Below are positions 1 to 64,000 of a DNA stretch of 64,000 bases, one piece after another; within the stretch, counting starts at the first letter, position 1, and every line of letters begins with the position of its first letter. The notes beneath the pieces were generated by a model. It did no database searches, was not told where the DNA came from, and saw nothing but the letters and a program-made list of their open reading frames with translations. Source of the DNA: Rhina ancylostomus (Eukaryota); assembly GCA_030265395.1 (NCBI GenBank), contig JARFYF010000052.1:57416372-57480371 (forward strand), in the 5' to 3' direction. The position numbers and the translations under genes are program-made.

Positions 1-2059
1 TCCAAAACTTGTTATGATATTACTGGATAAGTTGCTAATCAATCAAAAGTAACAGTCTGTTCTTCCTCAGAGACTATGAAGCACTTGACTTCAAGCCGTC
101 TGATCCAGCAAGCATCAGCATGCAGCATGAGAGCTGATTCAAATTTGCATTATTTTGGCAGCCATAGTTAGAAGCTGGGCTACTGAAGAACAAGAATTAA
201 ACACCCCTTGGCTTATGCAGGATGGGTTTCTCCTGACCTTGGAAAGTTATTGTTACATTCACTAGCATTATGTGACCAAATTTTATCTAAAATAAATGTT
301 ACTGACTCAAGTCGAAAGATGAAAAGTTGATTCCATATCTGAATAGAGATAATGCAGCCTTAGGTCGAAGTTAAGTTGCTGCAAATGGATTTAATATGTT
401 TGACAGTGACACACATGCACATGAATGTTTAAGGATGATAAGAATTTTATAGTGATGTCAGTTGCTATATTAATCAGTAATTCCCAGTGATGTTTATAAC
501 TGGCAGCTATATGAAATCAATTCTCACTAATACAGCATCTTCCAGCTGCATAATGTTAAACGTTTTCCATTTGACTTCACTAAAAGCTGAAGTAAATGCA
601 CATTTTCCACATTTGAGCTCAAGGATCTTATTTTAGCTGCTGCATTTTTTCTTCAGTGCTCTGAAATTTGGAAACATTTGGAATATGAATAGTCTCTGAA
701 ATGTTTTGTTTAAGGTTTGGGCTGAACACTGATCTCAGTCTGTGACAGAGGTACTGATTCTAAATGATTTCACTATCTGCTACAACAAATACTCGGAGCT
801 AAATGGATAGCACTGGAAAATGGCCAGATGAAGTGCAATGCACAATTATCCCTTGCCCATTTGACACATAAGTTGTGCTGCATTCATATGAATTAAGCCA
901 CTGAATCTGATTACACAAGCAGCTAGTACCAGTTGAAGCTTGTTAGTCCTGACTAAAGCCATGCCTGCACTTCTTAAATGGGAGATGCTCACAGGAATGA
1001 TTTCCACCGCCAGGTGCAGGCACAGGTTTTTGGAGATGGGAGATCAGAAATGGAAGCAGGTTCCCCAATATTCCAACTCTGTAACTCTGAAGGCCTTGGG
1101 TAACAGGATGCACAAAAGGAGAGATCTTTTTCCACACAGAGTGTCTGGAAGTCTTTCAGGCAGCTGGTCAAGTAACAGTCAGAGGAGGAGGTAGCAAATG
1201 AGGTCGACATAAGGAGTCAAGTTACAAAGATATAGCCGCATTGCCACAATTAACTTAATGACCTCATATGTGTGGTGAAAGTCAGCAAATGCATCATTAA
1301 ATTCCAACTCCCACTAAGTACACCACTAGCTTTACACAAAGCTCCATTCAATAAGCCCTGTCACTCATCTACCAGCAATATATCAATCAGACCTCCTACA
1401 CAATATCCTGACACTTGCCACTGCCTCAAACCAAAACACACATCTTACAGCCTGCACTCTTAGTCAGAGAATCAAACANNNNNNNNNNCTAACAAACTTT
1501 GAAAAGCTAAAACAAAAACTGCAGATGCTGGAAATCAAAAATTACAGTCAACCCTTAATTTTCCCAGTGTACACTTTCCAGAAACATCACAGATTCTGAA
1601 AACTGCAAGTATTATTTTCACATTAAATATAGAAGTCAAAAGAAGGCACTGTGTGTATATGTAAAGTATCCTAATTAATAATGTAATGCTCATAAGAAAC
1701 TTTTCCTAATGTGTACTGATAAAACCTACTATGATCATATATTATCCTGGTATCTCTGCTGTTTGCTGCTACAGTGCTGCCCACTAGCTACCAGCTGCCC
1801 TGGATGGTGAGAAAGGTTCCCCTCCCCCCCCCACCCCACTCACTTTAAAATAACTTGTATGTTTCATCCGAATGGGAAAGGGAACCAGAGAGAGCGGATA
1901 CCAATTATCTGACGTATAGTAAATCACTTTCTCTATTAAANNNNNNNNNNNNNNNNNNNNNNNNNNNNNNNNNNNNNNNNNNNNNNNNNNNNNNNNNNNN
2001 NNNNNNNNNNNNNNNNNNNNNNNNNNNNNNNNNNNNNNNNNNNNNNNNNNNNNNNNNTG

Positions 2060-2185
2060 TAAATCAGGAAATGCTGGAAATACTCAGCAGATCAGATAAC
2101 ATCTGTAGAGAGGAAATGGAGATAATTTATCAATTCTTCTGCAGCACTGCCTGACCTGTCGAGTATTTCTAAGATTTCCTGTGTT
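2060..2185. mobile_element. Penelope-terminal-derived fold-back element
   Basis: caggaaatgctggaaatactcagcagatcag pairs imperfectly with ctgcctgacctgtcgagtatttctaagatttcctg. Both arms resemble the elasmobranch PLE terminal repeat. Confidence 0.6.
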
Positions 2186-3882
2186 TGTTATGAGAAGGTG
2201 GTGAGTAACCAGCAGCAACATCAGCCTGACAGGTCAACTAAGGTTCCACTATTCGCACCAATGGAGGGTACTACTGGGAGCCCACTTCTTATTCTGTGGC
2301 TGCAATATTGAATTTGTAAATGTGAACTCTGTACTGTACTTGTGCAAGTATTCATAGCAAACAGCAAGGGTTAATTAGGCTGATCAATATCTGGGGTTTC
2401 TCCAGTAATCTAACTCTGATTGTTGGCCTGAATGACACAAAGAGATCTAGTTCCGATTGTTAGTGTTAATGACCAAAATTTGTAGTCTTAACAATGGGCT
2501 TGAATGATATAGAGTACACAATTTTGAATGTCCATAGTCATGAGAGGTAATGTATCAGATCTATCCAACTTCATCACATTTGTAGATTTTAACTTCCACC
2601 AAATTTTATTTTAATTAACAATATATAGTTATTTTATCCATTTATGTAATTAAGTCTACAGATGGCTTCATGAAGTAGAACCACTAATGGGATAAGTCCA
2701 TGAGTATTAAGGCGTGAAGTATTTTACTAACACTTTCAGGTTCAGGTTAAAATACAAGATGTCAAACTGAACTCAACTGATCCAAAGTAAATTCTTCCAA
2801 ATTAATCCAAATATCCCTCCTTTGACCTGTTTAATTTTAATGGTCATTAGTGTAGCAATAACTTTAGTCAGAAAAATTATGTGACCAATGGGTAGCTATT
2901 TCAGGACAGTCAAAAGTATACCATGCTATCCTGGTAAAATAAATACTTTGATGATCCTGGTTTACAATTCTCGTCATTCTTGATTAAACACAGGTGCTTT
3001 TCCTTGAAATAAAATCCTATTTAGTCATTTCCGTCTAATTTAAAAAAAACAAACTTACATTTTAGATGAATAATAAGACAAATACACATTAGAAAGGATC
3101 ATTAAAGCCTAAAATATATTCTGTTTTATTTAATTTTAAGCCAGTAGTGATGTAACCTTGTCTGGTTTGGATTTAGTAACTATCACCATTAATAGAGTCA
3201 CTGTACATAAACTGAATTTTAAAAAAGCTGAAGATTGCATTATTTTAAAATAAAATGGGTTTAATAGTATTCACTTTGGGAATTTGGTGGAGCAAATTCA
3301 TTTCAATTTCCACAGTGTTGTCAGTAATATAAAAATTAGACCTTTTTGACAATGAACTAAAGATTCTGCCAGATTAAAGGCCAATGATAGAAATGAAATT
3401 TGGTCATAATATGATTAATTTCATCATTTATACACAGAGGGATCTTAACTTCATTACTGCAATAGATCAGCTTATACATTAATAAGAGCATTTTTCTGAC
3501 TGGTATTATAAACCAGGGCAATGTTTTGTTCTCAGTCCCTTTGACAGTTCCCACTATAGCACAACCTAGTATGTAACTGGGTTCCAATCTGCTCAAATGG
3601 CCTAAGCAGCTCATTATCACACATGAAAAAGATGCCCCATCATATCTGATATTGAATATGCNNNNNNNNNNNNNNNNNNNNNNNNNNNGGAAGCTGTCTA
3701 ACTTTTGTTCTTAGAGTGCATAAGTTGTCCTTGCTTCCCTGCCACATACTGTATATCGGTGCTAAGTATGCTAGATTGCCTGTGTGTATGTAAAATCATG
3801 GAATCACAAACACTTAGAGCATTTAATTTTGGCTCATTGTGCCCATTTTGACCAAAAATGAAACTTGTTAGATTATGCATTC

Positions 3883-4230
3883 ATAGATTAAAAGAGTCAT
3901 ACAGCACAGAAATGGGCCCTTCAGCCCAAATCATCCATGCCAGCTAAGATACTTTACTAGGCTAATTCCATTTGCCTGCAGTTGGCCCACATTCCCCTAA
4001 ACCTCGCCTATCCACGTACCTGTCCAAATGTTTTTTTTAGATGTAACTGTACCCACCTCTACTACCTCCTCTGGCAGCTTGTTCCAATATACCCACAAAC
4101 CTCTGTGTGAAAGGCTTGCCCATCAAATCCCCTTTAAAATCTTCCCCCTCTCACCTTAAGCCTATGCCCTTTAGTTTTAGACTCACCTACTCTAGGAAAA
4201 CAACTAAGTCTATCCAATCTTTGCTTATAA
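3883..4230 (-). mobile_element. CR1 LINE 3' end
   Basis: Reverse complement of the typical CR1/HER1 tail (catacagcacagaaatgggcccttcagccc...acctgtccaaatg...tcaccttaa). Confidence 0.8.
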
Positions 4231-4259
4231 CTCGAGCCCTCAAACCCTAACTTCTCCGC

Positions 4260-4900
4260 TTTTGGTCCACATCCATGTAAATGTTTATCCAAGTAAATTT
4301 TATCTGCAATGAGGGTTTCAACAATGAGTTCCTGAACCCAACTTGTTCCTGCTTGAAAAAGATTCCTCTACTCCCTTCTCATTATTCTATCAATTATGTT
4401 TAATCAATGAACCCTAGCTATATGCTTCTCTGCCAAGTGATCATGTCCCATTTCTATTCACCCTGTCTGCACCTCTCAATACTTCATTTAAATCTTCTTT
4501 ACTCCAACAAAGAACTGCCAAAGCTGGTCAGTCTCTTCAAAACTATAACTTTCTAGCCAAGGCCGTGACGTAATCCACACCAATTATTCTGCACTCTTCC
4601 GAGTGCTGCCCCATCCTTCCTGCAGTGTGGTGACAAGACTTATATACTGTACCCAAGCTGGAATGTTTTGGCTTGTTCTTATATTCAGTGTCAAGATTAT
4701 AAAGCGGTATCCTATATACCTTTAACCACCTTGTCTACCTGCCCTACTACCTTCAGAGACCTCCAGCTATGCACACCAAGATCCCTCTTAGTCTCCAACC
4801 ATTTACTGTGTATCCTTTTGCCTTGTTTTTCCTCCCCTAATGTATTTACCTCAGATTCCTCAGGATTGAATTCTATTTGTAACTTTGTGCCCTCCTCATT
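4260..4900 (-). mobile_element. Old degenerate CR1 fragment
   Basis: ccatccttcctgcagtgtggtgac (reverse complement of the SPHYRKD-like motif) and accaccttgtctacctgccct are CR1 RT C-terminal signatures. Confidence 0.6.
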
Positions 4901-6039
4901 TGTTAATTTTTAACTTTAGTAACTCCAAACAAAATATGATTAATTCAAAGAGAACACCGCAGAAGGTTCATTTTACATTCAGCATATTACATATGTGCAA
5001 CTACTGAAAAGCTATTTGCATTCTTACATAATGCAAGGTAGATAACCAAGCGATTTTCAGTTATTATTGTCAGCTATACATTACAAATTGACTTTAAGAA
5101 ATGATAAATTATTTTTAAGCATGCATGATTCAGGGTAGAGAGCATCATATCAGCACTTGTTGGTCTTTCCCACAACTCTTCTTTCACTTACTTTATTTCC
5201 ACTTTTAATTGATTTGTCATTTCCTCCTGGTCTTGTACAAGAAAGCAACTCTTGCTTTGCTATGCTTCATTCAATTAAGCATTTTTTTATATCTTAAATT
5301 CATTCAATTGATGGAACTTAAGTATGCTGATCTTTCTCTGAAGCTTGCCTCTGTTCTCTCGTCAGAGATCACCACCATCTTTGAGAGAACATCCCTTCAT
5401 AACTCAGCAATTTCCATTTTGGAGAATTCACCTTTCTGTAATTTCTGCAACTTCTCATAGTGAATAACTGATAAAGCACATCTGGTTTGCTGCCCTATTC
5501 CAAGGGTCAAGAGACTCATTTCCTGCTTGTTAAAGTGATGAACTGTGATTATAGTGGCTAAATTCTGATTGGATGGTTGAGATTCCCTCATGCTGTTCTT
5601 GATCAGAAAATGCTGTGTTGCTGTCTGAGTTGTACTCTCACAGTTAATGCAGAATACAACTGTACAATGGGTTTTAATGTCTGATGACCACAAATCTCCC
5701 CACACTGCTATATCTGAAGAATAATTGACCTTTAAAGATAACCATAAAGTAATAAAATGTACTATAGCATTTTGCAAAATCTTAATTATACAAATAAGTT
5801 AAATTAAATTGAGGGAGCTTTTAGTTAATTACTTCCTGCCTGCACATCTTGACTTGCTTTATCCTTACTAATTTTTCCACCAGACCTGTTCATTCAGCAG
5901 ATCATATTTCAGTCCAGTTTCCAGCAGTCTTTCAGACGAATGCAAGATTCACATCAAATTTCCCCAACTCCATCAGCAACTTGGAATACTAAAACAGGAC
6001 AAACTGGTAACAGTGGAACTTCATCTTACTTATTATTTT

Positions 6040-6278
6040 ACAGCATAGACCATACCAATTCCCTACTGAGCAATCCCATCTGTCCCATTCCTCCTTTACT
6101 TACTTTCCCTGCAGTTTGTTTTTCTTTCTTTCTCTTTCTCTATCCCTATATCTCTCTGTATATCTCTGTATATCTCTCTCATGCCCATCAATTCTCCTTT
6201 GGTTCCTTTTCATCACTTACCTTCAATAAAGGGTAAATTACTGTAGCCAATTAATCTACCGGCATGTTTTTGGGAGTT
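6040..6278 (-). mobile_element. HE1/V-SINE 3' part, interrupted by a Rex element
   Basis: gggtaaattactgtagccaattaatctacc...tttttgggag is the reverse complement of the V-SINE core. Confidence 0.6.
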
Positions 6279-6680
6279 GTCAAAGTTGAGTTTATTGTCA
6301 TATACACAAGTATATGTATGCACAGGTGCAATGCAGCAGCATCACAGGCACATAGCGTCATATAAGCAGCATTCACAGGAAAAACATAATTTAAACATAA
6401 ATTATACAAGAAAAAACACAATTAGAACAAAAAAAAGCTAAGTCCATTGTAGTGCAAAGAAGTCATAGCGTTGCTATACTGAGGTCACAACTGGGATTAC
6501 GCAAGTTAGTTCAAGAACTGAATGGTTGAAACTGATGTTGTAGGACTTTAGGCTTCTGTGCCTCCTGCCCGATGGTAGGTGTGAGAAGATGACATGGCCC
6601 AGATGGTGGGGATCTTTGATGATAGATGTTGCCTTCTTGAGGCAGTGCCTTATGTAGATACTTTCAATGATGAGGAGGGA
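6279..6680 (-). mobile_element. Rex1/Babar-type LINE 3' end
   Basis: The minus strand reads ...CLKKATSIIKDPHHLGH..LPSGRR.., and the tail appears on + as tcaaagttgagtttattgtcat. Confidence 0.75.
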
Positions 6681-7229
6681 GTTATGAACCTAACTGAACA
6701 AAATAAATTATTCCCACATGTCTAGAGCAAAGAATGTCACTGCAGAAAGAGAGAGATAGATTATGATATTTTTGATGTCTAGCCTTTATGAGCATGGAAG
6801 GCACAAGTCAGTAGCCCCAATCTTTTTCTCTAGATTCTAAGTATCTGCTGTGTATTTCCAGCATTCTTAATCAATCCTTTTAATGTTCAGTTTATGCCAA
6901 TAATGATTAACAGTGAGGCCACATATCCTTCCAATGTTCTTGACCACTGGGTTAAGGCAGTCAAAAACAAAGAAAATTGTCCACATGGTTTTGTTTTGCC
7001 CATATTTAGCAAGTATACATATGAACATACAGACAGTAATAGATAAAAAGCTCTGATGATCTCTCCAGTTTGTCTGACATAAGTGCAACATGCACTTTAC
7101 AATGCAGATATTTTTGTCTACTCTATCTGGAAGCCAAGTAATTTCTTAAGAAGTGAAAATCCAAGTTAAAGAGCCAAGGCAAATAGGGGAAACAAATCTT
7201 AAAACCAAAAAAAACATTGCATACTTGCC

Positions 7230-7420
7230 CCCTCACCTAGATCCACCTATCACCTGCCAGCTTTTGCTCCACCCCTTCCCTCCACCTTTTTATACTGGCT
7301 ATCTCCCTTCTTTCTTTCAGTCCAGATGAAGGATCTTGACCCAAGGTGTTGACTGTCCGTTTCACTCCATTGGTGCTGCCTGGCCCACCAAGTTCCTCCA
7401 GCTGTTTGTGTGTTGCATAT
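7230..7420 (+). mobile_element. Penelope-like element 3' terminal repeat with a decayed hammerhead motif
   Basis: cacctatcacctgccag...cagtccagatgaaggatcttgacccaaggtgttgactg...gttcctccagc...tgtgttgc. Confidence 0.75.
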
Positions 7421-7927
7421 TGTGTACTTGCACCTTTTCTGTTTATGTACATAAGAACATAAGGATAAGAAGTGATCATTCAACTCACCATACTCTCCTG
7501 TAATGCACACATATAAGAAATTTATTCAAAGGCTTCTCCCTATCCAGGATAATATATAGGTCACTGGCACCCCAATTTGTTCATCCATCCAAGGAAATTA
7601 CTATTGGTAGTGGTTATCTTTAAAGGAGATCTTCATCCTTTACCAAAATCAAGGAGAAATGAATTTCAGGCAAGTATTAACACTTTATGTATCAATGGAA
7701 TTTTGGGAATCCTGTTTGTGTAAAAACATTGAACCTGAAGGTTATGTGCAGCATTGATCACCAGGGGTGGGGAACCATAGCTATAATGAGAATCTTGAAC
7801 CACTTCCCACTGAAACAGAGAAAGTAAAGAGGAGATTCAAGCTTTACTTTAGAATTATGAAGTGTTATTATAATGCAAATAGAGAAACTTGGTTGGTGAC
7901 AAAGTGGCATAGTATTGTCAATTTTAA

Positions 7928-8155
7928 GGAGACACAAGAGACTGCAGATGCCGGAATCTGGAGTAGCAAACAATCTGCTGGAGGAACTCAGTGGATTGGG
8001 CAACATCTATGGGAGGAAAGAAATTGTCAATGTTCCAGATCAAAACCCTGCAACAGATCCTGATTCGTGGTTTCTACCCAAAAAATCAACAATTCTTTTC
8101 CTCCCACAAATACTGTTCACTCCACTGAGTTCCTCCAGCAGATTGCTTATTGCTA
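7928..8155. mobile_element. Palindromic non-autonomous Penelope-derived element
   Basis: Perfect 25-bp inverted repeat 7971-7995 / 8121-8145, inner arms 8010-8027 / 8089-8106, and the PLE terminus ggagacacaagagactgcagatgccggaatc. Confidence 0.8.
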
Positions 8156-10369
8156 TCATCAACTTTAAATTATGAGTAAAGAAAAAAAGTGATGGAGATG
8201 GAAAGTCTTCACTTATTTGGTTGTTAAAACATGGAATGCTTCATAGATCATAGGTCCAAGAAGAACCATTACTTCCCTTAAGAAAATAAACTAAATAAAT
8301 AGAAGAGTGAAAAGGAGAGAATATGGCAGTGGGATTGGTTTTGCATTGACCCAGGAAAAAGGCATTATTTTACTTCCTCCTCTGCCTTAGATTTCTGTGC
8401 CCTCTCTTATATCTCGTTCTTTTACCTTAGTGAATTGATCTTTTCTAGATTGTTACCAGCTTATGGTGTTTAATTATATTACTATTTTTGATTTTTTTGG
8501 AATTGGCGTTTGAGTGCATGTTATAAGAAAAGCACATATTAAATCTGTACTTTTCCAAAATTACATCAAAATTCATCACTTACTATATAAGTAGTAGAAC
8601 AAAGCTTCGGTTAAGTCCGTAGAAAAAAATTGATGTAAGTGAGATCAATGATGGATGCAATGCTTGATTCCAAAACAATACCAGATAATAAGGATGTCCA
8701 GCCGTGGGAAGGTCTGGAAAATATGTCATTCCTGACTGGCTATGTGTCCAAAATACTTTATTAAGATATCATAATTTACTAATTTGATGTCCAGCTGGCA
8801 CCAAGCACTCTGCAAAGTAATATTTCAGGCTCTTGAGCTTCCATCATTTTTTAAAATGTAAATAAATGATAAAAAGTACTTGCCTATGCACTTTTACCAT
8901 ACTTTAGTAATTTGCCTCTATTTGCCTCTATTCTCTAGAGTTCACAAATCAATATTGGTTTTGCAATAGCATTCATGACAGTTATTTTAAATAAATTGCA
9001 AATTAATAAAGTTGACTTCCAGAAAGACTAATTAGATACTGTGCTTTGAACTGAAAAAGCCTTTATCAAATGATTTGCAAGTTTTTACTGATAAAAAGAG
9101 TTGATTAAAAAGCCAGGCTAGCATGGAAATGCAGCCCTTTCCAGGGGAAAGCAGACAAATTAACTCACTCAGGAGTCTGCTGTTAATTTTTCAAGCTGTG
9201 AAAAACAGATCTGAGCCTATTTATTGCCCAGGCTATAAGAGGATAGGGGTTCAGAGCCTTGCTGAATAGACCACCTCTGCCACAGGGAGGAATCCAGATG
9301 AGGTCAACCCGGCACCCTCTATTTCCTGTCCCAGAGACATTCCTGATAAACATGAATGTTGTAAACTCTTTGAAAATCTCATGGGAATGCTTTCTGGTAT
9401 TTATGCACCATTGACCCTTTTTAACTTAATTATGCACTCGTGCTTTCATGTTTATTTACATAACACTAGTTACAAGTATTTTAAGACTCTTAAACTGCAT
9501 TAGAAATGAGAAGTGAGATGTACTGACTGGTGTATTGTTGAGCACCCTTAACTGCTCCTCTCTGAGATGTTACTTTGCCCATCGCAAAATATAATCTGAT
9601 GTATCTAAAGCCAACCTTTGTTTTAGTTCCTTTTCTTAATCTCAGATTTAGATATTTTCACCTGGGTTCCATCACTCTTTCTACAAAAGAGTATTCCAGG
9701 ATCTTAATATTGGTACTCTATTATCATAATCATCCTTTACAAATGGAGACAGAGGTACTTTGAGGTAACTTTTCTTTGAACGTTGTAAATCAAGGTGTGA
9801 AATTTAATATTATATCTTCACATAAAGACAGAGTTCATTCATTTTAGCCTCTGTGTGGTTCAAATGGCATCTAGGTTTTTTATTAGAGACTACCAGTGCT
9901 GGCTGTCAGTAGCCTACCTGATGATCCTGATGATGGTACATTGCATTAGATCACACCTACTCATCTTTCCCTTTCACAGAATATAGAGGAAAACAAAATA
10001 AATGTACTTCAGGCAGAATGAGTGGAAGTGAAATTACCTGGAGAAAGATTTCTTCTGTCGCTTTACTGTAATGAAACTGAGCACCTATTTATAAAACACA
10101 TCATTAAAATGAAACCCTATACTTAAAAGCACAGAGGAACGTCTTTTTAAAATGTATCTAGTCATACCCAGCTTTGTACATATATGGAAAGATCTTGGAT
10201 GATTCCAGTTCCCAAAAGCTTCCACAGAAAACACATTCAGGATGATTTTCCTTTTGCTGTAGCTGAGGAATACTACATTCCTATAAACAACGTAGAGGAG
10301 ATGAGGGGACAAGATTTCCTGGAGTTCTTCAAACTCATGCCTTGGCTTTAGATAGTGTGTGATAAATCC

Positions 10370-10830
10370 TTGAAAATAGGGACATTTAAGAGACTCTTAG
10401 ATAGACACATGAATGATAGAGAAATAGGGGTCTATGTGGGAGGGAAGGGTTAGATAGATCTTAGAGCAGGGTAAAATGTCGGCACAACATTGTGGGCCAA
10501 GGAGCCTCTACAGTGTTGTAGTGTGCTATGTTCTATAATATTCTAAACCTTGATAAAAGACAAAAATTGCTAAGTACTGAGGGGCAAGTTTTTCACTCAG
10601 AGGGTGGTGACTATTTGGAACGAGCTGCCAGAGAACGTGGTGGAGGCAGATGCAATTATAAAGTTTTAAAGATGTTTGGAAGGTACTTGGACAGGAAAGA
10701 CATAGAGGGATACAAGCCTAATGTGGGCAAATAGTATTAGCTTAGCAAGGCATCACAGTCAGAATGGATGAAGTGGGCCAAAAGAGTCTATTTCTATGCT
10801 GTACATTTCTATGATTCTTTAATTCTATGA
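10370..10830 (+). mobile_element. Two adjacent CR1 3' tails
   Basis: gacatttaagagactcttagatagacacatg...tgtgctatgttcta, followed by ggggcaagtttttcactcagagggtggtg...tttctatgattct. Confidence 0.8.
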
Positions 10831-11357
10831 ATACTAAGTAAATACACAAAAGAGATAGTACACCTTAATGTGTGTTTGGCAGCTTCAACTAAAACCAGTA
10901 GATACCATTGTTGATACCACTGTTGTAGACATGCTTGTGGTTATTCAACAATTTCTATTGGACACCACTGCCTTATAAGTTCAACAATCAGCAATGGCGC
11001 ATTGCCCAGAGGTCAAAATGAACATCTTTATTACTTTCAGTTGCTCACTAGAATTGGCATAAAGCCTATAGCTTTCAGATCGAAGAAGATATAACACACT
11101 CTTGGACAATGTGTTTTATGGTCTGAGATGTGAATCAGATTTATTGAAAGAAAGCATTTGCAGAAAGTCAATACAGCAGGTTTCCATTGATTACAAAGCA
11201 TTTAATTTTCACCTCTAACACAAAACTACTATTTTAATAAATCTTCTAATAATTCTGACTTTGGATCTGCATTTGAGCAAAGATTCAGACAAGTGGTTTC
11301 CTCTACTGCCACGTGCTCATGTTTGGATAGTATACAGTAAAGTCTTCCCCTTAACTG

Positions 11358-11800
11358 GGGAGACACAAGAGACTGCAGATGCTGGAATCTGGAGCAAAAA
11401 CCAAAGTACTGGAAGAACTCAGTGGCTCAAGCAGCATCTGTGAATGCAAAAGCGATGTGTTGAAATTTTGTGTTAAGACTCTGCATCAAGATTTGGGGGA
11501 GGGGGAGGGACAGGGACAGGGGGAAGGGAATGATAGCCAGTATACATACGTATGGGGGAGGGGNNNNNNNNNNNNGAGATGGAGCCAGGCTGGGGAGGGA
11601 GGTGGGGTGGGTTGGTGGGGGGAGATGAGGGTTGGAAAAGGTAAACAAAAGGAGAAAGAACATGGGTGGACCAGTAGGATAGGAAAGGAACACAGGAGGT
11701 GTGGGTTACCTGAAATTGGAAAATTTACCGTTGAGCTGCAGGCTACGCAAGCAGAATATGTGTTGTTTTTCTAGTCTGTGTTTGGCCTTACCGTAAGGGA
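11358..11800 (-). mobile_element. Penelope-like element 3' end (GIY-YIG C-terminus plus terminal repeat)
   Basis: The minus ORF ...AKHRLEKQHIFCLRSLQLNGKFSNFR resembles the PLE endonuclease C-terminus (RKLEEQHLIFRLGTLQP.GLN.EF.NF). The terminal repeat is as at 7928. Confidence 0.8.
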
Positions 11801-11819
11801 AAGGGGGATAGAGCGTAAG

Positions 11820-12130
11820 ATGTGACTGATGATGAGATCGTATCATGCTTTGCATTTTCCACCAGCTCCAACAGGATCCCACCACCAATCACATCTTACC
11901 TACTCCCTGCCCACTCCTGCCTCCTCAACCTTCTGCTCTCTGCAAGAACCACTCTCCCCATATCTCCCTGGTCCACTCATCCCTCCCCACTCACCCCTCC
12001 ATATCCCCTGGCACTTTGCCCTGCAAACATAGGAGGAGCAAACTTTGTCCCAACACCTCCTCCTCACCACTATCCAGGGACCTAAACAGCCCTTCTAGAT
12101 GAGGCAGAGATTCATGTGCACCTCCTCCCC
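11820..12130 (+). mobile_element. Penelope-like element internal fragment (RT-to-endonuclease linker), inverted relative to the adjacent 3' end
   Basis: Frameshifted peptides FHQLQQDPTTNHI..., SLVHSS, PGTLPCKHRRSKLCP and IQGPKQ...RQRFMCTSS are typical of the PLE Cys-rich linker. Confidence 0.75.
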
Positions 12131-12132
12131 CA

Positions 12133-13022
12133 TTTTAGAGGTGTATAAAATGTTGAGAGGGATAGATACAGTAGATAGCCAGCGCCTCTGTCCCAGGGCA
12201 CCAATGCTCAAGACAAGAGGGCATGGATTTAAAATAATGGGGGGGGATGTTCAGGGGGNNNNNNNNNNNNNNNNNNNNNNNNNNNNNNNNNNNNNNNNNN
12301 NNNNNNNNNNNNNNNNNNNNNNNNNNNNNNNNNNNNNNNNNNNNNNNNNNNNNNNNNNNNNNNNNNNNNNNNNNNNNNNNNNNNNNNNNNNNNNNNNNNN
12401 NNNNNNNNNNNNNNNNNNNNNNNNNNNNNNNNNNNNNNNNNNNNNNNNNNNNNNNNNNNNNNNNNNNNNNNNNNNNNNNNNNNNNNNNNNNNNNNNNNNN
12501 NNNNNNNNNNNNNNNNNNNNNNNNNNNNNNNNNNNNNNNNNNNNNNNNNNNNNNNNNNNNNNNNNNNNNNNNNNNNNNNNNNNNNNNNNNNNNNNNNNNN
12601 NNNNNNNNNNNNNNNNNNNNNNNNNNNNNNNNNNNNNNNNNNNNNNNNNNNNNNNNNNNNNNNNNNNNNNNNNNNNNNNNNNNNNNNNNNNNNNNNNNNN
12701 NNNNNNNNNNNNNNNNNNNNNNNNNNNNNNNNNNNNNNNNNNNNNNNNNNNNNNNNNNNNNNNNNNNNNNNNNNNNNNNNNNNNNNNNNNNNNNNNNNNN
12801 NNNNNNNNNNNNNNNNNNNNNNNNNNNNNNNNNNNNNNNNNNNNNNNNNNNNNNNNNNNNNNNNNNNNNNNNNNNNNNNNNNNNGGGAAATGGTAGGATA
12901 TGGACATTGTGTAAGCAGAAGGGATTAGTTTAGTTGGGCATTTTATTACTAATGTAATTGGTTCGGCACAACATTGTGGGCCAAAGGGCATGTTCCTGAG
13001 CTCTACTGTTCCATGTTCTATA
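12133..13022 (+). mobile_element. CR1 3' region (gapped)
   Basis: EVYKMLRGIDTVDSQRLCP..KTRGHGFK before the gap, and the CR1 tail gggccaaagggcatgttcctgagctctactgttccatgttcta after it. Confidence 0.8.
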
Positions 13023-14345
13023 TTGTAAGTCTGTCTGTCTTCTTTATCTCCATTCTTGTATTTCAGTGGCCTCGCTTTACAGTTCAGTAGAACAGTAGAA
13101 ACTTGACGGTTTTCTGCCAAGAAGATAATGATAGCTCAATTTCCTTTGAAGTTCATGAAAAACTAACTGGCATCTTCCACAATTAAATGGTCCCGCTAAT
13201 TATCTGTAGGATTTAAAAGAGACATTGCTTGATGGTCTGGAAATGCATTCCTGGTGTTTCAGTTGAGTCAAAATTAATTAACATATCCCCTTTCCTGCTG
13301 AAGTTTAACTCTTTCCAATATCTGAATAATTCCTTACTTGACCAGTTTCAGAGTAAGGCAAGAAGTTTGTTCCTATTTAAGAGATGTTTCAGAGAATTTG
13401 ATTGGGTTAATCAATGTGCCTAAATCTCAACTCGATAACTTCCATCCAGTAATGAAAATGTACCTTCTGGTCTCAACCTACCCTTTTTAATCAATTAGAT
13501 TTTTGGAACAGTACACTGGTATAACAAAATGCAAAGTGCCTAAATTATTGTTCTTGAGAGGAGAAATTTTGCATTTTTCACATTCCACCTTCTAATTAGA
13601 AATAGGATGGAAATAGGTATGGGGAAAGAATTAGTTACAGCAGCCACTACTGGAGTTTACAATATCCCCGGTGAACAGTTAAGCCCTAATTCTCTTGAGT
13701 ATGTATGGTTATAATTTTAAAATTCCTCAGTTTTGATATACAATGCTCTCCCATTGGATAATTGCCTTCCACATTTTCGGACATGCACTTGGAAGCTGTC
13801 ATTCAAAGTTCCCAATGGACATCCCATCATTAATAATTCATACATTGATCATACTGGAAGAAGCTGAACAAAAGGCAAGCAGAGAAGGTAGGTGAATTAT
13901 GCAACACCAGGTAAAGTAAAGCCCTTTCAGAGAGATATCACAGTTCAAGGTATCCTTTCATTCTTCGTCTGTACAGTTTTACATATGAAGCTTGGTTTTG
14001 CTACAGTAACCTTACTGAATTTCATTCCACACTTCAGTATAACTGTGAATCATACATAAAATATTAAGTTGCTGCTCACTAAACAAGTAGATTCAACATT
14101 GGCCCGTGGAGCAAATGCACATTACACAACTGTGCACAGTTTTGTAGAGAGAGTGCAANNNNNNNNNNNNNNNNNNNNNNNNNNNNNNNNNNNNNNNNNN
14201 NNNNNNNNNNNNNNNNNNNNNNNNNNNNNNNNNNNNNNNNNNNNNNNNNNNNNNNNNNNNNNNNNNNNNNNNNNNNNNNNNNNNNNNNNNNNNNNNNNNN
14301 NNNNNNNNNNNNNNNNNNNNNNNNNNNNNNNNNNNNNNNNNNNNN

Positions 14346-14535
14346 GTGGGTTGCCTCTGGGTGCTCCAGTTTCCTCCCACATTCCAAAGGGTTAGGAAGT
14401 TGTGGGCATGCTATGTTGGCGCCAGAAGCGTGGCATCACTTGTGGGGTGCCCCCAGAACACTCTACACAAAAGATGCATGTCACTGTGTGTTTTAATGTA
14501 CATGTGACTAATAAGGATATCTTATCTTATCTTAG
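14346..14535 (+). mobile_element. Young V-SINE with (TATCT)n tail; 5' part lies in the gap
   Basis: V-core gggtgctccagtttcctcccacattccaaag, and tail catgtgactaataaggatatcttatcttatctta. Confidence 0.8.
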
Positions 14536-14964
14536 AATGATTTGTCTAATTGTCCTCCCACATCTAAGCATTTCTGCTGTCACTGTCCACCCTCAAAAAT
14601 ATATCATCATAACCTTGAATTTACAACAGGTGATTGAATATATCACCCTTCATGTTAATGCTAAACCTGCTGGAAACTCTCTTGACTGTTTTAATCTGTG
14701 ACAGTCTGGTGTCCCCTCTCGCTTTCAAGATTGAGGTCAGAGGCCTCAGATGGTTAACCAATGACAAGCTTTACCCAGCACAACCAAATCAAAATATCAC
14801 CCGAATTCCACTCAACAAGATACCCTCCTTGAGCATGCCCCTCCACCACCCACCCCAAGTGAACTATTCCCAACTATTCTCACTGTAGCCATGAGCTCTT
14901 GCTGCTAAGGTGGAACTGTTCACAAGCAACGACTCATCCTTGGGTAGCTGGTTCTCTTAGGTGG

Positions 14965-15552
14965 CCATGTTCCAGGAGATTTAAGTGACACTGCCTGGAT
15001 TAGAAGGCATGTGCTATAAGGAGCAGTTAGACAAACTAGGGTTGTTTTCTCTAGAGTGGCAGAGGCTGAGGGGGGACCTGATGGAAGTTTATAAAATTAT
15101 GAGAGGCATTGATAGAGTAGACACCTAGTATCTTTTTCCACGGGTTGAAATGTTTAATACTAGAGAGCATGTATTTAAGATAGATAAGATATGTTTATTA
15201 GTTACATGTACATCGAATCACACAGTGAAATGCATCTTTTGCGTAGAATGTCTGGGGGCAGCCCGCAAGTGTCACCATGCTTCTGGCGCCAGCATACCAT
15301 GCCCACAACATCCTAATTTTTAAAAACAGTGGGTCTATGGAATGCGCTGCCAGGAGTGGTGGTTGAGGCAGATATTATGGAGGCATTTAAGAGGCTCTTA
15401 GGTAGATCCATGAATATGCAGAGAACGGAGGGATATGGTTCATAAGCAGGCAGAAGGGATTAGTTTAATTAGGCATTATTAGCTTAATTAGTTCTACACA
15501 ACCTCGTAAGCTGAAGGGCCTGTTCCTGTGCTGTACTGTTCTATATTCTATG
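14965..15552 (+). mobile_element. CR1 3' end interrupted by a truncated antisense SINE (15177-15316)
   Basis: RLRGDLMEVYKIMRGIDRVD motif, followed by the standard tail ending tgtactgttctatattctatg. Confidence 0.85.
15177..15316 (-). mobile_element. 5'-truncated copy of the young V-SINE family
   Basis: Approximately the reverse complement of 14393-14535. Confidence 0.8.
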
Positions 15553-15819
15553 AAGACTATTAGAAAACATTAAAATGTAAAAATAACATTTAAAACACAT
15601 TGAAAAGTGATGCTAATTCATTAAAAATGCAAACTTATTGTGAAATAAAGAAAAATAAGCAAAAACAATGCTAACCTTTTTAAGTTTGATGACTTGTTTA
15701 AATGAAAGATGCCACATTAGACATATCAGCCAGGGCCAGTATAGAGCAGAGAGGCTTCAGTTATGAGACTTATATATGAAGTGTATCTGGCCTTTCAGCT
15801 CATGATGATGGGTATCCAC

Positions 15820-16125
15820 TCCTGGTGGTGCAGCTGGTAGAGCTACTGCCTCACAACTCCAGCGAAGCCAGTTCAATCCTGATCTCCGATGCCATCCATG
15901 TGATGTTTACATATTCTCCCTGTGGCTGTGTAGGTTTCCTTTGGGTCCTCTAGTTTACTTTCATTTCCTGAAGATGTGCAGGTTTGTAGATTAATTGGCC
16001 ATTGTTTCAACCCCGAGTGCAAAATTGTAGAGAGTGTGGAAAGTATAGTTTGCAGGGAAAATTGGTGGGGGAATGGGATTGCTGGCATAGACTCAGCGGA
16101 TCAAATAGCCTCCTTCTATGTTATT
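15820..16125 (+). mobile_element. HE1/V-SINE, near full length
   Basis: Pol III A box tggtgcagctgg, B box gttcaatcc, V-core gtttacatattctccctgtggctgtgtaggtttcc, and a CR1-like tail. Confidence 0.8.
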
Positions 16126-19100
16126 AAGTAAATATAGATGTATGGATTTAGTAATGAGTCCAGGGACAGAATGAGAGGTTAGAGAATGCTCACTTACCAT
16201 GTGTTCTGTACTACGGTGCTGCAAAGCATAGGTGTGAATGTTATGAACACACTGATCCTTGAGAACACCTTGCTGGCAGTTCCCTACCAAACTGTCAATA
16301 ATAGGTAATATGGCTCAGGCCATCAGCAAAACCTTCAGTTATGAGTAATGTACTGTTTCTTATTGTGTCTAATGCAACAGGGCACAGCACTTCCCTGTAG
16401 TGGTCAAGTCTCACAAATACATGGAATTTTCCAATCTTAACCAGCACCTTTCCATTCATATTGTGTATTGTGAAATAAAAGATTTAGTACAGCAGCTTGG
16501 TTCTGAAACTATTTGAAGAAATACAGCTAGGAGTCCTCTTAATTCCAACTCACAACATGATCGTCTAGATTTTGCTCCACATCATTTTCTGGCATCAATA
16601 CAGCACTGGGATCACCATAACACCGGTTGTGAAAGTGTCATGTAGAGCGAGAACTTCATTTGTGAGACTCTACCGAACGACATCCCCTGTGTTATACTGC
16701 ACCAATACTGACACTGTCAGTTTCAGATCAACGTTCACTATTGATATGTTACAGGTATTTTCNNNNNNNNNNNNNNNNNNNNNNNNNNNNNNNNNNNNNN
16801 NNNNNNNNNNNNNNNNNNNNNNNNNNNNNNNNNNNNNNNNNNNNNNNNNNNNNNNNNNNNNNNNNNNNNNNNNNNNNNNNNNNNNNNNNNNNNNNNNNNN
16901 NNNNNNNNNNNNNNNNNNNNNNNNNNNNNNNNNNNNNNNNNNNNNNNNNNNNNNNNNNNNNNNNNNNNNNNNNNNNNNNNNNNNNNNNNNNNNNNNNNNN
17001 NNNNNNNNNNNNNNNNNNNNNNNNNNNNNNNNNNNNNNNNNNNNNNNNNNNNNNNNNNNNNNNNNNNNNNNNNNNNNNNNNNNNNNNNNNNNNNNNNNNN
17101 NNNNNNNNNNNNNNNNNNNNNNNNNNNNNNNNNNNNNNNNNNNNNNNNNNNNNNNNNNNNNNNNNNNNNNNNNNNNNNNNNNNNNNNNNNNNNNNNNNNN
17201 TGATAATCCCTCTACACCGATGACTAGATGAGATCTTGACCATGTCCCCAGACATGGACTGCATAAATTTTGAGATGGATCATTGGAGCCATCATATGTG
17301 CACAATACTTTGCAAAAATCCTTCTGGTCATTGAGTCACAGCGTGGAAACAGGCCCTATGGTCTACCATTTCTGCTGAAACAATAAACAACTAATACCAA
17401 CAACATAAAGGTGACTCAGAATATGAACAAGATGCTTTTAAATTGTAAACATAAAAGCCATAGAATTGCGTGGTTGTTCTTACAGTGGTGAATCCAGTAG
17501 TACTCAAGGGAAATGGAGTATATAGCTAATTAGTGGTCATTTGTCTTACTTCCCCGGACGTTCCATTAGTGTTCCACCGGAATTATGACTGGAGACTTGT
17601 GCAACTAATATGGAGCTCTTAGGACAGATTTCCTTCTAAAAGTAGTTGAATTTTACTGCAGCCAGAATGGAGTTTAAGCTGTGTAAACTACTCTCCCTAC
17701 TTACCAGCATTTGGATTTTACTCACACATATTATTTCAACCATTGTCCCATTGCTCCTTTTGAATTTTCATGTAAGCATCCTTGATCTTGACACTCAGTA
17801 AAAGTCTGTTTGCTTTTGTGCAGACCCACAAGGTTACTCTGTTCAAAACCATTACCTAAAATAGCAGGAGATTCTTTTTAACCTGGTTCCCCACCACATT
17901 GCAACTGAATTGAAAAAGCAAGGCTTAAGCAGCAACTAAATTTTTAATGAACAGAAGTGTTTTTGATAAACATTTAAATTCCCACTTATTTGGAGAAGCA
18001 ATGAAGTGTAACTTTTCCTAACAAAATCTTTTACTCCAGTTATGCCACTGTTATGAGGAAGCACATACTTGAGGGGGTGATCTTGGATACAGTAACCAAA
18101 ATACAAAAACAGATCCTGGCAACCGATTTGTCATGTTGTAGTTCTATATTTTGATTCAAATACTTTTGAAATGTTAGTGGAAAATGCTGTTTAAGCCAAG
18201 AGTGTTTGATGAAGAGCTACTGCTTTTGTTACCGTGCATGTTTAGTGATAATTCAAATTTGCAATAAAACTGGTTGATCTGTTGCATAGCACAGAACGGG
18301 GGAAAAAAGTAATTAATGTAAACAGAATATTTTATGCATGTGAATCCTGCTGAATTTAATGATCAAGCAATGTACAGTCAATACAAATTTTGTCAGACAA
18401 ACGATGGAATGGAGTCACTCTACTTGGTTCAAAAATTCCCTCCAATGAGGTTGACTCGTAACTCTCTCCTCAGTTCAGGGGCAATTCAGGGTGGACTATA
18501 AATGCCACATTGCCGAGACGTCTGCATCTCATGACTGAGAATAAGCAAGAGTTGTGAACAGTATAATATGTGACATAGTAGTCACAAAGACTGTCTGACT
18601 CTATGATTGGCTCCTGACACTGGCAAACATTACTTCCCCCATGTAGTATAGTAGAAGGCCAATTGTTGCTTTAATGTTGTTACCTCTTCATGTGGGTGGT
18701 TGATTGAATCACCTCCAGGGTCAAAATGGAAGAGCCAAAGGAATAAACTGTGATGCTTGTTTGAGCTTCTGAGTCTTGGTGAGCTTGTTCTGTACTTCAC
18801 AGCAGATAAGCACAGAACCCAGATTCTACACTGGTGACCGGAATATGACATTGTGTGGGCTCAGAATGTCAGAAGTGAGCTGAGTGAGGAAAATATCCAA
18901 ACAACTAATCTCTGGGAGTTAAGAGCTTGGGGAAAATAGCCAAATCACTGATGTCGTGTTCAATGAGGTTGTCAAAATATTATAGAGCTCCTTCAACCCA
19001 TCACATTCAAACATTTTCAAGACGTTTTATGGTTCATGGCTGCAGGAAAAGTCACTGGAGTTAAAGAATTTGTTATGGCATTGTAATTTTGCGTTGTTCC

Positions 19101-20587
19101 TAGACTATGCATTGAAGTTTTCATTTATCTGTGGTCTTACAGATGGATGCATGCAGGTGAAGCTTTTTAATATACTGGAGCACACACCCAATAAGCCATG
19201 TAAGGTTAATATTGCTCTAGAAATAATATTGAAGAATGAAAGGGATTCCATTCCGTTCTGTGCAAGATGCAAACATGCATGTGCATGCTGTGTGTATGAC
19301 AACACGTACGGCAATGGTGATATCTTCTTCTTTAGGCCCAAATTGGGTGAATGCAAAAGGTAGGATACCCTGTTGTCATTGTCAGAGCAACCATTTAACT
19401 CTATTGCTTCCATCCAGGACAGTTCAATGTTTTAATTGTAACAAAATGGGACACAAACCACATCTGCAAAGGTAGATAAAATACAATGAGAAGAGATAGG
19501 TAGCAGTCCACTAGTATCCAAGTAGCAAGGAAGTAACTTTTGAAGCAATCACAGAGACGTGATCAGTATAATATCAATCAAGTGAAGTCAATTGGAAATG
19601 GACTTTCCATAGGATTAAATAGTAGCAAAAAAAATTTTCAAGATCACTTTCAGAAAAAAATGGCCAAAATCTAGAAATGTAGATTGTTTGATTATCAAGT
19701 GAGGCACATACAAAGGTTCAGCAGGTTTCCCATTAACCAGCAGCAATGTGGTATTAAGCACAAATTCAAATAAGCTACTAAAGATAATGGAGAGGNNNNN
19801 NNCTTCAGAACGGTTAGGAAGTGCATTGGCTATGGTAATGCAGACTAGACCTAAAGTCTAATGATCCTGGGCAGAGATTTATTATAGATATTCAAGCTTA
19901 ACTTAATATGGTGCATTATTCAGATCTGCTGCAATATACAGATCTATTCAAAAAATCCCTGCAGTAATACTGATGGATATAAGGCCCATATTCATATTTG
20001 GCAAGATGTAAACCCAATACATTGCCGACCTAGATGCCACTTCTCTTTGCCCTAAGTAGAGGAAGAGCTACAGAAACTGGAATATCATGAAGGTAGAGCG
20101 CATTGTTTGGGTGATGTCAATAGTCAATATGACAAGACTGTCCACCTCTGTGGCAGTTGAAAGACTAGTCTCACTAGAGCAGTGGATAATGAATGTCATC
20201 CCCACTTATATCCCAGGTTTCCTATGCAGAGCTGGCAGATGTATTGTTCTTTAAAAAGCTAAACTTGTCTCATCCATGTGCCCAACTTTTTGTGGACTGG
20301 GTGAGCTAAATTTACTGGACAGGTATACCCTAAAAGTTTCTACTTATTCACAAAACTAACCTATAGTATAAAATTGCCCCTAAGCTCTTTCAGGTGATAA
20401 ATTGATTGCCACTACATATTGAAGATCATTTGATAGGACCTGAAAAAGCTTTATAGAGGATCCATGGGCACAATGTCAAATTGAAAGTGTGTATCCAGCC
20501 TAAAGGTCTGTCAGAGAGAAGGTGGTAGTGATACAAGATGTCCACTAACTGGAGATCATCTCAGAGATTACAAAATACAGCTTCAAT

Positions 20588-20685
20588 AGTTCTGATGAAA
20601 AGTTATTAATCTGAAACAGTAACTCCGTTTCTCTCTCCTCTGATGCTACCTGACCTGTTGAGTATTTCCACAATTTTCTATTTTA
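20588..20685 (+). mobile_element. Penelope terminal repeat with hammerhead-like core
   Basis: agttCTGATGAaaagttattaatctGAAACagtaact...gatgctacctgacctgttgagtatttcc. Confidence 0.7.
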
Positions 20686-20732
20686 ATGCAGCTTTCTGTT
20701 GTAATGTATCTCTTGTATAGAAAGCATTTAAG

Positions 20733-21395
20733 TTACAGGTCCTCCTCAGGTCACAGACGCTCAACTTATGGACATCCCGTAACAGATGAATGAGAGTTTA
20801 GGAGACAGGTGGGATGGATTTACTGGCTGCTGCAAGGCTACAGGCATCTTCAACTGCTGGGAAATGGGACACTTCTTCTCCTCAGTGCAAGTCTTCTCTC
20901 CTCACCCACCCACCCCCACGCTGCAACATCAGTGGCTGGGTCAAGCCGAACNNNNNNNNNNNNNNNNNNNNNNNNNNNNNNNNNNNNNNNNNNNNNNNNN
21001 NNNNNNNNNNNNNNNNNNNNNNNNNNNNNNNNNNNNNNNNNNNNNNNNNNNNNNNNNNNNNNNNNNNNNNNNNNNNNNNNNNNNNNNNNNNNNNNNNNNN
21101 NNNNNNNNNNNNNNNNNNNNNNNNNNNNNNNNNNNNNNNNNNNNNNNNNNNNNNNNNNNNNNNNNNNNNNNNNNNNNNNNNNNNNNNNNNNNNNNNNNNN
21201 NNNNNNNNNNNNNNNNNNNNNNNNNNNNNNNNNNNNNNNNNNNNNNNNNNNNNNNNNNNNNNNNNNNNNNNNNNNNNNNNNNNNNNNNNCTGTTTCAGTG
21301 ATCCTCTCACACAGAGAGTTTACAGCTTAGCAGAAGTTTGGGTTACAAGCAGCTCTCAGGAACAGAACCCTGTCGTGATATGGGAACTGCCCAGA
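20733..21395. mobile_element. Tc1/mariner Tigger-like non-autonomous DNA transposon (gapped)
   Basis: Starts TA-caggtcctcctcaggtcac and ends ...caggaacagaaccctgtcgtgatatgggaactgccc, resembling degenerate Tigger TIRs. Confidence 0.5.
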
Positions 21396-21672
21396 CATTT
21401 GGACCAGGCTCCCTGATTGCCATATGATTTATTAATTAGATTTAATAGCACAGATCTCCTCATCAGAATATGAGTGCATAAATCTTCATGGTTGTGTTTA
21501 TTCCCTGCAGAATATTTTTGTTGTGTGGTTTTACATTTTGTTTAATAGCACAAAGCTCCCCTAATTAGACAAAAAACTGATGATCTCATTAAGGGAGACA
21601 GAATGTCTAAGGGAAATGTCAGACTATTGTAAGAAGGTGTCATTTCTGATGTATGTGGGGCAGACTAATCAC

Positions 21673-22062
21673 GTCAAGTTGAGTTTAATTGTCATGTGCA
21701 CAACTACGGTGAGATACGTGTAAAATGAAAAACTTGCTTGCAGCAGTATCACAGACACATAGGTACAGACAACACGCAGAATATAACTTATTACAAGAGA
21801 TGGTCCGTAGTGTTCCATTGCTGAGGTAGTATTAGGGTTGTGCAGGTCAGTTCAAGAACCTGATGGTTGTAGGAAAATAGCTATTCCTGAACCTTGTGGT
21901 GTGGGATATCAGGCTTCTGTACCTCCTTCCTTATGGTAGCAGTGAGAAAGGGTGTGACCCAGACAATGAGGATCCTTGATGATAGGTGAACTTTCTCGAG
22001 GCAGCACCTCCTGTCGATGCTGTCAGCAGTAAGGACAGTTATGCCGATGATGGACTGGGTTG
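21673..22062 (-). mobile_element. Rex1/Babar-type LINE 3' end
   Basis: Same family as 6279-6680 (tcaagttgagtttaattgtcatgtgcac...ttcaagaacctgatggttg...ggcttctgtacctcc). Confidence 0.75.
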
Positions 22063-22703
22063 TCAAACTATTGCATTATGTATTCTGGATGTGGTGAAAT
22101 GGGCTCACTAACGTTTCTCTGCACAAATATTCCTGACCTTGATAAGCATAAAGTTTACCAAAGAAAGCATAATTCAAACAATTCATGTGGCCCATGCGTT
22201 TTTGACACACTGTTATCTCAACTCTGATACAAACATTTGGTTAGCCTTCTACTGCTGTGACAAAATAGGATGCTTAAATCTGATGCATCCTCATTCCTAT
22301 TTTGTTGTAACAATATCCTGAAATTCCAGAAGTTTCATGGCAGAATGTGATGCAGCAGAACTTGTAGCAGTTCATTATTGTGGATGAAGGTTCCCATTCC
22401 AGAATACATGGATGAGGGTCGTAATGCAATTGGAATGGGCAGTCTAAATGCATTTCAGAGAGGCATATATCAGACTGTAAAACTGGAGGAACAACTTGTT
22501 CCTGGCAGAACAGGGAAAGCACATTTGGTAAAGTTCTCAATGTGCAGAAGTGCTCCAAAGGGAGCAATGGCTTTGCTTCATACTCTTCCCTGAAGATACT
22601 CTTAGGCCCTCAGCTGGACTCAGTTGTACCATTATCATTACAAATAGAAGAAGAATCAAACAAGTTGCACCATCTAGAATCAACCCAAGAATTTCCACCC
22701 AAC

Positions 22704-22831
22704 TGTCACAATGTTGAGCAAACTCAGAGAACCCAAATGCAGCACACCAATGCAAGACTGGAGTCAGGATACTTCCTCAGGACAAACACAGGCAGCAACT
22801 GGAAGGAATCTTGCCAAGTTTAAACGTGACA
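22704..22831 (-). mobile_element. Short solo-LTR-like element (TGTCA...TGACA)
   Basis: Shares about 85 bp with 24823-24921 and has 5-bp inverted termini. No TSD is visible. Confidence 0.6.
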
Positions 22832-23644
22832 TAGTTTGAGAAAACCATTGAAAGGTAGTAGGGGATATTGGATCCTTCCATTTAAGCAAAATAGATCGCT
22901 TAGCCTATTTATTTTATTTCATTTCCTCTCTTTATAACGGGATCATGGGGGAAACTAAATATTGTTGCTGGGAGGGGAATTGCAATTCAGAACACTTACA
23001 TTTGATTTACCACCTTTATTGCAAGGACTACTATCCAGAGTAACATGGGTACTAATAGTATGGAAATGAAGGAACATCTCCCTGACCTCTTGAATGATGA
23101 TAGAGTCAGTCACTGAGATCCAGCATACTTAACCCAAGATGTAGCATTCAATGATTTATGATGTGAGTCCAAAACATATTGGAATAAATTATTTGTTGTA
23201 TAATGGTCACCATTTCAGTGCATTGGTGTTAAAAACTGGCTAAGTTTCATTTATTGCTTTAAAGTTACAATCTTGAAGAAGGTGGATTCTTCAGCAAAGA
23301 CTAGGTAAAAATGCTAATGTGAAGGTATAGACAAAACATTCAATGCTATGTCCAATACGGAAATGAATAATACATCAATAGTAATACTATACAGCTATAA
23401 CCAAACCATATTTACATGGTCATCCTTTCCCAAAGCCAATGGTTTTCTGTTAAGGTGTGTGATATAAAATGAATCATTATGTTATTGAAATGGAATATGG
23501 ACAACTGGGACTGTTGATTGAAGTCTATCATGTTCCATGTTTTGGACCACAGGTTAAAATCTACTATGGAAGATTCATTGACACTCTCCTTTTAGACTAT
23601 AAATCTTTTCTGAAATGAAATGATCATCTTCTTCATATGGAGCT

Positions 23645-24035
23645 TACAATCATGTAATGACTTTCATAACCTCAAGTCATCCAAAGTGCTCCAAAGCCAA
23701 TTCAGTGTTTTCCTGAAGCACGGTCACTGTAGTAGGGAAGTGAGACAATAATTTATACACAATTGAGGCCACATCAGGAAACGAGATAAATAACCATATC
23801 ATCTTATTTTAAATATGATGTTAAAGGAATAAACATTAACCAGGATATCAATGTTGTGGGGTCTTTTTCATCCATCTGACAGAGCAAATAGAGCTATATC
23901 CAAAGGATAGCACTACCAGCTGTGCGGTACTCCCTCAGTACCACATCAAAGAGCCTGGACTTTGTGCCCCTATCTTAGAATTGAATTTAAACACATGAGA
24001 TCTAATTCAGAAGTCAGATTGCTATTGTTGGAGGT
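23645..24035 (-). mobile_element. DeuSINE (SacSINE1/AmnSINE1-like) ancient SINE
   Basis: ccaaaggatagcactaccagctgtgcggtactccctcagtacc and ccaaagtgctccaaagccaat resemble the reverse complement of the DeuSINE body and tail. Confidence 0.65.
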
Positions 24036-24659
24036 AACGGTGATACTTTTTGATATTAGTACACATTGGAAATTTGCATTAACTCATTGGATGAAACCTA
24101 GTTAATATCACTGAGATGAATTTGATTTTCAGTTTTATTTCTGAGGTTACATGCATGCAATTTTATTGGAATATTTAGGGTCATTCTGTGTTCCTGCACT
24201 TCTACCAAATGAGGCCTATGTTTTCTGGGAGTCCAGAGTAGTGGAATGATCATAACCATTGCCCTAATCCACTTCTTTTATTCCCTGGAACAGAAATGCA
24301 ATGAGTATTATATGTCAGCTTCATCTTTTTATTCTTCTTTTGTGTGACTCGTGCAAGCAACAGCAGAAAGGGAGTTTATTGAAGTTATATGTTGAGGGTT
24401 GGTTGCCAGTTGATAATGCCTACAGCCAGGTAAATGATTGCTTCTGTCCTTCCATGATATGCAAGTTCAGGGCAGGACCATGTTCTGTGCTTCATTGACT
24501 ACATCTCATCACATGTGTAGTTTAGTAATAAATAGTCATACAGTTCTCATTTCAAATGAACATGTTTCACCAAGGTCCAATACATATGTTCCAGGCAGAA
24601 ATCTAGAAGCTAAATGACTGTATCTTCAACTAATAAAATGACAGACTCTGATAGAGCAC

Positions 24660-25300
24660 AACAGATTACTCAATTGACATGCAGAATTCTTGTGGGGTTT
24701 GAAAGAGTAAATGCAGAATTAATGCTGTCTTGCCAGGGATGTCCAGAATCAGGAGTCACAATCTCAGAATAAATGGTCGATCATTTGGGACTGAGACAAG
24801 AAAATATTTGTTCACCCAGAGTTGTCAGAGTGTTGAGCAAAGATCAAGCTTACAGAGAACCCAAATGCAGCACACTGGTACAGGACTGGAGTCAGGATAC
24901 TTCCTCAGGACCAAACACCAGNNNNNNNNNNNNNNNNNNNNNNNNNNNNNNNNNNNNNNNNNNNNNNNNNNNNNNNNNNNNNNNNNNNNNNNNNNNNNNN
25001 NNNNNNNNNNNNNNNNNNNNNAGCATGGAATCCATGTGCTGTACAACAAGGCATCTAAGGAGCCAAATCAAGGGCCAGTACTCAGAACCATGACAAGAGT
25101 GGGAATTTCCCACCAGAGGCATCTGTGGATGTTCAGTTGCTCTGTGTATTCAAGACAGAGATTGATAGATATTTTAATATGAAGGGAATCAGGGGATATG
25201 TTGTTCCTGCAGGAAAATGACACTGAGGTAAGATATCAGCCATGATCAAATTAAATGGCAGAGTAGGTGCGAGAGGTGGAATGGCCTATCCTGCTTCTAT
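24660..25300 (+). mobile_element. CR1 3' end carrying a solo LTR insertion
   Basis: tccagaatcaggagtcacaatctcagaata...ttcacccagag, resuming after the insertion with tattcaagacagagattgatagat...ggaatggcctatcctgcttctattt. Confidence 0.75.
24823..25095 (-). mobile_element. Solo LTR with 5-bp TSD
   Basis: TGTCA at 24823 and TGACA ending 25095 are flanked by the direct repeat AGAGT (24818-24822 and 25096-25100). Confidence 0.8.
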
Positions 25301-25867
25301 TTCTCCTCTTTTAATGCTGTTATTTCACGCTAATGACTTTCAGCATTCAGAATGTTTTCTAAATGTCTTCCAGTCAATGCCACTGATACGAAGTGAAAGA
25401 GCATCCAAAGCACTCACTTACTGTGCCTGTTGCTACATGTGCCATGCCCTTGCTCTGTACTTGTATCGGTGTGCGTCTAGCTAATTTATTGAAATAGCAA
25501 CTTACTTTATCTCATTAAAATTCATCATCAAACTCATTATAAACTTAATTATCATCATTGACAACCCTTTATCTCCAGCTACAGTGTAAATCTCTGCCCT
25601 ATTCTTAAAAAAACAACTTAAAATACTAAACACGAAGGCATCAGGATGGCAGGTACAATTGGCTATTAGACTTGCCAATCAAGAAAGGAATAAAAATCAA
25701 TCAGATGTTGTGCTTTCTTATGGTCTGGGCTGGGATTTGTGCTTTTGAATAAAGAGGTGATTTGTCCATAGTAAGGTAGCCTGAAAGTACTATCCAAGTC
25801 CACACATGAACAAGTAGATGGTTGGATAGGCTACTGAAAGGTAACCACAGCCTGCTGAGCAGTACAT

Positions 25868-25994
25868 CTTTTTGAACACTCAGCTACTTGAAAGGCAATT
25901 TACAGTAGCCAATCAACCTACTAGGATATCTTTGGAATGTGGGAAGAAACCAGAGCACCCAGCAGATACCCATGCAGTCACAGAAGAGCATGTA
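25868..25994 (-). mobile_element. V-SINE core fragment, inverted partner of 27861-27987
   Basis: ctttggaatgtgggaagaaaccagagcacccagcag is the reverse complement of the V-core. Confidence 0.8.
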
Positions 25995-26217
25995 TGGATC
26001 AGCATCTTCTGAAAACTTGTTTTTTTTTACATGGCTTTTCTACTAAAGTTATTTAGAAATAACATTTTTTAAAATTAATTTTTTAAAATGATAAAGGGAG
26101 TGGCAGTACTGTAAAGGGTCTGTTAAAGTAGGGGGAAATTAATTCAAAAAGTAAGAAAATGGAAAATAACAGAAGAATTGCCAAGAATTTTTAACAAAAA
26201 CAAAGTAAGTCACATAC

Positions 26218-26320
26218 ATTATAACAATGATCACACTTCAAAAGTATTTCACTGGCTGCAAAGTGCTTTGGGATATCCTGAAGTCATGAAAAGTGCTTCA
26301 TGAATGTAAGCACTTGTTTC
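26218..26320 (+). mobile_element. DeuSINE 3' tail fragment
   Basis: cacttcaaaagtatttcactggctgcaaagtgctttgggatatcctgaagtcatgaaaagtgct. Confidence 0.6.
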
Positions 26321-27778
26321 AATTTGTCTTAAAACACAAAAAAGGGATGCAAGTGAAAACAGGAGGAAAGGAAAATTAGAAATAGCCAAATGATGAATGA
26401 AAATGAAGAAAAAAGGAAGACGTGAAGAGAATCTGAGGAAAAGTAATTGGACAATAAGTGTGGAATTTAACTGTCAGCAGAATGTTTTGGTGTATTTGAA
26501 GGGAAGCTTGATGCCTAGAGGAGAGAGCAGGAACAGAAGGATGAAGGAGTAGGGTGGGAAGAAGTAACTAGAGCAGACAATGGCATATACATTGTATTTA
26601 GTAAAATACAAACAATGGCATATACCAGATGGTGTGTAACATTTATTCCTATACTGTGTTCCATGAAAAAGAATAAAGTGGAATACAATCTGAGAGTTTG
26701 TGCCATTTTCCAGAAAGATGAAGATAATTCCACAAATTAAATTCATGCAGACCAACGCAGCAGGCTTTTAGGACTCTGCTCTGTGACTAGGGCTTTGTCT
26801 GACATTATGACATTAGAAGTTATGAATCATAGCCAGAACATGCACATACTTTGCAGCGCTAGTCACAGAGCAGACAATGTTCAACTGTCTTGTGTGTTGT
26901 GTATGGAAACAATTAAGCTGATGTCATTCACAGCCATCATTACTGTAGTAAAACTTTGCCTTTATCAGGACTGTTGCAAATGCTCTGTTGCCTCGCTAGT
27001 CCCCAAAGAGGTAACTTAAACAGTCTCTGCAGAAAGAACATTGTTTGCACTAAATACATGATTGGTGAATCTGTTTTGGTTTCAGATGAGATAACTGTCC
27101 TCTTCACTTGCATGCACATTTCATGGGTTTATCTCCTGTGTTGTATGTTTATAAACAAATGAAACTGGGTTTATCTATTTTACTTTCTGTACAGATACTA
27201 TCCACTTAATGTTCCTACATGTAGCTGCCTCAGAATAAATGCAGCTCTACTATGAAACTACAAACCCATCAAGGCTCTTTCAAAATTTAAAACGAACATA
27301 TCTCACATACTGAACCCACACACCAATATTCCAGTAGTAGAGCAGGAGATACNNNNNNAACCTGTGCAGACAATAGCTGTTTGGCCATCGTGTCTTTGCT
27401 GTCTCTTTGAAATTTGTATTTGGTCCCGTTTTCATGCTCTTTTCCTACAGTCCTGAAAACTTCTTCTTTCCAAATGCTTATTTACTTCTTTTTAGAATTA
27501 CTAATGATGCTGATTCCACCACCTGCCCACATTTGACCTTGATACAGCCCCTAGAGCATAACAGCATGTTGCATTAAAAGCAAAGTACACCCATTTCTAT
27601 TCCTACTTTGGATTCTTTTGGCAACTATCTGCATTTGGGTTTGCTGGTCAATGATCAACATGCCAATGAAAATAATTTTCTCCTGATCTTCCCCTTTAGA
27701 CCCGTTACAATGTTGAATACCTTTGTCAAATTTTCACCATCCTTTCTTTGTTCAAAGGAGAACAATCCCATCTTAAGA

Positions 27779-28110
27779 GTGACACGGTGTCACAGCAGTT
27801 AACACAGTAGTTTCTCAACTGCAGGGAACTGGGTTCGATGCTGATTTCTGACGTGGAGTTTACATGTTCTTCTGTGACTGTGTGGGCATCTGCTGGGTGT
27901 TCTGGTTTCTTCCCACATTCCAAAGATATCTCAATAGGTTGATTGGTTACTGTAAATTACCTCTTAAAGTAGCTGAGTGTCCAAAAAGAATTGGAGAGTT
28001 GATGGCCATGTGAGAGTGAATAAGTTGTAATGCGACAAGTTAAATAAAGAATAGGGGAAATGGGACTGATGGGATTACTCTGCTGGGAGCTGCATAAACC
28101 TGATGAGCCA
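27779..28110 (+). mobile_element. HE1/V-SINE
   Basis: B box gggttcgatgc, V-core gtggagtttacatgttcttctgtgactgtgtggg...ttcccacattccaaaga, and a CR1-like tail. Confidence 0.8.
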
Positions 28111-28193
28111 AATTGGGTTAAACTGTTGGTCATATTTAAGCTTCTCCAGTCTCTTCACTTAACTGAAGTCCCCTGTCCTGGATTCCCCTCTCT

Positions 28194-29326
28194 CCTCTCT
28201 CCTAGCTTGTGACATCCTTCCTATGGTGTGTTTCCAAATGTCTTCCAAAAATTTATATCCACNNNNNNNNNNNNNNNNNNNNNNNNNNNNNNNNNNNNNN
28301 NNNNNNNNNNNNNNNNNNNNNNNNNNNNNNNNNNNNNNNNNNNNNNNNNNNNNNNNNNNNNNGAATTTGAACTTTCAGTTCCAGACCACTAGTCGAAGCT
28401 TCCAGTAAACAAGTTACTCTGATACAGTACACATTTAGTTATAGATTATACTTTATCCACCACTATCAATAGTTTGGCTGGCTATACTTGTCAAGTTTAT
28501 TTCTCTCCTCAGATTTTGAAAAAACCATTCAATAATAACATCAATAACTTGCATTTATTGTTGATGATGGAACAGGGCTTGATGGGTGATTGGTGTACTA
28601 TTTTATCTAAATGTTCAGCCCACTCCATGCAAATTAACATCGTGCCTTGCTGATATGTACAGATGTCTGCTGTCCAGCAAACAGGGTCTGCAGCTAGAAA
28701 CTTGCAAGCTTAGCTTTAACACAGCAGCACTGCCCTTGTGCCTTCAGTGGCGACGTTGCCAACTCCCCAGGGAAAATAAGCCCTATGTGCTGTTCTCACA
28801 GATGCTTAGTGGACAGGCTCTCAGAGGAAGTGTCAAGGTTTCTAGGCTGACCTTTTGTTACTGAACTACATTAGAATGCTTTGGCTTGGGTTAAAGAAAC
28901 GGATATTATTGTTGGACTGCTTGGACCTTTCATAATCATGAATGTCACATGATGTAGCAAATATGTATGAAACATTAAATTCAGTGAGGTAAAGCATTCC
29001 TATTGGAGTAAACAGCCTCCAAACATAAAATTCCTTTAATTAAAATGCTAAAAGACTTAATTTCCCTAAAACTATTGATCTACAAACAAAATTGTAGGTT
29101 TGCATGGTTATGAAACACTTCTTTTCAGAATTATTTTGTTAGCACAACATTTTGGACAAATGGATCTGCTACTTGTGACTAATATTGAAATGTCATGACT
29201 GAATAATTCATTTTAGTGGGTCTATTGAGATAATAACCCAGAATTTGCTACCAACTGCCTCTCTCCTAGCTTGTGACATCCTTCCTATGGTGTGTTTCCA
29301 AATGTCTTCTGAAAATTTATATCCAC
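28194..29326 (+). repeat. 69-bp direct repeat (28194-28262 / 29258-29326)
   Basis: cctctctcctagcttgtgacatccttcctatggtgtgtttccaaatgtcttc(ca/tg)aaaatttatatccac occurs twice with 2 mismatches. Confidence 0.85.
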
Positions 29327-30949
29327 TGCATCAACTGCTCAGCTTGCAGCTTCTTTGAAGAACTCAAGCACTCTTGCCACTGACTTACATTGTTGAGGGA
29401 AACTTGCCTTTTCCAGATCTACCCTTGTGAGCACATTGTCCAAAGTCATACTGAGACAGAATAGTAAGCCCTTGCATTGTGGTAGGACCTTATGCAAAAT
29501 TATGCCATCTTTTACATGGTCCAGAACAAACTCCACCCACTTTGACAGCTAGTGAAGCCAAGCCCCTTGGCATTTCCAGCTATCAAACATCTCTGTATGT
29601 TTCTGACTGCTCTAGCAATGAACGTCGTAAATGCCAGCATTTCCTAGCAGGTTNNNNNNNNNNNNNNNNNNNNNNNNNNNNNNNNNNNNNNNNNNNNNNN
29701 NNNNNNNNNNNNNNNNNNNNNNNNNNNNNNNNNNNNNNNNNNNNNNNNNNNNNNNNNNNNNNNNNNNNNNNNNNNNNNNNNNNNNNNNNNNNNNNNNNNA
29801 ACTAAAACTGACAGTGTGATTTTTTGACCCTGTTTGAAGTGCTTCAAATGCAGAGATTTCAGCCATTATACTTCTTTCATAACTTTACTAGCACACTATA
29901 AAGACGTGTAAAAGCCCAACAATCCACTACAGCCAGATTTCAGCCCCAACCAAGTTTGAACAGTTACCTCCCACCACCCCATACCTTTATACCAGGATTG
30001 TTTTTCCAGATGCAGGAAAGATTGTAGTTATAATTTTGGACCAGCTGGGGTCACTAGAAACCCATCTGTCTCCATATTTTTACCAAAGGATGGTGTGTTA
30101 GTAATGTATGAAGGTTCCAAGGGGAAGCAAATGAATGTAAACAAAATGTGTATTTTTTTGTACATCCTTACATGTGAAGTTTGAGGTTCAGTGTTCCTGA
30201 GAACAGGTTTATGTCATCCTGGATCTAATTAGACATAAACACACAAGTATACAGGACCAGATCCTCCAATATCAGCAGCAATTCTGTAGGGAACCACTGC
30301 TCTGACCACCCTCCAATGCTTAGAACATTTCTAATATTCATATTTACACATTGCAACACCAACTTGGAATTGCATTTGGAGGTCAGGTGCCAAAGTGTCT
30401 AACCTCCTGCTTTGGAGCAGAGATCAACACCATGTCCAGTGAGGATTCCAGACTGCACTGAGCTATACTGTAGTAGGTGGATGCACTTCTCATCTGTCCC
30501 CCCTCCCTCCTCCAGCCTTCCTCTAGAAAGGTTAGTTTACAAGTGGCAATCCCCATTCATTTGAATGGGCTCATTGATTTTTATTAAAAAGGCAATTTCC
30601 AGTTAAGAATTTGTATATTTGTCTTTATTTCACTGTATATTTATGTTTTGACTTAATTTATGGTGGCCTTGTTTGTTTATAACCATGTTTATTGTCATAT
30701 TTTAATGCTTTACATAATTTCCTTTTTAAAAACGATTTAAATTGATTTTAAGTGTTTTAAATGTCTCCGAACATCAAAGTCATTTGAAAATAGTGAAAAT
30801 GCCTTTGACAGTAGTGGCCATCAGGACAAAGCTATGGACAGGGCCTCAGGTTCCACTACTAGAGGCCTGGGTAAGATTCTTGACCCATTAAACCTCGTAG
30901 GAGCATTGAAATTTAAGCCTCCTCTGCAGTGGAATCTGCAGGTACCGCG

Positions 30950-31770
30950 GTTGATTAGAAAGTGGTTTATTATTGTCACACGTACCCAGATACATTTAAA
31001 AACTTCTGTTTGCATGCCATCCAGTCAGCTCATTCCATACAAAAGATAATATATCTTTATTAGTCACATGTACATCGAAACACACGGTGAAATGCATCCG
31101 TGCATAGAACGTTCTGGGGGCAGCCTGCAAGTGTCGCCACGCTTCTGGAGCCAACATAGCATGCCCACAACTTCCTAACCCATGCGTCTCTGGAATGTGG
31201 GAGGAAACCGGAGCACCCGGAGGAAATCCATGCAGACAGAGAGTATGTACAAACTCCTTACAGACAGCAGTCGGAATTGAACCCAGGTCACTGGTGCTGA
31301 AATAGCATTACGCTAACTGCTACGCTATCGTGCCACACATAAGTACATTGAAGATACACAAAAGGAAAACAAAACAGAATGTAGAATATAGTGTTACAGT
31401 CACAGAGAAAGTGCAGTGCAGGTAGACAATTGCAAGAGCTGTGATGAGGTAGATTGAGAGATTAAGAGTTTATCTTTATCATATAAGATGTCCATTAAAG
31501 AGTCTTATAACAGTGGGAAAGAAACTGTCCTTGAGGCTGGTGGTACATGTTCTCAAGCTTTTGTATCTTCTGGAAGGGGAAGAAGAAAAGATAATGACCG
31601 GGGTCTTTGATTATGTTGACTGCTTTCCCAAGGCAGCATGAAGTGTAGACACAGTCAGTGGAGGGGAGCCTGGTTTTCATGACAGACTGGACTACATTCA
31701 CAACTCACTGTAACTTCTTGCAGTCTTGGGCAGAGCAATTGCCATACCAAGCTGTGATGAAGGGTCCAGA
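30950..31770 (-). mobile_element. Rex1/Babar LINE 3' end with a nested full-length V-SINE (about 31043-31336)
   Basis: Minus-strand ORF ...LPSTDCVYTSCCLGKAVNIIKDPGH..., with the tail tttattattgtcac at 30966. Confidence 0.75.
31043..31336 (-). mobile_element. Full-length young V-SINE
   Basis: The minus strand starts ggcacgatagcgtagcagttagcg (A box) and has B box gggttcaattcc, the V-core and the same tail as 14346-14535. Confidence 0.85.
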
Positions 31771-31859
31771 TGTGGGGAATGGATAGAATGAACTTGGTCT
31801 GACATTTGGTTGCAAGGTTCATTTTAAGTCTCACTGTATGAATCTTCCTCAAGGGTAAG

Positions 31860-32132
31860 TATTCAGCCAATGTGAAGAATAATAGGGTTAGAGGGGATCT
31901 GAGGAAAAATGTTTTCACCCAGAAGGTAGCTGCAATCTGGAATGTACTGCCTAAGTGGGTGATAAAGCAGGTATTCTCAAATAATTAAGAAATATCTGGA
32001 CAAGCACTTGATTCCCCAAGGGATAGCAGGCTATGGATGCAGGTAAATGGTATTAATATGGATGGGTGCTTGATGGTTGGTGTGCACATGGTGGGCCAAA
32101 AGACCTGTTTTGATGCCATATGATTATATGAT
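31860..32132 (+). mobile_element. CR1 3' end
   Basis: agaggggatctgaggaaaaatgttttcacccaga...gggccaaaagacctgttttgatgccatatgattatatga. Confidence 0.75.
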
Positions 32133-33449
32133 CATAATGTCCAAACAAACCAATACCACACAACAGCATGCACCAAAGGAACAAGAGTGCAGAATTTAAT
32201 TGTTAGTGTACAGGTCAGCAGACATCACAGTCCAGCTGTCTAGTGTTGTCACCAGACTGCACCAGGAATAGTACACCCAGCTCTGATTATCGAAGCATGC
32301 CAATCCCTGGAGCTGGGGAATGTCATGAGATTGATCTTAAATATTAGTGAAGGGAAGATTGAGCTACACTGAACCTTTCACCTTTGTAAAGAGGGTGCTG
32401 AAAAGTGTCTTTTTGAAGTGTGCAATGTTATTAAACTGTACGGAAAATATCAATCAAGAAACCTCATTCAATTTAAACCATGAACGTATAATACAGAAGA
32501 TAATTAGTAACATGCAAAATTAGAACTGATGTTAGGGAGACCTTCTTCACACAAAGAAGGAACAACATGTGGGTGAGGCAGCAGGGGAGAGAAATGTGGC
32601 AATTGTTTAAGGAACAATAGGATGTTATGATGACATTAGAGTGCACTGAATTGGATAGCACCAGAAACAGGCACAAGGATGTCACTCAAACTTGGTGCTC
32701 CCCGTGTATTAATATCAACCAACCAACATCCATTGAGACTCATAACATGCTCCCGCTGCACTCTCTCACTTAGCCCCACTACAAGCCTCCTACTCACACT
32801 CAGCATAACATTTCAGACTAGGTTAGAAGCAAGATTTACCAACTCCGCAGAGGAAGGACAATGGGAGATCCTCCTAGCAGCTAAACTTTAATCCTATGCA
32901 TGGGTTGAATAGCAGGGCTCTAGGGATAAAGTGAGAGAATGGGACTCACTAGATTGCTCTGCAAAGAGTAAGCACGGACCAGGTGGGCTAAATGGCTCTT
33001 CTAGAGTAATCATGACTCTGACGCTATGAGAAAATTTCCTTTGTATTATGCCAGTCATGACTGAATGTTGTCCCAAAGTGTTATGCAGTCAATAGGTACA
33101 GTAATAAACATTGTAACAGAGCTGCTCTTTAAATCACTGATAAAGGAATAAGATGAGCATAATTACCAACAAAATAATGCAATTTCAAACCACTGACTTT
33201 AGGACTTATAGCTGGAATTATTCCATTTTGTAAATGACTGTGGATTTCCATTCTAATTCTTTTCCTTTTCATTGAAAGATTTTAATTTTTTTTTGGAAAA
33301 CATCCATCAGTAAGTGAGTTAATTTCTGAATGAAAATCTTATTGTTGACTCTCACTGTGCAGATACGGAAAGACACACAATCCAATATGTGTGCAGTGAA
33401 GGGCTTGTGTTTACATATGTTCTGTCCTCTCTCCAGCTCTAAGGTAGGA

Positions 33450-33488
33450 TGAGGTGAGGTGAGGTGAGGTGAGAAGAGATGAGATGAG
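33450..33488 (+). repeat. (TGAGG)n/(TGAGA)n pentanucleotide microsatellite
   Basis: tgaggtgaggtgaggtgaggtgagaagagatgagatgag. Confidence 0.8.
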
Positions 33489-33509
33489 CGGAGATACTGA
33501 GTGGAGTTT

Positions 33510-33652
33510 TCTTTATTCGTTTACAGATGTGGGGGTTTCTGGCAAGGCCAACATTTGTTATCCATATCTAATTTCCCCGGAGATGGTGGTGCTGAGCTGC
33601 CTTCTTGAACTACTGCAATTTGCTTGGTGAAGGTCCTCCCACAGCTCTGTTG
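33510..33652 (-). mobile_element. LINE 3' end of a non-HER1 family common in chondrichthyans; clade not assigned
   Basis: gatgtggg...ggcaaggccaacatttgttatccat...gagctgccttcttgaac. A related tail lies on + at about 18465-18535. Confidence 0.55.
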
Positions 33653-34704
33653 NNNNNNNNNNNNNNNNNNNNNNNNNNNNNNNNNNNNNNNNNNNNNNNN
33701 NNNNNNNNNNNNNNNNNNNNNNNNNNNNNNNNNNNNNNNNNNNNNNNNNNNNNNNNNNNNNNNNNNNNNNNNNNNNNNNNNNNNNNNNNNNNNNNNNNNN
33801 NNNNNNNNNNNNNNNNNNNNNNNNNNNNNNNNNNNACCTGACAACAACGGGAAAGCCTGTGCACAGAATAACAAAAAGGCACTGACCAATCTAAGATCTA
33901 CTTCCAGGAATCTAATTATTTAGGAATCATTTAATCTTTATATTATTAAAAGGATGTAGAATTATTGAAGACAGTGCAAATAATATTTACTGGAATGATG
34001 GGAAGGACTAATGAGGGAGAACGGAATATACAACTATGTGATACAGTAAAATGAATAGCTGGAGGAAACTTTAGAGAGCATAAACACTGATACAGGCCAA
34101 CTGGGTCAATGGCCTTTCTGTCAGCTGGAAATGCTCTGTGTTTTATTGTAGTCCCCACTGTGGCTCAGACTAACTGACTGTGGAGTTCTAGAATTAAGTC
34201 CACATGATACAGACAGTGAGGGATGAATGTCTTTGGTCACTGTTGGTAAGTGTATATGAAAGTACTGGCTACCAATTGTACTGACCAATTGTGTATATTG
34301 GAACAGTGTAGGAGTCTGTGGACTGAGGAAAGTGGGGCATCCCTTTTGTTTTGTTTCATCTTCGAGCTCCCTCCCCCTTTCTCTGAATCTTAAATTTGCC
34401 TTATCTTTAAATTTTCCATTTCTGATATGTAGGGTTAACTCTCTCCACTGATCTGTCTCCGTTGAATATTTCAGCATTTTCTGTTTTGGTTCTAGATTTC
34501 AGAGTCACAGTATTTTGTTTTGGTATTAATTTAATGCTTCGTAACAAGCTTAAAACTTCAGCAACTATCACTATATNNNNNNNNNNNNNNNNNNNNNNNN
34601 NNNNNNNNNNNNNNNNNNNNNNNNNNNNNNNNNNNNNNNNNNNNNNNNNNNNNNNNNNNNNNNNNNNNNNNNNNNNTCACTATATTTCTGGTATACATAA
34701 AACG

Positions 34705-35255
34705 GTAGAATCTTGGAAGAATTATGACCAAAAGGAAACCATTTGTCCCATTATGTCTGTGCTGATCAATGAAAAGCTACTCGATCTAATACTACCTTTT
34801 CTCCCTTGATTCATGCCCTGCAGATCATAGTTCTTCAAGTACACTTCTAGATACTTGAATGAGTGGTTCTGCCTCATCACTCTGTCAAGCAGTGAGTTTC
34901 AAGCTCTACCATTCTCGAGGTAAAAAAATTCCTCTGATCTGCTCTCGTATCCTTTTACCAATTACATTAGATGTGTGCCCCAAGATTTGGCACCTCTCCT
35001 AAGGGAAATAAATCTTCCTACTTACTTTGTCAAGGCGACTCATAATTTTACTTAATTAAATCTCTTCTTATCCTCTTCTGTTTCAAAGAAAACAACACCA
35101 GTGTATCCAGTCTTCCCTCATGCTCAAATTTTCCAGTTCTGACAACATTGTTGCAAACTTTGCATCTTTTCCAGTACAATCAATCTTTCCTGTAAAGTGA
35201 TGACCAGAATTGTATACGTACTCAAGCTGTGGTCCAACTCGTGTTATGTACAGTT
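34705..35255 (-). mobile_element. CR1 3' end (old)
   Basis: Minus ORF LQLYITRVGPQLEYVYNSGHH resembles L.LYK.LVRP.LEYCVQFWSPH. Confidence 0.7.
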
Positions 35256-35899
35256 GTAGAGAGATGAGGAATTTCAGCTCCATTCTAACACCAGTGATAT
35301 CTCTCTGGGGGGCTGGGATCCTGACCACTGTCTACTTGTGCCTCGTGGCTCATCACATGCAGATCCTGCCTCTAATCCAATCCAAACAATTATGAAGGGT
35401 GTTATTGTCTGATTTAGTGGTTGGGAGTGCAAAACTGAATGAAGGTCTTCCCCATCATTGTCTTCTTGCTGTTGTACTATTGCATTACTAGTCTGTAGTT
35501 TGTTGCAACAGCAACAGTTGCAACAGTTGTAGCAGGAGAAAGGCACAGTGTTAGGGCTGTGGTGAGGGGAGGTGTCGTTAAAGGCAGAGGTATATGTTTT
35601 TACTATCTGGCACTGGTATATTGGAAGAGATTATTGAATGAGAAGGAAGTGGATTATTTAAAAAAAGAGATTAGTGACATGAGCATAACATCTTTCATTG
35701 TTTCAATCCCAACATTGGCCATGGCTGCTCCATTCGTGGCCAGTACAGTCTCCTCCAGGGGCCTAAGGTGATGCAGGTATCCCTGTCTCTGCAGGTTACT
35801 TGCTGTTGCCTGTGTCTTTCAGCCTGCATCCTGCAGGAGGGAGAGAAGTGTGATGTTGAATGCAATAAATGAGTGTTTGTCGTGAGTACAAGTTAAAGT

Positions 35900-37340
35900 A
35901 ATAGCTAATCCCTTCCTCCATTTTAAACAAAAAAACAGTGTAAAGAGTCGTCCAGTCCTCTGACACCAATCCCAGAGCAAGAGAGGTTTGCTTCTTTCAC
36001 CAACCTGGGATATGTGTCATCCTGGCCTCGTGATTTATCCACTTCAGAGATGCTTATCCAATAAATATTTCCTCATTTACTATGATTATCTCATTCAATA
36101 TTTTACAATCTTCCATCTTAACTACAACATTAATATTGTCTCTCTTTAGTGACGGCAGCTATGAAGCATCCATTGAGAACCATAACTACATTCACTGCCT
36201 CTACTCTTTAATTACTTACTTGGACCCTGATAGGGCCTACATTTTGCTTAGTTATCCTTCTGCTTTTTATGTACATATAAAACCTATTTCATAATAAAAA
36301 CATAAAATAATAGAAAAATCTCAGCAGGTCAGGCAGCATATGTGGAGAAAGAACTAGTCAATACTTTGGGTCTCCAATGCTTCATCAGAACTTGGAAAGA
36401 GAGAGATCAGATTAGTTCTCAGTAGGAGAGAAGGTGGGGAGGGATGTGTAGAATAAAGAGAATTCCTATGATAGGATGAGTAAAATGGCTTAATGGTGGC
36501 AGTCAGCAGCACTAAGCTTCTTGGTCTGTGTAGTGTGTTGTTAATGGTGAAGTGGTGGCACCTGTCCTGCAAGCTAGAGTTGTATGAGTAGGATAAGAAA
36601 AACTGAGCCAACATGGCATAAAATCAGAAAATAGATCTTTTTATCCTACTTGTATATCCAATTTTTTGTATACTTTTTTATTTTCATAAACATCTTTGGA
36701 TTTTACTTCCAAACATTTTTGATTTTACTTCCTAATACTTTGTTTCAGCCATCTCTGTGCTTTCTAATATCTTTCAATTTCAGCCCTGCACTTACAATAT
36801 TCTTCTAGGCCTTATGTGTTTTAGATTCTCAGGATCTGGCATAAATATCAATTTATTGCCTTGTCTTATTTACACACTATACAATCCGAATACCTTGGAT
36901 TTGGCAGTCCCACCCTTTATTGTTAAGGGAACATGTTTACCCTGAATCTCTTGAATTTCCTTCTTCTCTGCCACCCACTGCTCTTTCAAGTAAATGCTTC
37001 AGTCTACTTCTGTTAAATCACTTCTCGACCTAGTGAGATTGGTCCTATCCTAATATGGAATCTATACTCCTAATTTATCTTTGTCCTTTTCCATAACTAT
37101 GCAAAACCTAACTGAATCATGATTACTGGCACAAAAAATATACCCCCACTGATACTCCTTCCACATTCCCTAAAATGAAATCCATTCCCCATCTCCACAC
37201 CCAATCCCCATTTCCCATGTCCAACCTAGTTCTTGTTTTATAAAGTTCGACTGAATGCAATTTAGAAGTTATGTGCCTCCTATATATTTTACACTAACTA
37301 GATCCCAATCACTTTTCATGAAATTGAAGTCTTCTATTAT
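35900..37340 (-). mobile_element. Old CR1 ORF2 relic (endonuclease-to-RT region), interrupted by a PLE end at about 36290-36480
   Basis: Minus ORF IIIEDFNFMKSDWD resembles the APE endonuclease motif IIMGDFNF..IDW. The KSRGQDD-like segment (KSPGPD) is at about 36020-36040. Confidence 0.6.
36290..36480 (-). mobile_element. Penelope terminal repeat with hammerhead-like core
   Basis: ctcagcaggtcaggcagcat...cttcatcagaact on +, i.e. agttCTGATGAa on the minus strand. Confidence 0.65.
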
Positions 37341-40209
37341 TATCATAATTGTAATATGTTGATAAATTGGCTTTGCTATCTCTGTAGGAATGTTTAGAAG
37401 TCTAGGGAACACTCCTAACATACTTCTATGGTGTAATGACAAATATAAAGACAGCAACTTGAAAACTTTAATCCAATAACATTAAGAATATCACATGTGT
37501 GATAATCTTCACAGATATAAAAAAATTATGGCTTTTCTGGATTCATTATTCTGGTTATTTTTGGGCTTCTATATCTATTTGGGAATCTGGCTTATTCATA
37601 AGTGTTGGTACATCTAATCCAGAGGTGTGAGCTAAAATGGGCTGAATGACCAGTTTTTTTGTTTAAACCTATCTTGTGATTTACTCATGTGACAACTCTC
37701 AGTAATTTGTTTTCTTTAACCTGTCAATCTCATAAATATGTTTTAATAGACGTTAATCCTTGAACCTTGAAAGGATCATGTCATGTGAATATTTTTAAAC
37801 CATCCTTGTATTTTAAAGGGGCTTTTACTTTCTCAATAAAAGCAGTAAAACTAACAGCTATGTTTGTAAATGTAAATGTCCTTCTGTCACCCCAGATAAA
37901 AATTAGAATATGCATTATCTCTGGCACTCAATCATTCTTCAGCAGAAGCTAAGTAAATATTCTTCTACACAGGACACATCACATCCTTCCTTCCTCTCAT
38001 TAACGGACATGGTAAAATAAAGATTTTGTTAATGATTCAGTCAAATAAGGAAAGTTAGTCAAGATACAAACAGGCCACTAATGGGTATTAGTCCAGCAAG
38101 CCATATGTCATGTCTGAAACACTCACAGCAAAATTGTACTGGCTCCAGCTCTAATAGTTTTTGTTATTCATACACCAAACCAAGACTTAAGTTAATAAGT
38201 CAAATTGAATATCTAAAATCAAGCAAGTGTTGTATTTCATGATCTATTGACTTCATGGTGAATGAATTCATATTATATTAAGCCCATTCATTGTAATGAT
38301 AAAGGTCATACATCTCTAAACATATTTTAGCTCCATTTAAATATATAATAAACATAAATTTCTGTAAGTGTGATTTCCACCGAAGTTATGTTGTTGGAGC
38401 AGGAGTGGCCCTGCAGAAATTCAGTCCCTGCCCATTCATCCCCAGCCTGACCCCACATCGCACAATTTAAACATGTGCCCCATATAAGCATTGCACATGA
38501 GTTTAAAAGAAACTCTGACCACTTGGTTAGCCAAGTCTAACACTGCATTTATTCTCTATACGATGGCAGACTAAAGCTACATGAGAGAGCTTCTTCTCCA
38601 GAAGTTCACACACCACCTCTTTCAAGAGTCAGGTCAGGATCAGAATCCAGAGTTATACCAGAGAATTAGACAAGGGATTTCCTTGAAGCTATTCCTGATT
38701 TGTCACCATATCTTTGATGCAGGTTTATTTTGATCCCATTTATGCCCCAAGTAGATTCCCAGTTTTAAGGTTGCTTAGATGAGTGCACACTTCCAGATAA
38801 GAACCTGTGTACTATAATTTACATTCAATTTGAAAGCTATCAGAAAGTGTGTTCACTTGAAAGAGTTTGGTTCACTGTTGGCTGTCCTGAAAAATGTAGG
38901 TTAAAAGTTTTCTGGCAATAAATCAATGTGGCAACTTTGTGTTAAACCCTTTGGGTTGGCATGGGTCAGGCTTCAATTCATATTTTGGTTTTGTGAAATG
39001 ACAGACATTTCTGTTTTTGAAGCATAGACATTTTCTTTCTGATAATGTCTGTAAAATATATTTCTGTATGTATTTACATAATTAACACAGGAAAAGATAG
39101 AATCATCCAATAGTTAACAAGTTTAGTAATTACCCTAAACACTGAATTCAAAACTGCTCTTGACTTTCAATGGAATTTATAGAGTGACAAACTAAAGGAA
39201 AGGAATGAATACTGAATATGTCATTCTGATGTCCCCATTCAGTAGCAGAATATGGCACATGGAAAATTAAAAGATCTTAATTAGACATTGAATAAGTGAA
39301 AAGGATGATGCAAGTGATCAGTTCAGCAAAGTTGGGATTATTAGGGTAGAAGTTCATTTTGAACTGAACAGAAATTGCCAATGTCATTCTTTAGGAATAT
39401 ATGCTACTATTTTTCCAAACAAGGAATGGATCTCATGTGTAAAGAAAAAAAACAATGACCTTATTTATTAATCTCACCACAGATTTTTTTCTTTATTTCC
39501 TTTCTATGTCAGCAATACAAAAAGAACACAGTTCGTGTATGCTATATGCATTAACACTCAAGCCTGTTTACCTTCCAGCTGGAAGTAATGTATGGATAAC
39601 ATATTAAATTATCTACTGCTGTGGTTCAAGTTATTTTCTTATCATACAGATTTCATGAAGTGAAAGGATTAAGGAAATAACAGTGTCTGTGGTTTGATTT
39701 ACATTCATATTATATTTGAAAAATTCCATGAAAACGGTTTGGAAATGTTTATTACTGGCCTTTTGATCTCAAATTTTAACAGCTTTGCAATATGACTTCT
39801 GCTGACGGTTAAACTGCATAGTTTCTCAAATAAGGTTGAACCATGTGGTAGTGCTCTTTATGTCAGCTGAGTGAGGAGAGCATCGTTAGAATTTGTCAAA
39901 CGTCTAAAGTTCAGTGATGTTTAAATAGGCTCCTGTCAAAATATAACAAGGTGAATCAACAATCCCACATTCGCAATACATTCCAGAGTGAATCCTTGAT
40001 CTCAGAGGACAGCTGCATTCACACAAGTTAGGGGGACATTACTGTAGCTTGAATTCTCTGGCTTACTGGTACTCAGTTGACATTTTTGCACCAGCTTTCA
40101 CGGGAATAGCTAATAAATACAACTTTATGTTTTGTTTAATACAATATTATATTTTGTGGCAGAGACAGCAAAATTATGAGTGACCTGCTTTGAGACATCT
40201 GTTCTCCTG

Positions 40210-40388
40210 AGGCAGGGGTTAAGTTGGTAACTACACAGACCAATGTAAAGTTGAGCCATGAAAACCATGGAGGTTATGGAATTTGATCCCTCTGTCTGTG
40301 AGGTAACTAACGTTAGAATGGGTAACTATCAGAGTGCTTCAGTTGCCCTTAGAGGCTAGAGGAGAGAAGTTCAGATAGGTCCCATTCT
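40210..40388 (+). mobile_element. Ancient tRNA-derived SINE relic (LmeSINE1-like, tentative)
   Basis: tttgatccctctgtctgtgaggtaactaac...cagttgcccttagaggctaggaggagag loosely resembles the recalled consensus. Confidence 0.35.
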
Positions 40389-40589
40389 TTATACATAAAA
40401 GTCGACAACTTCCATTGATAGTAGGGTCAGTAACAAAAAAACCCACATATTTAAGATAATTGCCAGAGGAGCCTCAATGACGATAAAGAGAATTGGGGAA
40501 TTGTTTTCATGCAACTGGTTGTTATGATCTGGAATGCCTGCCTGAATAACAGTGGAAGTAAATTCAAGACATACATGTGAAAAGTAAAA

Positions 40590-42500
40590 AACAATGTGTA
40601 GAGCTGTAGGATTTGACTTGGATGAAGACACCAAAGGTATTGTTGCCAAATTTGCTGACACAAAGTTAGATGGGAAAGTAAATTATGAAGAGAACTTTGG
40701 GTGTCCCAGTGCATAATTCACAAAAGGCTAGTATATAAGAACAGCAAGTGATTAGGAAAGCTAACAGAATGTTATCATTGATTGCTGGAGAAAAAAGTTT
40801 ATGCTTCTGTCATACAGGACATTGGAGAATTTCAACCAGTATTGGTCTCCTTATTTAAGGAAGGATGCTAATTTGTTGGAGGCAGTTCAGGCAAGGTTTA
40901 CTGGACTAGTGCTTGACTTGGACAAGTTGTCTAATGCAGAAAAGTTGAAGAGGCTAGATTTGTGTTGTTTTTTAAGGAGAGGGGATTTATTTGAAACATA
41001 TAAGATCTTGAGAGGTCTTGACAGGGTGGGTGTGGAGAGGATGATTCTNNNNNNNNNNNNNNNNNNNNNNNNNNNNNNNNNNNNNNNNNNNNNNNNNNNN
41101 NNNNNNNNNNNNNNNNNNNNNNNNNNNNNNNNNNNNNNNNNNNNNNNNNNNNNNNNNNNNNNNNNNNNNNNNNNNNNNNNNNNNNNNNNNNNNNNNNNNN
41201 NNNNNNNNNNNNNNNNNNNNNNNNNNNNNNNNNNNNNNNNNNNNNNNNNNNNNNNNNNNNNNNNNNNNNNNNNNNNNNNNNNNNNNNNNNNNNNNNNNNN
41301 NNNNNNNNNNNNNNNNNNNNNNNNNNNNNNNNNNNNNNNNNNNNNNNNNNNNNNNNNNNNNNNNNNNNNNNNNNNNNNNNNNNNNNNNNNNNNNNNNNNN
41401 NNNNNNNNNNNNNNNNNNNNNNNNNNNNNNNNNNNNNNNNNNNNNNNNNNNNNNNNNNNNNNNNNNNNNNNNNNNNNNNNNNNNNNNNNNNNNNNNNNNN
41501 NNNNNNNNNNNNNNNNNNNNNNNNNNNNNNNNNNNNNNNNNNNNNNNNNNNNNNNNNNNNNNNNNNNNNNNNNNNNNNNNNNNNNNNNNNNNNNNNNNNN
41601 NNNNNNNNNNNNNNNNNNNNNNNNNNNNNNNNNNNNNNNNNNNNNNNNNNNNNNNNNNNNNNNNNNNNNNNNNNNNNNNNNNNNNNNNNNNNNNNNNNNN
41701 NNNNNNNNNNNNNNNNNNNNNNNNNNNNNNNNNNNNNNNNNNNNNNNNNNNNNNNNNNNNNNNNNNNNNNNNNNNNNNNNNNNNNNNNNNNNNNNNNNNN
41801 NNNNNNNNNNNNNNNNNNNNNNNNNNNNNNNNNNNNNNNNNNNNNNNNNNNNNNNNNNNNNNNNNNNNNNNNNNNNNNNNNNNNNNNNNNNNNNNNNNNN
41901 NNNNNNNNNNNNNNNNNNNNNNNNNNNNNNNNNNNNNNNNNNNNNNNNNNNNNNNNNNNNNNNNNNNNNNNNNNNNNNNNNNNNNNNNNNNNNNNNNNNN
42001 NNNNNNNNNNNNNNNNNNNNNNNNNNNNNNCTCCGACCCATCATTATTTAAGATACGTCCTACTATGGTATATGGACATTGTGTAGGCGGAAGGGATTAG
42101 TTTAGTTAGGCATTTAATTACTAGTTTAATTAGTTCCACACAACTTTATGGGCTGAAGGGCCTGTTCCTGTGCTGTAGTGTTCCATGTTTTTTGTTTAAC
42201 TAGGAATCACTGTTTAAAAATAAAGGGTTACCAATTTAAGACAGAGATGAGATAAACATTTTTTTCTTTCATGGAGTCACAAGACTTTGGGACTCTATTC
42301 TTCAAAGAGTAGTGGAAGCAGAGTCTAAGCAATTTTAAGGCATAAGTAGATAGATTTTTGATAAGCAAAGGAGAGCAATGTTTCCATCAGTAGATGGGAA
42401 CATAGTATCATGGTTATAGTCAGATCAGTCATGTTTTTATTGAATGGCAGAGCAGGCTTGAGGGACTGACTGATCTGCAGTTACTCTTAATTTGTATGTT
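40590..42500 (+). mobile_element. CR1 RT C-terminus and 3' end, split by a 1-kb gap and nested fragments
   Basis: AKFADTKL motif; ORF WSPYLRKDANLLEAVQARFT..RRGDLFETYKILRGLDRV; the tail resumes at 42200-42500. Confidence 0.8.
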
Positions 42501-42988
42501 CAGATGATTCCATATTCAAATGAGCAGGACTACAATACACATTTGGTGTGTTGAATGGTCCCTTCCTGCGCTGTGAGGTTCTAAGGGGGTGAGATTACAT
42601 ACTCCTGGAAAATGAGCACTGGAATTGCAATGGATGATTCATCTGCACCTGTTTGACCAAGTACATACTGCAAAACAATCAGGTTCCCAGCTCATCATCA
42701 TGTTTGTAGAGCAAACAGCCGCTGTTGCATTCATACCATTCTTCAGGATTCCTTACTGGCTAATACCTCTTGAAACTAGCTTGAGCTGATTAAAAGCATA
42801 CCTGCTTATCTTAAAGGAGAGGAGACTCCATTTGGTCCGAGTTAAGCAGCAAGAAGGGCACCATCACCCTGATGGGAATATTAAATAGCCCAGTAATCAG
42901 TGAGAGGGAGAGAGAGAAGAACAAAGCTGCAGAGAAGTTACAGAGCAATAGAGTCGTGATATTGAGGGATTTCAATTACCCAATGCTG

Positions 42989-43062
42989 TGTCATGGTTCT
43001 GAGTTCTGACCCTCAATTTGGCTCCATTAATGCCTTGTTGTCCAGCACATGGATTCCATGCT
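42989..43062 (+). mobile_element. LTR 5' part, same family as 24823-25095, truncated by a gap
   Basis: tgtcatggttctgagttctgaccctcaatttggctcc...cagcacatggattccatgct approximates the reverse complement of 25022-25095. Confidence 0.75.
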
Positions 43063-43162
43063 NNNNNNNNNNNNNNNNNNNNNNNNNNNNNNNNNNNNNN
43101 NNNNNNNNNNNNNNNNNNNNNNNNNNNNNNNNNNNNNNNNNNNNNNNNNNNNNNNNNNNNNN

Positions 43163-43487
43163 CACCCACCACTGTCTGTGTAAAAAAAAACTTGCCCCAC
43201 ACATCTCCTTTCCCCCTCTCACCTTAAATGCATGCCCTCTGGTGTTAGACATTTTGACCCTGAGGAAAAAGATAATGGCTGTCAACTCTGTCTATGCTTC
43301 TCATAATCTTATAAGCTTCTATCAGGTCTCCCATCAGCCTCTGATGCTCCAAAGAAAACAACCCAAGTTTGACCAGTCTCCCCTTATCGCATATGCCCTC
43401 TGATCCAGGCAGCATCCTGGTAAACCTCTTCTGCACCCTCTCCAAAGCCTCCACATCCTTCCTGTAATGGAGCAACCAGAATTGAAT
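43163..43487 (-). mobile_element. Relatively young CR1 RT C-terminal fragment
   Basis: HYRKDVEALERVQKRFTRMLPG...LGLFSLEHQRLMGDLIEAYKIMRSIDRVD. Confidence 0.9.
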
Positions 43488-44349
43488 AGTCTTTACTTGT
43501 TTTATTTTAATGTTGTTTATTATTTATTGGTATTTTGAATCTTTTAATTTTAAAATATTTTTTCAATTATTTCAAGCAATCTTAATAGTTTTCCAATATT
43601 TCTGATTGCGAGACTTTTAAAACCCATTTGGAAGCTGAAGCACCTCCCAAGCCTCAGACGTAGGATGTTCCTGGGGCAGGGCGTGGGATGACGTTGGTTT
43701 GTTTGTGCTCAGGCCTTAGTAAGTGCCATGAGAATTTTATTTGTCTTCAAGCTCTCCTTCAGTGGAATCAAACTTGCAGGGTGCACCACTGTATCATGGG
43801 CATGCTGCTTGTGATGGAGGATATATTTTACCCCTTGCTTGGGGCTTTACAATAATGCATTTTTACAGCCTTCTGTACTCAACGGTAGATGCAAATAGTT
43901 CACATCGTCAATGTTGTTCCCACATTTAGTTTGGACAAGGCGTCTCGCTGCAATTATACTGCTGAGGTCACACCTAGAAAACTGCATGAAGTTTTGGCCT
44001 CCTTATTTAAGGAAGGATGTACCTTCAGTGGAGGCAGTGAAGGTTCATTTGGCATTCCTTGTTTTATGAGAAAGGTTGAGCATGCAGAGCCTATGATCAA
44101 TGGCATTTAGGAGAGATGATCATATTGAAGTATTTAAGAACCTGAAGGACTTGCTAAGGTGGTTGTCAAGAGAGTTATTTTACCTAGTGGGGGAAATCTA
44201 AAACTAGAGAGAATAATATTAGAATAACAGACAAAGAGGAAGGATTAATGAAACATGTTTTACTGAGATCTCCTTAGATTAAGGAAGGAGTCATTGGCTT
44301 TATCTTGTTGGGTGGACCAAATGTCAGTACGAAAGCCTTGCAGAACATA

Positions 44350-46246
44350 ATCATCATTTCATATAGTTTAGACTGGTACTGAAGAGGAGAAACAAGAAAC
44401 CTAAAGTTGAACTTCTTAATTGGAGCCAGACTAAATTCAGTGAGATGAGGAAGGTTCTGGCCTGGACAATGTGACATGAAACTTTGGCTAGTGAAGAACT
44501 AATAGAACAGAGGAGATGTTTCACAGAGTAAATGCATTCCTGCAGGGGACGAAGGTAGGGGAAATGAATGTACAATATGATGAAATTTAAAAAGGAATGT
44601 GAATAATGCATGCTAGGTGTATAATTAAAGTGAGAATTAAGATGAATAGTTAGCTAAGGGGAAAATAAGTAAAATAAAATAAAGAGAAGGTGTGAGAAGA
44701 GAATGACAGTTAACATAAAAGGAACCAAATAGCTTGTATAAGAAAGTAAAAAGTAAGTAGGTAGTAAGACATCATGAACAGAGATAGATGACACGGTTGG
44801 AACATTGAATGAGTGCTTGGTATCAGTGTTTATCAAGGAAGTGGATACAGTCAAAATCTCAGCAAAAATAGAGATGATACAAATAATTTATGAGCTGAAA
44901 GTTGATAAGGGTGATACACAAGAATGACTGGGATACGTGCTAGATTGCCAAAGAAAATCAGGCTGGAGATTGCAGATAATCTTGGCACAATTTTCCAATC
45001 TGACCGAAAAGTAGGAGTGGTGCCATAGGATTGGAAAATGACAAATGTAGCACATTTTTCAAGAAGGGTATTAGGTACATCTGTTAATAGTGGGCCAGTC
45101 AGATTACTCTTGGATGTGGAGAAGCTTTTATTTTATTTTTTCAATATTCAGGGAGAAATTAATAGGCATCCAAAGAAGTTTGAGTTGATAAAGAAAGCCA
45201 GTGTGGATTTGTTAAGAGCAAATCACGTTTGACTGACCTGCCTTCACTTTTTGATGACGGTAACAGAGAAGATTGAAGAAAGTTAATGTCATCAGTATGG
45301 ACTTCAGAAAGCACTTGACCAAGTCCTACAGAAAAGGCATGTTAGTAAATTGAGATCTACAGAACAAAATGTTCATTGGCCTATGGATAAGAAGTCAGCT
45401 GAAGGACACAACAGAGTCATGATAAATGGTTGGTTATCATTCTGAAGAATGGCAGAAAGTGGTATTACTCAGGATCAGTGGTGGGAATCCTGCTACCTGA
45501 AATATATTATGATTTGAATATGGTGCATGGAATAAAATTTCAAAACCTTCAGATACGGTCAGCTGACAGGAGAATAATGACAGGGTATGAATGGAAAGTG
45601 ATAGTCTACTAAGAAGGCAGACAAGAGGCAAATGACATTTAATACAGAGGAGTGTGGTTTAATATTCAACATAAAGAATGTGGAACAGAGGGATCTGATG
45701 AGTGAGCTTGATTGGAGAGAAGAATACAGTGCTTCATCAACATAGGAATTGAGTAGAGAAGTAGTGGGATTGTGCTAAATCTTCATATACCACTGGTTTG
45801 GCATATAGTGTCCACTCTGCTCACCATACTTTAGGAAAAATGAAAAGGTCCTACGGAGGATGCAGAAAAGAAATAGTTTCGCAGATGGAACCCTGGAATA
45901 ATTTGCTCTGGAGAAAATGGGCTTGTTTACCTGTGAGAAAAGAGGAGATTTTAGAGTTCTGCAAGATCACGACAGGAAAGATTATAATGAACAAAGGGAA
46001 GCCATTTCCATTGGCAAATAGTTCAAGGACTACAGACAAGTTTACTAGTTGTTAGTCAAGAGATACAGGGAGAATGTGAGGAAATGCTTCTCTAAACAGA
46101 AGAAATCAGTCTGATCTGGAACTCACTGGTTGTAAGGTGGAGGAAATACAGACAATTAGAACTTCAAAGGGAATTGGATAGGATTTGAAGAAAAATAAAT
46201 TGCAGGATAGAGCAAGGAGGAAAAGAGGGAGTGTCTGTGGGGGATC
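44350..46246 (+). mobile_element. Highly decayed CR1 ORF2
   Basis: DWKMTNV, VDLLRANHV (GF.KG.SC region in another frame), MDFRKHLTK and ggatcagtggtgggaatcc are RT landmarks in the expected order. Confidence 0.65.
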
Positions 46247-46369
46247 ANNNNNNNNNNNNNNNNNNNNNNNNNNNNNNNNNNNNNNNNNNNNNNNNNNNNN
46301 NNNNNNNNNNNNNNNNNNNNNNNNNNNNNNNNNNNNNNNNNNNAACATTATTTATTGTATATAAAGTGG

Positions 46370-48450
46370 TTGTGGAAAAAGAATAAAGGTCTTAAATTTA
46401 GGGGGGGCACAATTTCATTAACTTAAAGGAGGACCTAGCAAAGGTAGACTGGGAGCATCTGCTCATCTACTTGTAGTTAAGTCTACATCTGCACAGTGGG
46501 AAGCATTCAAAGGTGAAATAGAGTTCAAAGCTAACATGGTCCTGAAGGGTAAAAGATATGGGTAACAAGTATAGGGAACAGTAGGCATTGGGGTTGGATA
46601 AAGAGAAAAGAGAAGCATACAAGGAACTAATGATGGGGGAGGCTAGTCAATAATATAAAAAGTGTAGGGAGACACTTGAAGAGGAAATTAGGAAGGCTAA
46701 GAGGGGTCATGAAAAAATCACTGACAGACAGGATTAAAGTAAATCAGATGGTATTCTATAAGTATATTAAGGATGAAAGAATAACCAGGGGAATAATAGG
46801 GCCCATTAGGAATAAAAGGGACAATCTGTGTTTGGAGCCAGAAGATATAGGTGAGACTTTCACAATTCACAAAGGAAACAGACTTTGTAGTTGGAGATTT
46901 CAGTGAGGGGGTAGGTGAAAGGGGTAGGCATGTCTACATAAATAAAGAGAAGGTAATTGATGCCTTAGTAGGCTTAAAGGTGGATAAATTACCAGGACAG
47001 GATGGGATTTATCTAAGGTTACTATGGGAGACAAGGGAAGAGATTGCTGGGGTTCTGGCTGAGAATTTTAAACCTTTGCTGGGCAAGTGAGATACCAGAT
47101 GACTGGAAGACAGCAAATGTGAATCCCTTTTCAAGAAATACAGCAGGGAAAAGTCTGGTAACTATCAACCTGTGAGCATAACGTCAGTGAGAGGGAAGAT
47201 ACTGGAAAAAGTTCTGAGGGAGAAGATTAATATTCACATGGAAAGGCAGCAACCAATCAGACAGCCAACATGGTTTGTTAAGGGAAGATCCTGTCTGACC
47301 AATTTGATTGCATTATTTGACGAGATTGGTTCAAAAGGTTAGGACCCAAGGGATCCAGAGCAAGTTGGCAAACTGCATCCAAAATTGGCTTGGCAGTAGG
47401 AGACAGAGGGTTGTTTTCGTGACTGGATGCCCGGTGACCAGTGGTGACCCGCAAGGATTGGCGCTGGGACCCTTGCTCCTTGCAATATATATGAATTACT
47501 TGGATTTGGATGCAGGATATGTGATCAGTAGGTTTATGGATGACAGGAAGATTGGCAGAGTTGTTAGTGTGGAAGTTAGTCTTAAGCTGCAGAGAGATAT
47601 CGATGTGTTGGTGAAATGGGCAGAAAAATGGCAGACGGAGTTTAATCCAGATTAATGTGAGGTGATGCTTTTTGGGAGTACTAATGAGGCTAGGTCATAC
47701 ACCATGAATGGTAGGTAGTGTGGAGGAACAGAGTAACCTTGGAGTACAAGTCATTAGACCCTTGAAGGTGACAACACAGATAGATCTTGTGGTTAGGAAG
47801 GCACATAGGACACTGGCCTTCACTAGTCAGGGTACTGAAATTAAAAGTAGGGAGGTTAGCTAGTTTTGAACAGAAAAAGGAGTAGAATAGGTATAAGACT
47901 TTGGTCAGACCCATCTGGGGTACTGCATGCATTTCTGGTCACCATGCCACAAAAAGGATGTGATAGCACAGGAGAGGGTGCAGAGGAGATTTCTCAGGGT
48001 GATGCCTGTGATGGAGCAGTTCAGTTATGAGAAGCTAGGTCTGTTTTCCCTGGAGTGGAAGTGGTTATGAGGGGACATTATTGAGATATATAAAATGACG
48101 TGGGGGGGATGCAGGATACACTGCAAGAATCATTTCCCAATATCAGAGGTAGATAAAACTAGATGATATAGATTTAAGGTAAGAGGGAAGAGACTTGGAG
48201 AGGATATGAGGGGGACTTCCTTCACCCAGAGTGGTAGGTATCTGGAATGCACTGCCTCAGAGAATGGTTTAAGCTGGGTCACTGATAGCATTTAAACAGT
48301 ATGTAGACAAGCACTTGAATTGCTTAGGCATAGAAGACTATGGAACAAGTGCTGGATGATGGAGTTAATTTTGAAAAGTGCCTGCTGGTCAGTGTGTACA
48401 AGTTGGGCCAGATGGCCTGTTTCCATACTGTATGTATCTATGACTCTATA
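46370..48450 (+). mobile_element. 5'-truncated CR1 (about 2 kb; RT and 3' UTR)
   Basis: LKVDKLPGQDGIYLRLLWETREEIAG; GDPQGLALGPLLLAIYMNYLD..SRFMDDRKIG..LQRDID..KWAEKWQTEFNPD; tail tgtatctatgactctat. Confidence 0.9.
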
Positions 48451-48769
48451 CACTTCTAACTCTGTCAGTGTGATGAGCCCAGGCCTCTCAAAAGTGTGGG
48501 GACACTATGGCTCAGGACTCAATCTGTGTGGATGATTGTGCAGTGGGAGCCAAGCACCTGAAAGCATGTGCCCACCATCTCCCCATAGTTCCCATCTCCA
48601 TAACAGCCTTTTCTGCCACTGCTCCATAGCTGCCATAGGACGANNNNNNNNNNNNNNNNNNNNNNNNNNNNNNNNNNNNNNNNNNNNNNNNNNNNNNNNN
48701 NNNNNNNNNNNNNNNNNNNNNNNNNNNNNNNNNNNNNNNNNNNCCACTGCTCCATAGCTGCCATAGGAA

Positions 48770-50436
48770 GAGATTGACTTTTCACTGCCCTTAAGTGGTT
48801 TAGCAATCAACAAAGGAAGAGTTGGCGATATTGACTTACATTAAGGCGGACAAATCCCCAGGGCCTGATGAGATCTATCCCAGGGTGTTATTGGAAGCAA
48901 GTGAGGAGATTGCTGGGGCTGTGAAAGAGATTTTTGCATTATCTTTAGCCATAGGTGACATACTGGAAGTTGGAAGGTAGCTAATCTTGTTTCCATATTC
49001 AAGAAGGATGGTATAGGTAAGACAGGAAACTGCAGGAAAGCGAGCCTTACATCAATAGTAAGGATACTCTTGGGAAAAGTTCTTAGGAATAGGATTTATT
49101 ATCACTTGGAAAGACAGGAACTGATTAGGGAAAGTCAGCATGGTTTTGTGCAAGGGAAATCCTAGTTCATAAATCTGAGTTTTTTGTGGAGGTTACTAAG
49201 GAAATTGATAAAGGCAAGGTGGTAAATGTCATAAGGCCTTTGACAAGGTCCTGCACAAAAGTCTGGTCCAGAAATTTAGGCACATGGGATTCAAGGCATT
49301 TTGGTAAACTGGATCCAAAATTGGCATGATGATAGGAGGTGGAGATTAATAGTGGAGGGTTGTTTTTCTGACTGTAATTCTGAAAGTGGTGTATACCATA
49401 AGGATTGATGCTGGGACCTCTGTTTGTCTTATATATAAATGGTTTGGATGAGAATGTCTGTGGTCTGGTAAGTTTGCTGACAAAATGAAGATTGGTGAAG
49501 TTGTAGATGGTGAAGATGGTTGCCTAAGGATACAGAGGGACATAGATCAGCTGGAAAGTTGGGCAGAGAGGTGGAAGATGGAATTTAATCTGGACAAGTG
49601 TGAGGTAATGCTTTTTGGATCATCTAATACTGGCCAGACATATACAGTAAACAGCAGGGACCTTAGAGTTGATGTACAGAGGGACCTTGGGTGCAAGCTC
49701 ATAGCTTTCTGAAAATTGTGGCACAGTTAGATAGGATAGTGAAGAAAGCATTTAGTTTGCTTGCCTTTGTAGGCAGGGCTGTTGAGCATAAGAGTGGGGA
49801 CACCATTTTGCAGCTGTACAAGACATTGGTTAAGCCACACTTTGAATATTAAACAAGTTTTTCATTGCAGCTGTGCATATATGTACTTGTGCATATGACA
49901 ATAAACTTGACTTTCACCATTATGTGCAGTTCTGCTCACCACACTATAGAAAGGATGTGGCAGCACTAAAAATAGGGCAGAAGAAATTTGCCAGGATGTT
50001 GCCTGGAAGGGAAGGCTTTNNNNNNNNNNNNNNNNNNTGGCTGGGATTGTTCTTACTGAAGTGCAGGAGACTGAGGGGTAACCTTATGGAGGCTTATCAA
50101 ATTGAGGGTCACAGATAGATAGTCACAGTCAATTTCCAAGGTAAGGGAGTCTAAAACCTGAGTTTTAACAGGAGAGGGGAAATAGTTAAGGGGGTCTAAA
50201 GGGCAAATTTTTCACACAGAGGGTGGTGGGTTAATAGAACAAGCTGCCAGAGAAGGTGGTGGAGGCAAGTATAATCACAGCATTTAACAAGCAGTTGGAC
50301 AGGTAGTTGGATAGGAAAGGAATGGAGGGATATGGTCCAAATGTTGGGAAATGGGATTAGTGCAGATGGGCATGTCAGTCAGCATAGGAGACTTGGGCCA
50401 AAGGGCCTGTTTCTGTGCTGTACAACTCTAATTCTT
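48770..50436 (+). mobile_element. 5'-truncated CR1 (RT and 3' UTR) with a short Rex-type tail inserted at about 49850-49914
   Basis: DKSPGPDEIYPRVL; KIGEVVDGEDGCLRIQRDIDQLESWAERWKMEFNLDKCEV; SPHYRKDV; standard tail. Confidence 0.9.
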
Positions 50437-53409
50437 TGAGTGTCATGGAATCAGAGATTGCCAGTAAAAAGATTTTCACATCCGGTGAACAAACAACATA
50501 AAATACTCTTTTCCATATAAGTAAATCATTATGTCCGAACATGGTTTCACTGCAGGCAAGAAGTTAAAATAGCAATCAATTCAATGTTTAAGTCAGGGGT
50601 CAGTTAGTAACCACTGTAATAACATTCTTGTCATGTTTCATTCAGTTTCAAATGGAAATCTATAAGAAAACAAAACAATATGTCATTCACAATGCACATG
50701 AAAATATGATTAAGCTTCATGGAATTTGCAAGTTCAATTCTGATTAAATATCAGCATTTTCCTTTGAACTTGACAGAAATTCAGTCACCAAGAACTCTGA
50801 AAACTCTTACTAAAACTCATGGCATATTGTTGAAAACCCTGATGGTAGCTATCTGACCATGTGATCATATTAGAAATGTATTTCAATAGTAGTTCACAGG
50901 GTCATGTTAAGATAGTTAGAATTCCTTAAGGTATCAGAGGACAAAAGACTCTTACAGCTGTTGAAAGTTTTTTGCTTTATTTCAAATTCTAGCCTAAAAG
51001 TCAGGGCTTTGGTCTGTGAATAAGTAAAGAGGGGTGGGTATGCAGGAAGAGATGGCCATCAATACTTCTTGAACAAACCTCTCTTTGAGATCTTTAAATA
51101 GTAGACTTTTAGAATTGACTACTATTGAGTCGCTGTAGTCTGTGTGATGATATTTTTACACTTGTGCCCTACAAATAACCAGAATTCCATGGATGTCATG
51201 AGAGAATTTAGCAGAATTAACTCTGAAAATAATAGCAGCAAAATATAGTTGCAAGTTTGCTGCAGATATTCCTGCTGTTGCAGACATAACGAAGGAAAGA
51301 AGCAAAGACTAATGATGAATTTTCTTCTAAGCTTCAGTAACTACCAGAGTCATGCATTGGAATCTTTTCCAATCATAAGCAACTGACTTGCCTATAGATC
51401 TTAACTTGAGTAATTGTACATAGAATGCAGAATAGCCATTACTACTAATCTGCTGCAGTGGTTCATATAATAGACTACAAAAAAAATGAGAGTTATAAAA
51501 TTTACATGTTTGGGGTTCAAGATCAGACTACAGTCAAAATAACAGATACACAGGAAGGTTCTCAGAGCATTTTAAGTAGAAACAAAGGATGGGAATAAGC
51601 AATTGGTCCATCTCATGCAGAAGCTTAACTCTCAGTGTTAAGCTTATGCTTCCATCTTTACCTCCATTTGGATATGAAATTGTCTGATGGGTAGAAAATA
51701 TTGAGTAATCATGATAAGGATTATGTTGGGATGGGGTGCATTGCTGGATAAGCTGCAAGGATCTGTACTGGGGCCATTAATGGGCCAGACTATGCAGTCA
51801 AACTAATGATGGGGGTAATGGTGACTTCGGTAATTATGCGACAATGGAATGGCAACTTCAGAGGAGGAGCAGCTGGGTGATTAAATGTGAACTCCCAGAA
51901 ATTGCGGTCTTTGTTGTGACCCTCCACATTTAGTCTAAAAGGTCAATTTACTCTCTCTTTCACATTGAAATCTACAAAAATTTAAAATGCTTGCATTAGG
52001 TTGGTGGATATGAACTAAATCTACTGCAGATGTTTAGACCTAGTAATTAGGAATGTTAGCACCATTTCAATAATGTGATAAGAACATAAGAATACAACAA
52101 ATAGCATTCACAGCAGATCTTTTTACCTCGGTACCACAGTCTCACAATAACCCATTATCCCTTGATTCCCTTAATACCTAAAAATCTACTTACTGATCAC
52201 TGTGATCAATAGATTACTGTAAGTCAAACTCTCCACTTCTGAAAACTAATCATTTCAGTTCTGTTTTCTTATTCCCAACAATTTCAAAGTGACAAATTTG
52301 AAGTAATATTTTTTCTTTTTTCCTTCATCCCCCTATTTTCTCTCAGAACAATCTCTTTATTTACATTGAATAAAATATATCTTCTCTACCTCTTCATCTA
52401 CTCTCCTTTCCGTTTTTATTTCCCAATCCTATAATCTAATTGGTAGGAGGATATGATGTTGCTTGCCCTGTTCTCTTGGTCTCCTGTTTTCCTCACTGTA
52501 CCTTTCTGAGTGCAGCAATTTTGTTGGCAAAAATCTTGGAACTGAAGGCACTGAGTAAAGTTTAATGGTAGATACTATTGGTTACCTTAAAACAGCAAAA
52601 TCTTTCCCATTGCTTCTCTACTTACATTGAGAATTTGGGAGTAAAAAGCAATACAATCTGCTCAAAAGTTAAATCATACCACACAGATGAACAATGGTCA
52701 TAAGAAGTAAGAAATACAATGAATTGAGTAAAATGTGTGAATGGACAATAAGAAAACAGCAGCTAAATATTAATCTGAGTAAAAGTTCAAGAATTTAGCA
52801 CATGTAACTTGAGGATGAATTATTGCCCCTTGGACTTTCAGCCTCATGAAGAGGAGCCTAATTTATAGAGGTATATCATTTTGTAAACAGCATGGAAATG
52901 AATTCAAGCTGAAATGTAAAAGTTTAGGAATAAGAAGTCCTAACTAGTAAATAGAAATTTTCACACTAATATCAGGATTTTTTTTATTTGTACCTGTATG
53001 TTCTTAATGTATGTTACAAGTACAAGGTGTTATGTAGCACCTCCAAATTCCCCATTCCTCTCCAAAGTTCTCAGACACCTAAATAAGATAAAAACTGATT
53101 TAACCTCTTTGCTGACAGGGCAAAGCTAATGCCAAGCTCTAAACAGGTGTTCATGTCTCTTATCCTCTAAATGTATGAATGAAACTGAACACTCTAGATG
53201 CTATTCCCTTATTTGCATCTTACAACTGTGTTAGGGACATGACAAATAGGCAGAAATGCAGCAAAGTGGGTCAGATCCTCTGACAATCTCTACGTCCAGC
53301 TACTTGAATTTGCCAAAGTCTTGATGCAAGGTGGGTGGAAAACAGAGATCAATGAATATAGATATAGACTGATGGTCAACCTATTGATTATAAAGTGGAA
53401 TACCAGTGA

Positions 53410-54755
53410 TAATTGGTTGATTTGAGAAGTAAAATATTAAGGATGAAAATTGCAAAGATATTGGTCATAACCTTCCAAACATCTGCAGAGGCTGGGGTGA
53501 TGTTTGAGAACTGGAGAGTGGTATCCTTGTTAGACCCTTGTCCATAAATAATGATAAGCTCAGCAATAACTAGGCCAGTTGGTTTAATGATGGTGATGGA
53601 GAAACATTTAGAAACAATAATCAGGGACAGAATTAACAGTCTCTTGGGCAGTATGGATTGATTATGTAAAGTCACCATGGATTTGTTGAAGGCAAATCAT
53701 GTTCAAGCAACTTGATAAAGCTTTAATGAGATGACATGTGAGGTCTTTGAGGGAAATGTGGTTGATGTACTGTATATGGACTTCCAAAATGCCTCTGATA
53801 GAATGTTGCATTATAAACTTATCATCAAGATTGACGCTTGTGGAATAAACGTGTCAGTAGAAGTATCGGTTGAAAATTATCTGAGCAATAGAAAAAGGAG
53901 AGAGCTAATGAATGAGTGCTTCCAGACCTGTGGTATGTGTATAGTGGTTGATTCAAGCCTTGAAAGCACAGTGAATTGTAAGGAAGATTGTAATGGGAGT
54001 TATAAAAGATAGGAACAGGCTGCTGGAATGGCAGATATGTAGCAGATTAAATTTAATGCAGAAATAAATGAATGTCTCATTTTGAAGATAAAGAGAGGGC
54101 ACAATGCTACAGAGTATAGGAATAGACATACCGAGGGATAAATGTGCATAGTCCAATGAAAATAGAGAAAATGCATATAGGATATATTATAAACAGAAGC
54201 GTGGAGGACAAGGCCTAGAAAGATACAGAAGCTTCATAAAACTTGGTTAAAACAGAAGTATTACGTCAAGTTCTAGGCACAACGTAATAGGAATGTAAAG
54301 GCCTTAGAGTGCAAAATAGCTTTACTGGGAAGATTCCAGGGATAAGTGCTCTTAGTCATATAGACAGACAAGAGAATAGAACAAAAGAGGTTGAGAGTAG
54401 ATGTAATGGAGATATTTGAAATCAGGAAGGAGACAAGGAAAGTAGATAGAGAGATACTGTTTGTATTGATGGAGTGATTAAGAACTAGAAGACACAAAAT
54501 GAAAGTGATCACCAAAGAAACCAAAAGTGATAAACTGAAAGATGACAAGTGGTTATGCTCAGGAGTACATTGCTGGGGTATTGTGGATTCAATCACAGTT
54601 TTCAAAAGGGAACTGGATAAGTTCTTGAAAGGTAAAAATCCACAGGGCGGTGTAAGCAAGCAGCAGAGTTGGACTGCCAGAATTGCTCTTGCGTTGTGTA
54701 AACACAAATTCAATAGGCCAAATGGCCTCCTTTCCTGCTGTAAACTTTATGTGAA
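53410..54755 (+). mobile_element. Old CR1 (RT and 3' UTR)
   Basis: HHGFVEGKSC, VDVLYMDFQNASDRMLH, and tail aggccaaatggcctcctttcctgctgtaa. Confidence 0.85.
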
Positions 54756-54934
54756 TCTGTGGATTTGGAATGGAACTTAATAGATAGTTAGCTGAGTTGC
54801 TTGAAGGAGGAAAACTAGTGCTGATGTGGGATAGCTGTAGCCAACCATAAAGTGAGCAGATTAAAGTAATGACATTGATAATAATCTTTAACCAATAGAA
54901 TGCAAGGAGACATCAAGGCTTAGCCTTTCCTCGA

Positions 54935-55420
54935 GAGAATCACAGAATGATAAACTATAGGATGGCCATTTGGCTTATATTGCATATGCAAGATCCATGT
55001 AAACATTATACAATAAGACGCACTTACCCAGAGCCCTGCAAATACTTCCTTTTGAATTATTTATCCAATTTAATTTGTATGTTATTATTGATCTTGCTTT
55101 GGGTGATGAATTCTAAAATTTGATAGCTTGCTCAGTTTAATTTATTTCTCATTGGATAGTTCAGTGCAACATGTCCCTTGTCTATAGTCAATTGCCATAA
55201 ACCTCTATCCTCTGGTTATTGACTCTCCTGCCAATGAAATAGTTTTTGGCTATATCAAAAATTCATTAAAAATTTGAATACCTCAATTAATTCTCCTCTT
55301 AACCTTCTCTCCTCAAAAGAGAATAATCCCAGATTTTCTGACCTCTCTACATAATTGAGCATCCAAATTTCATGGATGATTGTAATAAACCCCCTTTGTG
55401 TAATAAATTTCCTTTGTACT
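54935..55420 (-). mobile_element. Old CR1 3' end
   Basis: ttctcctcttaaccttctctcctcaaaagagaataatcccag is the reverse complement of an LGLFS..RRLRG motif. Confidence 0.6.
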
Positions 55421-55934
55421 CTCTATATGTGAAAACAGAACATGGATGAGGGGAGTAGGGAGAAACTGGGAACATAGCCTGATCTAAAAATGTAAGAGGA
55501 TGTTACTTTTCCACAATTGCATAAATGCTAGTCGTGGCTATGATTGAAGCAAAGACCCTTGAGCATTGGATCTATAATGGACAATATTGGTCTTATTAAT
55601 TAGCACAATGCACTATTAGCAAGATGTACACAATTAATAATCCAATTATGTTTATGTTGGGAACGAACTGCTGAATTTAAATATCAAACTGCTTGCAGTT
55701 GTTCTAAACTATAAAACAATTTGCTGAGGTCTGAGTTAGCTTATTTATTTGCTGTGTGACTTACCTAATGCAGATGAGGACTGCCAGCATTTCAAAGACA
55801 AGACTTCATTTTACATTAAGTATTTGCTTCCTAATGTAATCAAAATAGTGAATTTAGGATTCAAAGCTGTAATGTGAAAATATTACAATTAATTTTAACA
55901 AATCCATTGGTGCTTCATTCTGTCACTACAGACA

Positions 55935-57100
55935 GATATGTCTAAGTGAATACACACAATAAAAAGAGAAGAGGGCCTAAAATTCCAAACCAAGAGGTAT
56001 TAAGTGGAACTTCTACCCATTCTTTTCTCAAGACGCAGATCCATGTCCAAAATTGTGGATCTATAACAACAGGAGTAAGACATTCAGCCTCATTCAGTAA
56101 GATAGTAGTTGATTTATATCCCAAGTCAATCCTTCTGGTTTGGCTCCATATCACTGGTTATTAAAAATCTAGCAATCTCAGATTAAAGTCAGCATTTATT
56201 GCTAGTTGTGTGAGAGAGGATCAACAATCAAATATCTATTTTCAGGTATGAAGTCCAAAACCATCCTTGGTATTTCTTGTATGGTCTGACCAAGACTTGA
56301 TATAGATGTAGAGCTCCCTAGTTATAAAGATTAACAATCAAGTAGCCTTTTTAATTATTGTTTGAACAGAAAAGGTTCAAACAATAATCAAAAAGGCAAA
56401 TAGGTTTCAACCATCATAATTAGAGGGCTGGAGTATTAATTTTGCTCCATGTCTAATTCTAGCCCTGGTCAGATCACACATGGAATACCATGCACTAAGT
56501 GTCATCTAGTGCCTAATCAAATTATCTTTCTTTTTGTTTCAATTTTGCCTAACAATAGCTTGGTGTATCTTGACAAATGCCTTTTGGAAAGTAGGTATGC
56601 CATATCCATAGACATTCCTGTTTTGCTATATCCAAAAATTCTTGTTGGTTTAGCTTGTCAATAACTTCCCAAAAGAGATATTAGGTTAACAGGTCTCTAC
56701 TTTCCTGGTATTTCTATTTCACAATTCTAGTATAGTGGAGTTAAATTTTCAACTTTTCAATTGAAACAGATAATTGAGGGTTCAAGAGGGTTTTTTTTTG
56801 AAGCTTTCCACACCTATCTTCCTCTGAAACCCTGAGATGAACATCATCAGGTCCTGGGAATTTATTTGCCTTTTGAGCTGTTTTTATCCCATATTGCAGT
56901 ATTTTGCTTACATTAGTTTCAGTGTGCTCCAATCTTTGATATATTTAAATATCATTGTAATATCTATTATCCTATTCCTTTACATTGAATCTGGACACAT
57001 GTGTAATTATTCATTGTCTACCACTACCTTATTTTCATTTGCAATATTCCGCACATCTGTTTTTAAATGACCTGCATTAGCCTTGAAAATTCCATTCTAA
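55935..57100 (-). mobile_element. Very old CR1 RT relics
   Basis: Minus ORFs GILGPLLFLLCV and NKFPGPDDVHLRV. Confidence 0.6.
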
Positions 57101-60100
57101 TATAATTATGAATGTTTATTTTTGTTCATTGATTTTATAATTCTTAATTGTATAGAAATTGGATTTCACCTCTTTTTGCTGAACTAAACCATCTTAGAAT
57201 TTACCACCAACACCAAGTCAAGACACCTGTAAAATATTGTGAAGCTGGCCCAAAAAAAACCAAAAGAAAACCTTTGAAAGAGTGCTGGTGTATTTTACAT
57301 CCAGATTGATAGATTGAAATGGAACATGTGCATTTCCTGACAGAAGCTGCAGAAAATTGTCATGACTGCTTGACGGTGGCCAAACAGTGTGTGGGGAAGG
57401 TCATTGCACCCATCCCTATGGGAGCCACAGAGCAGCTGCATAAAAGGGGACAAAGTATGTGGCCACAATTCCATTGATCCGCTGCCCTTATGGAATCCAA
57501 TGCTGCATGTTGCTCCACACCATTACGACACTCAATGAGGCAAAGATCATAGCATCACACACTAGTAAATAAACTAGAAGGTCTTCAAACAGTGAAGGAA
57601 CAAGGAAAAATGATCGTTAAAATATTTTGACCATTGGAATATGAGTCTATTAATGCTGTGATCAAAACACTGAAGTCAGAATGAAAACCCTTTAATTTTC
57701 ATCTCTTTGGGGATGTGAGTGGATTGTGCTTTTTGGTTTGGTTTTGTTATTGTCATATGACAGTTGTTCTCCTGACATTGGAACTTTAAGTTCAGTCAGA
57801 ATGAGGCTCATAGATGAAGATATTTAACCTCTAATAATATTGATGACTTTTCTTTTGTCATACTTTGTCCCAACTAATTAATGTTTGCCTCACTAAATCT
57901 AGAATTACTATGTCACATATCATCATTTTAAATTTAATGTTGAATTTGATCAGATAATCACAGCTAGATAAATGTCCCCTTACTATTAGGCTGTTAACAA
58001 AGTCCAGCTCTTTTTTTATTACTAAATCTAAAACGTCTTGACCTCTTTATTCTGGAATGCATTGCTCCAGCAAACTATTCTAATACTCATTCACTATATT
58101 TCTCAACTGACAAAAATCGACACTCCTTTCTTCCCAATCCAAATGAAAATTCAAGTTTCCCATAAAAACAGGTCTACACATGTGCCAAGTCTCCCTAACC
58201 CTCAATTTAAAAAAATAATATGCTAATTCACTTCCGCTATCAAGGGCCCTATGGACACCTTTTACATCTTTGTCCTCCTGTTCCTTCAGTGATAACCATT
58301 AGGTATCTATTAATTTATTTCCATTAACAATATCTCTGGTACTAATGGTTGTCTTCTTCTTGAAGACTCCCTATCTTTTCCAAAGACCACTACCACCTCA
58401 AATTTTTATCTCTCAATCATGACCAGTTTGATGTTATCTATTAATAATGACAGTCATGGCATAATTCCCTGTATATGAGCCTCTAGTTCTCCTGATTTAT
58501 TTATATTCTTTGTATAAATATATAACATTTTTATGAATATATTCAATCCTGTTCACTTGCCTCTATTTTTTCTTTGTCATACCTGCTTTTCTTGCTTTAG
58601 TTATTTTCGTATTCCCTAAAGTAAGGCACTTTGTGGGTTCCATTGTGTTTGTAAAAGCTACTTGGTAATTTGGAATATTCAGCCAATCACCATGGCCTGG
58701 TAAAGATACAGGCTATAACAAGGCCCATGGTGGGATTTTGACTCATATTTCCACAGATGACCCTTCTCAAGAGGTTCTGTAAAGGCACAACAAAATGAAT
58801 TCCTCAAGGTAGATGGAACTCTTCATGAAACCTCCTTTTAACTCTGGGTGGGAGAGCAGGAAGAAATTAATATGCTTCCCACATCCCCTTCTCAGGACTC
58901 CCATTCCCTACTAGAACTTAAAGTGGCACCCGAAACAAGCTAGATTCCCAGTAGAACTAAATTCTAAATCAAACGGTTTGCATCAATTCAGAGGCCAAGC
59001 ATCCTATGAACTTAACACATGCAACAGATTGAATGTGTTGTGAAAAATAGCATCTCATCATCTCATCCTGTTATGATGAGCAATATAACTGCCAATCTAC
59101 TTTCTTTCTCACATTACACACTCCTGCTGTGATGGGAACATAATGGCAAAACAAGATAACAGTTGGTACAGATTTGAGTATAACGTCATGGAGCTAAAAA
59201 GAGAAGGGAGACAAAATAGCATGGTGTAAGACTGTTCTGTGTTATTTAATCTTTAAAAAAATGCTTTAGCAATTACTTCAGCATACCAATTTGCAGTTTG
59301 TGTTATTTTAAGAACAATTTGAACTTTTGCAACATTATTTAGCAATTTCTAACTGTTCTGTTTTTCATAGAAAATTAAATGTTTACAATAATCCTTGTTC
59401 CACACTGAATTAAAAATTAGCATAAATTTGTTCATTTCGGCTATATAGAGCTTGATGACAGTGCAGATTTATTTTCATACTTGGCTGTGTTGGATATCTG
59501 GAAGATGTGACAAATAAAGGAACGCACTTCAGCTAAAACGGAAAAGGAAAAACATTTGTTTGACAATATTCAATTTTTGTGAGATCATCAAAACCATAAA
59601 AGTATTGGATTGTCTTTCACTGGAATGTGAGTCAAAACAAGTTTATGTAATCATACATAGATCACTTGTAAGGTCTGATAGAGAACAGTTTGTACTGTTT
59701 CAGATCCTCTACTTTCAAAGGCATTAATGCATCAGTGGTATTCAAAACCACTGCCAAGGCTGATTCTGGGATTTGATACTTCACCGAATGGGGTGGCATA
59801 GGAAAGAACTTGTTCCTACTGGAAAAAGATAGTGAAGAGATACACCACTTGATTTTGATAATATATACCTTCAGGCAGGCCTGCGCACTGCTCATAAAAC
59901 CACAAAGGAGACGAGATTAGGATGATTTCTGGTTCAGTACAATGTTGGATATACAGGATATATTTTAGCCCCAGACAACTAATCTCATGTAAAATAGCAC
60001 CTTTGAGAAAGAGTTGGAAGAATACCTCAATAAGATTGAGATTGATAGTTACAAATATGACTTCAGAACTCTGGCAACACAGTGTATTGCACGGAAAATG

Positions 60101-60169
60101 GAAAATTCACAGCAACAAATAGGGAGGGGAGAGGGGAGGTAAGGATCCTAATTAGTGTCCCATTGAAGT

Positions 60170-60695
60170 TAAATAATTGCTGAGAAATGTTAAAAATCAA
60201 AGAAATTGTAGATTCCGGATAAAAAGAGAAACTACTGAAAACATTCAGTGGATCAGACAGCATCTGTCGAAAGAGAAACAGAGTTAACTTTTCGAGTCAA
60301 AGACCCTTTATCAGAACTGGGAAAGAGGAATAAAACAAGGTCGTGTTAAGTTGCAGAAAAGATAGTAGGAGGGAGAGATGGAACAAGAATATTTCGGATA
60401 GGATGAGGCTAGGGTGGCCATGGTGATGGGTTGCAGGGGGTTACCCAGTCAAATGGGTTAATAGGGGCAAGATGGTGATAATAAAGACAAAGAATTATAA
60501 TGTGCTACTAATAGCAGTTGTGAGACATACCCAGAAGACCAGGCTGTACTAATGGAGAGAGAGAAACTGAGCAAATATATCAGATGGATGACTTATAGCA
60601 GGAATGACTGTCGGAGGAAGTGTGACCTAAAGTTGGAGATTTAATCCAGAAGGCTGCAATGTGCCCAAACTGAATATGGGGTGCTGCTCCTTATG
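60170..60695 (-). mobile_element. Penelope-like element 3' end with a hammerhead-like motif
   Basis: The minus strand encodes KEQHPIFSLGTLQPSGLN (GIY-YIG C-terminus) at about 60640-60692. The terminal repeat with a hammerhead fold is at 60282-60318. Confidence 0.75.
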
Positions 60696-62580
60696 TTTCT
60701 TGGAAGATGCTTCTGGCTTATCCTGGTGAAAACCTTTCTTTGTGACATTATAAGCTTATTTAAAGTTATCCAACTTCAAAATAAAATACAGAAAAGAGAA
60801 TATTTTTCCTATTGATTAAAGGAAATGGAGAACAGGCTTCAAACTGCAAGTATTGGGGCTGAGACAATCAGTTCCTTTAAAAAAAAAGTTCTTAAAATCT
60901 GATTGGAAACAAGACCAGAAATTGTAGGTACAAATTTTTCTAATCTACAACAAATGGGCTGGAATGTCTTGGATGTTGCTGAAGGATGTTTTTGTAGAGA
61001 ACAGCAGATGCAATTGAATAGTGATAAATTAGGATGGAAAAGTATTTTGGAGTGTGGCTTAATTACATTTGAGATGCAGGAAGTACTTTGGCAGAATTTT
61101 CTCATAAGTAGTTAACTGCATGTGTTGATTCCATGATTGGATAGATTGCTTATAGTCTATGGAAGACATTAGCTTGATTAGCCTTTTCTGATCCCATAAT
61201 TTAAGTTCTTATATTTTAAGGATGTGTTCAGTTTTATTTCCATATCACATTAGTTAATAGTAAGATAATCACCTGAACGACAGTGAAAAGTATTAAAATT
61301 TCAATTAGCAGGCTCTAACAACCACACTTCCCCATTTACAGTACTTTTGTTTATTTTCAGTTGAATATCATTGAGAATCCCCCAGGGAAAAGGTTGTGCA
61401 GTCTGCTCAGACAAACTGAAACAGATGAGGGTAATGCAAGATATTTCAACAAGGACAATAACTTATGGTCGCTCTTTTATGAGCCTGAAAGCCATAATTC
61501 ATGAGAACTGCGGTCACAAATGAGTTATGCTTCTTTGCACACTTGAATTCGTCATCATTAGCAATACATACGTGTAAAGTAACACTGAAAATTGTTCATA
61601 TTTGCATTCACTTCCTCAAGTCAATTACGCAGGATGNNNNNNNNNNNNNNNNNNNNNNNNNNNNNNNNNNNNNNNNNNNNNNNNNNNNNNNNNNNNNNNN
61701 NNNNNNNNNNNNNNNNNNNNNNNNNNNNNNNNNNNNNNNNNNNNNNNNNNNNNNNNNNNNNNNNNNNNNNNNNNNNNNNNNNNNNNNNNNNNNNNNNNNN
61801 NNNNNNNNNNNNNNNNNNNNNNNNNNNNNNNNNNNNNNNNNNNNNNNNNNNNNNNNNNNNNNNNNNNNNNNNNNNNNNNNNNNNNNNNNNNNNNNNNNNN
61901 NNNNNNNNNNNNNNNNNNNNNNNNNNNNNNNNNNNNNNNNNNNNNNNNNNNNNNNNNNNNNNNNNNNNNNNNNNNNNNNNNNNNNNNNNNNNNNNNNNNN
62001 NNNNNNNNNNNNNNNNNNNNNNNNNNNNNNNNNNNNNNNNNNNNNNNNNNNNNNNNNNNNNNNNNNNNNNNNNNNNNNNNNNNNNNNNNNNNNNNNNNNN
62101 NNNNNNNNNNNNNNNNNNNNNNNNNNNNNNNNNNNNNNNNNNNNNNNNNNNNNNNNNNNNNNNNNNNNNNNNNNNNNNNNNNNNNNNNNNNNNNNNNNNN
62201 NNNNNNNNNNNNNNNNNNNNNNNNNNNNNNNNNNNNNNNNNNNNNNNNNNNNNNNNNNNNNNNNNNNNNNNNNNNNNNNNNNNNNNNNNNNNNNNNNNNN
62301 NNNNNNNNNNNNNNNNNNNNNNNNNNNNNNNNNNNNNNNNNNNNNNNNNNNNNNNNNNNNNNNNNNNNNNNNNNNNNNNNNNNNNNNNNNNNNNNNNNNN
62401 NNNNNNNNNNNNNNNNNNNNNNNNNNNNNNNNNNNNNNNNNNNNNNNNNNNNNNNNNNNNNNNNNNNNNNNNNNNNNNNNNNNNNNNNNNNNNNNNNNNN
62501 NNNNNNNNNNNNNNNNNNNNNNNNNNNNNNNNNNNNNNNNNNNNNNNNNNNNNNNNNNNNNNNNNNNNNNNNNNNNNNNN

Positions 62581-62835
62581 CAATGACCAGCTCTTTTGTT
62601 TTGCTGACATTGAGGGAAAGGTTGTTGTCATGACACCACGTCACTAAGCTCTCTATCCCCTTCCTGTACTCCGACTTATCATTATTTGAGGTCTACTACC
62701 CTGGTATCATCTGCAAACTTGTAGATGGAATTAAAGCAGAATCTGGCCACACAGTCATGAGTATACAGGGAGTAGAGTAGACATCTGAGGATGCAGCCTT
62801 GTGGGGCACCAGTGTTACGAGTAATAATACTGGAG
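62581..62835 (-). mobile_element. Rex1/Babar LINE RT fragment (remainder in the gap)
   Basis: WCHDNNLSLNVSKTKELVI, preceded by GAPQGC and YKFADDT on the minus strand. Confidence 0.85.
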
Positions 62836-63017
62836 GATGTGTTTCTTCAATGATGAGGTTTTGTTTCTTAATGATTCTTCAATCCTAATGCTCAGCATTC
62901 AAAGAAAGATTTATCTTCACAAGATCAATAGCAAGAAATAATGACAAGGTTCTACAGCATCCTTATCACCTTCAACTTACAACTAGTAACATGGCACTCT
63001 TCCACATCTTAAATAAT

Positions 63018-63235
63018 TCATAGAAACAAAAAATAGGATCAGGAGTCGACCATTCAGGCACTTGGGCCTCCTTCACCATCATCATGGATGACCATCCATT
63101 TCAGTACCCTGTTCTGCCTTCTCCTGACATCTCTTGATTGCTTTGCACTAATAAATCTCCTTCTTGAATATGTTAAATCACTCGATCTCCTTTGTCTTTT
63201 GGATATGGAAAGCCACAGTTTTGCCACACTTTTCA
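63018..63235 (-). mobile_element. CR1 3' tail
   Basis: catagaaac...ataggatcaggagtcgaccattcaggcac is the reverse complement of a CR1 terminus. Confidence 0.6.
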
Positions 63236-63502
63236 AACTCTCCTAGAATTAAATGTAAATTTCCAAAGTGGGAGCAGTTTTATATCTGTTCTCATCTAAC
63301 ACTTGACCTAGCAGATCTTGGTCACATAGAAATTGTTTGTTAAAGTAGAAAATGCTTCAAAAAGTTTTTTTTTATTTTATCCAATTAGGAAAACCCTTCA
63401 GAGAGCTGGCAAAGACATATTGGGTTGAATGGCATTAATCCATGCTCTATAATTTTATGTATCTGTATCTGCAAATTGTGATTATGTGGTCTGTTTTCTT
63501 AG

Positions 63503-63652
63503 GAAATGAGGGAAGATCGAGATCGATCACGGCTAGATTCCATGGTACTGCTCATTATGAAATTGGATCAGCTTGACCAAGACATTGAAAATGCTCTCAG
63601 TGCAAGCTCGTCTCCATCCAATACCCCGACTGTTAAAAGAAGGCATATTCCC
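63503..63652 (+). CDS. DLC1: Internal coding exon of DLC1 (Rho GTPase-activating protein 7 / STARD12), long-isoform N-terminal extension
   Basis: Acceptor ctgttttcttAG at 63491-63502 and donor GTgagc at 63653 bound a 150-nt phase 0/0 exon. Its translation EMREDRDRSRLDSMVLLIMKLDQLDQDIENALSASSSPSNTPTVKRRHIP closely matches the recalled human DLC1 isoform 1 segment EIREDRDRARLDSMVLLIMKLDQLDQDIENALSTSSSPSGTPTNLRRHVP. Confidence 0.93.
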
Positions 63653-64000
63653 GTGAGCACATTTATTAACAATCATATTCTAATCTTACCTTTAAGCCTT
63701 ATTCACCATAACTAAATATTGTTTACATCATAATTGAGTCAGATATATATAAAACATTAGGGGAACAGTCTAATTACAGACTAACAGTAAGACAGTTGAT
63801 TATGAAAAGTATGTAATTTTATTAAGACATTAAGAAAAGGACAAAATATAGTCATCCATGTTAAGACATTACAATTAAAGATTGTAACTAGAAGACCAAT
63901 TCAAATGGAGACACGAGAGAGACCGCAGGTGCTAAAGATCAATTCAAATTTCTAACTTCAATTGATGGTAATTACCAGACATGCTTTAAACAATACTTCA

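Follow-up and report, generated by a model that had tools for sequence, protein, structure and literature searches.

Does the minus-strand motif at positions 60282–60318 of the window (the whole 64,000-nt stretch of Rhina ancylostomus DNA analysed here) specify a self-cleaving RNA, and to what kind of element does it belong? The preliminary description read it as a hammerhead fold in a terminal repeat of a Penelope-like element (PLE), and the letters that it gave were found at 60318–60282 exactly as claimed. In hammerhead numbering it parses as a minimal type I hammerhead that has decayed. It comprises a stem I with four of four pairs (60318–60315/60285–60282), the core positions C3 to A9 (60314–60308), an extra A ahead of stem II (60307), a stem II with five of five pairs, one of them G-U (60306–60302/60298–60294), and G12 to A15.1 (60293–60290); cleavage is predicted after U17 at 60286, in a GUU triplet. 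There are two core deviations, G8>A at 60309 and C15.2>A at 60289. The former breaks the invariant core and the C3-G8 pair of an active hammerhead, and the latter introduces two A-G mismatches into the self-complementary stretch 15.1–16.1 from which helix III of a dimer is made. Because it carries both changes, this copy is likely inactive. Single mutants of G8 kill a PLE hammerhead according to passages of PMC11167929, the mutant assayed there being G8C and not G8>A.

The motif lies in a 5'-truncated PLE copy of about 480 nt, whole from 60216 to 60698 on the minus strand, which was identified by alignment to an intact relative, L215 (L215:553–1027, E 7.5e-17). About 300 nt upstream of the motif is a frame that ends like a PLE endonuclease; this remnant of the GIY-YIG C-terminus, with its stop codon, occupies 60627–60691 (minus strand) and is 77% identical to L215:560–611. 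Downstream of the motif, the conserved downstream part of the pseudo-LTR (pLTR) fills 60216–60281 (minus strand), and the copy stops about 65–70 nt beyond the cleavage site, where the first of the two clusters of 3' ends described below is found.

L215 was reached by walking from the endonuclease-like frame and is contig C2762 (G000:C2762), 1–3287. Its two ends are identical over 77 nt (terminal overlap), and it was therefore treated as a collapsed unit of 3,210 nt. Counted round this unit, it has a 917-aa frame in which Pfam detects RVT_1 (E 4.5e-5) and GIY-YIG (E 2.3e-4), neither of them reaching its curated cut-off, and which carries the motifs DKG and YIDD and, between reverse transcriptase and endonuclease, a CX4CXXC linker of the CX2-5CxxC type known from Neptune and Nematis. 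A single frame with the reverse transcriptase followed by a C-terminal GIY-YIG domain is the arrangement of an endonuclease-bearing (EN+) PLE. GIY-YIG and RVT_1 were also present among the Atlas look-alikes of related fragments, and Pfam recognised neither of two degraded reverse transcriptase fragments. Between the stop codon at L215:637–639 and an ATG at 1096, in the pLTR, L215:925–961 is a minimal type I hammerhead with no core deviation; it has the extra A, G-C at 10.1-11.1 and a palindromic ACGU. Among the 18 endonuclease C-termini of an unselected sample, 14 had a motif on the same strand within 650 nt (about 7% expected by chance), the other four consisting of three at a gap or end and one without a motif; at selected loci the figure was 40 of 65. 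This linkage to GIY-YIG and reverse transcriptase bears out the proposed minimal type I hammerhead in a Penelope pLTR.

Two further candidates were rejected, as the '762-aa frame' of locus L131 proved to be an assembly gap, and likewise L196. The closest other match to the L215 pLTR was 82% identical over 101 nt, and the top long match 77% (40 candidates scored). Young, near-identical copies may have been collapsed into the L215 contig. About 0.8 of the sampled words of L215 are shared by six runs, whose kind is unrecorded and which bear six organism codes; no RNA run was listed as sharing them, which is no evidence on expression. L215 may represent a young family collapsed in assembly, one that has spread to related species, or DNA of foreign origin. 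In L215:962–1095 and in the window (60281–60240), a second pyrimidine tract with CAG lies about 20 nt past the cut site and is followed by ATG. In the L215 region, a GT also lies 19 nt after the ATG, and the long frame is immediately preceded by a third acceptor-like site; judged from the letters, these two would, if spliced, join in frame. Folding makes of the same region a long hairpin.

How common, and how well preserved, is the motif? An exact core with free stem II matched 2,915 times in the 2.2-Gb genome, compared with four matches for a reversed-pattern control. A profile, trained in part on 61 of them, was then applied to 119 position-selected stretches (the window, 14 neighbouring stretches and 104 spaced samples; 1,073,770 non-N bases). 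It gave 237 matches, and none in reversed sequence; 139 of the 237 span the motif. Scaling suggests, by extrapolation, about 5x10^5 copies in the genome, about 3x10^5 of them motif-spanning. The column majority of the 139 spanning copies is a full minimal hammerhead, CUGANGA ... GAAAN ... NUH, so that the claim of a family consensus with a full core stands, and the extra A ahead of stem II is present in 94% of these copies. Individual copies are mostly broken: 15 of the 139 keep the core, four of these also the palindrome, and three both stems as well. Three of the 139 sampled copies are intact by their letters, which does not support the implied spread of a working self-cleaving RNA through the genome. 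A neighbour on the same strand within 300 nt was seen for 6 of the 139 copies, and a partner on the opposite strand within 120 nt for 72 of the 237 matches.

The window itself holds ten profile matches, two head-to-head pairs among them. Three sister copies are present where the preliminary description had placed them. That at 7318–7355 (plus strand) belongs to a subfamily other than the target's, with C-G as the innermost pair of stem I, and has five core changes and one mismatch, A-C, in stem II. The copies at 20588–20624 (plus strand) and 36356–36392 (minus strand) are in the target's subfamily cluster; the first starts at the stem I edge and has two core changes (G16.2>A and U16.1>G) and one stem II mismatch, the second four core changes and two stem II mismatches. 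All four named copies are thus broken, in agreement with the earlier statement that each has at least one core change. Decayed copies absent from the first list include a head-to-head pair at 7955–8151, the minus copy of which has C at position 9, and a minus-strand copy at 11386–11494, also with C at position 9; heavily decayed pLTR ends form another head-to-head pair at 2061–2189. Another linker/endonuclease piece of the element lies at 11837–12153 (plus strand) and aligns to L215:62–363.

The copies had been placed in an intron, and this was not borne out: no host exon was found in the window among open frames and splice-scored candidates, 60 of 158 of which were scanned with Pfam. The copies may thus lie in an intron or between genes. 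Pfam matched none of eight candidate frames in one set and one of 60 in another, the one being a zinc knuckle. A weak zf-CCHC match at 19338–19469 (plus strand; E 0.0047, below the cut-off) is perhaps a retroelement remnant. Decayed frames at 46850–49700, 40765–41048 and 43245–43523 resemble reverse transcriptase and 3' ends of CR1-type LINEs. About 27 kb before the window, an open frame of 126 codons (L055 2543–2920, plus strand) has good splice-site scores and a protein-like composition; it gave no Pfam match and is a possible host exon on these features.

Changes in the stems had been called compensatory among the named copies, and covariation taken as a sign of selection on them. The only such change among the four is the innermost stem I pair of 7318–7355 (C-G for U-A). 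We clustered the 139 spanning copies on downstream columns only, which gave five subfamily clusters, and tested pairs by a column shuffle over all sequences, in which relatedness is ignored. Over all copies, two of the nine stem pairs reached p<0.01, the innermost pair of stem I (p 0.009) and 10.1-11.1 (p 0.001); among the other seven, only II.3 reached p 0.017. Within clusters, the values for the first two were 0.75 and 0.09, and two other stem II pairs gave nominal p values of 0.035 and 0.045, which are not significant over 12 tests. No within-subfamily pair passes correction, so that covariation among these copies is not supported as a sign of selection. The paired changes separate subfamilies. 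The innermost stem I pair is U-A in 39 of 62 copies of the target's cluster; the other four clusters have C-G there or products of its CpG decay. The pair 10.1-11.1 is A-U or G-U in 39 copies of the target's subfamily and G-C in seven. Because paired changes are found between and not within subfamilies, pairing was probably kept in master elements and the copies have decayed since.

The pattern of decay was measured against the majority of each cluster. C3, U4, G5, A6, G8, GAAA and stem II are kept in the majority of all five clusters. Identity to the cluster majority is 88% for the non-CpG core, 80% for the stems and 85% for the downstream sequence, the palindromic CG at 15.2-16.2 is retained in 22 of 132 copies, and mean divergence ranges from 8 to 22% by cluster, with 22% in the target's cluster.

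The ends of copies provide information on how they were made. Copies span the cleavage site, seldom start at it and end 60–110 nt past it. Of 197 matches mapped on L215, three start at 955–959 (around the cut site) and 69 at 920–939; 151 end at L215:1000–1079, with 3' ends clustering approximately near 1020 and 1050–1065. These ends are taken from local alignments to the element of one subfamily and are approximate; upstream sequence varies among subfamilies, which adds to the start peak near 920. On the upstream side of the 139 spanning copies, 38 run into a pyrimidine tract, 26 of them with YAG bordering stem I; 50 enter unrelated sequence within about 3–8 nt of the core, a class that includes some misassigned longer copies; 22 turn into an inverted copy; and the remaining 29 were excluded because of erosion or gaps. 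In the target, a pyrimidine tract with a terminal CAG at the 5' edge of stem I (60317–60345, minus strand) forms a putative 3' splice site. Either a transcription start or a 3' splice site could explain why copies stop at stem I; the intron of a D. virilis PLE ends at helix I (passages of PMC4209133), and the Penelope promoter is treated in parts of PMC2377424. A spliced first exon common to copies that start at stem I was not found in 50 upstream stretches, and contigs aligned to L215 showed no GT..AG joint among the 15 of 63 joints listed, which is no evidence on splicing; assembled contigs cannot show RNA ends. The traits of an EN+ PLE, a tandem pLTR arrangement, inverted 5'-truncated copies and a tail, are all present.

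Taken together, we consider it highly probable that the target is a decayed minimal hammerhead in the pLTR of an EN+ PLE, that this copy is inactive, as its letters make likely, and that it decayed neutrally after insertion. In the parent element, tandem units would be transcribed. Their RNA would be cut, slowly, only as a strand-swapped dimer held by the palindromic ACGU or with the help of the element's protein, as passages of PMC4209133 and PMC11167929 suggest; since a single motif lacks a stable stem III, a monomer would not cut alone. PLE minimal hammerheads cleave weakly and in a dimer-dependent manner, and single ones did not cleave in vitro (passages of PMC4209133). For L215 the modelled dimer fold has an energy of -15.5 kcal/mol, and for the target one of -0.4; in neither is it the optimum, the cofold minimum for L215 being -27.3. 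New copies were likely primed on uncut RNA, 60–110 nt 3' of the cleavage site. Copying would traverse the entire motif and in many cases end at the 5' boundary of stem I; alternatively, it would flip into an inverted copy or, as in the target, continue into the endonuclease tail. Inserted copies would then decay neutrally, CpG loss affecting the palindrome of stem III and also G12. It is on master elements that selection for the fold would have acted, and paired changes would for this reason appear only between subfamilies.

The alternative that survives best, which we regard as possible without favouring it, accepts the same element and supposes that the hammerhead-shaped RNA is kept mainly for a role other than cutting (protein binding, template handling, or a splice or promoter signal), cleavage being dispensable. 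It agrees with copies derived from uncut RNA and with the YAG and pyrimidine tract at the stem I edge. In passages of PMC11167929, the anole hammerhead cuts only with protein, and cleavage is not needed for insertion in vitro; Naiads are described in parts of PMC8557442 as without canonical hammerheads. It also agrees with the amplification of a subfamily altered at position 9. The base after G8 among exact matches is A in 2,915, C in 1,588, and G or T together in 205. C at this position (C9) marks whole clusters, 18 of 23 copies in one of them, and these clusters have a downstream sequence of their own; the main C9 branch has a stem I of 3 bp. Against a non-cutting role, the majority of all five clusters keeps the core positions listed above and the intact element keeps every core base, as selection on catalysis predicts; moreover, the C might be bulged out between G8 and the A that follows it, which would then serve as A9 and leave catalysis intact.

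The letters allow either reading of C9, A9 replaced or a C bulged ahead of an A9 that abuts stem II. That the C9 core CUGAUG-C-A is an active natural variant, with the C bulged between G8 and A9, seems to us unlikely, though worth naming. The published consensus has A at position 9, and no C9 string occurs in the supplement text searched (PMC4209133, supplement). A literature search for hammerhead A9C found no paper, and passages of PMC3088659 name other core variants. C9 was seen in 1 of 25 readable motifs linked to an endonuclease (29 unreadable) and in 3 of 30 loci with any endonuclease match, both counts being open to query bias. Five head-to-tail units of 35 nt, each a bare hammerhead and four with C9, were observed at L173 3290–3445 (minus strand); the array would offer a multimeric substrate of natural origin.

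We judge it very improbable that the dispersed copies are working ribozymes in host transcripts, such as introns, covarying under selection. The three intact copies (about 2%) would scale to thousands, which agrees with the 2,915 exact cores; six copies have a near same-strand neighbour, and there is one natural 35-nt tandem array. Against this, all four named copies are broken, the core is kept no better than the flank, no within-subfamily covariation survives correction, and most copies are of the single kind that did not cleave in vitro.

A last reading, in which an abundant repeat resembles a hammerhead by accident, is already effectively refuted, and we attach almost no weight to it. In its favour, the loose core pattern is unenriched in the window (14 seen, 15.2 expected), neither the four named copies nor the intact motif folds better than shuffled sequence (z from +0.62 to -0.98), and Rfam is silent. 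Against it, the family majority and L215 have all four features that passages of PMC4209133 give from outside the descriptor or from the consensus, at the place expected in a PLE. The Rfam covariance models, a check proposed in the preliminary description, gave no hammerhead match in the window (E<=5) or in L215 (E<=10), so that the fold is without support from a curated model; since the intact motif of L215 was missed too, the blank on the window has little weight.

The target's family is the known minimal hammerhead of metazoan PLEs, as far as passages of PMC4209133 describe it. Both are of type I, with no real helix III, a short helix I, an extra nucleotide at 9/10.1, G10.1-C11.1, a palindromic 15.2-16.2 and the consensus CUGANGAH...GAAAN; both occur mostly as single dispersed copies, in several families per genome, in the pLTR of an element with reverse transcriptase and endonuclease. 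L215 shows the extra nucleotide, G10.1-C11.1, the palindrome and the missing helix III for the family, and its motif position, with the 14/18 linkage, places the hammerhead in the pLTR. A 2001 JBC paper on the extra nucleotide is cited in the review PMC3705267. The supplement text searched for the published set has no shark, skate or Callorhinchus entry, and C at position 9, present in one subfamily here, is absent from it. The extrapolated 3x10^5 or so spanning copies lie far above the 4,000–9,000 descriptor matches in coelacanth and Xenopus (passages of PMC4209133), the like-for-like count here being the 2,915 exact cores.

With PAc, the anole Poseidon element (passages of PMC11167929), the family shares a hammerhead in the pLTR, two downstream copy ends and an uncut RNA template. 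PAc belongs to the Poseidon clade and has its start codon inside the hammerhead, whereas the first ATG of L215 is 135 nt past the motif (L215:1096) and its protein has the CX4CXXC linker. Neptune and Nematis (parts of PMC8557442) have in common with L215 the reverse transcriptase followed by a C-terminal GIY-YIG, DKG, a CX2-5CxxC linker, tandem and inverted 5'-truncated insertions and a 3' hammerhead. By its motifs, the element is likely of Neptune or Nematis type; both share the linker, which does not separate them. Non-LTR retrozymes (passages of bioRxiv 10.64898/2026.07.22.740005) are likewise short units with PLE-derived hammerheads, and one chondrichthyan genome is among those reported. 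They are tandem non-coding arrays, whereas the target is a single truncated copy of a coding element, joined to an endonuclease tail. Literature searches found no paper on a hammerhead ribozyme in a cartilaginous-fish retrotransposon and none relevant for Penelope and shark; the family may already be listed in Repbase or in the bioRxiv supplements.

The finding thus extends a known association to a further genome, and the copy in question is a fossil. L215, a perfect motif in an intact, apparently young element, is a ready PLE substrate outside the Poseidon clade. The position-9 variant is relevant to the question whether transposition requires cleavage, a point left open in the passages of PMC11167929 and PMC8557442 consulted; if C9 is dead, its subfamily would be a genome-scale natural demonstration of PLE spread without ribozyme cleavage. 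As a pair, L215 and the C9 variant make the role of PLE hammerheads directly testable.
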